Shown piece after piece: positions 1-64,000 of a stretch of DNA of 64,000 nucleotides (the stretch's first letter is position 1; each line of letters opens with the position of its first letter). This DNA comes from an uncultured delta proteobacterium (GTDB taxonomy: Bacteria > Desulfobacterota > Syntrophobacteria > Syntrophobacterales > Syntrophobacteraceae). A model generated the notes under the pieces. That model was not told the origin of the DNA. It worked only from the letters and a program-made list of their open reading frames with translations, and did not search any database. The DNA is taken from assembly GCA_963808625.1 (NCBI GenBank), contig CAWEHK010000015.1:1-64000 (forward strand), read 5' to 3'. The position numbers and the translations under genes are program-made.

Positions 1-376
1 AAATATCAACGGGTATCCGTGCTTTATACCATCTTCCTGCGGCGTCGACCGTCGGCAACAGCTCGACCCGCCGAATGCCGTAAATCGCGCGCGCTCTTTC
101 GACATTCAAGGCGGCAAGCCGTAGGTCGAGGTTGTTGTTCAAAGCTGTCTCGATTATTTTTTGAAGCCGCTCGTCGACAAAGAATTCTCGCCAGCCTGTC
201 TCGGCTGCTGTCGGCGCGCCGGCCGCGGCTTGGAGGCCCTGGTATGCAGGCCCACTCGGCCACCCGGCGGGGATCGGGGCTTCCGGCCTGGTGTATTTCG
301 GAATCAGCGTGCAACCGCCTAAACCGCCCACCACGATGATGAGGACACCCAGCAGAAGAAACCGGTTTCTATTCAT
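1..376 (-). CDS. Outer-membrane efflux lipoprotein, OprM/NodT family (3' part runs off the window)
   Basis: Not in the ORF track. Manual translation from ATG 376: MNRNRFLLLGVLIIVVGGLGGC (lipobox) TLIPKYTRPEAP...WREFFVDERLQKIIETALNNNLDLRLAALNVERAR. Overlaps the end of the RND gene. Confidence 0.9.
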   Translation of the reverse strand, partial: MNRNRFLLLGVLIIVVGGLGGCTLIPKYTRPEAPIPAGWPSGPAYQGLQAAAGAPTAAETGWREFFVDERLQKIIETALNNNLDLRLAALNVERARAIYGIRRVELLPTVDAAGRWYKARIPVDI

Positions 377-3300
377 CTCCTTGCCCCCCTGATGGATTAG
401 CATCCGCGATCTTAGCCGCTTCCCGCTTCCTGTGTTTCCGGGATCGTTGATAGATCAGCACATAAAAGAGCGGAGCAAACAAAGTCACCAGAAAGGTGGC
501 GGTAACCACCCCCCCCAGCACGCCGATGCCGATGGCCTTTTGCGCTCCCGCTCCGGCCCCGCTGGCAAGCGCCAGGGGCAGGACGCCAAAGCCGAAGGCC
601 AGTGAGGTCATCACGATGGGACGGAGTCTCAATTTTGCCCCTTCCAGCGTAGCGTCGATCAGCCCCATCCCTTCTTCGACTCTGGCCTTGGCGAATTGCA
701 CGATCAGGATGGCATTCTTGGTGGTCAAACCCAGGGTGGTGAGCAGCCCAATCTGGAAGTAGACGTCATTGGGCAGTCCCTTCCAGCTCGATCCGATGAC
801 ACCGCCGATGGCCCCAAGGGGCAGGGCGAGCAGAATCGAGATGGGGATGGGCCAGCTCTCGTAGAGGGCTGCCAGGCAAAGGAAGATCACGAGGATGGAA
901 AAGGCGTACAGCAGAGGCGCCTGGGACCCCGCCATGCGTTCCTGGTAGGAAAGCCCGGTCCAGTCATAGCCGATCCCCTGGGGCAACTTCGACGCGATCT
1001 CTTCCATGGCCTTCATCGCATCCCCGGAACTCCTTCCCGGTGCCGCCTCGCCCCACATGTTGATGGACGGAAAGGCGTTGTAGCGCTCCAGCTTGGGAGA
1101 ACCGGAAGTCCAGTGTCCGGAGGCAAAAGAAGAAAAGGGGACCATCTTCGCCGCGGCATTGCGAACATAAAGTTTTTCCAGGTCCCTCGGCAGCATGCGG
1201 TAGGGGGCATCCGCCTGCACGTATACCCGCTTGACCCGTCCGGCTTGAATAAAGTCGTTGACATAGGCGCTGCCGAAGGCTGAGACGATGGTGTCGTGGA
1301 TGGAGGTAATGGGAACCCCCAGAGCTCCCGCCTTTTCCCAATCCACGTCGATCCGGTACTCAGGCACATCTTCCATACTGTTGGGCCGAACGCCGACCAG
1401 TCTCGGGTCCTTCGCCGCCATGCCGAGGAGCTGATTGCGGGCCGCCATCAGGGCCTCGTGGCCCACGCCTCCACGATCCTGCAACTGAAAGTCAAACCCC
1501 TTGGCATTCCCCAGTTCGGTAACGGCCGGCGGTGGAAAGGCGAAAACGATGGCATTGCGGATCTGTGAAAAGGCCTTCATGGCTCTTCCTGCGACCGGGC
1601 CGACTTTCAGGTCTGGCCGGTCACGGAGTTTCCAGTCCCGGAGCTTGACAAAGGCCAGGGCCATGTTCTGTCCCCTGCCGGCAAAGCTGATGCCGGCAAC
1701 CGTCAAAACGGATTCCACCGCGTCCTTTTCCCCCACCAGAAAGTGTTCCCTGACCCCATCCAGGACCTGTCTGGTCTGCTCGAGGGATGAATTTGCCGGA
1801 AGCATTGCCTGGACAAACAGAATCCCCTGGTCCTCATCCGGCAGGTAAGCAGTGGGCATCCGCTGAAACAGGACTCCAAAAGCCACCGCAATCAGAACGA
1901 AAATAAGGAGATAACGGAGTTTCCTGGAAAGGGCGTGGCCAACCACTCGCAAATACAGGTCCCTAACGCGAAAAAAGGTGTGATCAAACCAGGTGAAAAA
2001 CGGGCGCAGGAAAAAGATCGCATTTTCTGCCGGTTCATGCCCCTTGGGCACCGGCTTGAGGAGCGATGCGCACAGGACCGGCGTCAGGATCAGAGCCACC
2101 AGCACCGAAAGGAGCATGGAGGCAATGATGGTCACGGAAAACTGGCGGTAGATGACCCCGGTAGAACCGCCAAAAAACGCCATGGGACCAAACACCGCCG
2201 ACAGCACCAACCCGATGCCGATGAGGGCGCTGGTGATCTGGTCCATGGACTTTTGGGTGGCTTCCCTGGGCGGGAGCCCTTCCTCGCTCATGATCCGTTC
2301 CACGTTTTCCACCACCACAATGGCATCATCCACCAGAAGACCGATGGCCAGCACCATAGCGAACATGGTCAGCATGTTGATGGAGAACCCAAAAAACCCC
2401 AAAACCGCGAAGGTCCCCAGAATCACCACCGGCACCGCGATGGTTGGGATCAGGGTGGCACGGAGGTTCCCCATGAAAAGATACATGACCAGGAAGACCA
2501 GAAGGATCGCCTCGAACAGGGTCTTGACCACCTCGTCGATGGCCACTCTGATAAAAGGAGTAGTATCAAACGGATAGACGACCTTCATGCCCGGGGGAAA
2601 GTACCGGCTCATCTCCGTCAGTTTCGCCTTGACGGCATCGGCGGTATCCAGGGCATTGGCCCCGGCAGCCTGTCGGATGGCCAGAGCGGCGGCAGGTTTG
2701 CCGTTGTATGCTGCCACGATGTCGTAGACTTCGGTCCCCAATTCCGTCCGGCCCACATCCTTGACCCGAACAGTCGAGCCGTCCGGATTCAGGCGGATGG
2801 GAATGGCGGCAAACTCATCGGGGGTTTTGAGCAGGTTCTGGACGATGATGGAGGCGTTCAAACGCTGGCCCTCCAATGCCGGCGCCCCGCCGAACTGGCC
2901 GGCGGAGACCTCCACGTTATAGGCTCGAAGCGCCGCGATGACGTCTTCAATCGTCAGGTGGTAGTCCGTCAGCTTGTCGGGGTTGAGCCAGACCCGCATG
3001 GCATACTGAGAACCGAAGTTTTCCACTTCGCCCACCCCCGGCACCCGCGCCAGCACCTTCTCCAGGTTCGATTGAGCATAGTCTCTCAGGTCATTGCCGT
3101 CCATACTCCCATCTTCCGAGATCAGGCCAACGATCATCAGCCAGTTCCGAGTGGATTTGCTGACCTTGACACCCTGGCGCTGAATCACGTCCGGCAGGTT
3201 CGCCATGGCGAGCTGGAGTTTGTTCTGCACCTGGGCCCAGGCGAGGTCCGGGTCGGTCCCCGGGGTAAAGGTGAGCTGGGTGCGGGAGGCGCCTGCGGAG

Positions 3301-3554
3301 TCACTGGTGGCGGACAGGTACAGCATCTTGTCGAAGCCGGTCATCTTCTGCTCGATGATCTGCGTCACGCTGTTTTCGACGGTTTCCGCCGAAGCCCCGG
3401 GATAGAAAGCGTCAATGGCGATAGACGGCGGAGCAATGGGAGGATACTGGGAGATGGGCAGATTGTAGATCGCCAGGCCGCCCGCCACCATCATGATGAT
3501 GGCAATAACCCAGGCGAAGACCGGGCGATCCAGAAAGAATCTTGATAGCATCAT
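369..3554 (-). CDS. RND efflux permease, HAE1 (AcrB/MexB) family
   Basis: 1061 aa; FFLDRPVFAWVIAI start, AIGLLVDDAIVVVENVER and RLRPIVMTSLAF motifs. Confidence 0.97.
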   Translation of the reverse strand: MMLSRFFLDRPVFAWVIAIIMMVAGGLAIYNLPISQYPPIAPPSIAIDAFYPGASAETVENSVTQIIEQKMTGFDKMLYLSATSDSAGASRTQLTFTPGTDPDLAWAQVQNKLQLAMANLPDVIQRQGVKVSKSTRNWLMIVGLISEDGSMDGNDLRDYAQSNLEKVLARVPGVGEVENFGSQYAMRVWLNPDKLTDYHLTIEDVIAALRAYNVEVSAGQFGGAPALEGQRLNASIIVQNLLKTPDEFAAIPIRLNPDGSTVRVKDVGRTELGTEVYDIVAAYNGKPAAALAIRQAAGANALDTADAVKAKLTEMSRYFPPGMKVVYPFDTTPFIRVAIDEVVKTLFEAILLVFLVMYLFMGNLRATLIPTIAVPVVILGTFAVLGFFGFSINMLTMFAMVLAIGLLVDDAIVVVENVERIMSEEGLPPREATQKSMDQITSALIGIGLVLSAVFGPMAFFGGSTGVIYRQFSVTIIASMLLSVLVALILTPVLCASLLKPVPKGHEPAENAIFFLRPFFTWFDHTFFRVRDLYLRVVGHALSRKLRYLLIFVLIAVAFGVLFQRMPTAYLPDEDQGILFVQAMLPANSSLEQTRQVLDGVREHFLVGEKDAVESVLTVAGISFAGRGQNMALAFVKLRDWKLRDRPDLKVGPVAGRAMKAFSQIRNAIVFAFPPPAVTELGNAKGFDFQLQDRGGVGHEALMAARNQLLGMAAKDPRLVGVRPNSMEDVPEYRIDVDWEKAGALGVPITSIHDTIVSAFGSAYVNDFIQAGRVKRVYVQADAPYRMLPRDLEKLYVRNAAAKMVPFSSFASGHWTSGSPKLERYNAFPSINMWGEAAPGRSSGDAMKAMEEIASKLPQGIGYDWTGLSYQERMAGSQAPLLYAFSILVIFLCLAALYESWPIPISILLALPLGAIGGVIGSSWKGLPNDVYFQIGLLTTLGLTTKNAILIVQFAKARVEEGMGLIDATLEGAKLRLRPIVMTSLAFGFGVLPLALASGAGAGAQKAIGIGVLGGVVTATFLVTLFAPLFYVLIYQRSRKHRKREAAKIADANPSGGQGDE

Positions 3555-3559
3555 GCGCC

Positions 3560-4779
3560 TCCGTCAATTCGATTTTCGCAGCCGGTTGGGGCGTATTCCC
3601 CGGTGCCGCACCCTCTTTCCGACCGGCATCAACCGGGACGACCTTAACGGAAGCGCCGGGCCGTGCTTTTTGCATCCCCTCGACGATCACCCGCTCGCCG
3701 GATGCAAGACCTGATGAGACGAGCCATTGGTCGCCGATGGCACGGTCGAGCGTGAGCATCCGCTGCTGGACCTTCTCTTCGGTGTCCACAACCAGCACCG
3801 CGGGGTTCCCCTTGGGATCGCGTGACACGGCTTGCTGCGGAATGAGGATGGCCTGCTCGTTGGTGCCTTCCTTCACCACCGTCCGGACGAACATGCCCGG
3901 CAAAAGAACTCCTTCCGGATTGGGAAAGACAACCCGCAGGATGACCGACCCCGTAGTCGGGTCCACCGTGATGTCGCGGAACTGAAGCGTCCCTTCCGAT
4001 GAATACACGTTATTGTCTTCCAGGATGAGCCTGACCTTCTGCTGGTTCCGTCCGTTCTGACTGAGGCTGCCTCCCTCCAGGCGGCGCCGCAAGCGCAGCA
4101 GTTCGGTGGTGGATTGGGGCACATCCGCGTAGATGGGGTCCAGTTGTTGAATCGTTGCCAGGGCTAAGGGTTGGTGCGCGGTCACGAGGGCGCCATCCGT
4201 CACGCTGGACCTGCCGATGCGCCCGGAAATGGGCGCGGTGACCCGGGTATAACCCAGATTGATCCGGGCGGATTCCACCGCCGCCTTCCCATACTCAACC
4301 TCCGCCTCGGCCTGTTTCAGGGCGGCGGAGGCGTCGTCGTAGTCCTGCCGGCTCACCGCTTTGTCGGCCAGCAATTCCTGGTAGCGCTGCATCCTCAACC
4401 GGATTGACGGCACATTGGCTTCGGCTTTGGAAAGGGCTGCTTTAGCATAGTCGAGGGCTGCCTGAAAGGGGGCGGGATCGATTTGATAGAGGGTCTGGCC
4501 GGCCCTGACATCGGAACCTTCCTTGAACAGGCGTTTCTGGATGAGGCCATTGACCTGGGGGCGGATTTCCGCGACGAGGTAGGCTGAGGTGCGACCGGGC
4601 AACTCCGTGGTCAGCTCGACCTGCTGCGGCTGGACTGTCACCACCGCTACTTCCGGGACCGGGGGCGGTGGTGCAGCTTGCTTTTGGCGGTCGCAACCAC
4701 CCAGCAGCAGGCCGCCCGACAGAATTACCGAAATCAAAATGAGTCTATGCAGGTCATTAACGACGTCCTTCAAGTGCAT
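3560..4779 (-). CDS. RND periplasmic adaptor lipoprotein (AcrA/MexA family); ORF track end (3412) is probably extended by a frameshift
   Basis: LLLGGC lipobox; ELPGRT, AEIRPQVNG, TAPISGRIG, VDPTTGSV motifs. Removing one A from the AAAA run near 3575 gives AKSN-stop just before the GGAGG RBS of the RND gene. Confidence 0.93.
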
Positions 4780-4796
4780 CCGAGACCTCCAGTAAA

Positions 4797-5465
4797 TCAG
4801 ATTGAGACTGACGCATTCGGTTGGCAGAAACTCGATCCGGCTGACTGAGCAAGCAACCCTTTAAAGAGAATATCGAGAACAACATCAGGGTCTTCCGGGT
4901 AGGGATGTCGTTCAGGCTCGTCAAGCCACAGGAAGAGAAAGGCGTTGGTAATGCTATCGAGGGCAACGGCGAGGTGGTAAGGATCGGCGATCCTCCTGAA
5001 ACGCTTGCTTTGCATCGCGCTCTCAAAGATCGAGGCAAAGGTTTGCATGAACTCGCCACGCCGTTTCCGGATCTCTGCATCGAAGCCGGCCATAACGTTG
5101 TAGCGCGCCCCGTGGGTCTCTGCGAAATAGAGACGGATCATGGAGACATTGGCACAAAAGACCTCGCCCTTGGCCCTGACGTAATTTCGCAGTTTTTGAA
5201 TCTCATCATCCGGTTCTTCAATGGCCTTCGTGAGCGCCTCATGGAACTTGTAGAATTTCTCCAGGATGAGGGCCTTGTAGAGGTCCTCCTTGTTCTTGAA
5301 GAATTTGTAAAGCGTTCCTATGGCAAATTCCGCCTTCTCCGCGATCTCGTGCATGGAAACATTTCGGTATCCCTTCTTCGAAAAGAGCTCGAGCGCGGCA
5401 GCAAGAATCTCTTGACGTTGCGCCAATTTCTGCCTTTCCCGCCTGGGGAGCCTTTCCTCTTCCAT
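4797..5465 (-). CDS. TetR/AcrR family transcriptional regulator
   Basis: N-terminal HTH ILAAALELFSKKGYRNVSMHEIAEKAEFAIGTLYKFFKNKEDL; first gene of the efflux operon. Confidence 0.95.
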   Translation of the reverse strand: MEEERLPRRERQKLAQRQEILAAALELFSKKGYRNVSMHEIAEKAEFAIGTLYKFFKNKEDLYKALILEKFYKFHEALTKAIEEPDDEIQKLRNYVRAKGEVFCANVSMIRLYFAETHGARYNVMAGFDAEIRKRRGEFMQTFASIFESAMQSKRFRRIADPYHLAVALDSITNAFLFLWLDEPERHPYPEDPDVVLDILFKGLLAQSAGSSFCQPNASVSI

Positions 5466-5497
5466 CCCTTGCCTCCCGAACTATAATTCAAAGCCAC

Positions 5498-5544
5498 AAT
5501 GTGAACATGACGTCACATTATAGAACAATACATCTACTTGTAAA
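5498..5544 (-). promoter_or_regulatory. Sigma70-type promoter of the tetR-RND operon overlapping a candidate TetR operator
   Basis: Minus strand TTTACA (5544-5539), 16-bp spacer, TATAAT (5522-5517). Palindrome AATGTGA-N8-TCACATT at 5498-5519. Confidence 0.7.
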
Positions 5545-5741
5545 GAGAATTTCGAAATAATTTTCGGCCGGCGACCATGGCCTTTTGGCAGGCACTTCAC
5601 CCACCATTGGAAAGGTGGCCTTCAAGGAAACAAAAGGGGCGACACGGGCGGGCTCATCAACCGAGCATCGGCGCCATGGAGACGCAGTGTGATGATTGGA
5701 AGATGAGAGCAAATTGTTTTGCGCAGAAGGTGCGGGATTTG

Positions 5742-7205
5742 CTAATTCCGCGCTATTTCAACCTCACTCATAAAGGTCCACTGGACATTGAAAAGGGCAA
5801 CTAAAACCGACTTGCACTCTTTGAATTGGAATGGCGTCGAGTTGGATATCACGTATTCCGTATTGTCTTCGAGGGAGAGGCCCGTCCCCTTGATCGCTGG
5901 AGTAACGACCTTGGCGGGACCGAAGTTGGTGCCATCGGTGGAACAACGCACTTGAAGTTTCCCTGGAGAGGTGATCCCTGAGCTCGGTTGGATCAAAATA
6001 TGAACACCCAGCCAATCTACGTTGGTCGGTGACGGGAAGTCAAAGATGAAGCGAGCATTTCCTGGAACACCAACCCAGCCGGTACTGAAGGGGTCCTTAG
6101 GATCTGCCGTGCGGGCATCATTGAGCTCTCCGGATGAATCCGGGTACTCTAATGAAGGAGGAGTAATCCAGCGATAGGAAGCCTCGTTACTCAAATAAGC
6201 ACCCTTCAACCCATACCGAGCCCGGTATGATTCAAAAAGTCGACGAGCTTCTTTAAAACCGGCATTTGGCCCCCAGGATGGGCTCATGTGGCTTTGAAAC
6301 AACCATGATATTCGCTTGCCAGGCAACTGGGCGGCTGCCAGCTGATTGTTGACTCTGGCAACAGAACTACTGCTGTAGCTCTTGAAATTGAAAAGCTCGA
6401 TGTCCGCCCAGACAGCTTCTCGACCAAGGTGGTTTACCAATTCGAGGTAATAGTCTTGAGTGGAATATTCATTTTGCGAATCTGACCGAGGTGAGTTGGC
6501 AAAGGCACCCGTTCCATCCTGCCATGCGAAAATATCGATTCCCGTTGCATCTCTAAAGAAGGCTGCCACATGAGCCAGATTTGACGGACTCAGGGCTCCC
6601 GGCTGCAGATAAGGGGCCAGTATTACCGGCTTTTCCGGAGTCAGTTGTTTCAGCTGATCAGCGACCCCGCGATAGTACGAAATCTTCTTATAGAGTGATA
6701 AATCTGATCCTGTTTCATCTGGTATATACCATCCGGCAAAAGCTGGGTGGTCCTTGTAATTATCAGCAATAATCTTCAGATTTGTATTAATATCGTGATA
6801 CACTAACTCCCGGTTTGGAGTTTTATAAAAATCACCACAGCTTACAAATGACATGACTCCACCGACGTATACAACCATTCCTCTTTTATAGGCTTCATCC
6901 AGAACTCTTTTTAGCTTATCGGGAAATCCGGCAACCCAATAGAAATCGTTTTCCCCGCCTCCACAGGCAGCTTCGCTCCTTTTCATGCGAACTGCATCCA
7001 GAACAATCATGTTCATTCCCAAGGAGTGCATTTCATTCAGTAGCTGTTTCAGTTGGTTGATTGTCATGACCCCGATGGTATCGCTATATCCAAAGTGAAC
7101 AAAGCCACCATCTAATAATTCCATAGGTTGGTCCCCATGCCCCGACACCGGGTTCATGAACAGCGGTACCAGTATGGCGATGGCAATACACGTAATCTTC
7201 TTCAT
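5742..7205 (-). CDS. Exported DUF4434-like putative glycoside hydrolase with a C-terminal discoidin-like beta domain
   Basis: Signal peptide MKKITCIAIAILVPLF; HPAFAGWYIPDE, WQDGTG and WADIELF motifs; C-terminal WTFMSEVEI. More AT-rich than its flanks by eye. Confidence 0.65.
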   Translation of the reverse strand: MKKITCIAIAILVPLFMNPVSGHGDQPMELLDGGFVHFGYSDTIGVMTINQLKQLLNEMHSLGMNMIVLDAVRMKRSEAACGGGENDFYWVAGFPDKLKRVLDEAYKRGMVVYVGGVMSFVSCGDFYKTPNRELVYHDINTNLKIIADNYKDHPAFAGWYIPDETGSDLSLYKKISYYRGVADQLKQLTPEKPVILAPYLQPGALSPSNLAHVAAFFRDATGIDIFAWQDGTGAFANSPRSDSQNEYSTQDYYLELVNHLGREAVWADIELFNFKSYSSSSVARVNNQLAAAQLPGKRISWLFQSHMSPSWGPNAGFKEARRLFESYRARYGLKGAYLSNEASYRWITPPSLEYPDSSGELNDARTADPKDPFSTGWVGVPGNARFIFDFPSPTNVDWLGVHILIQPSSGITSPGKLQVRCSTDGTNFGPAKVVTPAIKGTGLSLEDNTEYVISNSTPFQFKECKSVLVALFNVQWTFMSEVEIARN

Positions 7206-7831
7206 TTCAGTTTCCCATTTATGTGAAGCAGCCACGAACAAACACCATAAAATCCCTTGCCCTTCGGCAGTCTCAGCCGCCAGCCCCCAATCCCCAATTT
7301 CCTCCCTCTAATTTCCTCCCTCTGGTTGTCTATGATAACAAACTTCCTTCAAAGGAAAAGGGCGCCCGAATAAGTTGCATGCGGACCGCAGCAATGGAGA
7401 GTCCTCCGGCAGCACGAGCCCTGCTGGGTGCGGTAGCTCTTGGGAGTCGGATGGACAAAGAGGCATGCCGCGATCTTGTGATCGCTCCCTGATCTTCCGA
7501 TTTCTGCTTTTTCACCATGAACACCTCAAGCTGCGTCTCACATTGTAGATCGACTCTGAACTCCTACCTGACCCTCAGACGGCCCATCCTCCGTGTTCTT
7601 ACTCCTCGCGGTCCATCTTATGTCGAATATCCGGCGCCGCCTCGAACGATGAGAGACCGGGACGCCCCCTGCTTGATCAATAGCATTTGCTGGATTAGTA
7701 TAGGGGCGAGAATCCATTGCGCAGCCAGGGGCCGCAATCACAATTGAGTGGGAATTTCAACGATACCAATAGGTTCCAAAGAAAATCTTGTCAAGAAAAC
7801 AAGAAACCCGGCGTTGGTATCATCGGGGTGA

Positions 7832-8059
7832 GTGCGAATGAAAACATTTCAGATGACAATCGATGAGGCTCTGCTGGAAGTGGTGAATCGTGTCTCTCTC
7901 GATTTAAGGACCAGCCGGTCTGCATTGATCCGCGCAGCCTGGCAGCTTGCACCTCGCCGGTACGCCATTGAGAAACTTGAAAAACGGCATGCTGAAGGCT
8001 CTGCAAAACATTCTGTGCGGCCCGGTGGGTTCGATGCATGGCAGGCAGAACAGGCATGA
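7832..8059 (+). CDS. Ribbon-helix-helix (CopG-like) protein, probable orphan antitoxin
   Basis: MKTFQMTIDEALLEVVNRVSLDLRTSRSALIRAA fits the RHH pattern; no toxin gene follows. Confidence 0.6.
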   Translation: MRMKTFQMTIDEALLEVVNRVSLDLRTSRSALIRAAWQLAPRRYAIEKLEKRHAEGSAKHSVRPGGFDAWQAEQA

Positions 8060-8075
8060 GAAGTTGGAAGACGGA

Positions 8076-9095
8076 ATGCTGATTCTTGGTATTGAAACCT
8101 CCTGTGATGAAACCGCGGCGGCGGTTGTGGAAGACGGTCGGTCGATTCGCTCCGATGTGATTGCGAGTCAGATCGCCGTGCACAGCCCTTACGGTGGGGT
8201 GGTGCCGGAGCTGGCCTCGCGAAAACACGTGGAAGCGGTTCTCCCGGTTATTGTTCAGGCTTTGGATGAAGCGGGTCTAACCGCCCGCGACCTCGATGCC
8301 ATCGCCGTGACCCAGGGGCCCGGCCTGGTGGGCGCTCTCCTGGTGGGTTTGAGTGCGGCCAAGGCCCTGGCTTACGCTCTCGACCGGCCGTTGCTTGCGG
8401 TGAACCACCTCGAGGGGCACATGCATGCCGCATTCCTGGGGCGCGAACCACCGGCTGAGCCCTTTGTCTGTCTGGTGGTTTCCGGCGGTCACACGGCCCT
8501 TTACCGGGTCGAGCCGGATAAAGAGACTCACTTTCTCGGTTCGACACGGGACGATGCTGCCGGCGAAGCCTTTGACAAAGTCGCGAAGCTCCTCGATCTG
8601 GGATATCCCGGCGGGGTCGTGATCGATCGCCTGGCCGCCCAGGGGAACCCCCAGGCCATTCAGTTTCCCAAAGCCTACCTCGACCAGGACTCCCTGGAAT
8701 TCAGCTTCAGCGGCATCAAGACCGCCGTGGCAAACTTCGTGCGTCGCTTTGGGGGGCCCGTGACCTGCGGCGGGACCGGTCCCTTCCGCCTGGAAGACTT
8801 GGTGGCAAGCTTTCAGGAGGCAATCGTCGAGGTCCTCGTCAGGAAAACAGTGAAGGCAGCAAACCTCTGCGTTGTGAAGCACGTGGCCGCGGTGGGCGGC
8901 GTGGCGGCGAACAGTCGCCTGCGCCGGCGCCTGCATGAGGAAGCCGCCTACCATCGCTTTGCACTGCACCTGCCGGAGCTTCGTTTCTGCACCGATAACG
9001 CGGTGATGATTGCCGCCGCTGCGCATTCGATCTGGAAACGTTCCGGGTTTTGCCGGAACTTATTGGAACTGGATGCGCTTTCGCGTTGGTTTTGA
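8076..9095 (+). CDS. tsaD: tRNA N6-adenosine threonylcarbamoyltransferase
   Basis: MLILGIETSCDET, GGVVPELASRKH, NHLEGH, VSGGHT, DDAAGEAFDKVA, CTDNAVMIA. Confidence 0.98.
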   Translation: MLILGIETSCDETAAAVVEDGRSIRSDVIASQIAVHSPYGGVVPELASRKHVEAVLPVIVQALDEAGLTARDLDAIAVTQGPGLVGALLVGLSAAKALAYALDRPLLAVNHLEGHMHAAFLGREPPAEPFVCLVVSGGHTALYRVEPDKETHFLGSTRDDAAGEAFDKVAKLLDLGYPGGVVIDRLAAQGNPQAIQFPKAYLDQDSLEFSFSGIKTAVANFVRRFGGPVTCGGTGPFRLEDLVASFQEAIVEVLVRKTVKAANLCVVKHVAAVGGVAANSRLRRRLHEEAAYHRFALHLPELRFCTDNAVMIAAAAHSIWKRSGFCRNLLELDALSRWF

Positions 9096-9227
9096 CGGGC
9101 CGACGGACAGAAGGGCCAAGGGACACGAGGGACATACGAGACACAAGGGACCGGCAAGAAGCAACCAACAACAGATAACCAATAACCAACAACTTCTTGC
9201 CAAAAAACGAGAACCGATTACTGATCG

Positions 9228-9311
9228 CCAAGAGCCAAGAGCTAACAAGAGCGCAAGAGCTAACTGCTAACAGCCAACAGCCAAGAGCTAAGAGCTAAGA
9301 GCTAAGAGCCA
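9228..9311. repeat. Heptamer tandem array (TAAGAGC/CAAGAGC) just before rsmA
   Basis: Direct reading: agagctaagagctaagagctaagagcc. Confidence 0.85.
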
Positions 9312-9317
9312 ATCAAC

Positions 9318-10157
9318 ATGTTCGTCTCTCCCCAGGAATATTTTCGTGGTCATGGCGTAAGCCCCAGGAAGCGGTTCGGGCAGCATTTCCTGATCCAGCC
9401 GAAAACCGCTGAACGGATCGTTGAGAGCGCGGAGCTTGGCCCATCGGATGTGGTGGTCGAAGTGGGGCCCGGTCTGGGAGCCCTGACTCGATTCATCCTG
9501 CCCCGGGTCGGGCGGTTGCACCTGGTGGAACTGGACCGCGACCTGGCGGTCTTCCTGGAAAGGAACCTGCCCGCTGCGGATTGCCGGGTTTCCATACATC
9601 AACAGGACATTCTGAAGGTGGATTTCTGCGCTCTCGACCAACCGCCAGAGGAGCGCCTGGTGGTGCTGGGAAATCTTCCCTACAACATCAGTTCGCCGCT
9701 CATCTTCCGGCTGCTGGAGTCGCGATGCTGCATCAAGCGGGCCGTGCTCATGGTGCAAAAGGAGGTGGGCGAGCGGCTGACAGCCGCCCCGGGAGGCAGG
9801 GATTACGGGGTCCTCTCAGTGCTTCTCGGCGTTTACGCACGCGCGAAGTCCCTTTTTACCGTTGGGCCGGGGCAATTCTATCCGTCCCCCGCGGTGGATT
9901 CACTGGTGGTAGTGATCGATTTTGTTGAGGATACGTCCTACAGCACTCCTTCCTTTGCATTGTTGAGGGGCCTCGTAAACACCTGCTTCCAGCAGCGACG
10001 AAAAACGCTGTCAAACAGCTTGAAAGGGCTTGCCGGTGCAAACGCGACGCTTCTCCAGAGAGCTTTAAGCGCATGCGGCATCGACCCCCGAAGGCGCCCT
10101 GAAACCCTCAGTGCTGAAGAATTTGTCGATCTGGCTAAGGCACTTGAAATGGGGTGA
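9318..10157 (+). CDS. rsmA: 16S rRNA m6,2A dimethyltransferase (KsgA)
   Basis: RKRFGQHFL, VEVGPGLGALT, GNLPYNISS, MVQKEVGERL, QRRKTL, RPETLS. Confidence 0.97.
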   Translation: MFVSPQEYFRGHGVSPRKRFGQHFLIQPKTAERIVESAELGPSDVVVEVGPGLGALTRFILPRVGRLHLVELDRDLAVFLERNLPAADCRVSIHQQDILKVDFCALDQPPEERLVVLGNLPYNISSPLIFRLLESRCCIKRAVLMVQKEVGERLTAAPGGRDYGVLSVLLGVYARAKSLFTVGPGQFYPSPAVDSLVVVIDFVEDTSYSTPSFALLRGLVNTCFQQRRKTLSNSLKGLAGANATLLQRALSACGIDPRRRPETLSAEEFVDLAKALEMG

Positions 10158-10420
10158 CGCGGTGACCCGGAGATTGTGACACGGAGATGGGGGGACGAGG
10201 AGATTGGGTGACACGGGGACAGGGAGATGGGGAGATGTGGGGCAGGCTTTCCAGCCTGCCGAATTTCCGGACACACTCTTTCTGAAAAATCTCCAGGCTA
10301 CCCGATAGACCATAAGGGAATCGCACTTGGCATCCCTCTCTCCCCCTCTCTCCGTCTCGCCCTCACCCTATCTCCCCCTCTCCGTGTCTCCCCGTCTCCC
10401 GATCCCCGCGTCCGGCGTCT
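10150..10420. repeat. Inverted arrays of 8-mer repeats (GGAGATGG-like, then TCTCCCC-like) around a REP-like hairpin
   Basis: G-rich array at 10150-10240, complementary C-rich array at 10335-10420, and the internal hairpin GGCAGGCTTTCCAGCCTGCC. Confidence 0.7.
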
Positions 10421-11302
10421 CCGAGAAGGTGTTTCAGGAAAGCGAGGCAAAGCGGAGAAGATTGACGGTTCTTCCTTTGCACCAGGTAAAAGGAGCGGTT
10501 GATTGAGACGCCCCTGATCGCTATCCTGGAGATGGTTCCCCGCTGGATATCTTCAGCCACGGCATGGGATGACAGAATGGAGATGCCGATACGGGCCTTG
10601 ATCCCCTGGCGGACGGCCTCGGTCGAGCCCATCTCCGCCACCACGTGCAGTCGCGAGGGGTTGAAGCCGCACGCTTCGAGAGCCTGGGCCATGACCCTGC
10701 GAGTCCCGGAACCGCGCTCCCGGAGGATGAACGGCTGGTTTGCCAGTTCCTCCAAGGCAATCCCTTCCCCACTTGCCCAGGGATGTTCCGGGTACACCGC
10801 AAGGACGAGCTCATCGGAGAAGACCTGGTCGAGGATGAGGCGGCGGTCGTCCCATTTGGCGCCGATCAGCCCGGCCTCGAGGCTGCCGTCGATGATTCGT
10901 GAGACCACTTCGGCACTGTCAGAGATATGAAGCGTAATCTGAATGCCCGGGTACCTGGTCTTAAAGGACCCGATGAGCCCCGGCAGGATGTAAGTGCCCT
11001 GGAATGGTGCTTGCCCCGATGGTCAGATGACCGGAGAGGGTGCCCTTATACCTGGCGATGGCCTGGAGCGCCTCATTGCGCAGCCGAATAATGTCGCGGG
11101 CATACTGATAGAGGATTTTTCCTGCCGGCGTGGGCAACACCTCGCGACCGAGCCGATCCACCAGTTTTTCCCCCACCATTTCTTCGAGGGCTCGAAGATG
11201 CTCGCTGACCGTGGGCTGGGTCAAGAAGACGGCATCGGCGGCCTTGGTGAAACTTCGCATTTCGTAGACCTTGCAGAATACTTCCAGGCGGTGAATGTCC
11301 AT
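10363..11302 (-). CDS. LysR family regulator (CysL-like), split by one frameshift near 10997
   Basis: MDIHRLEVF...SFTKAADAVFLTQPTVSEHLRALE HTH. Removing one G restores GASTIPGTYILP and joins the substrate domain (FILRERGSGTR). Confidence 0.9.
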
Positions 11303-11345
11303 GGCTCTATTCCTTGTGCGGACTTTGTCCGCAATCAAAAAAGGT

Positions 11346-11506
11346 CACCGCAGAGACGCAGAGGGCGCAGAGAAACCAAGACTTAGATATAACCTTGAAT
11401 ATATAAACCCGGATGTTCGCAGAAGAAGCAGATTCTATCGATTGCAACCTCTCTTAAGCTTCCAAGATCTGTTTCTTTTCTCTGCGCTCTCTGCGTCTCT
11501 GCGGTG
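11346..11506. repeat. Intergenic inverted repeat with 30-bp arms made of 9-mer units
   Basis: CACCGCAGAGACGCAGAGGGCGCAGAGAAA (11346-11375) pairs with 11477-11506, one mismatch. Confidence 0.85.
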
Positions 11507-11522
11507 GATAAGAAAACCCAAC

Positions 11523-13500
11523 TCATTGCAGGTTGGCGGCAAAGCGTTGCTCGAGCTCTTCGAGCTGCGAAGCCAAATCCTCCCACTCCCGGGTCAGTTC
11601 CTGGATCTTTTGTTGGCCCTGCTGATATGATTTCTGCAGGTCCTGCACGGTGTTCCCATTCTGGTAGGTGGCCGGGTCGGCCATGCGCGCCGTGAGCGAA
11701 TCGATGATCCCATGGGCCGCTTCCAGGGCGGCTTCGAGCTCCTCCAGACGCTCCTGGATGGGCTTCTTTAGCCGGAAGAGCTGATTTCTCCGTTCGGCTT
11801 CCAGGCGTTTTTGGCCCTGGTCCCTTCTGGTCGCAATGGGCTCGGCTTGGCCCTCTTCTCCGCTTGCTTCGGATCGATCGGGCAGTGGCGGCTCCAGCCG
11901 TTTCTTCCAGATTTCCTGGTAATCCGTGTAGTTTCCTGGGAAGAGATGAATCTGTCCGGCGTCGACGACCAGGATCTTGTTGGCAATGCGGTTGATGAAA
12001 TGCCGGTCGTGACTGATGAAGCAAATGGTGCCGGGAAATTCATCCAGGGCCCTTTCCAGCACCTCGCGGGAAGGAATGTCGAGATGATTGGTGGGTTCGT
12101 CGAGGAGCAGGAAGTTGGGGCGCTGGAGGAGCAGCTTGCACAAAATCAGGCGGGCCTTTTCGCCGCCGCTCAGGACCGAAACCTTCTTCTGAACATCGTC
12201 GCCGCCAAAAAGAAAGGCGCCGAGCATTCCGCGCAGTTGCGTCTGAGTCATTTCCCCGGCCACGGATGATGCCTCTTCCAGCACGGTCCATTCTGTTCGG
12301 AGCTGTTCCCATTGATATTGCGCGTAGTAGCCCAGGATCGTCTGGTGCCCCGGCAGGCGTACGCCACCGGAAATGTTTTCGGCCCCGGCAAGCATTTTCA
12401 GGAGCGTACTCTTCCCTGCGCCGTTCTTTCCCAGAAAGGCGATGCGATCTCCGCGCTCGATCACGAGGTCAATGCCGGCGTAGATGACTTGTTCTCCATA
12501 CGCTTTTCGCACCTGCTGAAGTTCCATGGTCCGCTTGCCTGACCGGGGCGGCTCGGGAAAGGTGAAATGGATATTGGCATCCTGGAGCGGGGCCTCAATC
12601 CGTTCGATCTTTTCCAGTTGCCGCAACCGACTCTGAGCCTGCCGGGCGCGATCTTTGCGGACGCGGTTGCGCTCGATAAAGCGCTCCATTTGCCGGATGC
12701 GCTCCTGCTGGTTCTTGAAGGACGCCTCGTGGATCTGGCGCCGCAAGGCCTTTTCTCTGAGGTAGTCGTCGTAATTCCCGGTGTACTCCTGCAAATGGCC
12801 CTGTTCGATCTCCAGGACCCGCATGACCACACGGTTAAGAAAGGCGCGGTCGTGAGAAACCAGGATCACCGCAGATGATGTGCTCAGCAGGTAATTCTCA
12901 AGCCACAGCAACGAGTCCAGATCGAGGTGATTGGTAGGTTCGTCAAGGAGCAGGAGGTCGGGTTCCGAGAGCAAGAGACGGGCCAGTTCGAGGCGCATGG
13001 CCCAGCCGCCGCTGAGGGATGACGCGGGACGGTCCAGGTGTACCATTTCGAAGCCAAGGCCGGCCAAAACGCGGCACGCTCGCGCCTCGAGATCATAGCC
13101 CCCGAGGTGCTCGAGTTTTTCCAACAGGCCGGACTGGCGCAGCGCCATCTCCCTGCTGGTTTCCCGGTCTTGTTCGTGGCTGAGCGATTCCTGGAGGAGG
13201 ATGAGTTCGGCCTGCACCACTTGTCGGTCCTTATGGACGTCCATGGCCGAAGCAAGTACCGTCTTATCGTCCAAAGGGTGCCCACTGCTGCGGCAAATAC
13301 CCCAGGCGCAGCGATCGGGGTCTGGTGACCGTGCCGCTATCCGGCTCCATCTCCCCGAGAATGATGTGAAAAAGGGTCGTCTTGCCGGCGCCATTGGGTC
13401 CGATCAGACCAATCCTCTCGGCGGGACGGACATGGAAAGAAACATTGACGAACAACTCCTTCTTTCCGAGAAGCTTGCTTACCCCTTGAAGCGCGATCAC
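11523..13500 (-). CDS. ABC-F family ATPase, split by a frameshift near 13275
   Basis: Two NBDs (GPNGAGKTT; LSGGW; DEPTNHLD; GKNGAGKST; LSGGEK), no TM segments, C-terminal coiled coil. ORFs 13264-13500 and 11523-13394 join on removing one T. Confidence 0.93.
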
Positions 13501-13576
13501 GAAACGGGTTCTCCTTCAATCAACTCACCTAGGAGCCATCCAAAAGTTACTTGCTATCGTTTTGAACCGATTTCAA

Positions 13577-13652
13577 ACCACGAAACACACGGACTAACGA
13601 ATAAGATCAGCACTGTTATTCGTGTCTTCGTGTTTTCCGTGTTTTCCGTGGT
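13577..13652. repeat. Imperfect inverted repeat of 9-mer-like units
   Basis: ACCACGAAACACACGG... versus ...CCGTGTTTTCCGTGGT. Confidence 0.6.
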
Positions 13653-13683
13653 GAAAGATGATCTTTTATTCTTGGACAACCCC

Positions 13684-15531
13684 TTAATCGGTATCCCTGC
13701 AACCCGACATTTGCCTCCGCCACCACTCCGCATAGCTGCCTCCAAGGGCGAGGAGCTGTTCGTGATTGCCGGATTCCACAATGCTTCCTTCCTCCATCAC
13801 GTGAATGATATCGGCCCGCATCGCCGTGGTGAAGCGGTGGGTGATCAGGATCACCGTGCTCCCGGCCGCGCGAGCGCGGAACCGATCGAACCAGTCCACC
13901 TCCGCCCACGGGTCCATGGCGCTGGTGGGCTCATCCAGAATAATGATCGGCGCGCGCCGCAGGAACGCTCGCGCCAGCGCAATGCGTTGCCATTCACCGA
14001 CACTCAACTCAGTGCCGCCGGGAAACCATCTTCCCAGGAGCGTATCATAACCGAGCGGCAGGCGACGAACGAGTTCATCCGCACCGGCGGCCCGCACGGC
14101 ACCCTCGATTTCCGATGCGAGGTCGCTCCCCTTCAGATCCTCGACTCCGGTCGTGATATTGTCCCGAACGGAAGCACTGTAGTGGACGGGTTCCTGAAAC
14201 AGGACCGTGATTCGCTGCCGCAGGTCCTTAATTGGCATCTCGCGCAGGTCAATGCCATCGATTTCGATGGTCCCGCACTGGGGATCGTAAAACCGGCACA
14301 AAAGCTTGAGCAGCGTGGTTTTTCCTGCGCCGTTTCGGCCTACAATGGCGACCATTTGGCCGGCGGAGATCATTACATTGAAATTCTGGAGAGTCCAGCG
14401 ATCATTTTCCGGATAGCGGAAGGCAATCTCCCTGAAAGAGATCCCCTCTTTGATGTCCTGGGGCGCGGGATGGGGCGCGGCGGGGTCTTGCAGGGTCGGT
14501 TCGAGGCTCAGGAATTCGAAAAGGTTTTCGAGGAAGAGGGCATTGCTGTATATTTGTCCAACATTTTCCAGGAGTGATCTCATCATTTGCTGACCCTGAT
14601 TGAATGCCTGGTAGAAAAGGGCGAGCTCACCCAGGGTTATGGACTTCAGCAGCGTCCTCCATACCATCCATGCCATGCACGCACCGGTGACCAGAAGGGC
14701 CAACAGGCGTGCTCCCAGTTCGTTCAGAGCCAAACTCCGAGCCAATTGCACCCGTTCCCGGCGCAGGCGGCTGCGCACCGTCCGAAAAGCTTCCCGGAAA
14801 TGCTGCCCCAAGCCAAAAATCCGCAGCTCGGGGGCAGTCTCCTTGGCGGTCAGGACCCAGTCGTAGTACCAGGTGCGGCGTTCATCAGCCGTCCTCCTGA
14901 CCCACATCTTGTGCTCGCGCAACTTCTGGCGCAAGACCACGAACAGGGCCGGGGCCGTACTTGCGATCAGGGCAACGGGAAGCCAGGGCCCAAAGCTGAG
15001 CAGCACGGCAGCCATGGCCAGGAGGGTGGTGCTGCTTTGGAAGAGGTTGCCAAGGTTTTCCATTAAGGCCAGGGGCCGGTACGAGGCTTCAGAACGGGCG
15101 CGGTGGAGGTGGTCATAGAACTCCGGAGAATCATAAAAAGCGAGATCGAGCGCGATCGACTTCTCGTGGATGAGACCCGTGATGTAGTCCCGGAAAAGCT
15201 CTGTCTGGGCGGTTCGGACCCAGCCGCTGAGGCCCTTCAGGGAATCCGCCACAAGCAACACCGCCGCCATCAGAAGCACCAGAATCAAGGATGGCATAAC
15301 GTCATCCCAGGATCGTGCCGTTTGAACCGCGGTGGTCAGGCTGTCAACGAGCAGTTTGGTTAGGTACACCGTGGCCACGGGGAGCAATCCCTGTAAGAGC
15401 AGGAGTGTCCCCCAGGCGAGTGCCCAGGAGCGGGTCGCATGCCAGACGAGAACGAGAGCCCGCGACAGGTAGGGAAGTTGGGTCATGGCTTTGTGGAACT
15501 TGGCGGTCAAAGTGGATGGACCTGTGGACAT
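13684..15531 (-). CDS. ABC exporter, fused permease and ATPase
   Basis: N-terminal TM domain, GRNGAGKTT, ELSVGEWQRIALARAF, ILDEPTSAMD. Confidence 0.93.
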   Translation of the reverse strand: MSTGPSTLTAKFHKAMTQLPYLSRALVLVWHATRSWALAWGTLLLLQGLLPVATVYLTKLLVDSLTTAVQTARSWDDVMPSLILVLLMAAVLLVADSLKGLSGWVRTAQTELFRDYITGLIHEKSIALDLAFYDSPEFYDHLHRARSEASYRPLALMENLGNLFQSSTTLLAMAAVLLSFGPWLPVALIASTAPALFVVLRQKLREHKMWVRRTADERRTWYYDWVLTAKETAPELRIFGLGQHFREAFRTVRSRLRRERVQLARSLALNELGARLLALLVTGACMAWMVWRTLLKSITLGELALFYQAFNQGQQMMRSLLENVGQIYSNALFLENLFEFLSLEPTLQDPAAPHPAPQDIKEGISFREIAFRYPENDRWTLQNFNVMISAGQMVAIVGRNGAGKTTLLKLLCRFYDPQCGTIEIDGIDLREMPIKDLRQRITVLFQEPVHYSASVRDNITTGVEDLKGSDLASEIEGAVRAAGADELVRRLPLGYDTLLGRWFPGGTELSVGEWQRIALARAFLRRAPIIILDEPTSAMDPWAEVDWFDRFRARAAGSTVILITHRFTTAMRADIIHVMEEGSIVESGNHEQLLALGGSYAEWWRRQMSGCRDTD

Positions 15532-15544
15532 ACTGAATCCGGTC

Positions 15545-15675
15545 GTAGCTGTTAGTAATATGGCTCTTGGCTCTTAGCTGTTAGCTCTTAGCTGTTAGCT
15601 CTTAGCTCTTAGCTCTGAGCTGCCTGGCTCTTAGCTCATAGCTCTTAGCGCTTAGGCTTGGTTCTGGCTCTTAGT
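15545..15675. repeat. Heptamer tandem array (CTCTTAG/CTGTTAG)
   Basis: Direct reading; reverse complement of the 9228-9311 unit, again immediately upstream of a start codon. Confidence 0.85.
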
Positions 15676-15810
15676 CCTCAATTCTTGGCTTTTACCTTTT
15701 AACTGGTAGGTCTTGATTCTTAGCTCTTACCACTCGGCTGTTGGCTGTTGGGACTTGGCTTTTTCGCTTTTGGTAAAGCTCCCCTTAATAAAGTGGGCAT
15801 TATCCCCGGT

Positions 15811-15889
15811 CGTCATTCCCGCAGGTTCTTGCCGGGAATCCAGAAAGAAAAACCTGGATTCCCGTTGGAAGCATACGGAAAGAATGGCG
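15811..15889. repeat. REP-like composite palindrome (GTCATTCCCGC...GGGAATCCAG family), copy 1
   Basis: CGTCATTCCCGC...CGGGAATCCAG...CTGGATTCCCG; related copies at 20706 and 63265. Confidence 0.75.
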
Positions 15890-16093
15890 TTTGGATGCCT
15901 TTGAGGTTGTGCAAGCATTCGCTGCCATTCTTAGTTCCGGGGTTTGGATTGCAAAGTCAAGGAAAATCTGATGTTTGGTTTTTGGTGAACAGGGGGGTAA
16001 CACCTTCGAGACGAAAGGTCCGGCACCCGGTGAAAGTGTTTCCGAATTGGCTGGAAAAATGCTAAACAAAAGCGCGATTAAATCAGATGAAAT

Positions 16094-16829
16094 CATGCAG
16101 AAAGCGAGGTCGCCCGTGGTTGCCGCATCCCCGTTAAAGGCCCTGATCTTCGACTGTGACGGCGTTCTCGTCGACACGGAACCGCTCCATTACCGGGCCT
16201 TCCAGGAGGTCCTCGGGCCGCTCGGACTGGGCTTCACGTTCGACCATTATCTTGGGCGCTACATCGGCTTCGACGACCGCGATGCCTTCCTCGAGGCGTT
16301 CAGGGAAGGAGGCCGTGCGCTTGACGATGTGACTCTGGCTGAACTGATTCGCGCGAAAGAGAAGACCCTGCAAGGCATGATCAGGCAGGGGATCCCAAGC
16401 TTTCCCGGCGTCGTGACGCTGGTTCATGAACTGGCTGCTCACCAGGTCCCGCTGGCGGTAGCATCGGGGGCGCTGCGTCAGGAAGTAGAGGCGTTCCTTG
16501 ATGCTCTTGGCCTCGCCGAATATTTCCCGGTGATTGTTGCGGCCAGCGACGTCAACCGGAGCAAGCCCGACCCGGAAACCTACCTCAAAGTGCTGAGCCG
16601 GCTGCAGGAGATGATGCCGGGGGAGGCCCTTAAACCCGGGTGCTGCATTGCCATTGAAGATACGCCGACGGGAATTCAGTCGGCCAAAGAGGCCGGTCTG
16701 TTCGTGATTGGCGTGACCAACTCCTTTGCCGCTGACCAGCTCGATGCTGCGGACCATAAGGTAGCGAGCCTCGAAGAGCTCAATGTTTTCAGGTTGGCCC
16801 AGTTGATTAATCAAAAGAAATCTTCGTAG
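16094..16829 (+). CDS. HAD-superfamily phosphatase (beta-PGM-like); start uncertain
   Basis: FDCDGVLVD motif I, VASG, KPDPETY, IEDTPTGI. Confidence 0.92.
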
Positions 16830-16850
16830 ATAATTCTCCGGATTACTTTA

Positions 16851-18226
16851 ATGAAATTTGACAAAAGAACAGCGTTTATCTCTTTTTTGCTGATGCTGCT
16901 GAGCTGGCAAGGACTGTCCTGCGGGGGAGAGGTGCCTTCGGGCCTTCCGTCTCAGCCGCTGACGCTGAAAGAGGCGGTATCCTATGCGCTGAACTACAAT
17001 CGAGGCTATCTTGCCGCCAAACGGGAGGTGGACTCGGTAAGTCAACAGGTGAAGCAGGCGCGCGCCGATTTTTATCCCAAAGTGGACGCCAGTTACGCCT
17101 TCACGAACTGGAAGGATCAACCCTACGCTATTTTTAATGACCTGCAATTCGATACTGCTCCTCAAATGACAATCGCTGGGAACTCGCGCTTACCCAGCCC
17201 ATCTTTACCGGTTTTGCGCTCAGCTCTCAGCTGAACATTGCGAAGATGAACTTGAAGATTTCGGAATATCGCCTGGATGAGACGAGGCTAAATACGGTGC
17301 GCGATGTTGAGCGGGGCTTCTGGAATGTGCTGCTTGGCCAGAAATTGTTGCAGGTGACAAGAGACAATGTCAGCAGCCTCGAAGTGCAGCGCCGGAATGC
17401 TCAGGCCAATTTCGATCAGGGACTCGTTGCGCAAAATGATGTGCTCAAAGCTGACGTAGCCCTGGCTCATGCCCGGCAGCGGGAAAGGTCGGCAACCAAG
17501 CAGCTCACCATCCTGAGATCGCGGCTGAACCAACTCCTCGACGTTGACCTTCAGATGATCATCACCCTGCACGAGGAAGAAATTTTCATGGTCGATGCTC
17601 CTCCGCTGGAACGTCTTTATACTTTGGCTGATGAGCGGCGTCCGGAGTATCTCTCCATCGAGACCTCCATCCGGCAGGCCCAGGAGGGCGTCATTGCGGC
17701 CCGCAGTCGCTATTACCCGCGGCTTTCGGGCTTCGCTCAGTACTATCGGGATGGTGATAACTTCCTGGCTTCAAACAACCCCTTCGCCAATAACGAGAAT
17801 GCCGCCGTGGGATTGCGTGTCGACTGGAACTGGTTTGAAGGGGGAAAGACGGATGCCGCGGAGAAGGAGTATAAATATCGCAAAAAGGCGCTCGAAGAAA
17901 GACGCAGCGAGTTGAAACAGCAGATTCACCTCCAGGTGGAGGATGCCTACGAACAGCTCGGAGTGGCCAGGGAGAACCTCATCACGGCTGAAGCAGCGCG
18001 CCGGCAGGCTGAGGAAAATGAGCGCATGACCACGCTCCAATACCGGGAACAGTTGGTGATTTTCCTGGAAGTGTTGAACGCTCAGGTGCTGCTGTCCCAG
18101 TCACGCGTGGACTACTATGATGCTCTTTACGGTTTCAAGATTGCCTGGGCGGACCTGGAGAGGGCCGTCGGCGGGCCTTTCGTGGAAGATGCCGCATCGC
18201 CGAATGCACCGAGAAAGCAAAAATGA
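16851..18226 (+). CDS. TolC family outer-membrane protein, split by a frameshift near 17165
   Basis: Signal peptide; LTLKEAVSYAL, ARADFYP. Adding one A restores LTQPIFTGF and joins ORF 17246-18226. Confidence 0.88.
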
Positions 18227-19488
18227 CAGAAAACGGCATGCCGGCCGCAGGGCCGATCGAAAACAGGCGCATCCAAGGCCATCATTTGCGCTGGTTTGCC
18301 CTCGGGGTGATCACCTTTTTCCTGCTTGGCTTCGGCTACTGGTGGGTATTTACGCGGAACCGGGTCAGCACTGACAATGCCTACGTCAAGGCTGACAGCG
18401 CGCAAGTGAGCAGCCGGACGCCGGGAACCGTCCTTCGGGTGTTTGTGGAAAACGACTTTCCGGTGGAACGAGGGCAGGTGCTGGTAGAACTCGATCCAGC
18501 GGACTACAAAGTCGCATTGGACAAGGCCCAGGCGCAACTGGCTCAGGACGAAGCGGAAGTCCTGGGGGCGGAGGTGGCGGTAGCGCAGATCGATCAGCAG
18601 ACGATGGCCCAGGTCCTGGCTGCGGAGGCTTCTTTGCAGGCTGCGCGGGACAACGAGCTGGAAGCACGCCACCGGATTGACGAGTTGGAGAACCGGCAAG
18701 TCGCTGCTTCCGCAGATTTGTCGCTGACCAAAAAAGATTTTGAACGCTTCGAAAACCTCTACCGCCAGGGGGCTGTTCCAGAACGTCAGCAGGATCAGGC
18801 GCGAAACGCTTTCAGCAAAGCGAAAGCGCAGTCAGGGGCAACGGAGGCGCAACGGGCGGCGGCGCGCGCGGCGCTGGCGGCGGCCACCGAGAGCGTCGGC
18901 CGCGCCCGGGCACAACGGGACGCGGCTCAGAGCGAGCGCGCTAACGTTGAAATTCAGCGCTACCGGGTTGCCGGTCTCAAGGGCAAGCGCGATAAATCCA
19001 GGGCCGAAGTGGAAGCAGCCCGACTGAATCTCTCCTATTGCACTGTCAACGCGCCGATTGCCGGGGTGATTGCCCAGAAGAACATCCAGGTGGGCGACCG
19101 TGTCCAGCCCGGGCAGGCGCTCATGGCCGTGGTCCCCCTGCAGGAAATTTATGTGGAAGCGAATTTCAAAGAGACGCAACTGACTGGCGTCCGTTTGGGG
19201 CAACCGGCAAGAATTAAGGCCGATGTCTATCCCGGGTATTCCTATCAAGGCCGGGTGATCGGAGTGCGCGCTGGAACCGGGGCGGCTTTCTCGCTGCTTC
19301 CTGCGGAGAATGCCACCGGCAATTGGATCAAGGTGGTGCAGCGCGTACCCGTCAAAATTCAGTTTGACGATCCGGTGCCCCCGAATCATCCCTTGGTTGT
19401 GGGGATGTCCCTGGAGGTGACCATTGATACCTCGGACAAAAGGGGCAGCATGCTTATGAGCCAGTCGCGAGCAGGAAGTAAGCAGTAG
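18223..19488 (+). CDS. EmrA/HlyD family membrane fusion protein
   Basis: STDNAYV, YVEANFKETQL, GTGAAFSLLPAENATGNWIKVVQRVPV. Confidence 0.95.
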   Translation: MTENGMPAAGPIENRRIQGHHLRWFALGVITFFLLGFGYWWVFTRNRVSTDNAYVKADSAQVSSRTPGTVLRVFVENDFPVERGQVLVELDPADYKVALDKAQAQLAQDEAEVLGAEVAVAQIDQQTMAQVLAAEASLQAARDNELEARHRIDELENRQVAASADLSLTKKDFERFENLYRQGAVPERQQDQARNAFSKAKAQSGATEAQRAAARAALAAATESVGRARAQRDAAQSERANVEIQRYRVAGLKGKRDKSRAEVEAARLNLSYCTVNAPIAGVIAQKNIQVGDRVQPGQALMAVVPLQEIYVEANFKETQLTGVRLGQPARIKADVYPGYSYQGRVIGVRAGTGAAFSLLPAENATGNWIKVVQRVPVKIQFDDPVPPNHPLVVGMSLEVTIDTSDKRGSMLMSQSRAGSKQ

Positions 19489-19882
19489 GAAGTAAGCAGC
19501 ATGGAATAAGGAGCGGGAGCAACGGCATTTTATGAAAAGCAGCAGCAGGCGATCGGAACGCCCTGTGCGAGCGAATTATGTGCAGTAACCAAGATTCGTT
19601 CTGACAGTTGATCGAACGGAGCTAAAACCAGTCCGGACAGTGGCTGTGGTTTTGACTGAATCGGTTTATACAACTGAAACGCAAAGAAAATGCAGATAGA
19701 GAATTTGAATCTTGAACTTTTAGCGATTTGGTTTTTGGCTCTTCAAGGCAGGCATAGGCAATTTTCAAAGATGATGCTTCTCATCACTTGGTAAGAAATC
19801 GGCACGTAAATCTCCTTGACCGCATCTCCTTGACAGCATCCGGGACAGGTGCTACCCAAAAGCCACCAAAAAGCAATTTGCT

Positions 19883-20228
19883 ATCACCGAATGGCTGAAA
19901 GCCGAAGGCGATGAAGCATACATTGGTGTTAACGATTTTGCCCAGAGCGAATTAGGCGACATTGTATTTATTGAAATGAAAACCGTAGATGAGGAATTGT
20001 CCTAAGGCGAATCGTTCGCCACGATTGAAGCTGTCAAGACTGTATCCGATTTGTTTCTGCCAGTTTCCGGGGAAGTGTTGGAGTTTGGCCGGTATCTTAA
20101 CACCAATTCTGAACTTTAACCATGATCCCTACGGAAAAGGTTGGATTGTGAAGATCGGGATGGCGGATAAGGCCGAAATGGCTGAGCTTTTCACGCCCGC
20201 AAGGTACACTGAACTCCTTGGTGGATAG
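19883..20228 (+). pseudogene. gcvH: Glycine cleavage system H protein pseudogene
   Basis: Manual translation: [29 protein letters not shown]...[26 protein letters not shown]...[frameshift]NHDPYGKGWIVKI. In-frame TAA at 20003-20005; N-terminus missing. Confidence 0.9.
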
Positions 20229-20253
20229 AACCAGACAGGTAAATGCATCCCGC

Positions 20254-20682
20254 ATGATTATTTTCAAGCATTTCTGGCCTGCAGTGTTATGGGCACTTTT
20301 GGTGCTTATTTTAACGGGTTTGCCCGGTAATTATTTCCCAGAGGTGCCTACGTTCTGGGACCTTCTGGAGCCCGATAAAATAGTCCATATTTTTATTTTT
20401 GGTGTTTTTACGGTGTTGATGGCATTAGGGTTAACCCGGCACTACGGAAAGCTTCGTTCTGCTTCTGCAATAACCACTCAGGCCATTGGAACAGGGATAG
20501 CCTATGGCGCTATCACGGAATTATTACAAGGTTATGTCTTTATCGGACGGACGGCCAGTATCTACGATTTCATTGCTAACAGCGTGGGTTGTCTTGCAGG
20601 TTATCTGCTTTTCAAGCTAGTTCTTTTAAAATATTTTCCGAATAGTGCTAAACTTCAGCCAGGCGAAGCCAAGGCTCATTGA
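20254..20682 (+). CDS. VanZ-like membrane protein
   Basis: DKIVHIFIFG, YGAITELLQGY, GRTASIYDFIANSVG. Confidence 0.88.
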   Translation: MIIFKHFWPAVLWALLVLILTGLPGNYFPEVPTFWDLLEPDKIVHIFIFGVFTVLMALGLTRHYGKLRSASAITTQAIGTGIAYGAITELLQGYVFIGRTASIYDFIANSVGCLAGYLLFKLVLLKYFPNSAKLQPGEAKAH

Positions 20683-20705
20683 TGTTAAGTAAAACCCCTT
20701 AATCT

Positions 20706-20790
20706 ATTATTCTCGCACGGTTTTAAGCGGGAATCCAGCTTGTAAAAGGTCAAAACCTGGATTCCCGACAGAACCTTTCGGGAATGACGG
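20706..20790. repeat. REP-like composite palindrome, copy 2
   Basis: GCGGGAATCCAG...CTGGATTCCCGACAGAACCTTTCGGGAATGACGG. Confidence 0.72.
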
Positions 20791-21207
20791 TTGATTATGT
20801 GCACCGCTGAAGACTGACGCTAATCGGAAAATTTGATATAGCTTGCCATACCCTGCAATAATTCAATATACCGTTCGGCTATCTGTAGGTTTCCCAATAT
20901 TTTCGGATTTAACGGCTTGGATGACCAACAGGTGTCGGATGAAGTGGGAATGCAGACAAAATGCCTGGTTGATCAAGTCTCAGCCACTGCAAATTATGAC
21001 AAGATGCCTCGCCTTCGCTTTTCGAAGTGTAATCACGCTCTCATAAGGATGATCGTGTTGGCAATCAGGGATGAGATCCTGCATTCTCGAACGCGGGCAA
21101 GAATGCCCGCGCTCCCAAAACGCAAAGGCTCAGGAACGAAGTTTCTCATCCTCAAGAAGCATAGCATCGCAACCTCGCCAGATTCCCCTCTTCCCCCTTC
21201 CAAATCC

Positions 21208-21296
21208 TTACTCCCTACCCCCTACTCCCTACTCCTTACTCCCTACTCCCTACTCCTTACTCCTTACTCCTTACTCCCTACTCCTTACTCCCTACC
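21208..21296. repeat. Heptamer tandem array (TACTCCC/TACTCCT)
   Basis: About 12 near-perfect units at the 3' end of the beta-CASP gene. Confidence 0.92.
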
Positions 21297-22898
21297 CTCT
21301 TCTCTTCCCGCTTCCCTCATGACGGCATCGAGCCGTGCTTCCGTCCGCGCGAGCTCGGCTTCCACCTTCGTCCACAGTGCGCTGCTTGTTTCGGGAGGAG
21401 ATGCCGCCAGCAATCCTTGCAGCGCCTTGGCTTTCTGCGCCAACCGGGAGAGCAGTTCTTCCGCTTGGGACCCTGCCTGGGCAGCAGGGACAGGCGCCAC
21501 CTGTCCGGGGCGGAGCGCGATGACTTCGCCGAGGGCCGGGACATGCGCGGAAAGCCCCAAACGATCATTTACCAGTACGGCAAAGCTTTCACTGACGTCC
21601 GGCTCCCCGTGAATGACATAAACCTGCATCTTCGGATTTTCAAAATGAGCGAGCCAGTCGAGCAACACCGCCTGGTCCGCATGGGCGGAAAAACCGCCAA
21701 TGGTGAAAACCCTCGCGCGCACGGAAATTTTTTCACCATAAATCTTGACCGTCCGGTCGCCCTCGACAAGCCTTCGGCCAAGGCTTCCAGCCGCCTGAAA
21801 ACCGACAATCACCAGGGATACCCCCTGGCGCCACAGATTGTGTTTCAGGTGATGTTTGATGCGTCCCGCCGTGCACATGCCGTTGCCGGCAATGACAATG
21901 GCCGGCCCCGCAGTCTCGTTGATTGCTATTGATTCTTCCGCCGTCCGGGACAGAACCAGTTGCGGAAAGGTGAACGGATCACGCCCCTTCTGTACCATCT
22001 CCGTGGCCGCTTCATCGTAGTAATCCTGCATGCGCCGGAAGATTTCGGTTGCGGCAATGGCCAGGGGGCTGTCCAGGTAAACCGGCATCGATGGGATCAG
22101 ACCGTCCCGGAAAAACTCGCCGATGACATAGAGCAGCTCCTGCGTCCGTTCGACGGCAAAAGCGGGAATAATCACCTTTTCCCGATGTTGATAGCTGAAG
22201 CGAATCGCTTCGAGGAGCTCCGCGCGGCTCTCCTCCAGGGACTTGTGATTGCGGTTTCCGTAGGTCGATTCGACCAGCACGGTATCGGCAGTGAGAATGG
22301 ACTGCGGGTCCTGGACGATGAGCTGGTCTTTGCGGCCCAGGTCGCCCGAGAAGACGACCTTATGGGCGGTCGCCGGCGGGCCGCTCCACACTTCGAGAAT
22401 TGACGACCCCAGGATATGGCCGGCATTGCGAAAGCACACGCCCAGCCCGGAATCAACCTGGATCAGCTCGTCTCTTGGGATGGCTTCAAAGAGCGGGAAA
22501 CAGGCCTCGGCATCTTTCGTCGTGTACAGGGGCGTGACCTCGGGATTGCCCTGGCGGCGATTCTTCCGGGTCTGGAGCTCGGCTTCCATTTCCTGAATGT
22601 GGGCGGAATCCAGGAGCAGGATCTTGGTGAGCTCAGCGGTGGGCAGGGTGGTGTAGATTCTTCCGCGGAACCCGTCCCGAACCAGTTTTGGCAAACGGCC
22701 GCAGTGATCGATGTGGGCATGGGTAAGGAACACGGCGGAAATATCGCCGGGACGGAACCCCCATGGGTCGCGATTGCGCCTTTCCATTTCCTTCCCGCCT
22801 TGAAACATTCCGCAGTCAATCAAATACTTCCTGCCGTTATCCAGAAGAAAACAGGACCCCGTTACACAACGAGCGGCGCCAAGGCATGTGATTTCCAT
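21285..22898 (-). CDS. Cytoplasmic MBL-fold beta-CASP ribonuclease
   Basis: LTHAHIDHCG, AGHILGS, FSGDLG, ESTYG, PAFAVERTQE, FSAHAD, IHGE. Confidence 0.95.
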   Translation of the reverse strand: MEITCLGAARCVTGSCFLLDNGRKYLIDCGMFQGGKEMERRNRDPWGFRPGDISAVFLTHAHIDHCGRLPKLVRDGFRGRIYTTLPTAELTKILLLDSAHIQEMEAELQTRKNRRQGNPEVTPLYTTKDAEACFPLFEAIPRDELIQVDSGLGVCFRNAGHILGSSILEVWSGPPATAHKVVFSGDLGRKDQLIVQDPQSILTADTVLVESTYGNRNHKSLEESRAELLEAIRFSYQHREKVIIPAFAVERTQELLYVIGEFFRDGLIPSMPVYLDSPLAIAATEIFRRMQDYYDEAATEMVQKGRDPFTFPQLVLSRTAEESIAINETAGPAIVIAGNGMCTAGRIKHHLKHNLWRQGVSLVIVGFQAAGSLGRRLVEGDRTVKIYGEKISVRARVFTIGGFSAHADQAVLLDWLAHFENPKMQVYVIHGEPDVSESFAVLVNDRLGLSAHVPALGEVIALRPGQVAPVPAAQAGSQAEELLSRLAQKAKALQGLLAASPPETSSALWTKVEAELARTEARLDAVMREAGREEGRE

Positions 22899-22994
22899 AA
22901 GGTACCCTTTCTTTTAAGGTGCAATGCAGTCAGGCAAGTAGCTATAATCTAGCAGATTCCCACGTATACTTGGGCGAAAATTCGTCGGGGTGTT

Positions 22995-23080
22995 GGTGGG
23001 CACTGATCAAGCTGCGCCCACCCTACACTGCTTGAGGTTCGGAGGCGTTCGCAGGGTGGGCACGTCACGTTGCCATCACC
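22995..23080. repeat. GTAG-type REP-like palindromes
   Basis: Minus strand GTAGGGTGGGCGCAGC...GTGCCCACC, plus a degenerate inverted copy at 23051-23080. Confidence 0.55.
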
Positions 23081-23331
23081 GCAACCGCGCAGGTACTCAC
23101 GCCGAAGTGTACTTGTGCTTTCCCAAGGCGGTGGCGCCTCCTGCAAGGTTGACGATCAGCCTGTCCTGTTGTACGGTATGATTACACTTATCGATACGGA
23201 CCTCAGGGAATTTTCTGGATGTGAGAGCTCAGTCCCGTGTCAACCATGTTGCTCGGGGATGGCCTTGGAGGACATCTTGGAAAGCTCGCACGCAAAGATA
23301 CTTTCTCGTATATCAAAGGAAAGGGCTCAGC

Positions 23332-25191
23332 ATGAAACTGCTTGTCGATGAGCGGGACGTAAAGTTTGTCCTTCACGAACAACTGCGCATTGAAGAGCTG
23401 TGCAAATATCCGAGGTACAGCAGCTTCTCTCAGGATCTCTTCGACATGGTGCTGGAAGAAGCCGGGAAACTGGCTGAGAAGGAATTCTACCCCGCCAACC
23501 GGGAGGGCGACCGGCAGGGGTGCCGCTTCGAGGACGGGCAGGTGCGAGTCCCGGAGGCGTTCCACCAGGCTTATGACCGGTATCGCGAGGGGGGATGGCT
23601 GCCCATAAGCGACCCGCCGGAAGTGGGAGGGCAGGGGTTTCCGGTGGTCCTGGGCCATTCCTGCATCGAGATTTTTGGGGCGGCCAACTGGGCGCTCTTG
23701 ATGTATCCGGGGCTGACTCACGGCGCCGGGCGCCTGCTTGAGCAATACGGGACTCCCGAACAGCAGGAACAGTTCATGTTTAAACTCTTTTCCGGCGAAT
23801 GGTCCGGGACCATGTGCCTCACCGAACCGCAGGCGGGAACCGATGTGGGGAATCTGCGCACGAGGGCCACGCGGCTCGATGATGGCACGTACAAGATATC
23901 CGGGCAAAAGATTTTCATTTCGGCGGGAATGCATGACCTGAGCGAAAATATCGTGCACATGGTGCTGGCGCGAATCGATGGGGCCCCGAAGGGAGTAAGG
24001 GGGATTTCCATCTTTATTGTGCCCCGGCTGCGCTACGGCGAGGATGGGGGGCTCGTGGACAATGACGTTGCCTGTGCCGGGATCGAGCACAAACTGGGCA
24101 TTCACGGGTGCGCGACCTGCACCCTCAACTTTGGTGAGAAGGGCGCCTGCATCGGTTATCTGCTGGGGAAAGAAAATACCGGCATGCGCATCATGTTCGA
24201 GATGATGAACGAAGCGCGGCTCTTTGTCGGCATGCAGGGCCTGAGCCATGCCAGCACGGCCTATCTGCATGCGCTTGCAATATGCCAAGGAACGGCTGCA
24301 GGGAGCCTCGGCGGAACGGATGAAGGATCCGGAAGCGCCGCGGGTACCCATTATTCACCACCCCGATGTGCGGCGGATGCTGATGTTTATGAAGAGCAGC
24401 ACCGAGGGCATGCGGGCGCTGCTCTACCTGCGGCCTACTGCGTCGATCGGGTGCGGGCTGCGCCATCGGAGGAAGAAAGAGAGCGCTTCCAGGGACATGT
24501 GGACCTCTTGATTCCCATCTGCAAGGCGGTCGGGAGCGATCTGGGGTTTCGCGTCTGCGAGACGGCGATCCAGGTCTACGGGGGATATGGATACATCAGC
24601 GACTATCCCGTCGAACAGTTCCTGAGGGATTGCAAGATTGCGTCCATCTACGAAGGAACCAACGGCATCCAGGCCCTCGATCTGGTCGGTAGAAAACTGA
24701 CCTACAAGCGCGGCCAGCTCTTCAAGAACGGCCTTGCCGCGATGACCGAAATCCTTGAAAAAATCAAGAAGAACTTCAATCTGCGCGACCTGGTGCAAAT
24801 CTATGAAGAGGCGCAGGAGAGCATCATTCAGGTGACCAAGTTTTTCGCCCTGAAAGGGATGACGGACGACTTCGAGGTGCCGTTGCTGTATGCGAAACCC
24901 TACCTGGATCTGTGCGGCGATGGGGCGATGGGATTTCTGCTCCTCTGGCAGGCGCACCTGGCCGACCGCAGGCTCCAGGAAATTTACCGCGATCATCGTG
25001 CCCAGGACGCGAAGGCCCAGGCTGAAATCCTGGCAACCAACCGGAGCGCCGCTTTCTATTTTGGCAAGATTGCGTCGGCGCGCTTCTTCATCAACCAGGT
25101 TTTGACCCTGACCCATGGCCGCGCCCGGGCCATCATGAACAACGACAAGTCGGCGTTGGAGATTCCTGAGCATGGATTTGCTTTGGGGTAG
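23332..25191 (+). CDS. Acyl-CoA dehydrogenase with two compensating frameshifts near 24280 and 24430
   Basis: [37 protein letters not shown]. The conserved YAKERLQG...[11 protein letters not shown] segment lies in ORF 24248-24511. Confidence 0.95.
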
Positions 25192-25300
25192 TTGATGGAT
25201 GATGGTTGATGGATGATAGTTATAGTTTTGATGGTTGATGGTTGATGGTTGATGGATGATAGATGATAGTTGATGGTTGATAGTTGATGGATGATGGTTG
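25190..25300. repeat. Heptamer tandem array (GATGGTT/GATAGTT)
   Basis: Starts right at the stop codon of the acyl-CoA dehydrogenase. Confidence 0.88.
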
Positions 25301-25353
25301 CGCGCAGTCATATTGGTCGCCAAGAGCCAAGAGCTTCTTTGAGGAGAGTTTTC

Positions 25354-26544
25354 ATGAAAGTAAGAGATGTGGTGGTTGTCGATGGGGTGCGCACGGCTTT
25401 TGGAAGGGCCGGGGAAAAGGGCTACTTCTGGCTGACGCGGGCCGACGACATGGTGGTGAAGGTGATCCGCGAATTGCTGCGGCGCAATCCCCAGGTGAAT
25501 CCGGCAAGTGTTGAAGAAAATGTCTGGGGAGCAACCACGCAGGAAGGCGATCAGGGCTTGACCCTCGGGCGCACGACGGCGCTCCTGGCCGGATTGCCCG
25601 AAAGCTGTGCCGGTTTTTCCATCGATCGCATGTGTGCCGGGGGGTTGACGGCGGTGACGGCGGCGGCATCGGAAATTGCCCTGGGGGCCTGTGACGTGGC
25701 CATAGCCGGCGGCGTGGAACACATGAGCCACCATCCGATGGGCGCCACCGCCGATCCCAATCCGCGCTTCCTGGCCGAGAGGCTGGTTTCGGCGGACGCG
25801 CTGTCCATGGGGAAAACTGCGGAAAACCTCCACGACCTCTATCCCGAGATTTCCAAGGAGATGGCGGACGCCTACGCTTTGCACTCGCAGGAAAAGGCCG
25901 CTCGGGCCTATCGCGAAGGCAAGATTCAGCCGATGATCGTCCCCATGACCGTTTACACCAGGGAGGGCTGGGTGGTGGCGGACCGGGACCAGCAGCCCCG
26001 TCCCGAGACCACCATGGAAGGGCTGCAGGATCTCAAGACCCCGTTCCGGGCTCAAGGCCGGGTAACGGCGGGCAATTCTTCCGGGCTGAACGATGGTGCG
26101 TGCGGCCTGCTGCTGATGAGTGAGGAGCGCGCTCTGGAACTGGGTGTGGTCCCAAAGATGCGCCTGGTGGGATATGCCTACGCCGGGGTGCGGCCGGAAA
26201 TCATGGGCTTTGGTCCGGTCCCTTCAACGAAGAAGCTCTTTGCCAAAACCGGGCTGTCCATGGAAGACATGGGCCTGATTGAGCTGAACGAAGCCTTTGC
26301 CGTACAGTGCCTCGTGTTCATGAAGGAATTTGGGTTGCAATTGCCCGAGGATGAGCGGCTGAATCAACTCGGGGGTGCGATTGCCTTCGGCCACCCGCTC
26401 GCGGCATCAGGGCCGCGCCTGGTGATGCACCTGATGCACCTTTTTGCCGCGCATCCCGAGGTGCGCTACGGCCTCACCGCACTCTGCGTCGGTCTGGGCC
26501 AGGGGGCATCAGCGATCTGGGAAAACCTGGCGGTTGGCTCTTAG
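25354..26544 (+). CDS. Acetyl-CoA C-acyltransferase (thiolase)
   Basis: [48 protein letters not shown]. Confidence 0.96.
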
Positions 26545-26720
26545 CGGTTAGCTCTTGGCCCTTGGCTCTTAGCTCTTAGCTCATAGCCCTTGGCTTTTGG
26601 CTCTTGGTGGTTGGTGGTTGCCGATCAGGGTCCAGCCGTTGCGCCTTGGCACCTCATCGCCCGCACAAATCAACCATCAACCATCAACCATCAACGCTTT
26701 TTCTGACCACTGACCACTGC
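26538..26720. repeat. Mixed heptamer arrays (CTCTTAG/CTCTTGG, ACCATCA, CTGACCA)
   Basis: Direct reading of the spacer between the thiolase and the next gene. Confidence 0.75.
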
Positions 26721-26738
26721 TTTTACAGGAGAAGGACC

Positions 26739-28784
26739 ATGGCCGAACCGATTACTCATTTCTATTACCGATTTTATGACTCACCGGTGGGCAAGATCGC
26801 GATCGTGACCATGGACAATGGTCAGGACTACCGGCGTCCCAACACCTTCAGTGAAGCAGCCATGCATTCTCTCAGCGAAACCCTGGATGTGATCGTGCGG
26901 GAAGAGGATGTCCGGGGACTGATGCTTACGGGCAAGCCCTACATCTTTGCGGCGGGCGCCGATCTTACCGAGGTACCCTTCATCACCACCTTTGAACAGG
27001 GCTATCAGGTTGGGCGTCTCGGCCACGCCGTGATGAAAAGGATCATGGATCTACCCTATCCCACCCTGGCCGCGATCAACGGTGTGGCGCTGGGGGGAGG
27101 ACTGGAAATTGCGCTTTACTGCAAGGTTCGGACAGTCCATCGGAGCGTCCAGGCCATCGGTTTCCCGGAATGTTTCCTGGGGCTCATCCCGGGCTGGGGT
27201 GGCTGCACCCTGGCGACGCGGCTGGTCGGGCCGGAGAAGGCGCTGCAGCTCATCATCTACAACGCCTTGAACCAGAACCGAATGATCAACGGTGCGGCGG
27301 CCTTCGAACTCGGGCTTGCCGACCGGCTCTTCGAAGGCGCCGAGTTTCTGGATGAATCCCTGCAGTTTCTGGTCGATATAATCGCGGGAAAGGTCGCTGT
27401 CGAGCGTGCTCCCGTGCAGAGTGCCGGGATCAAAAGCCTCATCGAGCAGGCGAAAGCCTTTGTCGAGAGTCGCATCCACGGCGCTGCCCCGGCCCCCTAC
27501 CGGGCTCTGGAGCTCATTGCCGGGGCCTGTGACGGTGACCTCGATAAGGGTTTTGAAGCAGAGAACAGGGCCCTTGGCGACCTCATCAGATCGCGGCAAT
27601 GCAAAGCGTCGATTTACTCCTTCGATCTAATCAATCGCTATGCCAAGAAATCGAAAGTTCCCAAGGAGGTCGCACGCAGACCCATCAACCGGGTTGGCAT
27701 CATCGGCGCCGGGCTCATGGCGTCGCAGCTTGCCCAGCTTTTCATTTATCGCCTGGAAGTGCCGGTGGTGATGAAAGACATCAGCCGGGATTTGGTGGAT
27801 AAAGGCTGCGCCTATGTTCGGCAGGAGCTCACGAAGCTGGTGGAAAAAGGGCGGGTGAGCGAAGGAAAGAGTCGCTATCTGGCAAGCCTTCTCAAGGGGA
27901 CGCTCGACTATGAGGATTTTTCCGACTGCGATTTGGTCATCGAGGCGGTGTTTGAAAATATGGGTGTCAAGCAGCAGGTTTTTCGCGAGGCGGAGCAGTG
28001 CCTCAAGCCGGACGCCGTCCTTGCCACCAACACCTCATCCTTGAGCATCACCGAGATGGCCGGTGGCCTCGACCATCCGGAACGGGTGGTCGGCTTCCAC
28101 TTCTTCAACCCGGTGGCGGTCATGCCGCTCGTCGAAGTCATCCGCGCCCAAAAGACCAATGAACCTACCTTGGCGACGGCCTTTGACCTGGCGGCCAAAC
28201 TGCGCAAGACCGGCATTCTGGTGAAAGATTCTCCGGCCTTTCTGGTGAACCGGATTCTGGTCAGAATGTTGGTGGACTGCCTATCCGTGGTCGACGAAGG
28301 GGCTGCCTTCAGTCAGGTGGATGCGGCGCTCCTGGCCCTGGGGCTGCCCATGGCGCCCTTCGAGCTGCTCGACCTGGTTGGCCTGCCGGTCGCCTTCCAC
28401 GTCACCGAGACTCTCAACCAGGCCTTTGGACCCGAGCGCTTTCCACTGAATGCAAACGTCAAAGAACTGGTGAAAACCAAAAAAACGGCCTTTTACCTCC
28501 GAGATGGCAAACAAAAGCGGATTGACCCCGAAATCGAGGCGGCCTGGGTGCGGAGTGGAACCAAAGAGTTCCATCTCGAAGAAATCCAGGAGCGCATTTT
28601 GAGCAACCTTGCCCGGGAAACCGACCTTATTTTGCACGAAAAAGTCGTCGAAAGCTCTCGGGATGTCGACCTGGCAATGATTCTCGGGGCCGGGTGGCCG
28701 TTCTTCATGGGTGGTCTCACCATGTACCTGGACCTCGTCGGAATCACCCCCAAAGTCCTGCAAAAGGTCTTCTTCAGCTTTTAG
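26739..28784 (+). CDS. Bifunctional enoyl-CoA hydratase / 3-hydroxyacyl-CoA dehydrogenase (FadB-like)
   Basis: FAAGADL, ALGGGLE, PECFLGLIPGWGG; GAGLMA, IEAVFE, TNTSSL, GFHFFNP. Confidence 0.95.
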   Translation: MAEPITHFYYRFYDSPVGKIAIVTMDNGQDYRRPNTFSEAAMHSLSETLDVIVREEDVRGLMLTGKPYIFAAGADLTEVPFITTFEQGYQVGRLGHAVMKRIMDLPYPTLAAINGVALGGGLEIALYCKVRTVHRSVQAIGFPECFLGLIPGWGGCTLATRLVGPEKALQLIIYNALNQNRMINGAAAFELGLADRLFEGAEFLDESLQFLVDIIAGKVAVERAPVQSAGIKSLIEQAKAFVESRIHGAAPAPYRALELIAGACDGDLDKGFEAENRALGDLIRSRQCKASIYSFDLINRYAKKSKVPKEVARRPINRVGIIGAGLMASQLAQLFIYRLEVPVVMKDISRDLVDKGCAYVRQELTKLVEKGRVSEGKSRYLASLLKGTLDYEDFSDCDLVIEAVFENMGVKQQVFREAEQCLKPDAVLATNTSSLSITEMAGGLDHPERVVGFHFFNPVAVMPLVEVIRAQKTNEPTLATAFDLAAKLRKTGILVKDSPAFLVNRILVRMLVDCLSVVDEGAAFSQVDAALLALGLPMAPFELLDLVGLPVAFHVTETLNQAFGPERFPLNANVKELVKTKKTAFYLRDGKQKRIDPEIEAAWVRSGTKEFHLEEIQERILSNLARETDLILHEKVVESSRDVDLAMILGAGWPFFMGGLTMYLDLVGITPKVLQKVFFSF

Positions 28785-28980
28785 AGGAGGGTCCGGGAGG
28801 CTTCCGCCGGCATCGAACGCTTCTGTGCGATCCTGCGCAGTAAAGCGCCCGGAATGGATCAAGGTTTTGTGTGGATAATCAGTCTGATCGTTTGCTTAAT
28901 CAATATTATCGGTCTAGAATCAATCATGTTTCTATATTGTGGCCGTTCTGAGTTAAAATAGCAGTTTTTGCAGGTGAAGC

Positions 28981-29217
28981 ATGGAAAACAGCGTACCCCT
29001 GGAAGAGATTCTCAAATTGGCAAAACAGCTTTCTGCCAGAGATAAGCTCCGCCTGATTGAGCGAATTGCGCCCCAGATCGAAGGGGAACTTAAACCGTCT
29101 GCGCGTCTCCCTCGCAGGTCCTTATTGGGGCTATGGCGCGGTCTTGATCTAACCGATCAGGACATTGCCGATGTGCGTCGAGAAATGTGGGCTGATTTTC
29201 CTCGTGAGGACATCTGA
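28981..29217 (+). CDS. Small putative antitoxin
   Basis: 78 aa; its stop overlaps the ATG of a PIN-domain gene (TGATG); ends SLLGLW...IADVRREMWADFPREDI. Confidence 0.7.
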   Translation: MENSVPLEEILKLAKQLSARDKLRLIERIAPQIEGELKPSARLPRRSLLGLWRGLDLTDQDIADVRREMWADFPREDI

Positions 29218-29619
29218 TGCCGGACTATGTGACAGATACACACGGGCTCATCTGGTCTGGAAGATAGTCCTCGCCTCGGAGCTCAGGCCAGAAAGTGCTT
29301 TGACGCATGTGATCGGGGAAAGTGCAATATTCACGTTGCCCACAATATGTCTGGTGGAGATCATCTATCTCCAGGAAAAAGGGCGGATTTCCCTTCGACA
29401 TGAAAGCTCAATTGGAATGCTGAGCTGATGACTGGAGCAAGCGGATTAGTCCTGGCCGATCTGACACCCGATGTCGCCAATTTGATTTCAAGTATCCCTC
29501 GCACGAAAGTTCCGGATATGCCTGACCGTATCATTGCCGCAACCGCCTTGTACCTGGATCTCGCGTTGATCACTCGTGACCGCAAGATCAGGATCTCAGA
29601 AGTGAAGACGGTATGGTGA
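29217..29619 (+). pseudogene. VapC/PIN-domain toxin, frameshifted (possibly sequencing error)
   Basis: MPDYVTDTHGLIW..., TICLVEIIYLQEKGRI and DMPDRIIAATALYLDLALITRD are spread over different frames. Confidence 0.8.
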
Positions 29620-29830
29620 TCTTCGCCTTCTGCTCAGCTTGGCCATTTTAACGTAACCTTTCACTGCCCCTTTCGGGTCATCTGTATTTTTGACAACCGT
29701 GAGTTATCTGTTAATGAGAAAGTCCAGCATCGTCTGAAGTGAACGTCTTCGCTAGGATCCACCATTCTGTGAGGACCTATGGACATCAGGAAGTCGAGCT
29801 CAGCTTAATAAGCAGCAAAGGCCTCGCACT

Positions 29831-30151
29831 TCACTTCCAGAGGGCACTGGTCAAAGCGGCCTGCCGCATCTCCCTGATTGCTTCTTCAATGCGGGAATCC
29901 GGCAGCGACGGCTCGAACAGGAGCAGAGTCGGGTCCAGCTTCGAGTTTGTGACGGCGGGGGCCAGTTGCTGCTGAATCATCGCTGCCAGGGACGTGAGCT
30001 GCCGGTAGCTGTCATCGATAACGCGGAACTTATCCGGATGGAACTCGGGGGGGTAGCGACGCACCAGTCGCTGGTAGGCTTTTTCGATGGCATCCTGATC
30101 GGCGTCGCCGGGGAGGTTCAGGTTTTGCAGTGCTTCTTCGCGGGTCATCAT
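29831..30151 (-). CDS. Small J-domain-like protein
   Basis: ALQNLNL...IEKAYQRLVRRYPPEFHPDKFRVIDDSYRQL; YPPE occupies the usual HPD position. Confidence 0.8.
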   Translation of the reverse strand: MMTREEALQNLNLPGDADQDAIEKAYQRLVRRYPPEFHPDKFRVIDDSYRQLTSLAAMIQQQLAPAVTNSKLDPTLLLFEPSLPDSRIEEAIREMRQAALTSALWK

Positions 30152-32244
30152 CGTTTCTTTCGAGTCTTGGCAGGTTTTCTGGCGGATTTCGCCGAAGACA
30201 GCAGCAGATTTCTCATCTTGTCGAGCAGCGGCTTGGTCCCTGTCTCGCCGGCCTCCAGCCTCTTGAGAAGCATGTTGTTAAGGTGGATCAGCAAACGCTG
30301 CTGACGGGTGAGAATCTGCGGGTATTGCAACAGCTCATCCAGGAGCGGGCCAAGCGCATCGAGGGGCGCCATCGGCAGCTCGTCACGGTGTTGTTCCATG
30401 AAAAGCAGCACCGCTTCGACCTTGTCATTCTTACTGATCCCGTATATTCCAAAGGGAAAATGGTTCCGGCTCCTCTGCTGCATCTTCTCATGGCGCCTGA
30501 GATCGTCAAGGATGTACTGCCAGAATCCCTCCGGATGAACGGAATGGAGGATATTGAACCAGGAGAGGTGTCCTTCCCTGGTCAGGCGATCTTCCGGATA
30601 GCAGCCAAGGAAAAGTCGGGCAAGATCCAACACATCGTAATCATCGAGTTCTGCCAACTCCCGGCGAAGGATGCCGGGGTTCTTAGGCTTTCCGGGGCCA
30701 AATCCCCCAAAAAAGCCGGATAGAATACCCGCAAATTGTGCTCTTCCAGTGGCTTCAAACAGCTCGAGCTCCACCTCGATGTACAAATGCATCACGAGGA
30801 CCATCAACAGCTCTCTGCGGTGGGCATAGCGCTGCAGGAGCGGTCTGAGCGATCGCGCGTAGGGATAATAGAGCTGGACCCATTCCTTGGCGAGCCATCT
30901 CGTATCAGCAACGGTCGGCTCGGCAGCCTGGCCGAGGAACTTCTCGGCCCGACTGTGAAGGTCACGGTCGCGGTAACGTGCACCCGCCAGCATGCTCAGT
31001 AATCCCAGCCGCGTACCAACGCACCCGGCGTCGAGGATGGCTCGCAGGAAGCCCACAAAGTCCCCTGGTTCCGGCATCACATCGAAGACAAACTGCAGGT
31101 CGAAGCACAGATTGGGCTCCATCACCCGGACCAGCTCTCGTTGCTCCCTTGCAGAAAGCGTCGGGCTCCGCAGGGCAAGCTCCCCCAGAATGTTCCGATA
31201 GACCGTAAGCAGCGTCGTCGCCAGATGGGTGGTGTTCGCCTGCTGTTCCTGTTCCACCTTGTCCTCGTCATCATCATCAAAAAAATCTGGGGAGCCAGGT
31301 CCGCTCACATGGGAAGGGCCACCCTCAACGGTCATGCGCAGGCGGGCGAGAAGGGAGAACTTGGCTTCGAGATCGAGTCTTTTCAGCTCTTCCCGCAAGG
31401 CAGCGGGAGTGCGGTCCATCCCCCCGGACCAGTCATCAGAGTCGGACAAGAGCTTGCTCTTGATCTCCGCGGATCGTTCTCCAGCCAGGCGGGGAAAAGC
31501 GAAGGACATGGTGCGCACAAACGTCGCTCCCTGTTGACGGGTGGTCTCCGGAGCCAGTCGCCGGCACATAAGAGCAAGGTTGTGAACGAAAGGGTGCAGG
31601 ACGATATCCCGGAGGGCCGGAGGCAGTTCCTTTGAAAGTGCGGACATGGTCCGATCCAGCCGCTTCAGGGTAGCCGCAGGGCAGCCGTCCCATCCCTGGG
31701 ACACGGTGCCTTTCTGGTTGAGGCGGCGGGCATTCGGAATGATCTGCCCGAGACGACGCACGTACTCACTTGATGGCTCTCCGGGGAGGAGCTCGGCCAA
31801 CTGCTCGTAGTAGCGGCGGGTGATTTTGTCCGGTTCCCGCACGAATTTCTCCAAGAGGACCTTCAGCTTGGCGTCCTTCGCGCCGGACTCGGAAGCAAAC
31901 CAGGCGAAGTTGGACCTGAGCTTTTCCGCACCGGGAGACAGGCCCTTCAGCTGGAGGATCTCCTGCCCGGTATTCCGGTTTTCCACGAGACCTTTGAGGA
32001 GCATCAGGAGACGGAAGTCAGGATCAGCGGGAAGTTTCTTGAGGGATTCAACTTCCGTGCAGAACCGCTCGAAAGCCGAACATTGCTTCACGGCCTGCCT
32101 GGTCAGGGCCTGCCAGGCCTCCCGGTACTCTTTGCTATGATCCGAGACGGCGTTTTCCGACTCGAGCAGCCGGAGCAATTCCCAGTAGCGGCCAGTGCGG
32201 TGGAACTTCTCAATGTCCCTCCGAACGCGCTTCTTCTTACTCAC
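30148..32244 (-). CDS. Uncharacterised helical protein (698 aa) in the Hsp70 operon
   Basis: Long ORF overlapping both neighbours; no recognisable catalytic motif. Confidence 0.75.
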   Translation of the reverse strand: MSKKKRVRRDIEKFHRTGRYWELLRLLESENAVSDHSKEYREAWQALTRQAVKQCSAFERFCTEVESLKKLPADPDFRLLMLLKGLVENRNTGQEILQLKGLSPGAEKLRSNFAWFASESGAKDAKLKVLLEKFVREPDKITRRYYEQLAELLPGEPSSEYVRRLGQIIPNARRLNQKGTVSQGWDGCPAATLKRLDRTMSALSKELPPALRDIVLHPFVHNLALMCRRLAPETTRQQGATFVRTMSFAFPRLAGERSAEIKSKLLSDSDDWSGGMDRTPAALREELKRLDLEAKFSLLARLRMTVEGGPSHVSGPGSPDFFDDDDEDKVEQEQQANTTHLATTLLTVYRNILGELALRSPTLSAREQRELVRVMEPNLCFDLQFVFDVMPEPGDFVGFLRAILDAGCVGTRLGLLSMLAGARYRDRDLHSRAEKFLGQAAEPTVADTRWLAKEWVQLYYPYARSLRPLLQRYAHRRELLMVLVMHLYIEVELELFEATGRAQFAGILSGFFGGFGPGKPKNPGILRRELAELDDYDVLDLARLFLGCYPEDRLTREGHLSWFNILHSVHPEGFWQYILDDLRRHEKMQQRSRNHFPFGIYGISKNDKVEAVLLFMEQHRDELPMAPLDALGPLLDELLQYPQILTRQQRLLIHLNNMLLKRLEAGETGTKPLLDKMRNLLLSSAKSARKPAKTRKKR

Positions 32245-33955
32245 CGGACGCCAGCTCCTCTTCCGCCCGTTCGATCACCTCCAGCAGTTGATCTTCGAGG
32301 TCGTCCAGCAGGCTTTCGGGTTCTCCGCCCCGGATGGCCTCCTCGTAGTTCCGTTTGAGCTTCCTGATTTCATTCCGCACGTTTTCAGACAGCCGCTGGT
32401 CATGGGCCAGGCGCCCGGCCTTTTCCGCCACGTAATTCACCGGGACTTCATCCGGTTCGCTTTCCTGGGCCTCCTCGATGGTTCTCCTTCTGATGTCAAG
32501 GGTCACCTCTTTGCGGTTGTCAAAACCCTTCTGATCGATACAGATGCGGACCAGGCCTTCACGATCGTAGGCAAATTCCACAATTACGGGGGAATTGGCC
32601 GGTGCCGGTTTGAGCGGGTAGGGAAACTCTCCGACCAGAGTATTTTCCGCACAGGAAAGGCTTTCCCCCTGGAACACCTCGACCTTGACCACCTCCTGCC
32701 GGTCGGCAATGGTCCAGTAGACTTGAGCGTGGCTGACGGGGATTCTCGTGTTCCTGCGGATAATGGTGGAGAAATGATCGGCCTCCCCGGTCTCAAAGTG
32801 TACCGAGTCCAGCGTCTTGACCCCCAGGGAATGAGCGGTGACATCAAGGAGGATTTGCCCCACGGCATCTCCGGTGATGAGCCCCCCTTGAATGGCGGCC
32901 CCCAGCGCGACGCAGAGATCAGGATCGACCGAATGTTCGACGGGTTGCTCGAAAAGCGCCGAGAGTGCTTCAAAGACGGCGGGCATCCGGGTGGCTCCAC
33001 CCACCAGGATGAGCTTGCCGATTTCGCGGGGTTCGAGATGGGCCTCTCGGAGCACCTCCTCGACCTTGCTCATGGTGCGCTCGATCAGATCCGCCGTCAT
33101 GGCCTCAAACTGCTCCCGGCTCATTTCGAGATCGAGGTTCAAAGGACGTCCCTCGAACATGGTCACGGCCACTTCGTTGATTTTCACATAGGGACGATCC
33201 GACAGCGCGATCTTGGTCCGTTCGGCAATATCGAGCAGCCGGACCTTGAGGCCGGGGTCCTCGTTCAGCTCTTTGCCGTCGAGCTGTGTTCGCAGCTCAC
33301 CCAGCAGGTACTCCTTGAGGAGCTCGTCGAAGTCATCTCCTCCCAGGGAAGTGTCGCCGCTGGAAGCCAGCACTTCCTTGATATCGCCTTTGATTTCCAG
33401 GATGGAGACATCGAACGTGCCGCCGCCCAGGTCATAGACCAGCACATAAGGGGATTCGCCATCCGCCTCGGAAGCAATGTGGTCGTAGACGAGGGCCGCC
33501 GCCGTCGGTTCGTTCACGATGCGGACCACCTCGAGACCGGCGAGCTCTCCTGCCCGGATGGTGGCTCTCCTCTGAGCGTCATCGAAATAGGCGGGGACCG
33601 TGATCACAACCTTCTCGACCGGCTGGCCCAGGCGCTCCGCCGCACGCTCGGCCAAATGTTTGAGAATGTAGGAGGAGATGACCTCCGGGGATAAGCTTTG
33701 CCGGCCCACGGTGACCGCCGATTCCTTTCCCATAAGCCGCTTGATCGAGGTAACGGTCGCCTCGGGAAAGGCTGCCCTCCGGTTTCTTGCCTGCCGCCCG
33801 ACCACATGGCTGCCGTTTTCAGCCTCGAAGCTGACCACCGACGGCAAAATGGCCAGCCCCTCCTCGACGGGAATGGCTTCGGGGCGGCCATCCTTGAGAA
33901 AGGCAATGACAGAATTGGTGGTTCCAAGATCGATACCGCATACAATGGGTTTCAT
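32237..33955 (-). CDS. Hsp70/DnaK paralogue (HscC-like); start 33955 or 33964
   Basis: GIDLGTTNS, VITVPAYFDDAQR, NEPTAAAL, DLGGGTFDVS, LVGGATRMP, ILLDVTAHSLG. The upstream part of the ORF-track ORF belongs to the frameshifted GrpE-like gene. Confidence 0.93.
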   Translation of the reverse strand: MKPIVCGIDLGTTNSVIAFLKDGRPEAIPVEEGLAILPSVVSFEAENGSHVVGRQARNRRAAFPEATVTSIKRLMGKESAVTVGRQSLSPEVISSYILKHLAERAAERLGQPVEKVVITVPAYFDDAQRRATIRAGELAGLEVVRIVNEPTAAALVYDHIASEADGESPYVLVYDLGGGTFDVSILEIKGDIKEVLASSGDTSLGGDDFDELLKEYLLGELRTQLDGKELNEDPGLKVRLLDIAERTKIALSDRPYVKINEVAVTMFEGRPLNLDLEMSREQFEAMTADLIERTMSKVEEVLREAHLEPREIGKLILVGGATRMPAVFEALSALFEQPVEHSVDPDLCVALGAAIQGGLITGDAVGQILLDVTAHSLGVKTLDSVHFETGEADHFSTIIRRNTRIPVSHAQVYWTIADRQEVVKVEVFQGESLSCAENTLVGEFPYPLKPAPANSPVIVEFAYDREGLVRICIDQKGFDNRKEVTLDIRRRTIEEAQESEPDEVPVNYVAEKAGRLAHDQRLSENVRNEIRKLKRNYEEAIRGGEPESLLDDLEDQLLEVIERAEEELASGE

Positions 33956-33959
33956 GATG

Positions 33960-34512
33960 TTCATTTTCCTTCCGGGCTGACGAGGGGGACATCCTCCCTC
34001 TTGCCGACGATAACCCTCGCGGGTCTGAGGACTTTGCCATCCTGCAGATATCCGGGCTGAATGACTTCGAGAACGTCCAACAATGGGGCATCCGGGGATG
34101 GTATTGGTCACCACTTCGTGAATTCGCGCATCGAAGGGGATGCCTTCGGCGAGGACCATTTCGATGCCGAAGAAATGGCGAACCGGTGCATTCGTCTGGT
34201 TGACCATTTGCAGCACCTGGGCGTGCTGGCGCGACATCAGCCCGGGATTTCGGAAGGCTCGCTGGAGGTGGAAAAGCGCATCGCAAAGGTCGATCAGGGG
34301 ACCCATGTCGCGCTTCTTTTCCCTGCGGCAGAGGCCTGCTGCTCCCGGTGAACCTCTTCGAGCAGCACGCCTTGCTTCCTGAAAAGCTTCTTCAGACTTT
34401 GCGTTTCTTCGAGAATGAGACGGTGAGGGTCTTCCTCCTCCTCTCCCTCTTCCTTCTTTGGACGCAACCATCCAAGATTTCTAAACCACCCCTTAACATT
34501 TTGATAAGACAT
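33960..34512 (-). CDS. GrpE-like nucleotide exchange factor, frameshifted
   Basis: Pieces across frames: ...EETQSLKKLFRKQ; GIEMVLAEGIPFDARIHEVV; VLEVIQPGYLQDGKVLRPARVIV (GrpE C-terminal signature). Confidence 0.8.
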
Positions 34513-34875
34513 AGAAAAGTTTGTCGCCTCCGCAAAAACAATCCTCATGTGTAGAGGGGAGCCAGGCCAAAAAGAGCACCCCTGTTGGGAAGAACGTTGA
34601 TTATACTCCAGTCAGGAGAAGCACGAAACCCTTATCAGTCAGAGGAGGAAGTTCCTTTTCAAAAGCTTGCCATGCTTGACTCGGATGCACACAACTTTTG
34701 AGGTGAGGTGATAAGCTGAGAGGAAATCGATGAGAGTGATTTTTGATGTTTTTCGTCTGTTTCATCGTTTGAAATAGGCTTAAAATGAAAACATGTCCTT
34801 CTTGACCGGCTCCTTAATGGAAGTTGTGGACAGGGTCCGAGGCATCAATAAGTCATATGGAGGGGAAACGAGCCA

Positions 34876-35072
34876 TGGTGAAGGATGCGAAGCTCCTGGC
34901 CCAGTTCGAGGAAGACCAGATAAGGACTGAAAGACTGAGCCATACAGAGGCCCTGGCCCTTTTTGAAGCCATGTGGCGGGAGGGCCTGGCGCTCGGCGTG
35001 CTGCGCTTGAAAGACCCTCTTGAAGGTATCGAAGTTGACATCCGTATTGCCAGGATTCTGAACCATAATTGA
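34876..35072 (+). CDS. Small protein, probable antitoxin-like partner of a truncated downstream gene
   Basis: MVKDAKLLAQFEED...ALFEAMWREG...DPLEGIEVDIRIARILN, with an RBS; followed by a short EELLASIG... remnant. Confidence 0.55.
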
Positions 35073-35125
35073 AGAATTGCTCGCCAGTATTGGCAGGCCA
35101 TCAAAGCAGCGCATTCCCCATGCTG

Positions 35126-35458
35126 TTACATGGAAAGCTTCTGGGCGATCTTGCGCATCTGGATGCCGTGAATGAGAGCGGCACCGCCCCTCATGGCGGC
35201 AGCGACGTGGACGGCTTCGGTCATTTCTGCCAGATTTGACCCCTTTTCGAGGCACGTCTGGGTGTAGGCATCAATGCAATATGGGCATTGAATGGTGTGT
35301 GCGACAGCCAGCGCGATCAGCGCTTTTTCCCTTTCGGTGAGCTCTCCTTCCCTGAAAACAGCCTGGTAATAGTCGAAGAACTTAGCGCCGAGCTCCGGCG
35401 CTTCCTCTGAGATTTCCTGAAACTTTCCCAAATCTTTCGGGTCGTAATAGCTTTCCAT
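35126..35458 (-). CDS. AhpD/CMD-family protein resembling the arsenosugar-biosynthesis-associated peroxidase-like family
   Basis: MESYYDPKDLGKF...REKALIALAVAHTIQCPYCIDAY (CxxC). Confidence 0.85.
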   Translation of the reverse strand: MESYYDPKDLGKFQEISEEAPELGAKFFDYYQAVFREGELTEREKALIALAVAHTIQCPYCIDAYTQTCLEKGSNLAEMTEAVHVAAAMRGGAALIHGIQMRKIAQKLSM

Positions 35459-35655
35459 CGTGATCAGCCTCCTCAACTGGAAGAGCGTGCTTGTTCCGGC
35501 AGAAAACCTTGCCCCGATCTGCTCGAACATCCTTGACACTCACCCCGGCGCATGCTATCGAAAATTCGTCTATTAGGGAACTTCTTTATCATCGCATTTC
35601 GCGGAGAGTTTTTCGTTGTTCTGCCACAGCTGAGAGAGTCTAAGGAAAAGATTTA

Positions 35656-36666
35656 AGTGGGTATGCACTTTACTCAACCGGCCGTGGAAGAACAAAGACA
35701 TCCGATTTCCGGCATTGATTATCCTGGAACATTCCAAGAGTTTGAGGAATGGTTTCAGCGGCGAAGAGGCCTGCCTCGAATTACATTGTCAGGCTTCGAT
35801 GGCCGGAAGCTTTCTGTTGCCCCAGTTGCGGGGATATCACGGAAAGGCCCTCTATGATGGGCCGTGGTCTCTTTCTTTGCAGGAAATGTAAGCGACAAAC
35901 TTCCGTTACTTCTGGAACATTGTTTCATAAAACTCACAAGCCGCTTCGAACTTGGTTTTTTGCCATGTGGTTTGTGACAAGCCAGAAGCATGGGGCCAGC
36001 GCTCTTGGCTTGCAAAGGGTTCTCGGCCTTGGAAGTTACAATACAGCGTGGACTTGGCTTCATAAACTGCGCCGTGCGGTGGTACGCCCTGGCGGGATCA
36101 ATTGACCGGAGCCATTGAAATTGATGAAACTTATGTTGGAGGCGTGGGACGTAAAAGTCCGTGGCCGAGGTGCTAAGCGGAAATCGATTGTTGCCATAGC
36201 AACAGAAGTTCGGGGACGCGGTCCTGGCAGAATTCGCATGTCGGTTGTTGCCAGATGTTTCCGCGATAAGCCTTCATAAATTCCTTTCGAATAACGTGGA
36301 AATGGGGCTGAAATCCGGACTGATGGATGGAACGGGTATAATGGCATCGAGAAATGGGTTTCAAGCATATTGTGACAAATATCTCCGCATAGTGGAGACC
36401 CTGCCCATATGGTTATGCCGCGTGTTCATCGTGTTGCATCCCTTTTAGATCGTTGGTGGCTTGGAATTCATCAAGGAGCTATAAGGCCAACATCTTGATT
36501 ATTATCTTGATGAGTTCACATTTAGGTTCAATCGACGCACATCCAAAGCCCGTGGTTTACTCTTCTATCGACTGATGGAGCAAACAGTGGATTGGTCCCT
36601 GTGTCCCGCCAAATGATCGTCGGTGGATCCACACTAGTAGATGGTTGAGCTAACTGCATACCCACT
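35656..36666 (+). mobile_element. IS1595-family insertion sequence, 1011 bp, transposase frameshifted
   Basis: 24-bp TIRs AGTGGGTATGCACTTTACTCAACC / AGTGGGTATGCAGTTAGCTCAACC; 8-bp direct repeat AAGATTTA at 35648-35655 and 36667-36674; transposase motifs RWPEAFCCPSCG, TSVTSGTLFH, EIDETYVG, YYLDEFTFRFNRR. Confidence 0.95.
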
Positions 36667-36876
36667 AAGATTTATTTTGAAGGCAAATCTGTAGCGAATT
36701 CGACGGAAGCGAGATCGCTTTCAGGGAGTTGCGCAAACAATTAGGGACTGTGCAAGTGTTGATGGGGTACTATTCCCTGTGACTTTACCTCACGGAGACA
36801 GAGGTTAGAGTGCTTGGCAATCGACACTCTCACCACCGACGATCTTTTTCACCCGAAGCCTTAGCAGGAGTCATCC

Positions 36877-38718
36877 ATGGAGAATCCCTCTGATCAGCAA
36901 TCTGTGAACGAACAGCCCTCCGGCCTTGGGCCCTCACATGGCCGCTTCAATATCAAGGATCCAGCTATTTGGACGAAGATGGTTTACCTGCTCATTCTCG
37001 TAACTGGGGTTTATACAAGCACTCTCGTCCAGACCGACGAGGAGTTGCGAATATTATTTACCATTGGAGTTGTCATGGCTTGTGCCATTTCGATGTATTT
37101 TTGGTGGGTAGTGGTAAAGGATTTCCACAAAGCTATAGCATTCGCACAAGATCAGAAGTCAACTTCCACGGGCCTCATCGAAAACGGAGCAACATTGACC
37201 TCCGTAATGCAGGTCATGGAAATTCAAAGAAACATGCAGCTTGAAAGGTTTACCGAACGAGTGGTGCTGCGATCGAACACTTTGATTATGCTTGGCATGA
37301 TCGCTACGGCTTTGACCATCATCCTCGGTCTGCCCGGTATCCTTAGTTGCCCCCCGCCCGCAGCAATCAGATTGGATCGCACGGCCATCGAAGCTCCTCT
37401 GGGCGCGACGCGCGTTGATTCTGCCAAGGTTCTTAATGAGGAGATCAATAATGCAGACAAGTTAGACAATGGCTCTTCGTTGTCTGCGCCCGATCCTGCT
37501 CTCGAACGTGTCCTTCGCTTGGCTCCCAAAGCGTTCGCATTTACGGCTCTTGCGCTTTTCTTCGCCGTTGTCATCTCTTTTTTAGGAAACTTGTTGCGAG
37601 AGGAGATTCGCGCGCGATTTTTCGACCCAATCGATCAATGGAAAACTTACCAGGATATATCCTCTGCGGTAGATGAGAATAATAAGCGTTTCGCAAAGAC
37701 TTTTATTAAGGCCTTTGACAAACAGATCGGACCTAGCCTCCGCGAGATGACACTTGAATTGCAAAACCTGCCCAGTCAATTGACCGGGTCCGTGACTCTC
37801 ATGCAAAAGGCCTCGGATTTGCTGGCTAAGTCAGCCCAGGGAGTAAAGGGGTCTTTCAGTGAGGTTGCTGCCGCTACCAAAGGTTATTTCGACAAGGCTT
37901 CGTCTTTCTCCGAATCCTTGGCATCAACCAATTCCACTATGAGCAATATGACAAGCCAGCTGTCCGAGTTGCAAAGCAGGATCGAAACTCGGATGGACGA
38001 GACGGTTGAGAAAACACTTGAACTCCAGACCCAAAACCTGGAGCTTTTGAAGCAGGAACAGGAGGCATATCGCAAGGAATTGGGCAAACTCCAGGCAACC
38101 AAGCTCGATATGATTAAACGCGAACTGGAGGAATATCGCAAGATGTTCGTTCAGGAGATCCCCAGCTTGTCCCAGGATGTCCTGGAAAAGCTTCATGCTG
38201 CAATGAAAGCGCCGTTGCAAGAAGTCGCTACAGCGGCGGCAAGAAAACTCTCCGAACTTGGTGACGACACGATCACGCGCGTAGTAACGCAATGGAATAT
38301 ACATCTAAGAAACACGCAGGACACGCTGGGCAGAATAGAGAGCAGTGTGGGGCTGGTCAACAAAACGTTACGCGAACTTGGTGGCGCACTAGAATGGGCT
38401 GCCGAGACTTGGCGGCCGCTGGCCGATACCACCGCCAACACGCTGGAGTCGCTGGCGCCCAGTTTGGAGGAGCTGACCAAAAGCGCCAATACGGCAAATA
38501 AGGCGCTTAACCCCCTTGTACTTGATCTGGAGAAGATGATCGGTCTGGCCGATGGCGGCGATGGGGAAGGGTCTTCTGCTTTCGAAAGGCTGGAGACAAC
38601 AATTTTAGAAGTCAAGGCCGCGATCTACGATTTGAAAGTATTTTTGAACGAGACAGTGGCGGATGCGGCGCTGCTTGGCGAGATTACTGAGAAGCTCCGC
38701 ACGATCGAACTCAACTAA
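36877..38718 (+). CDS. ZorA-like MotA/TolQ/ExbB-type membrane protein with a long helical tail
   Basis: TM segments including TLIMLGMIATALTIILGL and PKAFAFTALALFFAVVISF, then about 370 aa of heptad-rich sequence; directly upstream of a MotB/OmpA gene. Confidence 0.7.
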   Translation: MENPSDQQSVNEQPSGLGPSHGRFNIKDPAIWTKMVYLLILVTGVYTSTLVQTDEELRILFTIGVVMACAISMYFWWVVVKDFHKAIAFAQDQKSTSTGLIENGATLTSVMQVMEIQRNMQLERFTERVVLRSNTLIMLGMIATALTIILGLPGILSCPPPAAIRLDRTAIEAPLGATRVDSAKVLNEEINNADKLDNGSSLSAPDPALERVLRLAPKAFAFTALALFFAVVISFLGNLLREEIRARFFDPIDQWKTYQDISSAVDENNKRFAKTFIKAFDKQIGPSLREMTLELQNLPSQLTGSVTLMQKASDLLAKSAQGVKGSFSEVAAATKGYFDKASSFSESLASTNSTMSNMTSQLSELQSRIETRMDETVEKTLELQTQNLELLKQEQEAYRKELGKLQATKLDMIKRELEEYRKMFVQEIPSLSQDVLEKLHAAMKAPLQEVATAAARKLSELGDDTITRVVTQWNIHLRNTQDTLGRIESSVGLVNKTLRELGGALEWAAETWRPLADTTANTLESLAPSLEELTKSANTANKALNPLVLDLEKMIGLADGGDGEGSSAFERLETTILEVKAAIYDLKVFLNETVADAALLGEITEKLRTIELN

Positions 38719-38757
38719 GCACCTCCATTGTCCAACTTATAAAAAGGTAAGAGTACC

Positions 38758-39672
38758 ATGTTCATAGGACGAAAAGAGGTCAATTTCTGGCCTGCATACG
38801 CTGATATGATGTTTGTGCTATTCATTCTGTCCTTTGTGATTGCGATAGGTGGCTACAGCCTGGGCAGGAAAGCTGAGGAATACCGGCAGAGGGCCTTCGC
38901 ATCCGAGAAGAAAGCCATGGAGTTCAAAAAGCAACTCAAGGATAGAAACGAACCACTTACCAGAGCACAGAAGGCGGTTTCGTATTGGAAGAACAAGGTT
39001 TCAAAACAGGAGATCGAACTCGCGAATCTGCAAATAGAAGTCGACAAATTGAAAATACGAGTCGCCGAATTGGAGCGAGGACACGAACCACCAGGGACAC
39101 CAGGAGCCGCCCACTGCGGTCTTGCCGAAGACTTCGTGACAAAAGTAATGAGCGACTTGGAGAAGGCCCAGCTCGGCACGGATGTTGCTGAGCGAACAGG
39201 CTGCGGTGTAGAGTTGAAGGAAGCGCTCTTATTTGATGTCGGAAAGGCTGAGCTAACAGACAGGGCGAAGGCCACAACGGTGGTTTCTATCCTGCTTCAA
39301 AACGCGCGAAAGCTTATTGCCGAGAACTCCGAGGCACTCGACTCCATAATCATTGAGGGGCATGCTGACTGCAAGGGCACGAAGGAGGCCAACTCCACGC
39401 TCGGTCTAGAGCGCTCTCAGGCGCTTTTCGCCATCGTCAAAGAGGTATTAAGTAGTTACGATAAGGAGACTCAATTCAAACTTGGTGCATACCTATCCAA
39501 CCGTTCCTTTGGTGAGTTCCGGCCGCTTAAGGACGTGAAATGTTCGGCACAACATTACGACAAGGTAGAATGCCAGCGGAATCGTCGCGTGGAGATCACG
39601 GTCGTTGGTAGGGTGGGGACCCACAACAAACCCAATTGGGAGACTATGACCTTGACCGGCAATGACGATTGA
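38758..39672 (+). CDS. ZorB/MotB-like protein: TM helix with conserved Asp, coiled coil, OmpA-like peptidoglycan-binding domain
   Basis: FWPAYADMMFVLFIL; LLFDVGKAEL; IEGHAD; NSTLGLERS; SFGEFRP; NRRVEI. Confidence 0.85.
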   Translation: MFIGRKEVNFWPAYADMMFVLFILSFVIAIGGYSLGRKAEEYRQRAFASEKKAMEFKKQLKDRNEPLTRAQKAVSYWKNKVSKQEIELANLQIEVDKLKIRVAELERGHEPPGTPGAAHCGLAEDFVTKVMSDLEKAQLGTDVAERTGCGVELKEALLFDVGKAELTDRAKATTVVSILLQNARKLIAENSEALDSIIIEGHADCKGTKEANSTLGLERSQALFAIVKEVLSSYDKETQFKLGAYLSNRSFGEFRPLKDVKCSAQHYDKVECQRNRRVEITVVGRVGTHNKPNWETMTLTGNDD

Positions 39673-39779
39673 AGCGCAAATTCAGGTAGCTTCTCGCCCC
39701 AAAGAACGTTCGATCAGCCGGTCATGACAGCATTGACAAGGAATGCGGCAATCCAGTTTCGTCGATGGTGGTTTCTTGA

Positions 39780-39896
39780 TTACTTGGCTTTTGGGCCGAT
39801 GATAACTTTTCCACACTTTGGGCAGGAGACTTTCTTCCATTCATCCATCCAGAACTCATGCTTGCAGTTGCTGCATTTCACTTTTATCTCTGCCAT
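39780..39896 (-). CDS. 38-aa Zn-ribbon microprotein
   Basis: Below the ORF-track size cutoff. AGGA RBS, then MAEIKVKCSNCKHEFWMDEWKKVSCPKCGKVIIGPKAK-stop (CxxC...CPxCG). Confidence 0.7.
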   Translation of the reverse strand: MAEIKVKCSNCKHEFWMDEWKKVSCPKCGKVIIGPKAK

Positions 39897-40130
39897 GTTT
39901 CCTAACCCCCTATTCTCGGTGAAAGAATATGACCCAACTAGGGCGACAAATATATACGGTTACCCAATCTCCCAGAAAATACCACCGCTCCACACAGTTC
40001 GACAATTAGCATGCCTGGTTGCCTAATCTCGCTATATTGTACAGGAAGTGCCAAATCTCGGGCACAATGCAGAAAAGCTTGTTACCCAAGGCGTTGGAGC
40101 CTATGGCAGTTAGCCTTGACTACCGATCGT

Positions 40131-41600
40131 TTACTCCGTCATAGCAGCTCTGTCTCTATATTTTATCGTATAGGTTGGATTCTCTAACATGATGTTTTGA
40201 CGAAAGAAATGTTGCAGGTTGTTCAATAGCGAAACGATCTCCCGTTTTCTTGGAGCGGAATCCGGGATGAGATGTTCAAAAAACCCCTGAGAAACCCCTT
40301 CACCCCATTCATGAACAAGCCTTAATCGTGGAGAATCTAACTTCGGAAATTCCAGAGAGGTTTGGCAGGTGGTTCTCACCTCTATGGCCCGTCGCTCGCC
40401 ATTATCAAGAAGCGGGATTTTCTTTTCTCCTCTTTCATCAACAACCGATGAAAGTCGTGGCAAAAGGGTGATCAACTGCGCGCCGGTAAATGGATCAGGT
40501 GGCGCACTCGCCTGAACCTCGATGTTCTGGCGAGCGCGAGCAAGCTCAGCCTCGGCATCGAAAAATGTGTGAGAGTTCTCGGATAGGGCACAAGTGATAG
40601 CGTGGGATGCCTCTTGTTGATCGCAAAAGAAGTCGCAATTTGAGTCCGCTGAAAGCTCCTGAAGCGACATGCGAGGGGGGGAAGTAAGAGCAAAGACGCC
40701 TTGGGCAGCTTGGTTGTAAGTACAGAAGTCGATCTTTGAAAACTCTTCAAGCTGGGTGTTCTGGGCCTTGAAAAAATATACGGGGACGGGATCGAAACGA
40801 TGCAGATATCTTGTTAGATCGCTCACGACCTTTGTCCCAAGATCGCCTTCGCGAAACATCCAGAATATGAACAACGGGGAAATATTGACTGGTGCATTGT
40901 TCTGAAACACAGGCTTCCGCAGCACAATCACGCCTGCCGAGACGTCAGGCACGTGTTTTTTCGCTAGGGGCGCTGCCACGCAACGCCCGAAGAGGGATGG
41001 CGTAAGCGAGTGCATGGGTGCTCTGACATTATCGCAAATCACTTCCTGTTGATCGAGATGATATCTCCTCAAGACCTCTCTGGGTGGGGTCTCCAAAACC
41101 AGGTCGGAGATGAGAAGGACCCCAGCAATTTTTTCATCATTGGCGAAGCGCTCTCCCATTACTTGAGCACACAAGGCCAGGTTGCTAAAATCGTCAATCA
41201 TCGCCAAGGGCACGGCTTTACCATTCTTACCCATCCGGTCCGGCAGATTGGCGACACTGTTGCCGATGCCTTGGTGCCTGTAGTTGTTCACGTGCGATAC
41301 GTCGCGAAGCCAAAGGCGCTCAAGGAACTCCCAGAGGGCAAAGAGGGCGCTCGCATTCTGATCACCGTGCTTATAATAAGGAGGCATCGATCTGGAAGTG
41401 TCCCAGAAGATCTGAATTTCCCTCTCTGGGAGAGAACTCTGGGAGGTCGAAAGGTCAGGTCCTGTCTGCAACGGCCGGCAGTAGCATTGTTGATCAACCG
41501 AAGAGCTACAGGAGGCTACCGCGAAGAAAACCACAAGCATAAATGAAAGAATCGCCGTCTTAGATCCAGCTTTGCTGATCATATCCAAATTACCGAACAT
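40131..41600 (-). CDS. Putative lipoprotein with a vWA-like MIDAS motif and a Cys-rich extracytoplasmic region
   Basis: Hydrophobic leader ending VASC; IQIFWDTSRSM (DxSxS) and VLLISD. Confidence 0.7.
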   Translation of the reverse strand: MFGNLDMISKAGSKTAILSFMLVVFFAVASCSSSVDQQCYCRPLQTGPDLSTSQSSLPEREIQIFWDTSRSMPPYYKHGDQNASALFALWEFLERLWLRDVSHVNNYRHQGIGNSVANLPDRMGKNGKAVPLAMIDDFSNLALCAQVMGERFANDEKIAGVLLISDLVLETPPREVLRRYHLDQQEVICDNVRAPMHSLTPSLFGRCVAAPLAKKHVPDVSAGVIVLRKPVFQNNAPVNISPLFIFWMFREGDLGTKVVSDLTRYLHRFDPVPVYFFKAQNTQLEEFSKIDFCTYNQAAQGVFALTSPPRMSLQELSADSNCDFFCDQQEASHAITCALSENSHTFFDAEAELARARQNIEVQASAPPDPFTGAQLITLLPRLSSVVDERGEKKIPLLDNGERRAIEVRTTCQTSLEFPKLDSPRLRLVHEWGEGVSQGFFEHLIPDSAPRKREIVSLLNNLQHFFRQNIMLENPTYTIKYRDRAAMTE

Positions 41601-42378
41601 TTGAGAGTTTACGCTGTTTACGCCTCTGCTCCCTCTCCAGCAATAGCTCCTGCACCTCCTTGAGTTCTCCTAATACCTTTTCTGGAACTGCCTTCTGTGT
41701 CTGGAGTTCTTGGAGACGCTCATAGACTCTCTGGCTGGAGAAAAAGAACACCCCTGCAAGACCTAGAATCGCCCATAACAACCATGAAGAGCTAGAGGAG
41801 GTCCCTATTGAAAGCCAGGAGTGCCCAAAAAAGTCGAGAAGAATAACCGAGATGGGCACAAAGATCAAAAGCCAAGATGTGATCTCCCCAACAATAAATG
41901 CCCGTGCCTTGATGCTCAAGTCTCGCCTTGCAACCGTCACGTTGTTGAAAAATACCACACCTGCCAAACCCAAAATTGCCCAAACCAATAGCAAAGTAAT
42001 AACAGTTTCCTCAAAAATAAAGCGTCCCCAAATCATTTCGATAACCGCAATAACAGATGGAAAAAACAGCAATAACCAACAGAGACTTTGGCCAAGAATA
42101 AAGATGAGGCGTATGCTCGGCGACCGTTCGTCTCGATCCGTCCTACCCGTGGTGAGAAGAAACACACCCAAAAGGCCCACGACTGCCGAAATCAGCAACA
42201 ACGGCATGGGAATGCCTTTCAAAATCAGTGGCCCCCAAATTGTCTCAACGAGGGCAGCACCACAAGGAAAGAACAGCAGGAGCCAACACATGACATGCCC
42301 CAAAACCAAAAGCACAGACATGCCACCTGGTGCTGCCACCTTCCACGATGAATAGGCATCTCGCTTGTCCTGCATCAT
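41590..42378 (-). CDS. Membrane protein with three tandem two-TM repeats and a C-terminal coiled coil
   Basis: Three copies of G-x4-WLL(L/I)F(F/V)P...GL(L/A)GV. Confidence 0.8.
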   Translation of the reverse strand: MMQDKRDAYSSWKVAAPGGMSVLLVLGHVMCWLLLFFPCGAALVETIWGPLILKGIPMPLLLISAVVGLLGVFLLTTGRTDRDERSPSIRLIFILGQSLCWLLLFFPSVIAVIEMIWGRFIFEETVITLLLVWAILGLAGVVFFNNVTVARRDLSIKARAFIVGEITSWLLIFVPISVILLDFFGHSWLSIGTSSSSSWLLWAILGLAGVFFFSSQRVYERLQELQTQKAVPEKVLGELKEVQELLLEREQRRKQRKLSNVR

Positions 42379-42487
42379 GGGCTTAACTCTTTAATATCTA
42401 AAGATTTACAATCAAAAGAGACCCAACTCCATGCTTTTTGGCATTCGCGTTTTGGTCGGTTGAACAAAAGGTGAGAACAACACACGT

Positions 42488-43447
42488 CTATTGAATTCTG
42501 ACCCTTCCCTTCCGCAGCATAAGGCCGTTTTGGTCGGCAACTGCTGGGCTGACCAGGTCACTAATCGTTGCCACCGGCAGTTTCCTGTCGTCTTCATCAT
42601 CAAAGAACTCACGGATATTGGCAAAAAAGTGATGCAACGGTACGAGTAGCACTTCGTTAGAGCCCTCTTGCCGAATTCTTGCCAGGTCGGCGTTCCCCGA
42701 GGCGGGCTCGATGGTGTACCTCGGCGGGATTCCAATGCCCTCGAAAAAGGCTCGCAGTTTGGCAATATCACCTTTGTGGTTTCCACCTTCGAAAGTCCAG
42801 AATGCTCGCCACTGCCTCACCACGATTTCTTCGAAGTTCAATTGCCGGTTACCCGATAACGGATGTGGAAATTGGGGCTTCAGTTCCGATTTCCGATGTT
42901 CTCGAACGGCCTCGGAAGCATTTTGCATCACGTTTCCGGGCAAATTGGCTTGCTTGCTAACCGAGGGGGCTGTTTCGTTTGCCGGAGGCTGCACTTCCTC
43001 TACCGTTGCAGCCCCAACAGGGAGGGGAAGCATTCGGTAGATGCGTGATAACTGCAAGGTAAGATTGTTTGTTCTGATTCGAATTTCCTTATAGCTTTCT
43101 TCCAGCGCCAGGGTTCGGGCCTCCATAGCCACTACCGTGTCCCAAGCCGTCCCAAGCTCGGGTTTCATAGGTTCTTTATTCCCGAGTTGTCGCCGTTGTC
43201 CAATTTTCTCTTTCGCGATCCAACCGAACGCCACCCCAAGCCCTAAAGCACACCCAAAGCGAGCAAGCGAAATAGGGAGGCTCTCTGGACTTGGGAACGG
43301 CAGCAGGATGGTGAATAACACAAGCATCAACATGGCGATGCCAATAACCCAAATCCGCGTGTTTTGCTTGTGAAAGAAACTCGAGTTCGTGCTCACGATT
43401 ATCCCCTCGGCTGGCTTACTTTGTGATGCTTCGAGTCCCTTTTTCAA
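42488..43447 (-). CDS. Two-TM protein with a coiled coil and a possibly GrpE-like C-terminal beta domain
   Basis: Overlaps the stop of the giant ORF by 4 nt; ends ISDLVSPAVADQNGLMLRKGRVRIQ. Confidence 0.7.
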   Translation of the reverse strand: MKKGLEASQSKPAEGIIVSTNSSFFHKQNTRIWVIGIAMLMLVLFTILLPFPSPESLPISLARFGCALGLGVAFGWIAKEKIGQRRQLGNKEPMKPELGTAWDTVVAMEARTLALEESYKEIRIRTNNLTLQLSRIYRMLPLPVGAATVEEVQPPANETAPSVSKQANLPGNVMQNASEAVREHRKSELKPQFPHPLSGNRQLNFEEIVVRQWRAFWTFEGGNHKGDIAKLRAFFEGIGIPPRYTIEPASGNADLARIRQEGSNEVLLVPLHHFFANIREFFDDEDDRKLPVATISDLVSPAVADQNGLMLRKGRVRIQ

Positions 43448-46400
43448 ATGCGATTGGCCCGGGGTCGGTGCCTGAGGTATTCGACCAGGATCCTAAAGGG
43501 GCTCAACTGTAGGGACATCAAAACAGCGTCAGGCAATTCACGTAATTCTGACACCAGATCAAACTGGTCTCGGTCGTCAAACAAGTGGCGACACAGCCGC
43601 GGAGTGGGCTGGCCTTGGTCCAATAAGAATTCAAGAGACTTTGCCGTCTTGCTCTCAATTCTGAAGGGCAGCTTCTTCTTCCATCTGTAGACACTGCATC
43701 TCTGTCCCCGGTAAGTTTCTTCACCGTTGTCATGGTAATCGACAATATCCACAAGATTAAAAGTTTTCGGTTTTTTTCTGTAGCTGACCAAATCAGCCTC
43801 ACCCATCTGATCTGCAAGGCGACGGGCAAGCTCTGTCTTACTATCTTCGCTGATCCTGGCCCCCTTTTCTCGTGACTCGATCATCACCCGGACCGACTGT
43901 TTGCCCTCCCTCAACAACTGATTGGCCCGGTCGTTAATGGTTGCCACATAAGGCTCTATGCTATCCTTAGTCGTTTCATTAAGCATCCAGCCCATGCCCA
44001 AGAGGTCGATCTTCACAGGATAAACGCTGTCGATCCCGTCTTTCCCGCTCTCGATCAATTCCCCCTCTACCGCAAATGAACCCACTGCGGCGGGGCTCAA
44101 GTCCCTCCTATGACATTTCACCGCGATCGCCGCGGCCCACCGGCTGATGATCTCCCGCGCCAAGTCGTATGCGCCTTGGATTGTCGGATAAGATTTGTCC
44201 TTGCCTGTGATAATATAGCGCATTGTCTCTTGCGGTTCATATCGAATACGATATAGGAGGGAATGCTCTGCCTTGTGGCCGAAGTCTCGATCCAGTTGAC
44301 GCAACAGGTCGTCACCGCCAAACCTGAAACTCTCGGCCCACTGATGCCTTCCAAAACCTGGATAAAAACCACCCCACAGGTCGATAGAACCACCGCCAAG
44401 GTCAGCGACCACGTAAACGTTGCCGCTGTTAGCTCCGGACGTTAGTTTCCCGGCTAGCGACTCCCATTGAAAATGGTTATCGAACTGGATGCCGGTCATG
44501 GCAGTCAAAGTGGCCGTAATTCTGTCGACATCGTCTTTAAATTTGGGGAATTGGTCCCACATCCGCAAGGGAAGGCCAAAGGTGACGCGAATCCTTTCGG
44601 GGAGTCCATGCTGAAGATCATCCTGCTCCATACCGACCCGAAGGGCCAGGCAAATCTCGATCAAATGAAGCAAGTACGATCTACGAAGCTGCAGCTGGTG
44701 GTCTTCAGACAACCCTCCCTGCGTGGTATCGAACCACTTAAACGATGTGCTGCCGCGACGGCCGCCCCAAACATCCTCATTGATCACTGATTTTTCCAGC
44801 GCATTGATCGTAAAGTCCTTCTTGTATCTCATCCCACCCAATTTTCCTGCCAAGCTAACTACCGTCGGGTTGAGCGAAGTCATTAGAGAGGGGACGAGGG
44901 CAGATCCAGCCACATTAGGATTAGTGTTGAACGTTGGGAACCAAGTCCATGAGTCCATGGTAGTCCTCTCATCCTTGGTTACCACAAGCGTTTGATCAAG
45001 CTTGGCGGCGGTCGTGATGTTAACGCTTTTGGGACCGGCTTTTGCTGCTACCACTGTACTGTAGGTGCCAAAATCTACCCCCCACTGCTCAGGGCCAATG
45101 AGCCTGCTGACGTCTTTCATAAGTGCCACCCGAAACAAACCCACACCACGAGAGCGGTCAGTATCGTCTCGCAGCAACACTGTAAAAAACGTTGGTCTGC
45201 CGCCTCTCTGGAAAGAGAGCTCCGTTTCACTCAAATCAAACAGGGGCTGCCCAGAATAATGGTGGTGCAATAGTCTCCTTGACAACCCCTGACTATTGCT
45301 TCCGGTCATGAACACGGCGAGGATGCTGTCCGTAGCGCTGAAATTGGCAAACGCGTAGTAGGCGTTCCATCCGTCCAGCTCGAATTTTGGCCAGAAAGCA
45401 ATGGTGCATGGCTGTGGCCTTTGCTCGATCCTTACAGGCCACCTTTCCTCGTCGGGCCTACCCTTCAACTTGAACATGTAGCTGATGGTGGCCGCTGGCC
45501 CACTTATATTCTTGCTGTGCCTGGCTTCGTAGTTGATTAGGTCGGCATAAGCCGCCTTCACTGGATAGTCCGGGTAGATGGGCTCCTCGCCTTGTTGTAG
45601 CGTTACCCTGCCAGCAAGTGGAGCCACGGCGTTGAGCAACACCGCGGTGGTAGCAGGGATAATGTCAAACTCATCGGGCGTATGGATACACCATGCCACG
45701 GTGCTCTCAGGGGTTCCCTTTTTTGTGTCAGCAAAGCAGAAACCGAATCGAAACCTTGCCACCAAATTCTTATAGAGGTCAGCCCAGACAGCGATCCTTT
45801 TCTCGTTCCCGTTCTTTGAGAAAAAGATGAATGGTGGACACTTTTTGCTGTCACGCAGAAAATCGACTATCTTTATCACCTCAGTGGGAGTGTCCTGGGT
45901 GCTACTATCCCCAAGAGAGATATCTTTCACCGTTTGAAACCCAAATCGTAGGATCTGTTGTTTCATCTTTTGGCGATTCCGTCTACCCACCACGGGCAAG
46001 GCCAGAGGCAGCGACGCTGAACCGTTGGACCAACGAATATTGAATAGTTGAGCCTCGTTATCGTCCAAGAGGTCGAACTCAAAGGATGGATCGTACACCC
46101 TTTCACTCGAAAGGTCGGGATGGTTCAGCAAGTATTGAAACCAGTAAGGCTTGTCACTTGAACCATGGAGGGTATCGTGCATGTCGCTCAGAAATAGGAG
46201 CCACCCTTTAAGGGTCTTCCTGCCCTCCTGAATCCTGCGATCCGTGTCCTGAAGGTGGTCTTCAACTTTCGGCCAGTCGACGCCCGCAGAGGGGCAAAGC
46301 AGAGTCTCTGGGTCGGATACAGCCAGGAGCCCAGGAAAATCCTGGCTGTCGAGGTACAATCCAACCTGTCGCTCAAGGCGATTTGCCTCGTTAGGGATGG

Positions 46401-48141
46401 TCTCATTGTAACAATCAGTCAGAGAGATTTGTCCTTGGCCAATGTCTGGGAGATAGCGGTGTATTATGATTCTGCCGGCGGCCACCCCCTTGAGGAGCAT
46501 TAATACCCGCTCGGCAAGCACCTTGCCCTTATCGAACGGAGCCGCCGCATTCGGATCCTCGGAGAAGCGACGCAAGAAGGACTCCAATAGAAATCTGATG
46601 GAAGCGGTGCTTGGTACTGCGCGGGCATCGATGTGATCCAATCGGATCAGTGTTTCACTGGGCAGTTGATTAGTGATGTTCTCGATAGTGCCAATTGCGC
46701 TTTCGTTGTATCCCGCCACGTCTTGGGGAAGGGCGGGCATGCAGCGCTCCGCGCTTGTGCGATCTCCGTCTAGGTGATTCGAAAGTGATTTCAGAATCCA
46801 AGCCCTAGGTACACCACCTTCTTGACCCTCAACACTGACCTGCAGCCAATCACGGACATAATCCACACCCCCAAGGTTGCGCAAGGTCCCGCTTTTCGGT
46901 TCGAAATCCAACAGCTGCTTGATTTGCTCCTGGTTTTGGAAGATCGATGGCTGAAAGTCGTGAAGCCGTTTCAGTGCCATCATTTTCAGTTCGAAAACCT
47001 TCTGGACCCGAGCAGTACTTAACTGCATTCGATCCAGGGCAGCGATCACCAGTCTTCCAGGGAAGAGAGACCATCTAACCGATTTAGGCCAACGAGTGTA
47101 GGTCATGAAAACGGCCAACCGGTAACATAGAGAGACATTCCAGTTGATAAGGTTCGCGAATCGGAATGCCGGTCTAACCTCATCTTTGGCAACGGCCACG
47201 CCGTTAAAAGTCCAGGCACTGTCCGGAAGGATCAGGTCTCCATCTTGGAGTTGTGGACAGACCATGGTGAAGAGCCCTGTTTCCATGCTGCTATTTTGGG
47301 AAAAAAGATTTGAGGCTGCGATTGCGCCATAGTAGGGGACGGTCAGGATGTGATGGTAGCTCTGTCGTGTGTCGCTTTGCCAAGGGCGGGAACCTGCTCG
47401 TTCTATATTAGGATGGCCCAACACCAGCGTCATAGCGAGCTTCTGGAGCTGATCCCGGAAATAAAGAAAAGCGCTGGATGCCCGCGTTTTCATCTCCGAA
47501 TTGCGCCTGTCGGCATCCTCGACGTGGCCTTGGACGGTGTCGCCCCCCAGTCGGAACCAAGGCAGGAACAGGCAGGCCGCAAGTAGCGATGAAGGATCGC
47601 GACGGCTTGCGAGGCTTTCGACGAGACGAGGCAGGCACCCTGCGCCTGTGCCTCCGACCGAGGACCCGGAAATCAAGAAACGGGAGCCCGGGTTCTTGAT
47701 CTGATCTCGAATTCTGTAAAAAGGTGTCCCCTTTTCCGTGCTCCATTTGCTGTAGGTATGGTTGAACACTGTAGCGCCTACCGCTGCTTGTCCATAATAC
47801 CCATTCCGATACCTGACCTTTCGTTGTTCCTCGTCAAAAAGCCACTGACGCTGTGGTTCAACGATGGTCTCATTGAACGTATTACCTGTAAGCGTGTCAT
47901 CGAAGGGCGCAAGATAATGGAAGCCCTCAACGTTCATCTCCAGGGATTGCATCCGATCGAACATTTCGATGAATTTTTGCCAGGCTGACGTTCCTTCGTC
48001 ATCAGATGCATCAGCGTCGAGCAGATAAAAAGTTGGTAGGTGCCATCCGTCCTGGATCAGATAAGACAAGGCGGCGAGATCGATGTATGCCAGCGCAACG
48101 TGCTGTCCCGTACCCCCCACGGCTATGAAATGATTGCTCAC
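43444..48141 (-). CDS. About 1565-aa protein: N-terminal tubulin/FtsZ-like GTPase domain and C-terminal actin/Hsp70-fold ATPase domain
   Basis: GTG start at 48141 after AAGGGG; FIAVGGTG and SGSSVGGTGAG (tubulin/FtsZ loops); WGVDFGTYST and VADLGGGSID followed by FGGDDL (ASKHA phosphate-1 and phosphate-2). Confidence 0.8.
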   Translation of the reverse strand: MSNHFIAVGGTGQHVALAYIDLAALSYLIQDGWHLPTFYLLDADASDDEGTSAWQKFIEMFDRMQSLEMNVEGFHYLAPFDDTLTGNTFNETIVEPQRQWLFDEEQRKVRYRNGYYGQAAVGATVFNHTYSKWSTEKGTPFYRIRDQIKNPGSRFLISGSSVGGTGAGCLPRLVESLASRRDPSSLLAACLFLPWFRLGGDTVQGHVEDADRRNSEMKTRASSAFLYFRDQLQKLAMTLVLGHPNIERAGSRPWQSDTRQSYHHILTVPYYGAIAASNLFSQNSSMETGLFTMVCPQLQDGDLILPDSAWTFNGVAVAKDEVRPAFRFANLINWNVSLCYRLAVFMTYTRWPKSVRWSLFPGRLVIAALDRMQLSTARVQKVFELKMMALKRLHDFQPSIFQNQEQIKQLLDFEPKSGTLRNLGGVDYVRDWLQVSVEGQEGGVPRAWILKSLSNHLDGDRTSAERCMPALPQDVAGYNESAIGTIENITNQLPSETLIRLDHIDARAVPSTASIRFLLESFLRRFSEDPNAAAPFDKGKVLAERVLMLLKGVAAGRIIIHRYLPDIGQGQISLTDCYNETIPNEANRLERQVGLYLDSQDFPGLLAVSDPETLLCPSAGVDWPKVEDHLQDTDRRIQEGRKTLKGWLLFLSDMHDTLHGSSDKPYWFQYLLNHPDLSSERVYDPSFEFDLLDDNEAQLFNIRWSNGSASLPLALPVVGRRNRQKMKQQILRFGFQTVKDISLGDSSTQDTPTEVIKIVDFLRDSKKCPPFIFFSKNGNEKRIAVWADLYKNLVARFRFGFCFADTKKGTPESTVAWCIHTPDEFDIIPATTAVLLNAVAPLAGRVTLQQGEEPIYPDYPVKAAYADLINYEARHSKNISGPAATISYMFKLKGRPDEERWPVRIEQRPQPCTIAFWPKFELDGWNAYYAFANFSATDSILAVFMTGSNSQGLSRRLLHHHYSGQPLFDLSETELSFQRGGRPTFFTVLLRDDTDRSRGVGLFRVALMKDVSRLIGPEQWGVDFGTYSTVVAAKAGPKSVNITTAAKLDQTLVVTKDERTTMDSWTWFPTFNTNPNVAGSALVPSLMTSLNPTVVSLAGKLGGMRYKKDFTINALEKSVINEDVWGGRRGSTSFKWFDTTQGGLSEDHQLQLRRSYLLHLIEICLALRVGMEQDDLQHGLPERIRVTFGLPLRMWDQFPKFKDDVDRITATLTAMTGIQFDNHFQWESLAGKLTSGANSGNVYVVADLGGGSIDLWGGFYPGFGRHQWAESFRFGGDDLLRQLDRDFGHKAEHSLLYRIRYEPQETMRYIITGKDKSYPTIQGAYDLAREIISRWAAAIAVKCHRRDLSPAAVGSFAVEGELIESGKDGIDSVYPVKIDLLGMGWMLNETTKDSIEPYVATINDRANQLLREGKQSVRVMIESREKGARISEDSKTELARRLADQMGEADLVSYRKKPKTFNLVDIVDYHDNGEETYRGQRCSVYRWKKKLPFRIESKTAKSLEFLLDQGQPTPRLCRHLFDDRDQFDLVSELRELPDAVLMSLQLSPFRILVEYLRHRPRANRI

Positions 48142-48173
48142 CGTCAAAGACCCCTTCTGTTTAATCAGTTTGT

Positions 48174-48629
48174 TTAGCGTTTTGATAGCCAAACATAAAA
48201 GATCGGCAAAAGCGCCAATGCTGTGCCGATAAGTAGGCTTATGATCTGATGGGACGACTGGATGGTCCAGGTGTAGCGAAAGAATGAGCCGCAACCCCAC
48301 CAGATGAGACTCAGCACGAGCAGCCCCCCTATTGGAAACACCGTAACGGCCAAGAGCAATGGTTTTGTCCACAGGTTAGCCCAGCTATAATCAGGGGGAC
48401 TGACTTTGGCCAATGCTCGACACTGGCCCATGTGAGCGAAAAGACAGACGAAGCATGCCACGATTCCGCAAAAAACAGGGACTCCGTAAACGATCCATCC
48501 CCAGAACAAAATCAGCCAGTTGCACGAGCTAGCTGAAGTCGATTGCGCGTGGCATACGTTCCCGATCCATGCCTCGGCGGCAATCAGAATCGGGACCCCT
48601 CTTATGGTCCAGCTAAAGCGTCTTTTCAA
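48174..48629 (-). CDS. Small multi-pass membrane protein, first gene of the tubulin-like operon
   Basis: AGGT RBS with TTG start; possible signal peptide and three hydrophobic segments. Confidence 0.6.
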   Translation of the reverse strand: MKRRFSWTIRGVPILIAAEAWIGNVCHAQSTSASSCNWLILFWGWIVYGVPVFCGIVACFVCLFAHMGQCRALAKVSPPDYSWANLWTKPLLLAVTVFPIGGLLVLSLIWWGCGSFFRYTWTIQSSHQIISLLIGTALALLPIFYVWLSKR

Positions 48630-49427
48630 TGGCTTACCTCTGCGACGTCAAAAGGTTACTCCTTTAGAAATGCACAAAAAGGGAACAGCGTATTCACCCT
48701 ATAATTTAGGCTCGGTCAGCCTGTCAAGGGTAAATGGGTGTGATCAAGAGCTTTACCAGCATCCGGTGAAAAAAAAGACTTGAAGCAGGTTTTTAGGGAG
48801 TCTGAGAAAGGACATTTTGGGTGGAAATTGCATTGGGACAGCATGGGAGACCAACTGAGAGGGGGGCCGCGAGAAAACAAAGGAAGATCGAAAGAGGTTT
48901 TCAATGTTTATCCTGAGGTAAGGCAAAGAATCCGGGACTGTCTGCGATCTCCCCGGAGCCAAGAGCAAAATTTAGTAGTCCGGGAGAAAAAACCCTTGGA
49001 AATCTTCACCGATTTATTGTATTCGAAAGCCGAACCATCTACTCAGGAAGACTATAAACAAGAAGTTCCACCCGAGGGTAACTGTCGGACCATGTCGGCA
49101 CCGAATCACTAAATAGGAACAACATGCGAAGAGTGGCCTATCAAGGATAGCTTCGGAATGTAGGTGCCATGCCGTTTGCGAGCCTGGAAGCCGGCATCGG
49201 AGCATATTCGCAAGGTTAAAACCCCGCTGGCAAAGAAGGCGAAGCAGAGCTCTGGTGCTTGAGTGCAGAAGTAGATCTAGGAATATCCCGCCAAAGTATG
49301 CTGTCATAATTCGCATGGAGCATATTGGAGCTGAAAAATATGGCGATTTATACACCATCTAATTCATCGCTAACGCAGCCTGCTGCGGTGCCAGCGAAGG
49401 GGAAGAAGGCCCAGGGAGAATGCGAAC

Positions 49428-50453
49428 ATGAGTAGATCACCACAGGAACTCGAAACCCAGTATCACAAGCTGGAGGGCACAGCGAACAGGTTTGCCTTAT
49501 CGCTAATAGATCAGTTCGGGCACCTCTTGAAAGACCACGACATCCCACTCGGTATTCCCATCGAACACCGGGTGAAGTCATGGGACTCCATAGCCGAAAA
49601 AATCGAACGGAAAGAGATCGGCCTGAACGATCTCACCGAGCTCTCCGACTTCGTGGGGTTACGCCTCATACCACTATTCAAACGAGACGTGCTCAAAACC
49701 AGTGAGATTATCTGCAATAAATTTAGAGTTATCAAAGAGGAAGACCTTGTCAGCCGACTGAAGGAGGACCAATTCGGGTACCAATCCCGCCATCTCCTAA
49801 TAACCATACCGGAAGTCTGGCTCGAAGTGCCGTCGCTCGAGGAGTTTGCGTCACTGAAAGCAGAAATCCAGATAAGGACTCTCGCACAGCACATGTGGGC
49901 TGCCGCCTCTCACTACCTACAGTACAAACGAGAGAGCGCTGTTCCGTTGCCTATACGACGCTCGATCCACCGCGTTTCGGCCCTCCTGGAGACCGCCGAC
50001 CTCGAGTTTGATCGAGTGCTTGAAGAGAGGGATGCCTACCGAAATAAATTTGAACAGGTGCCGCAGCAAGCATCACTTGACGTCGATCTCCTCGCACGAG
50101 TTCTCGACGATTCTTTGCCAAAAGAGAACAAGGTGCCTCAAGAGCACTACAGCGAGCTTCTTGACGATCTGAAAGCTTTCGGTATTGAGACCGTGGACGC
50201 GTTCCGGGATTTGGTCGTGTCGATGCGTGAGAAGGTTCTTGCACACGAGAGAAAGCAAGTTCTAGACGCAAAGAGAAGAAACTACATCGGCACATCCAAA
50301 GAGCGCAATGACCGGGGTCTCTTCTTCAGCCACGTAGGCCTTGCTCGACAGGCTTTGATAGAGAAGTTTGGGAAAGATAGATGGGAGAAATACTTTTCGC
50401 AGATAAAGCAGAAGAAAGAAGGCTCGGATGATCACGAATCAGCACACCATTGA
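49428..50453 (+). CDS. RelA/SpoT-domain small alarmone synthetase homologue
   Basis: HRVKSWDSIAEK, DFVGLRL, GYQSRH, EIQIRTLAQHMWA; no HD hydrolase domain. Confidence 0.92.
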   Translation: MSRSPQELETQYHKLEGTANRFALSLIDQFGHLLKDHDIPLGIPIEHRVKSWDSIAEKIERKEIGLNDLTELSDFVGLRLIPLFKRDVLKTSEIICNKFRVIKEEDLVSRLKEDQFGYQSRHLLITIPEVWLEVPSLEEFASLKAEIQIRTLAQHMWAAASHYLQYKRESAVPLPIRRSIHRVSALLETADLEFDRVLEERDAYRNKFEQVPQQASLDVDLLARVLDDSLPKENKVPQEHYSELLDDLKAFGIETVDAFRDLVVSMREKVLAHERKQVLDAKRRNYIGTSKERNDRGLFFSHVGLARQALIEKFGKDRWEKYFSQIKQKKEGSDDHESAHH

Positions 50454-50599
50454 CGGGGCAACAGACAGGCTTCCAGCAAGACGCCGGCCTGAATGACGAG
50501 GAGGGCGATCACGTCCTGGTTCCACTTTTCTAAAGAGCGAAAAGCGAGTCAGGTCAACGGGTCTACTTGTATTTTCCAGCCAGGGTTCTGAGCTTGGTT

Positions 50600-50965
50600 T
50601 TAAAGCTTCCGGGAAGGGCTTCACCGCTCTTACAGTTTGGGTTCAGCAGCATTTTGGCGAGCGCGCTTGCGATTGGAGCTTCTGCACCCAGCTCATCCGC
50701 GTCCTTGTCAAAATGTCACGGTTAGCCAAGCCAAGTGCCGCATCGCCATCATTGCATACAGCCGCATCAAGTTCGAGAGCAAGCCTTTCGGCGTACAAAG
50801 AAAACTCGGCTTCTGTGAGACAACTCTTACGGTGTTGTGATGCCTCATCACATAGTGGGAAAGGGTAATTTTGCTGAGAGTCTTGACTGTGCAAGATGTA
50901 CCCCGTCGCCTTGGCCTGCCCTAGATTGTCAGGCTGTTCGTCGTGTGAGCCGATACATCCACCCC
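50600..50965 (-). pseudogene. Diverged partial duplicate of the C-terminal domain encoded at 53340-53710
   Basis: NYPFPLC...LYAERLALELDAAVCNDGDAALGLANRDI versus NFPFPLC...LYAEKLALELEPAVCNDGDAVLGLANRDI. Confidence 0.85.
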
Positions 50966-51163
50966 GTTACGGGTCGCAATCGCCCAAAGACGCTCCTTAT
51001 CGTTCCAGCCCAATACCGTCCCAGATTACGGCATTGGTGGTTTCATGGATTCGAACACAACAGCCAGGGCGCCCTTCGCTGATTTGTCTGACGACTTTGT
51101 CAGCGATGATAATTCCGAGCGAGCCGGCGACGATGACTTCATTGGGAATTTTGATCTTTATCG

Positions 51164-51547
51164 TCACTTCTGAATCACGATCTGGCTGGGATTTTTCACA
51201 ATTATTTCAGGCAGCCCTTCATAAATTTTGATGATTCCGGTCACCGTAACCTTCTTGTTCGAGTAGTACTCAGTGGGTTCGCCGATAGTATCGAAATCTT
51301 TCAAATCGCCCGTGAAAATAACGCACTTGAAAGCCGTCCGCCAATTCGCTCCAAGGTTTAGAAACCTGACCTTACCGCTCCTGGCAATGTGGGTGCTCAA
51401 GACTTCTCCAATGACGGTAACAAATTCGCCCTCATGTTGTTTGAGGACTTCGATATCGTCTGCCTTCAACTCGATGCTCCACGTTACGGTACTTAAGGTC
51501 ATAGCCAAGAGCAGAACCATGCAAGCGCTCAGCAGTACTTTCTTCAT
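51164..51547 (-). CDS. Exported OB-fold protein
   Basis: Signal peptide MKKVLLSACMVLLLA; VTVIGEV...FLNLG...VTVTGIIKIYEGLPEIIV. Confidence 0.8.
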   Translation of the reverse strand: MKKVLLSACMVLLLAMTLSTVTWSIELKADDIEVLKQHEGEFVTVIGEVLSTHIARSGKVRFLNLGANWRTAFKCVIFTGDLKDFDTIGEPTEYYSNKKVTVTGIIKIYEGLPEIIVKNPSQIVIQK

Positions 51548-51557
51548 TGGTGCCTCC

Positions 51558-53126
51558 TTACTGATCGTCGATAGTCGTTAGGGAATCAGCCACGGCCAAT
51601 CCCCCACAAACCCTGGCATGCGACTTGATCGTGGAATCCTTTTCCCGACTCCTCAGGGGGACAGATTGAAACATCGATGGGGCTGAGGAGCTGAAACCAA
51701 GGTTCTCCGTTATGCTCCGGCTCAGCCCAAGAGCGTTCTGTTTGTCACCATGCACCACATAGACGTGTTTCGTTTTGGAAAAATGCGAGAGCCATTCCAA
51801 TATTTGGCAGCCATCGGCATGCGACGAGAACATGCTGAATGTCTTTACTTTCATTTTCACGGGCCTCTCCACGTACCTGACCGTTTTCCTTCCGCCAATG
51901 TACTCCTCGATGGGAATACGGACCATTTTCGCGCCTTCCTGAAGCTTCCCACCCAGACTGCCGGGGGCTTGCCAACCAACGATCGCAAGGAGATTCTTCG
52001 GGTCCTCAATCATGCGCTCCAAATGCTTGGGCGCGTTGCCATGATCGAGCATTCCACTGGCCGATAGATAGATGGAGGGAGTGTGGCTGTCATGAGTTTG
52101 TAGTGATTTAGCGCTTGAGGTTTCCGAGATACCGGGGAATGACAACGGGTCACCGTGCAACGAGAGGTGCCCTAATGCTTCCCCATTGTAATACTTGGTA
52201 TAGCGCCTGTAGACCACGTTGATACTTTGGGCCGTGGCACTGTCAAGAAATACCCGGGTTTCTTTTGGGATTACTCCATCTCGCTTCAATTGTCCGATTA
52301 TATAGAGCAATTTTTGCGTCTTCTCCAGGACAAATGCCGGGATGAGAACGCTGCCGCCCTGACTGAGAGTATCTCGAACCGCTTTGCCAAATTCGACGAA
52401 ATTCATTTCTCCGCGCCGGACAGTTCCATAGGTGGATTCCACAAGGATGTAATCGGCGCTGGTGATGACAGCGGGGTCTCGCAAGATGGGAGTGTTCCTG
52501 TTGCCGAAATCGCCGGTCGATACGAGTTTAATAGTTTCGCCCCCGTGCTTCACCCACAATTCAATCATGGCTGATCCCAACACATGTCCAGCATCTCTGA
52601 AAACTACAGACACATCGGGCGACAAGTTCACCATCTGATCGTACGAGACAGTCATAAACTGGTTCATGGCTTGAGCATAGTCGTCCCAGTCGTATACTGA
52701 CATTCCATGCTCTTTGGCGATGTTCATGGTCATTTCAAGCATGATCGCCAGGAGACTCTTGGTCGCATCGGTCCCAACGACTTTGCCTTTGAACCCTTTC
52801 TTGTAAAGGAGGGGAATCCGCCCCGAATGGTCGATATGAGCATGGGTCAACAAAACGTAGTCGATGGTCGAAGGATCGAAATCAGTTTCCCGGTTATTTT
52901 CCTGATTTTCCGACCCATAGAAAAGGCCAAAATCGATAATGAGGCGAGTACTACCGGTGTCGACCAAATAGCAGGACCCTCCCACCATTTGTGCAGCTCC
53001 CAGGAACTGAAGATAAGGAGGATCAACTTTTGCGTAAGATTCTGGGGCAAGAAGAAAGATGAGGATCAACGCCGAATAGACTAATCGGAGTCTCGGTGCG
53101 CCATTCTTGATTGTCATGAATTTCAT
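51558..53126 (-). CDS. Second MBL-fold beta-CASP nuclease, with an N-terminal signal-peptide-like extension
   Basis: RLRLVYSALILIFLLAPESYA, then LQFLGAAQMVGGSCY, LTHAHIDHSG, AGHVLGS, ESTYG, FSSHAD, VHGD. Confidence 0.9.
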   Translation of the reverse strand: MKFMTIKNGAPRLRLVYSALILIFLLAPESYAKVDPPYLQFLGAAQMVGGSCYLVDTGSTRLIIDFGLFYGSENQENNRETDFDPSTIDYVLLTHAHIDHSGRIPLLYKKGFKGKVVGTDATKSLLAIMLEMTMNIAKEHGMSVYDWDDYAQAMNQFMTVSYDQMVNLSPDVSVVFRDAGHVLGSAMIELWVKHGGETIKLVSTGDFGNRNTPILRDPAVITSADYILVESTYGTVRRGEMNFVEFGKAVRDTLSQGGSVLIPAFVLEKTQKLLYIIGQLKRDGVIPKETRVFLDSATAQSINVVYRRYTKYYNGEALGHLSLHGDPLSFPGISETSSAKSLQTHDSHTPSIYLSASGMLDHGNAPKHLERMIEDPKNLLAIVGWQAPGSLGGKLQEGAKMVRIPIEEYIGGRKTVRYVERPVKMKVKTFSMFSSHADGCQILEWLSHFSKTKHVYVVHGDKQNALGLSRSITENLGFSSSAPSMFQSVPLRSREKDSTIKSHARVCGGLAVADSLTTIDDQ

Positions 53127-53309
53127 CGAATCCAACTCAATTTTCTTTCTTTCGATACCGTAACAACAAAATGGCGCCAAAAACTCCTCCACCAAATCAT
53201 GGCGAACCGCCAAAGCCCGCCGAAGAATAATGGTTAATAAAATATCCAGTAAGCAACGACGCTGGCGAACCAGGTCCACTATATTGAAATGTGAACCAAA
53301 TCACTAGAA

Positions 53310-55448
53310 CTACTGATATTTAGTGGCCAACGCTTGGAGCTTCCTTCTGAAGTTGCCAGGAAGCGCTTCGCCGCTCTTGCAGTTTGGGTTGAGCAGCATT
53401 TTGGCGAGCGCGGCTGCGATTGGGCCTTCTGCACCTAGCTCATCCAAGTCTTTTTCGAAAATGTCACGGTTAGCCAAGCCAAGTACCGCGTCGCCATCAT
53501 TGCACACAGCCGGCTCCAGTTCCAGGGCAAGCTTTTCAGCATACAAAGGAATCTCCAACTCTGTGAGGCAACATTTGTCAGGTTCTGGGGCGTAGCCACA
53601 TAATGGAAAAGGAAAATTTTGGTCGGAGTCTTTGCTGCAGAGCACATACCTAGCCACGCCTGCCCTTCCCAAATGGTCAGGCTGGGCAGTGGTCTCGTCC
53701 ATTCCACCAAAAATATGTTCCAGCAACTTTTTGTCGCTCACGTTCTTTTTGAGGTCTTCCTTCAAATTGTAAAGGTCCTCCTCGCACGACGGCCTATGAT
53801 CAACGTCTCGGAGGTCACAGCAACTCACTGTGGTGCGATCAAATTTGCCTTTGGAGATGCATGCTTTCTTAATGTTTGCACCCTGCAGATATGCCTCTCG
53901 CATATCCGTGCCCTAGAGTTTCGTCCCCGACAGGTTCGCCCCTTGGAGCTGAGCCCTCCAAAGATCTGCGAACTGTAATTCCGCAGAACGTAAGTCTGCA
54001 CCCTGCAACCGCGCCTGTCTCAATACTGCCCCCTGCAGATGAGTACGGTTTAGGTCCGCACCCTGGAGCTGTGCCTCCGTAAGCTGCGCCCCCTGGAGCT
54101 GTGCTGCATTCAAATTCGCACTCTGCAGCTGTGCCCGCGTCAAGATCGCCCCCTGCAATCTCGCTGCTCCCAGGTTTGCGGCCTGCAGCAGAGCCTGATG
54201 CAATATTGCCCCCTGCAGATGAGTACGATATAAGTCCGCACCCTGCAGCTGCGCAAGTGAGAAATCTACACCGTTAAGTTTTGCGTCGCGCAAAACGGCT
54301 TTAGGAAGAACGGCTTTGCTCAGATTTGCACAGCACAAGTCACGACCTTGGAGGTCCAGGCCGATTACACTCTTTAGCGCGTTCTCAACGGTTTTTGGAT
54401 CCTTGCTTCGGAGTGTCTCCATGACCTCCGCCGACGGCTCGCCAGCAACAAGGATCTTTCCCGATAGTTCGAGGCATCGGTGAAATGGTGCCCCATCCTT
54501 CTCAAAAAGCCAAACAGTGAGGGCCAAAGATACGTTGTCAGATATCGCTCTACGGCTTGGCGCTTCAGAGCACCAACTCGCTGGAACAACGCGCAGCACG
54601 AAGTCTTCCATGCGTTCGCCGGGCAGAACGGCAACGAAAAAGGAGAATACAAGAACGATTAGACTCGTCAGCGTCAACGCAAGTAGCCCATGAACAGGTT
54701 GCTCCCGTTCTTTGGAGGTGGTCGCTTCCGGTTGATGCTTTGTTTGTCCATCGAAGGATATCCGAATGATCCGGACCTTTGCCAGGAGGTCTTTCATCAG
54801 CAGGCTGGGCCTGGTAATTAACTCTAACCACCAGCGGCGTGCCCTGCCATCTGGCGTCACAATCATTGGCCAGAACAGCCACAGCAATGCTAGGTCCAGC
54901 CCGACGGCCGCACGCTGGAGCCATGTTAACATTTCATCATGATAAGGTAGAAAGCGAGCCTGCGCCCAAATCAGCAGAACGAGAGGAAGGAGAATTACCG
55001 TTACCCAGACAACAAGCGCCAGTAGGGATCGCATGAACCTCCCATAGCGGCAAACCAGCATCTGACTTAAGGGAAAGGAGAAAAGGCGCGTACGCTGTTC
55101 CTCTTGGTATTCCTGATCCGCAAGCCTAGAGATGGCCGCATTAAGCAGGTGAAGCTTCCGCGATAACAAATATAATTGCAGCAGCAAATTGAAGTGGAGC
55201 AACACATAAAGCCAGGGAACGATAATGTAAAAGCCTACAATCGGAAGACCTACATTGAGAATCGGCAAGGTGACCAGGCTCAACTTGAGCAGTTGCACGT
55301 CCCTCGTTGAGCCGATGATAACCGCAATGTATAACCCAACCGAAAGGAAGGTGAGGTACACCTTCTGGACGTGATCTGCCGCAGTGTCAACCGCTTCCCG
55401 CAGGCGATTCGTCCGCTCCCATTGTGTGTCTTGCTCCGTAATCCTCAC
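53310..55448 (-). CDS. Membrane-anchored pentapeptide-repeat protein interrupted by an in-frame TAG (53913-53915)
   Basis: N-terminal TM bundle and many A(D/N)LxxAxLQG repeats. ORFs 53913-55448 and 53310-53903 share a frame: TKL*GTDMREAYLQGANI. Confidence 0.85.
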
Positions 55449-55626
55449 GCCAGCCTCGTATCCCTACAGATCCTTTGTATAAGAAACAAAAAGCCCTCAG
55501 TGGTCCGTGGGTGAGAGCATGTTTGCCTGTTTGAGAATGGTGTAACTCAAAAACAAACTTGGCCCCGCAGGTTGACCGATTTCTTTGCCCAGATTATCAG
55601 AGATTCAAGCGCTTTTCATTACATGG

Positions 55627-56061
55627 CTAGTTTGCACCGAATGACCTGACCCAAAACGCTTGAACCTCATACCACTCCCCTGATCTGTCTTGAAGCTCCA
55701 GAGTTACGGGGCGAATGAGGTTCTTACGGATCAATAGGCCGATGGCCTCGTTCGCTTCCACATAATTGAAAACGCCCAAGAGGCCTTTTTGAATCTGCAA
55801 GGTGGTTTTTTTCTCGTTGCCAATGATCTTAAGGATCTCAACCGAAATAGATTCGATTCGCCGTTCGTGTTGGTAGACTCGATAAAGGAGGACTCCGGTA
55901 AAAAGAATTACCAAGAAGAGCACAGCTAAAAGTAGTTCGATCTTTTTATGGGGGTCACCCTTCTTGGGGCCAGCACGGAAGAAGACTCCGACTATGAGTC
56001 CGCCAAACGCGATTGAAAAACTGGCAATGGACAGCAATGTCTCCAATGAGATACTCATCAT
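55627..56061 (-). CDS. Hypothetical two-TM protein
   Basis: Two hydrophobic segments and a small C-terminal domain; co-oriented with its neighbours. Confidence 0.65.
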   Translation of the reverse strand: MMSISLETLLSIASFSIAFGGLIVGVFFRAGPKKGDPHKKIELLLAVLFLVILFTGVLLYRVYQHERRIESISVEILKIIGNEKKTTLQIQKGLLGVFNYVEANEAIGLLIRKNLIRPVTLELQDRSGEWYEVQAFWVRSFGAN

Positions 56062-56078
56062 CCTTCACATTCCAGTGT

Positions 56079-56507
56079 CTAAAAACCAACGCGTTCAGCC
56101 CCCAGCAGCGTTGCGGGCCCATTGTCACCCCCGAGTGGGTATTTCCCCCAAGGATTAGGTCCACCGTGAACTGATATTTGGACAACACGGCGGTGATCTT
56201 CTTTGAGGGTTACCTGCACGATTCTACTAGGTGGGACAAGAACTCTACTCCCTTCAATCCCTGCTGGGTCGTCTGGAGAGTCTCCTTTCGACAACAATCT
56301 GACAACGATATTCTCAGCAGCGCCACCAATTGTGAGCTTGAGCTTATCGCCCTGTTTGAAGTCAGTCGGCTTCTCCAGATCAATCCAGCCAGATCCCCAT
56401 CGTGATGAAGCTCCCACGGCACCTGTGAGGGGTTCAGAGTATGCCACTTGCAGACCCATCAAAACCACTCCAAAGAACAAAATAACTGTTGCCAGAAGAC
56501 GTTTCAT
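56079..56507 (-). CDS. Hypothetical exported protein
   Basis: AAGGAGG RBS; signal peptide MKRLLATVILFFGVVLMGLQVAYS; Gly-rich beta-type body. Confidence 0.75.
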   Translation of the reverse strand: MKRLLATVILFFGVVLMGLQVAYSEPLTGAVGASSRWGSGWIDLEKPTDFKQGDKLKLTIGGAAENIVVRLLSKGDSPDDPAGIEGSRVLVPPSRIVQVTLKEDHRRVVQISVHGGPNPWGKYPLGGDNGPATLLGAERVGF

Positions 56508-56754
56508 TTCAAATCCTCCTTGATTCTAAGGGTACCTGTAAGCACTGATTCTAGTCGCACCAGACTGCCTGCGACTCTGCGGCCAACCGATTCGCCGCGA
56601 TGGTAAAATCTTGCACCAAAAATATGATGCCACAAGATTGCCAGTTTCTGCAAATGTGAACTTTGACACACTTGAGCCTCCTACAAAAGTGTTCATGAGT
56701 ATACAGTCAAAAGTGTCCGCCAGGTTCTGATATGACGATTTTCGCAGCAGCCCA

Positions 56755-57840
56755 TTAGGCCTTCGCGGTCGCTACGGTCTCACCGATCCCTGTGGCCATT
56801 TGATTCAATGCGGATCGGATAGCGCGCTGCAAAACCTCCCCAGTCGCCATGTCGGTAGCCGATAACCGATTCATGGCGCAGATCGTACGGTAGTTCGGGG
56901 AGCATCTGGTCGCCTGCTGCAAACTCGCAAAGGAGGATCACCTGCTTGCCTTGTGCGTGCGAAAGTCCCAGTTCATACATCACATTGGCATTGTTACCGG
57001 TGATAACGGCAAGACCACACGTTGAGGTCCGGATCGCTCCATACAGTGCGCTGACCACATCACCCACCAGGTCGAGCTGATCGATCCTGACCGGCAAGAA
57101 GCCACAGGTTTCGATCTCGGGCTTGATTGCCTGGCAATAAAGGGGAAGGAATTCGGGACCAAATGGCATCATGACGAAGCACTTTCTTTTGAGCTGGTGG
57201 AGCAGGTGTTGCCTGACAGCGCGGGAGAGTGCGGCGATTTGTTCCCCGGCAAGATCCCTCAATGACAATGCCTCCCAAGCCAGCGCTGTTTCTGGATCAA
57301 TCTCGAACCACTCACAAATGATCGCCTTGTTTTCATGCCAGCGAACACCAGCCACGCCGCCTGTGAACGGCAGGGGCAGGATTGGCTTTTCCAGTGCCAA
57401 AGCTAGGTCTATAACTTCTCTGGTTCCTTTAGCACCCTCAATCGCAACCATCACATCTACGGAGCCCACAAGTTTAAAGCGGCGTGACTGAAGGCTGCGG
57501 CCGTAAAGATGGGTGACGATGCCTTCCTTGAATCGCACAATGTTTGAGGAGTCCTTCTCCGGGTCCGCCAACAGGGTTTCAATGTGGTTTTCCATCGCGT
57601 CTCCGCGTGCCTTCAACGACGCGCAAGCCCCTTTCACAAAAGACCAGTCGCCGGATGGACTCCCAGCGTCGTGAACAAAGCCCTTGAAGCCTCCGGTTAC
57701 CAGCATCAGGCCCTCTTCGAGCGCCAGTTGTGCCCCGAGACTCTCGGCAAAGAGGGCATTCTCAGGCCGAATACGGGTCCCTCCACATAATCCTATCCGT
57801 CGGCGCCGAACTGCCGAAGAAAAGTTTCATCCGAATCCAT
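56755..57840 (-). CDS. SLOG domain fused to a nucleoside 2-deoxyribosyltransferase/TIR-like domain; probable indels at both ends
   Basis: The frame continues upstream of the called start as RIGLCGG...AESLGAQLALEEGLMLVTGG; RRFKLVGSVDVMVAIEGAKGT...KPILPLPFTGG; C-terminal KCFVMMPF...GNNANVMYELGLSHAQGKQVILL...LPYDL. Confidence 0.8.
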
Positions 57841-58365
57841 GATATTCGTCCACCTCTCGCTGCTGTTGCCTTGCAGGAATTGGCCATCGTTCCTGGAAAT
57901 CCCATCTTGCATCTTGGTAGGGATTCAGCATTCAAAGAACTCCGTTATCAACTGGTCGTCCACATTGACAGGAATTCGGCTGGAGTTGTTGCTGATAAGG
58001 CCAGCGAAGGGCCTTTCCTCCATATCTTCAAGTGCTGGCGCGATGCGTGAAGCTCGTCCAGAGTTCCCCTGTAACCTGCATGTGCGTCAGATTCCAATCG
58101 GCATGCCAGATTTCCGCTATAATTACCTCCTTATACATGATTTTATGGTCTTCTGTGAAGGGTTCGAAAATGTTTATTGCTTGGGAGAGGACATGTCTGA
58201 ATGTCCGAATAGTTGTCAGAAAATCTGTTGCCAGAAAACCGTGGCCAAATGTTCTCACCCCATGAGGCATGTGTTATGTTAGAAACCTTTCTTTGCCTGA
58301 CTTGTCAAGCAAATCGAGGGGAGAAAGGTAAGCTCCATGGAATATCACCTTGGGTGTTTTGAGGA

Positions 58366-58967
58366 ATGAAGGTCCTTGCTGTTTACGGAAGTCCGCGCCG
58401 CCGGGGCAACACCTCCCTGCTGCTGAAGAAGGCTGTGGAGGGGGCCAGTGAGGCTGGGGCGGAGGTCGAAGAGATCGTCCTTCGCGATCTCAAAATGGTC
58501 CCTTGCCTGGAGATTTATGGCTGCAAGAAAGCCGGCCGGTGCGTCATCCAGGACGACTTTCAGCGGGTCTACGATCAGTTGCTGGCATGCCGGGGACTGA
58601 TGCTGGCGTCGCCGATTTTTTTCTACGCGGTGAGCGCTCATACCAAGGTCCTCATGGACCGGTGCCAGTCCCTGTGGGTAAAGAAGTACTGGATCGACAA
58701 GGTCCCCTTCGGTCAAGGGGAAATCAAGCGCAAGGGCCTGTTTATTTCCGCCGGGGCCACCAGCGGGAAGAGCTCTTTGACGGGGCACTCCTCAGCGTGC
58801 GCTATTTCTTTGATGTCCTCGATATGGAAGTCTGGCGAACCTTGCTTCATCGCGGCCTGGACCACGAAGGGGACGTCCTGCAGCACCCCGAGTATCTCGA
58901 AGAAGCTTATCGAGCGGGGAAGGAACTAGTGATCAGTGGTCAGTGGTCAGTGGACAGTGAACAGTAA
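58366..58967 (+). CDS. Flavodoxin-like iron-sulfur flavoprotein / NADPH-dependent FMN reductase family, frameshift near 58770
   Basis: GSPRRRGNT, PCLEIYGC...CVIQDD, ASPIFF; C-terminus LFDGALLSVRYFFD lies in the second frame. Confidence 0.88.
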
Positions 58968-59298
58968 TGAGTGATGAGTGGACAGTAGAAAGTGATGTCT
59001 ACGGTGTATCTCTATTTTTGGAGTTCGTGGTAAGTTGTTTGATCATGAGGGGCAGACGCGTAGGTTGGGTTTCGTTCCGTTGCGAAACACGCATATAATT
59101 GTGGAGGTCCCGGAGGAACGAAACCCAACAAAAGCCGACCAACGGAAGCGGAATGTTGGATTTCGTTCCTGATCGGTCAAGGCATCGGGAAACGCAATCA
59201 TGGTGAGGAAAGAAACCCAACCTACGAAGCGCCTGGATCTTATCACTCATCACTCATCACTCACCACTGACTACTGACCACTGATCACTGATCACTGT
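58928..59298. repeat. Nested palindromic element: inverted heptamer arrays enclosing a GTAG-type REP doublet (59059-59226)
   Basis: CAGTGGT/GAGTGAT units on the left, TCACTCA/CTGACCA units on the right; inner CGTAGGTTGGGTTTC...GAAACCCAACCTACG. Confidence 0.8.
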
Positions 59299-59299
59299 C

Positions 59300-61079
59300 A
59301 TGGAGGTAAGAAAAGATTCTTCAGAACAGCTCCTGGCGCGCAGTCGACCTCATTCGTCCCTATTTCAGGCGCTATGCCTTGCGGGTGTCGGCGGGTTTTT
59401 TCGCCCTTATGGCGGTGGATTTCCTGCAGCTCGTTATCCCGCGCGTGATCAAGACCGCAGTCGATGCGCTGCAGTTGGGATCAGCTACGCCGCGCAGCCT
59501 GCTGATATCCGGGGCATACATTATCCTTTTGGCCCTGGCCATCGCGGTTCTGCGCTTCTTTTGGCGCAATTTGCTTCTAGGCTTTTCCCGGTCTTTGGAG
59601 ACCGATCTTCGAGGCCGTCTCTTCGCTCACGTTTTGACCCTCGACCGGGCCTTTTTCCAGCGGCGCACGGTCGGGGAAATCATGGCCCTGGCCACCAATG
59701 ACCTGTCATCGGTCCAACTGGCGAGCGGTATGGGCCTGGTGGCTTTTGTGGATGCCGCCTTCATGGGCGTGGCGGCCATCGCCTTCATGGCTTATATCAA
59801 TCCCGGATTGACGGCCATCGCCATCGCTCCCATGCCGCTCCTTGCCATCCTGACCCGCTATCTGTCCGCACGTCTGCACCGGCATTTCAAGAAAGTTCAA
59901 GAACAGTTTTCCTCGCTGACGGAGTTCGCCCGTTCGACGTTTTCCGGGATGAGGCTGATCAAGGCTTACAACCAGGAAAAACTCCAGAGTGAGCGCTTCG
60001 AACGCATGGGCAGGACCTACGTGCGCGACAATCTCCGACTTTCCTTTGTCTACGGCACCCTCTTTCCGGTTTCCGGATTCATTGGCAGTGCCAGTCTTCT
60101 CCTGGTCCTTATCTTTGGCGGCCGGATGGTGATCACGGGGGTGATCACGGCGGGTGATTTCGTCGCCTTCATCAACTATCTTCTGCTCATGACCTGGCCC
60201 ATGATGGCAATCGGTTGGGTGGCGGACCTGTTTCAGCGCGGGATGACGTCGCTGGGAAGAATCCAGGCCCTGTTTGATGAAAGGCCGAGCCTGCAAGACC
60301 CGGCCAGCCCGGTGCCGGCGCCTGCCTTGAAAGGAGGGATAGAGGTCCGCAACCTTGCCTTTACCTATCCCCAACAAACCCGGGCAGCGCTTCACGACCT
60401 CAACCTGGAAGTCCGCGAGGGCCAATTCCTCGGCATTGTCGGGAGGACCGGTTCGGGGAAGACTACCCTGTGCCATCTCCTGACCAGACTCTACCCGGTT
60501 GCGGACGGCACGATTTTCTTCGATGGTCGGGATGTGAACGGGCTGCCCCTTGCTGCGATAAGAGAAGCGATTGCCTATGTTCCCCAGGAGGTGATCCTCT
60601 TTTCGGACACCATCGCCTTCAACATCACCATGGGTAAACCGGAAGCGGCACAGGAGGAGATTGAAGCGGCGGCAAAAGCTGCTGCCATCCACGATGAGAT
60701 CATGGCGATGAAGGATGGGTATCAGACCCGGATTGGGGAGCGGGGCGTGAAGTTGTCGGGCGGCCAGCGACAGCGGGTGGCCATCGCCCGTGCCTTGCTG
60801 CTCGATCGGCCCATGATCATCATCGACGACGGCCTTTCCGCGGTGGACATGGAAACCGAGCATGCGATCATTCGCTCGATTGCCGGCTACCTCAAGGGCC
60901 ACACCTGCATCATCGTGTCCCATCGCATCGCCCCCCTCGCCGATGCCGACGAGATCCTGGTCATGGAACGCGGGCGCATTGTCGCTCGGGGGAATCACGA
61001 TGAGTTCCTTGAGGCGAGCCCCTTTTACGCGACCATTTATCGGCAGCAGAGTGTTGAAGGGTTGATGGTTGATGGTTGA
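59300..61079 (+). CDS. Heterodimeric ABC exporter subunit A (MdlA-like), probable frameshift near the start
   Basis: TM domain; GRTGSGKTT, GERGVKLSGGQRQR, degenerate Walker B IIDDGLSAVD. Confidence 0.92.
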
Positions 61080-61362
61080 GGGTTGATGGTTGAGGGTTGA
61101 TAGTTGATGGATGAAGGGTTGATAGTTGGTGGTGACAGATGATGGTTGATGGCTGGAGGGTTGATCGTTGATGGTAGAAGTGAGGAAACGGTTGGTTGTT
61201 AAGTAGCCGCGTCGTCGCACCGAGAGATTTGTTGATTCCCCAGAGATGTTCATCTTGAAGGTTCCCCCCCCCATCTCCCAAACATCTCCGCCATGAACCA
61301 TGTAACCATCACTACATCAACTATCAACCATCAACCATCAACCACAATCCCATCAACCATCA
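61060..61362. repeat. Inverted heptamer arrays (GATGGTT ... AACCATC) between the two ABC genes
   Basis: Left array 61060-61175; complementary right array 61300-61362. Confidence 0.85.
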
Positions 61363-61374
61363 CAAGGGTTCTTC

Positions 61375-63202
61375 ATGCAGCATAATTACGGTTATTTTGA
61401 AGACGATCATATCGGTCAGATGGGTGACGTCAGGCTCTGGCGGCGTTTGTTCGGGTTCATCCTCCCCCAGTGGCGATGGGTGGCGGTTGCGGTTCTGCTG
61501 TCCTTCATTGTAACCGCGACCAGCCTGACATTGCCGCGTCTGATCCAGGTGGGAATGGATCGTTATATCATCGGCGCGGACCTTGGGCTGGAAGAACGCC
61601 TGTCGGGGTTGACGCAGCTCGGGCTGCTGTTTCTGGGGGTGATCGTAATCGGTTTCGTCACCAATTTCTTCCAGGTCATTGCCCTCGAATGGACCGGACA
61701 AAACATCATGCACGCCATTCGTCAGCACCTCTTCACTCACGTGCTGAGCCTGAATCTCGCTTTCTTCAACGCGCATCCGGTGGGAAGACTGGTCACGCGC
61801 CTCACCAACGACATCCAGAACATGTATGAAATGTTCACCTCGGTCATCATCACGCTCTTTAACGATGGCGTCCGCCTCCTGGGTATTCTCGCCATTCTCT
61901 ACTGGATGAACTGGCGTCTGGCCTTGCTGCTCTGTGCCACCTTTCCGATCATGCTCGTCATCACCTTCTGGTTTGGCCGTTTGAGCCGCGACGCCTTTCG
62001 GCGAATTGCGCACCCATCTGGCGGCGATCAATGCGTTCCTCCAGGAAGCCGTCTCAGGAGTCTCCGTCATCCAGCTCTTTCTGAGGGAAAAGGACGCCCA
62101 CCGGAGGTTCGCGAAGCTGAGCGACCGGTATTATCACTCAGCCTATTATCAAATCTGGATCTTCGGCATTTTCATCCCGTTGATCGAAGTGATGAGCTCC
62201 GTCTCGTTGGCCTTGATCATCTGGTACGGAGGCAAGGAAATCCTGCAGGAACACATGACCATAGGGGTGCTGGCAGCCTTCATCGCGTACATGAGGCTTT
62301 TTTTCCAGCCCGTGCGCGAGCTCTCCCAGAAATACTCCATCGTGCAGTCTGCCATGGCTTCGGCAGAGCGGATCTTCCACCTCCTGGAGACCAGGGATGT
62401 CCTGCCGACGGTGGAGCATCCGGTTGTTCCCGGGAGACGTCCGGGGCGAAATTGCGTTCACGCAGGTGGATTTTGCTTACGAGCCGGGCCAGCCCGGTAA
62501 TCAGGGACCTTTCATTTCAGACGCGTGCGGGTGAAACACTGGCGATTGTGGGCGCTACGGGGTCCGGAAAGACAACGCTGATCAACCTTCTCGAGCGGTT
62601 TTACGATCCCTGCGAGGGGTCCATCAGTCTGGATGGTGTGGATCTGCGCCAGTTTGACCCGAACTGGCTGAGGGAACAAATCGGATTGGTCATGCAGGAC
62701 GTGTTCATTGTGCCTGGCACGGTAAGAGAAAATATTGTGCTGGACCGGCGAGCTTTCTCGAGAGGAACTGGAAAGGATCGTCGAGCTCTCCCAGCTTTCG
62801 GCAATGGTCAGGAGGCTTCCCCAGGGACTGGAAACCAAAATCGGGGAAGGCGCCATGGACCTCTCGGCCGGTCAGAAACAACTCCTCGCTCTTGCCCGGG
62901 TGTTTGCCCGGAATCCCCGCATCCTGGTGCTGGACGAGGCCACGGCAAATGTGGACACGGAAACGGAAATGTTTGTGGAACAGGCCATCCAGGCCGCTCT
63001 GGCAAACCGCACGAGCATCGTCATCGCCCATCGCCTGTCCACCATCCGGAGGGCTGACCGCATTCTGGTCATGGACCATGGTCGGATCGTGGAACAGGGA
63101 ACCCATGAAGCCCTGATGGAGCAACATGGGCTCTATTACCACCTGCAGACCTTGCAGAATGGAGAGCAGTGGTCAGTGAACAGTGGCAGGGTTAGTGATT
63201 AG
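61375..63202 (+). CDS. Heterodimeric ABC exporter subunit B (MdlB-like), several frameshifts
   Basis: PVGRLVTRLTND, GATGSGKTT, LSAGQKQL and LDEATANVD spread over ORFs 61375, 62006 and 62735. Confidence 0.9.
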
Positions 63203-63370
63203 TGGCTAGTGGTTAGTGACTGGTGATTAGAAGCTATCTCAATATCGTCAAGGCGCTACTCAATCGTCATTCCGGCGAAAGCCGGAATCCAGGTTTTCCG
63301 TGGCGTTCTGGACCCCGGCTTCCGCCGGGGTGACGATATGGGCCAGTTTTGGATAGCTTCTTAGTGGTTG
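63168..63370. repeat. TAGTGGT-like heptamer array interrupted by REP-like palindrome copy 3 (63265-63335) with outer 10-bp inverted repeats
   Basis: CGTCATTCCGGCGAAAGCCGGAATCCAG...CCGGGGTGACG; AGAAGCTATC / GATAGCTTCT; TAGTGGT resumes afterwards. Confidence 0.78.
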
Positions 63371-63494
63371 GCTTCTCCAACGCACCGTGTTCCCGCAGCT
63401 TTCACCGCTCACTCATGGCTCCCAGCCCCGCTTTTTGTGCCCACTTAATCGGACACCCAGCACTGCTAGCACTCACGCCCTCGCCCACCTATCT

Positions 63495-64000
63495 CTAGCG
63501 CAAAAAAGCCCCGATCTTTCCTGCCGCCTCCAGTTGCTTGCGGGCATCAGCACCGCGGATCTCGTCGCTCCTTCCACCCATTTCCAGGACGCGCTCGGAA
63601 GTTAGCCAGAGCATGTCCTCGACGGTCTCCAGCAGCTTGGAGCAATAGGGGCAGTTTGCGTTCGAGGGGGCCTGATCTAACAGCACGTCGCAGCCGGGGC
63701 ATCGATACCCGCCCAGTCTCACCCCGAAAGGATAAAGCAGGCGATGGACACGACCCTGGTTGACGGCGTCAAGGGTGGCATTGAGTCCCAGGACAGCCTT
63801 CTTGGCCGCGGGCTCGGTTTTTTGAGCCATGGTTACGAGGTCTTCCACCAACGCCAGTTCCTGACTACGTTCCAGCTTCTCGATGGAGGGAAAGGAAAGT
63901 TCGAGGACTTCGTTGGCTTTTGCCGACGACGCGATCCTCAGTCGGTCCACCACGCGAGGCGCCACCGCTTTGGGTAAGAGGCGCTGCAGTTCCGCCGTAA
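63495..64000 (-). CDS. eRF1/Pelota-like (baeRF) protein with a Zn-ribbon insert, 5' end outside the window
   Basis: AVLGLNATLDAVNQGRVHRLL, CPGC...CPYC, C-terminal GKIGAFLR as in eRF1 domain 3. Confidence 0.75.
   Translation of the reverse strand, partial: TAELQRLLPKAVAPRVVDRLRIASSAKANEVLELSFPSIEKLERSQELALVEDLVTMAQKTEPAAKKAVLGLNATLDAVNQGRVHRLLYPFGVRLGGYRCPGCDVLLDQAPSNANCPYCSKLLETVEDMLWLTSERVLEMGGRSDEIRGADARKQLEAAGKIGAFLR

Follow-up and report, generated by a model that had tools for sequence, protein, structure and literature searches.

A candidate module joining a ZorAB-like stator pair to a giant protein with predicted tubulin-like and actin/Hsp70-like folds

Two gene units that run towards each other in the DNA of an uncultured delta proteobacterium raise the question of whether they encode a single envelope-spanning machine and, if so, of what kind. 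In the 64 000 nt stretch analysed here (the window), both units lie within an 11.8-kb block (36877..48629), and the genes that the original prediction had assigned to a plus-strand unit and a convergent minus-strand unit are present at or near the predicted positions. The units are separated by approximately 460 nt, or by 107 nt if a Zn-ribbon-like ORF is counted. On the minus strand, true start/stop overlaps link the giant gene to the 319 aa gene (4 nt) and the 262 aa gene to the 489 aa gene (11 nt). A promoter and terminator scan of 36–49.5 kb gave counts equal to those of shuffled sequences.

The second plus-strand gene (38758..39672) encodes a 304 aa ZorB/MotB-like putative stator B subunit, with a transmembrane (TM) segment carrying Asp16, a coiled-coil insert and an OmpA-type domain. 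It matches PADLOC ZorB1 at 3.5e-16, NCBIfam Pal at 7.6e-8 and Pfam OmpA at 1.9e-5 (25.3 bits, just below the 27.2-bit cut-off). In the family alignment, W11 and D16, which fall in the WPAYAD motif of the single N-terminal TM segment, are invariant in 17/17 ZorB-like members; GHTD, N..L...R and RRV blocks are conserved, and four cysteines are kept in 9–12 of the 17. The ZorB-like protein of a related locus, L017, matches ZorB1 at 1.9e-47. Both hallmarks of a Zorya B subunit are present, namely an N-terminal TM segment with an ion-relay Asp and a peptidoglycan-binding domain of the OmpA/MotB type, and the ZorB1 and OmpA matches and the invariant D16 bear out the MotB/OmpA protein predicted on this strand.

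The first plus-strand gene (36877..38718) encodes a 613 aa ZorA-like putative stator A subunit. Hydropathy places its hydrophobic segments at residues 62–80, 137–155 and 219–237, and TM3 is followed by about 370 helical residues, a long cytoplasmic helical tail as in ZorA. The PADLOC ZorA1 and ZorA3 profiles match the window protein in this tail only (1.3e-4 to 4e-4); matches to the TM core of the profile were seen only in relatives. These are the orthologue L002:983-3781 (blastp 6.9e-8), which matches ZorA1 positions 138–204, the TM core, at 4.5e-8, and the neighbour of the L017 ZorB-like gene, which matches ZorA1 positions 113–426 at 5.8e-8. Profiles of two ZorA-like clades (c7 and c12) match each other at 97% (hhalign), G140, A145, P217 and T223 are invariant in 12/12 ZorA-like sequences, TM2 has a conserved Thr/Ser and TM3 an invariant Thr. 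A ZorA-like profile retrieved only coiled coils and helical bundles from the PDB (designed coiled coils, apolipoproteins and similar chains). The original description of a MotA-like protein with a long helical tail stands as regards the three TM segments and the tail, but Pfam MotA_ExbB matched 0/20 in-frame TM slices of A subunits at E≤0.5; a MotA/ExbB-type core is weakly suggested by the sequences. Together, the two proteins probably form a true ion-driven stator of the 5:2 type.

Zorya types I–III are anti-phage systems with a ZorAB core, and the structural account describes three TM segments in EcZorA, an essential Asp in the TM segment of ZorB and an EcZorB that lacks a linker (Hu et al., 2024; PMC11946911). 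The module resembles Zorya in a B subunit with an N-terminal TM segment bearing an Asp, an OmpA-type peptidoglycan-binding domain and conserved Cys pairs, in an A subunit whose three TM segments precede a very long helical tail in the cytoplasm, and in adjacent, overlapping A and B genes beside those for soluble partner proteins. It differs in its partner proteins, which comprise the tubulin-fold/actin-fold giant, TM adaptors and a lipoprotein but no relative of ZorC, D, E, F or G, and in an A subunit so divergent that Pfam MotA_ExbB does not match it. In addition, about 80 residues that look coiled-coil by eye separate the TM segment from the OmpA domain in the window ZorB-like protein, whereas EcZorB has no linker. 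Known Zorya systems act in anti-phage defence, which for the module is a candidate role. As had been expected, PADLOC matches to Zorya were partial at most, comprising ZorB1 and the ZorA tail and no other gene; at E≤0.01 none of the six minus-strand proteins was matched, and no ZorC/ZorD, ZorE or ZorF/ZorG was found. Nor did the locus match a system already named: none of the models in PADLOC, Pfam or NCBIfam gives it a name, and a literature search found neither a link between ZorAB and tubulin or Hsp70 nor a description of the pairing.

The largest minus-strand gene (43444..48141; longest ORF 43444–48372) encodes a giant, soluble, putative dual NTPase. Its start is most likely GTG 48141, giving 1565 aa, since this codon sits behind AAGGGG and yields the same length as the start of its closest relative, P0003 (65% identical). 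With this start there is no overlap with the 151 aa gene upstream. From the N-terminus, an FtsZ/tubulin-fold domain is followed by a middle stretch of some 600 aa, then by the actin/Hsp70-fold (ASKHA) domain and finally by a tail of about 100 aa; a hydropathy scan found no hydrophobic or TM segment. Searches with its sequence alone gave no usable match in Pfam, NCBIfam, PADLOC or PDB sequences. The N-terminal model (pLDDT 87.2) aligns with FtsZ at Z 16.5 (rmsd 3.9, 218 residues aligned, FtsZ residues 11–307 covered; VIA), and all 50 of the listed VIA rows are FtsZ, CetZ or PhuZ. Foldseek matched 1ofu_A at 3.7e-5, and the matches listed are nearly all FtsZ/tubulin, with an exception at rank 49. 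The GGTG signature (G240–G243) is invariant in 30/30 full-length family members. Both the GTP-binding signature loop and the core fold of the FtsZ/tubulin superfamily are represented. Pfam Tubulin_2 (PF13809) is matched by 11/30 members (best 4.1e-5); there was no match for the window giant at 0.01, nor for G000 at 1e-5 in the genome search. Atlas features of residues 70–480 score 0.94 to Tubulin_2 clusters. The N-terminal domain probably represents a divergent branch of the FtsZl1/Tubulin_2 group.

The C-terminal 558 residues of the giant model as an alpha/beta ASKHA fold (pLDDT 81.2), with Z scores of 18.2 to MreB, 18.0 to FtsA and 17.1 to DnaK; with the FtsZ match of the other half, this bears out at fold level the double NTPase that had been proposed. 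Both ASKHA phosphate motifs, the second of the DLGGG(T/S)xD type, are invariant in 30/30 full-length giants (D1100, G1102, D1324-L-G-G1327), and the two-lobed fold of the group accompanies them. The best PDB matches of the family profile are DnaK nucleotide-binding domains (2.6e-5, in two colinear stretches). An Hsp70 assignment over an actin-like one is nevertheless not favoured by the models, since MreB, FtsA, DnaK and PilM are tied within about 1 Z unit; Pfam HSP70 and the Hsp70 substrate-binding domain gave no match in the giant or its family, and the chain extends only about 100 residues beyond the ATPase fold. In an archaeal MAG the giant is encoded as two adjacent genes, with a separate RBS, indicating that the halves are separable partners. 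The FtsA–FtsZ and MreB systems rely on actin-fold and tubulin-fold proteins that are separate and cooperate at the membrane. The giant has both folds with conserved nucleotide-site motifs, and FtsA and MreB are among the top matches of its C-terminal domain, but here the folds lie about 600 residues apart in one polypeptide of an accessory module, with no sign of a division or shape role.

FtsZl1 (PF13809) operons carry vWA, GTPase, kinase and OmpA-family genes, and the typical FtsZl1 protein combines a coiled coil with a C-terminus that is alpha-helical, according to the accessible part of the original survey, which makes no mention of MotA, MotB, ExbB or an actin/Hsp70 domain (Makarova & Koonin, 2010; PMC2875224). 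The giant shares with this group its divergent, GGTG-bearing FtsZ-like domain, its linkage to vWA-like and OmpA-type genes, with Ser/Thr kinases beside some relatives, and a patchy spread over bacteria and archaea. It departs from the typical architecture in ending in an ASKHA ATPase, and the OmpA-family gene here encodes a stator subunit that resembles ZorB and is paired with a ZorA-like one. The giant model contains the two halves of the FtsZ core, which the sequence methods of 2010 could not detect.

Two further minus-strand genes recur in relatives. The gene directly after the giant (42488..43447) encodes a 319 aa protein that is anchored in the membrane at its N-terminus and has a coiled coil as well as a conserved domain at its C-terminus. 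Of the two TM segments and coiled coil originally described, a hydropathy scan gives one segment (32–50), but the second (about 61–78) was, like the coiled coil, recognized by eye only. Its residues 207–316 are conserved in L002 (35% identity, 1.6e-13) and L019 (9.6e-11), and in L007 (beta) and L010 (alpha) the position after the giant is taken by proteins of 281–287 aa with two called segments. The last long gene (40131..41600) encodes a 489 aa lipoprotein-like protein (p489/c3 family), described earlier as a vWA lipoprotein. It has a lipobox-like VASC and a DxSxS motif, is a conserved member with homologues in loci of all three giant clades (hhalign p489 against c3, 97.4%), and D67, S69 and D166, in a MIDAS-like arrangement, are invariant in 22/22 members. 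However, vWA Pfam models matched 0/22 members at E≤1, and the family profile retrieved nothing from the PDB, nothing relevant from Pfam at E≤1 and only unnamed clusters from the Atlas; the protein is termed vWA-like on its motif.

Other minus-strand genes appear to fall outside the conserved core. The 262 aa membrane protein (41590..42378) shows the three internal repeats described for it and five to six hydrophobic segments, but is window-specific. The 38 aa Zn-ribbon-like ORF (39780..39896, minus strand), 234 nt downstream of the 489 aa gene, has the two CxxC pairs expected of the predicted microprotein, but its membership of the module is doubtful; a 52 aa ORF (39682–39840) was considered as the Zn-ribbon gene and rejected. 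The 151 aa protein (48174..48629), encoded directly upstream of the giant, has three hydrophobic segments, and in most related loci a small TM protein holds this position (families c8, c18 and c20), with homology among these and the 151 aa protein undetectable (hhalign probability at most 35%). These three genes and three flanking small ORFs are not assigned to the core, since none has a tblastn relative in L002–L032. The core would comprise the stator pair, the giant, the membrane-anchored adaptor encoded right after it and the exported lipoprotein with the vWA-like motif.

Whether the two units belong together was addressed in relatives, whose discovery required a family alignment, since a contig search with the single giant protein found none and a word-based search returned only P0003. 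A ZorA-like/ZorB-like pair lies within 10 kb of the giant in 21 of 27 distinct homologues, mostly in one co-directional string, although this count overstates the independent observations, many of the loci being close kin (the five Thermoanaerobaculia giants have end branches of 0.15–0.23). At L019, the C-terminal end of a ZorB-like protein is preserved at the contig edge (43% identity over 51 aa, 2.4e-12). Of the other five loci, four are cut by contig ends and one with full flanks, L016, is without the pair. In L002, the nearest relative with flanks, orthologues of all five shared window genes have the same orientation and run ZorA-ZorB-giant-319-(108)-489. The giant tree has three clades (99–100 SH-aLRT), each with its own ZorA-like family, and on the ZorB tree the giant-clade labels need two changes, the minimum, a value as low as which was reached in 0/200 shuffles. 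The conserved linkage, the matching giant and ZorB clades and the L002 string indicate that the plus-strand pair and the minus-strand operon are very probably one functional module, as the original prediction had suggested.

By analogy, and with slightly better than even confidence, this module can be read as a ZorAB-like stator combined with a dual NTPase giant, a TM adaptor and a vWA-like lipoprotein, responding to the envelope and working in a Zorya-like manner. We infer an ion drive, contact of the tail with the giant, polymerization of the giant and a biological role along the following lines. The stator would signal a disturbed cell envelope by moving its tail under ion drive, and the tail would recruit or switch on the giant at that spot on the inner membrane. 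The adaptor and lipoprotein would link this assembly with the periplasm and the outer layers, and the output would be a nucleotide-driven scaffold or remodelling activity, not a nuclease; no recognizable toxic or nuclease domain was found in any module gene with Pfam, PADLOC or NCBIfam. An anti-phage or conflict-related role falls a little short of an even chance, and envelope remodelling or maintenance somewhat further short. The flanks of relatives encode CHAT-TPR, caspase, PIN, HEPN, TerB and RtcR proteins and Ser/Thr kinases, but the case for defence is circumstantial, as PADLOC found no known defence system among 16 window neighbours at 1e-5.

Other stators also energize envelope machines. 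Tol–Pal and ExbBD–TonB are 5:2 stators that energize outer-membrane processes, and the Agl–Glt gliding machinery of Myxococcus combines a stator with an actin-like cytoskeleton, a small GTPase and a vWA adhesin. An ion-driven inner-membrane stator with a periplasmic or outer-membrane lipoprotein is common to these and the module, but no TolA/TonB-like or Glt-like gene was seen in it and the long cytoplasmic tail is a Zorya trait, so that the resemblance is one of logic only. It is possible, though rather unlikely, that the module is an envelope-maintenance or force-transducing machine and not an immune one, its stator powering a structure that spans the envelope, in the manner of TolQR/Tol-Pal or ExbBD/TonB; the giant would be a cytoplasmic scaffold and the lipoprotein an outer partner, serving vesicle formation, outer-membrane tethering, adhesion or surface movement. 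The exported lipoprotein and several TM proteins, without a nuclease or toxin domain, suit such a machine, as does the finding that, in 4 of 14 regions from the same phylum, canonical Tubulin_2 genes adjoin genes for proteins whose C-termini are of the OmpA type. Membrane remodelling was also predicted for FtsZl1 operons with vWA and OmpA-family genes (PMC2875224). Against it, the profiles that the B subunit matches best are those of Zorya ZorB, several relatives have conflict-type neighbours, the window copy lies in a lower-GC island, and the distribution is that of a patchy accessory element: the module is rare, if present in several bacterial phyla, 0 of 40 relatives' genomes match it, and the giant family has 54 representatives among 1.84 billion proteins.

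A third reading, in which the giant forms no filament but is mainly an Hsp70-type chaperone or GTPase switch that, powered by the stator, secretes the lipoprotein or otherwise deploys it as a surface adhesin, is quite improbable. The DnaK profile matches, the second phosphate motif and the conservation of the lipoprotein in all three clades agree with it, but the structural tie between MreB, FtsA, DnaK and PilM, the lack of a Pfam Hsp70 substrate-binding domain and the motif-level vWA identity of the lipoprotein do not. That the two units are unrelated neighbours which met by chance in an island, as their opposite strands, convergence and spacing might suggest, can be rejected in view of the linkage in 21–22 of 27 relatives, the matching trees and the L002 string.

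To our knowledge, FtsZl1 proteins have been widespread, very divergent tubulin relatives without a known role since 2010, and ZorAB, although structurally understood, is so only with DNA-targeting effectors. The Zorya-like module joins these two problems and extends the FtsZl1/vWA/OmpA systems predicted in 2010. It shows that, in this branch of FtsZl1, the OmpA-family gene encodes a ZorB-like stator subunit whose A partner has a long tail, and that the tubulin-like protein is fused to an actin/Hsp70-fold ATPase. It is conceivable, if doubtful, that the module is a fourth ZorAB-based kind, in which the ion motor detects a local envelope breach and its rotating tail acts on the dual tubulin-/actin-fold NTPase in place of a nuclease, setting off the nucleotide-driven assembly of a cytoskeleton-like patch; the assembled patch would seal, remodel or sacrifice the membrane there, which would give FtsZl1 proteins a function and an upstream signal. 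The module opens the questions of how an ion motor might act on a cytoskeletal NTPase and whether stators with tails are a general signalling device beyond Zorya, and it is a compact, clonable 12-kb unit with clear mutable sites (the B-subunit Asp, the GTP signature loop and the ATPase phosphate motifs).

The surroundings of the window copy largely agree with the accessory setting described for it. GC content is 0.49–0.53 across 34–58 kb, against 0.55–0.60 in most of the flanks. Of the toxin–antitoxin (TA), SAS and SLOG genes named in the neighbourhood, SAS stands (RelA_SpoT, 2.4e-19), SLOG has a sub-threshold match only (24.5 bits) and the TA pair has no Pfam match. The HIP1 octamer occurs twice, against 1.8 expected. 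The block was also said to lack the host heptamer repeats, and heptamer tandem arrays are indeed absent from 26.7–58.9 kb, while nine lie outside that span.

Translation and listing of the ORFs in the window bear out the predicted arrangement of two convergent gene sets. The plus strand carries a ZorA-like gene (36877-38718; 613 aa), whose product has hydrophobic segments at residues 62-80, 137-155 and 219-237 followed by approximately 370 residues, and a ZorB-like gene (38758-39672; 304 aa), which matches PADLOC ZorB1 (3.5e-16), NCBIfam Pal/MotS models and Pfam OmpA (1.9e-5). The minus strand encodes a 151-aa membrane protein, a giant protein (43444-48141), a protein of 319 aa that has a coiled coil and is anchored in the membrane at its N terminus, a 262-aa protein in which three internal repeats occur, and a protein of 489 aa that carries a lipobox-like signal and a DxSxS motif. 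The most likely start of the giant gene is a GTG at 48141 with AAGGGG ahead of it; this gives a protein of 1565 aa and coincides exactly with the start of the homologue P0003 (65 % identical). Stop/start overlaps on this strand are present between the giant and 319-aa genes (4 nt) and between the 262-aa and 489-aa genes (11 nt). An ORF of 38 aa that contains two CxxC pairs (39780-39896, minus strand) is set off from the other minus-strand genes by a 234-nt gap.

Searched alone, the giant protein has no match in Pfam, NCBIfam, PADLOC or the PDB sequences, and a hydropathy scan reveals no hydrophobic segments in it. When its last 1199 residues served as query, a complete HMMER scan over 1.84 billion representatives yielded 54 proteins at E<=1e-3, 31 of which are 1431-1821 aa in length. 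The family alignment comprises the window protein and 29 of these 31 (n=30; P0036 and P0046 were left out). Because the tubulin signature (G240-G243) and both ASKHA phosphate motifs (D1100/G1102; D1324-G1327 and D1331) are invariant in all 30, the two-NTPase architecture goes back to the ancestor of the family and did not arise by a local fusion. In addition, Pfam Tubulin_2 is matched by 11/30 family members (best 4.1e-5), and the family profile matches DnaK nucleotide-binding domains in the PDB over two colinear stretches (2.6e-5). On a Methanosarcinales MAG contig (L011:271-4665), the giant is encoded by two adjacent genes (737 and 726+ aa), split within the middle region, with a TAA stop followed by GGAGGT and ATG at the junction; this contig ends before the place where the stator pair, the ZorA-like and ZorB-like genes, would follow.

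Structure models built on the family alignments cover residues 60-520 and 1085-1642, with the approximately 600 residues between the domains outside the models. For the N-terminal model (pLDDT 87.2, pTM 0.90), the best Foldseek match is FtsZ (1ofu_A, 3.7e-5), and the matches listed are FtsZ or tubulin nearly throughout, the single exception being at rank 49. With VIA, all 50 matches listed are FtsZ, CetZ or PhuZ; the alignment with FtsZ (Z 16.5, rmsd 3.9, 218 aligned residues) spans FtsZ residues 11-307. The C-terminal model (pLDDT 81.2, pTM 0.87) gives tied matches to MreB (Z 18.2), FtsA (18.0), DnaK and Hsp110 (17.1) and PilM (17.1). These matches indicate an actin/Hsp70-superfamily ATPase, with scores tied at the level of the branch. 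The models thus agree with the original prediction of a double-NTPase protein, with an FtsZ fold at the N terminus and an actin/Hsp70 fold at the C terminus.

There is good evidence in the sequences for the ZorB-like protein as a putative stator component. All 17 of the ZorB-like proteins compared carry W11 and D16, OmpA-type blocks are conserved, and the protein from one Rhodothermales locus (L017) matches ZorB1 at 1.9e-47. Four cysteines conserved within both the beta and the gamma clade of the giant tree recall the EcZorB monomer, for which PMC11946911 describes two disulfides. Evidence for the ZorA-like protein as a stator component is indirect. The window protein has three TM segments, as does EcZorA; G140, A145, P217 and T223 are invariant, and Thr or Ser is present at position 144 in 11/12. 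PADLOC ZorA matches over the TM core are confined to the relatives in L002 and L017, and 0/20 in-frame TM slices match Pfam MotA_ExbB at E<=0.5. For the tail of approximately 370 residues, all Pfam and PDB matches are to helical or coiled-coil entries, and PADLOC ZorA profiles match it through their own tail parts at 1.3e-4 to 4e-4.

Related loci were collected from one-genome-per-species contigs (17) and metagenome contigs (14). Removal of identical and near-identical copies left 27 distinct giant genes, two of which lie in tandem on a single Rhodothermales chromosome; gene families were assigned by searching all ORFs with profiles built from first-pass clusters. The gene order that recurs among these loci is a small TM protein, the giant, a protein of 280-320 aa with a membrane anchor (examined in L010 for the alpha clade and in L007 for the beta clade), a lipoprotein of the p489/c3 family, ZorA-like and ZorB-like, although the lipoprotein gene may lie either before or after the pair. 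Both stator genes lie within 10 kb of the giant in 21/27. In a further locus, L019, the contig begins 129 nt before the giant and there encodes the last 51 residues of a ZorB-like protein (43 % identity, 2.4e-12). Four contigs (L011, L012, L021 and L030) end short of the expected position of the pair, and L016 is the sole locus among the 27 with full flanks and no stator pair. Because many of the loci are kin, the independent observations are closer in number to the sub-clades (about a dozen) than to 27.

The giant tree contains three clades (SH-aLRT 99-100), each with its own ZorA-like family. These families are related by hhalign (c7 and c12, 97 %; c5 and c12, 79 %; c5 and c7, 76 %), as are the divergent L005 ZorA-like protein and c7 (90 %), and p489 and c3 (97.4 %). 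On the ZorB-like tree, where the alpha clade has support of 100/99, the giant clade labels require only two changes, the minimum, a value reached by 0/200 shuffles. The window belongs to the gamma clade, together with L002 and L019. The five shared window genes all have orthologues in L002, arranged on a single strand in the order ZorA-ZorB-giant-319-(108)-489, which argues that the convergent layout of the window is a rearrangement of one operon. Two diverged copies of the module (L017/L018), each comprising giant, c9, c3, ZorA-like and ZorB-like genes, lie in tandem approximately 12.7 kb apart on the Rhodothermales chromosome, with an extra ZorB-like gene after the first copy and Mutator-family transposases and a HEPN_Swt1 gene downstream. 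The proposal that the two gene sets form one machine withstands the linkage count and the concordance of clades, and no named system or paper describing it was found.

The module is a new combination of two known kinds, ZorAB stators and operons of the divergent FtsZ-like family FtsZl1 (Tubulin_2, PF13809). Canonical PF13809 genes are present in 12/301 genomes sampled from the phylum of the window. A neighbour with a ZorB/OmpA-type C terminus is found in 4/14 canonical regions (L062 and, from one genus, L052, L055 and L056). In the three genomes of that genus, the Tubulin_2 gene is followed by a gene for a 542-547-aa protein, whose C terminus resembles ZorB3/OmpA (about 1e-9) and which may correspond to the 'OmpA family' partner of the 2010 description; a kinase (L052) or an RtcR-like regulator (L055) is encoded nearby. 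None of the 14 canonical regions has a ZorA match at 1e-4, other than a weak tail-like match in L051. Thus, by these profiles, which divergent pairs could escape, the complete stator pair appears with the fused branch and not in the sampled canonical regions. One region from the same phylum, L058 (G238:C123:93000-112600), encodes three large Tubulin_2 paralogues (1152-1347 aa) head to tail, and the flanking ORFs that were scanned have no PADLOC match. No paper on a ZorAB-like pair with a tubulin/Hsp70 giant was found in a literature search of freely available main texts. MotA, MotB, ExbB, Hsp70 and DnaK are absent from Makarova and Koonin 2010 (PMC2875224). In the passages covered, tubulin, FtsZ and Hsp70 are not mentioned in a 2025 paper on MotAB evolution (PMC12505986), and Tubulin_2 proteins are placed as a divergent outgroup by Santana-Molina 2023 (PMC9871819).

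For the mechanism and biological role of the module, which we infer, a function in conflict or defence may be proposed. No match to the giant turned up in 40 genomes from its own genus, family, order and class, the window copy sits in a lower-GC stretch (34-58 kb) without heptamer arrays, and a small alarmone synthetase-like gene lies beside it, all of which favour this role. That gene (49428-50453, plus strand), anticipated in the original prediction, is divergent from the module and matches RelA_SpoT (2.4e-19) and the PADLOC candidate PDC-S33 (1.5e-15); next to it, at 49014-49581, are two small ORFs that overlap and match no family. The flanks of relatives contain several conflict-type genes (CHAT-TPR, caspase, PIN, HEPN_Swt1 accompanied by transposases, TerB, RtcR and SNase) and, in addition, Ser/Thr kinases. 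Within the alpha clade, the gene directly after ZorB-like encodes a CHAT-TPR protease-like protein (L031:19931-23167) or a Ser/Thr kinase (L026:11842-14538), and the flanks of L016 encode two CHAT proteins as well as a caspase/FGE-sulfatase protein (2770-6003, 22826-23881); these neighbours could be clade-specific effectors. Against defence, no nuclease or toxin domain is found in the module genes, and PADLOC detects no known defence system flanking the window copy at 1e-5. Alternatively, the module may be a machine for envelope or membrane remodelling, in keeping with its membrane proteins and lipoprotein, and with the membrane remodelling predicted for FtsZl1 operons in 2010 (PMC2875224).

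The low-GC stretch has an IS1595-type transposase zinc-ribbon fragment (35749-36105, plus strand; 2.1e-9) at its left edge. Tandem arrays of 7-bp units, all intergenic and differing in unit sequence, occur in the flanks only, on the left at 9227-9312, 15563-15655, 21205-21295, 25191-25300 and 26534-26607, and on the right at 58928-58959, 59242-59297, 61060-61175 and 61291-61362. No array is present between 26.7 and 58.9 kb, consistent with the repeat-free block originally described. These arrays resemble the STRR repeats of filamentous cyanobacteria. Just outside the island, in DNA of host-like GC (30148-34471, minus strand), the gene for a 744-aa Hsp70 (Pfam HSP70, 2.2e-131), which is extended at the N terminus by approximately 176 residues, shares 8 nt with the next gene downstream, which encodes a 698-aa protein, which has no Pfam or PADLOC match; together they look like an accessory Hsp70 pair.
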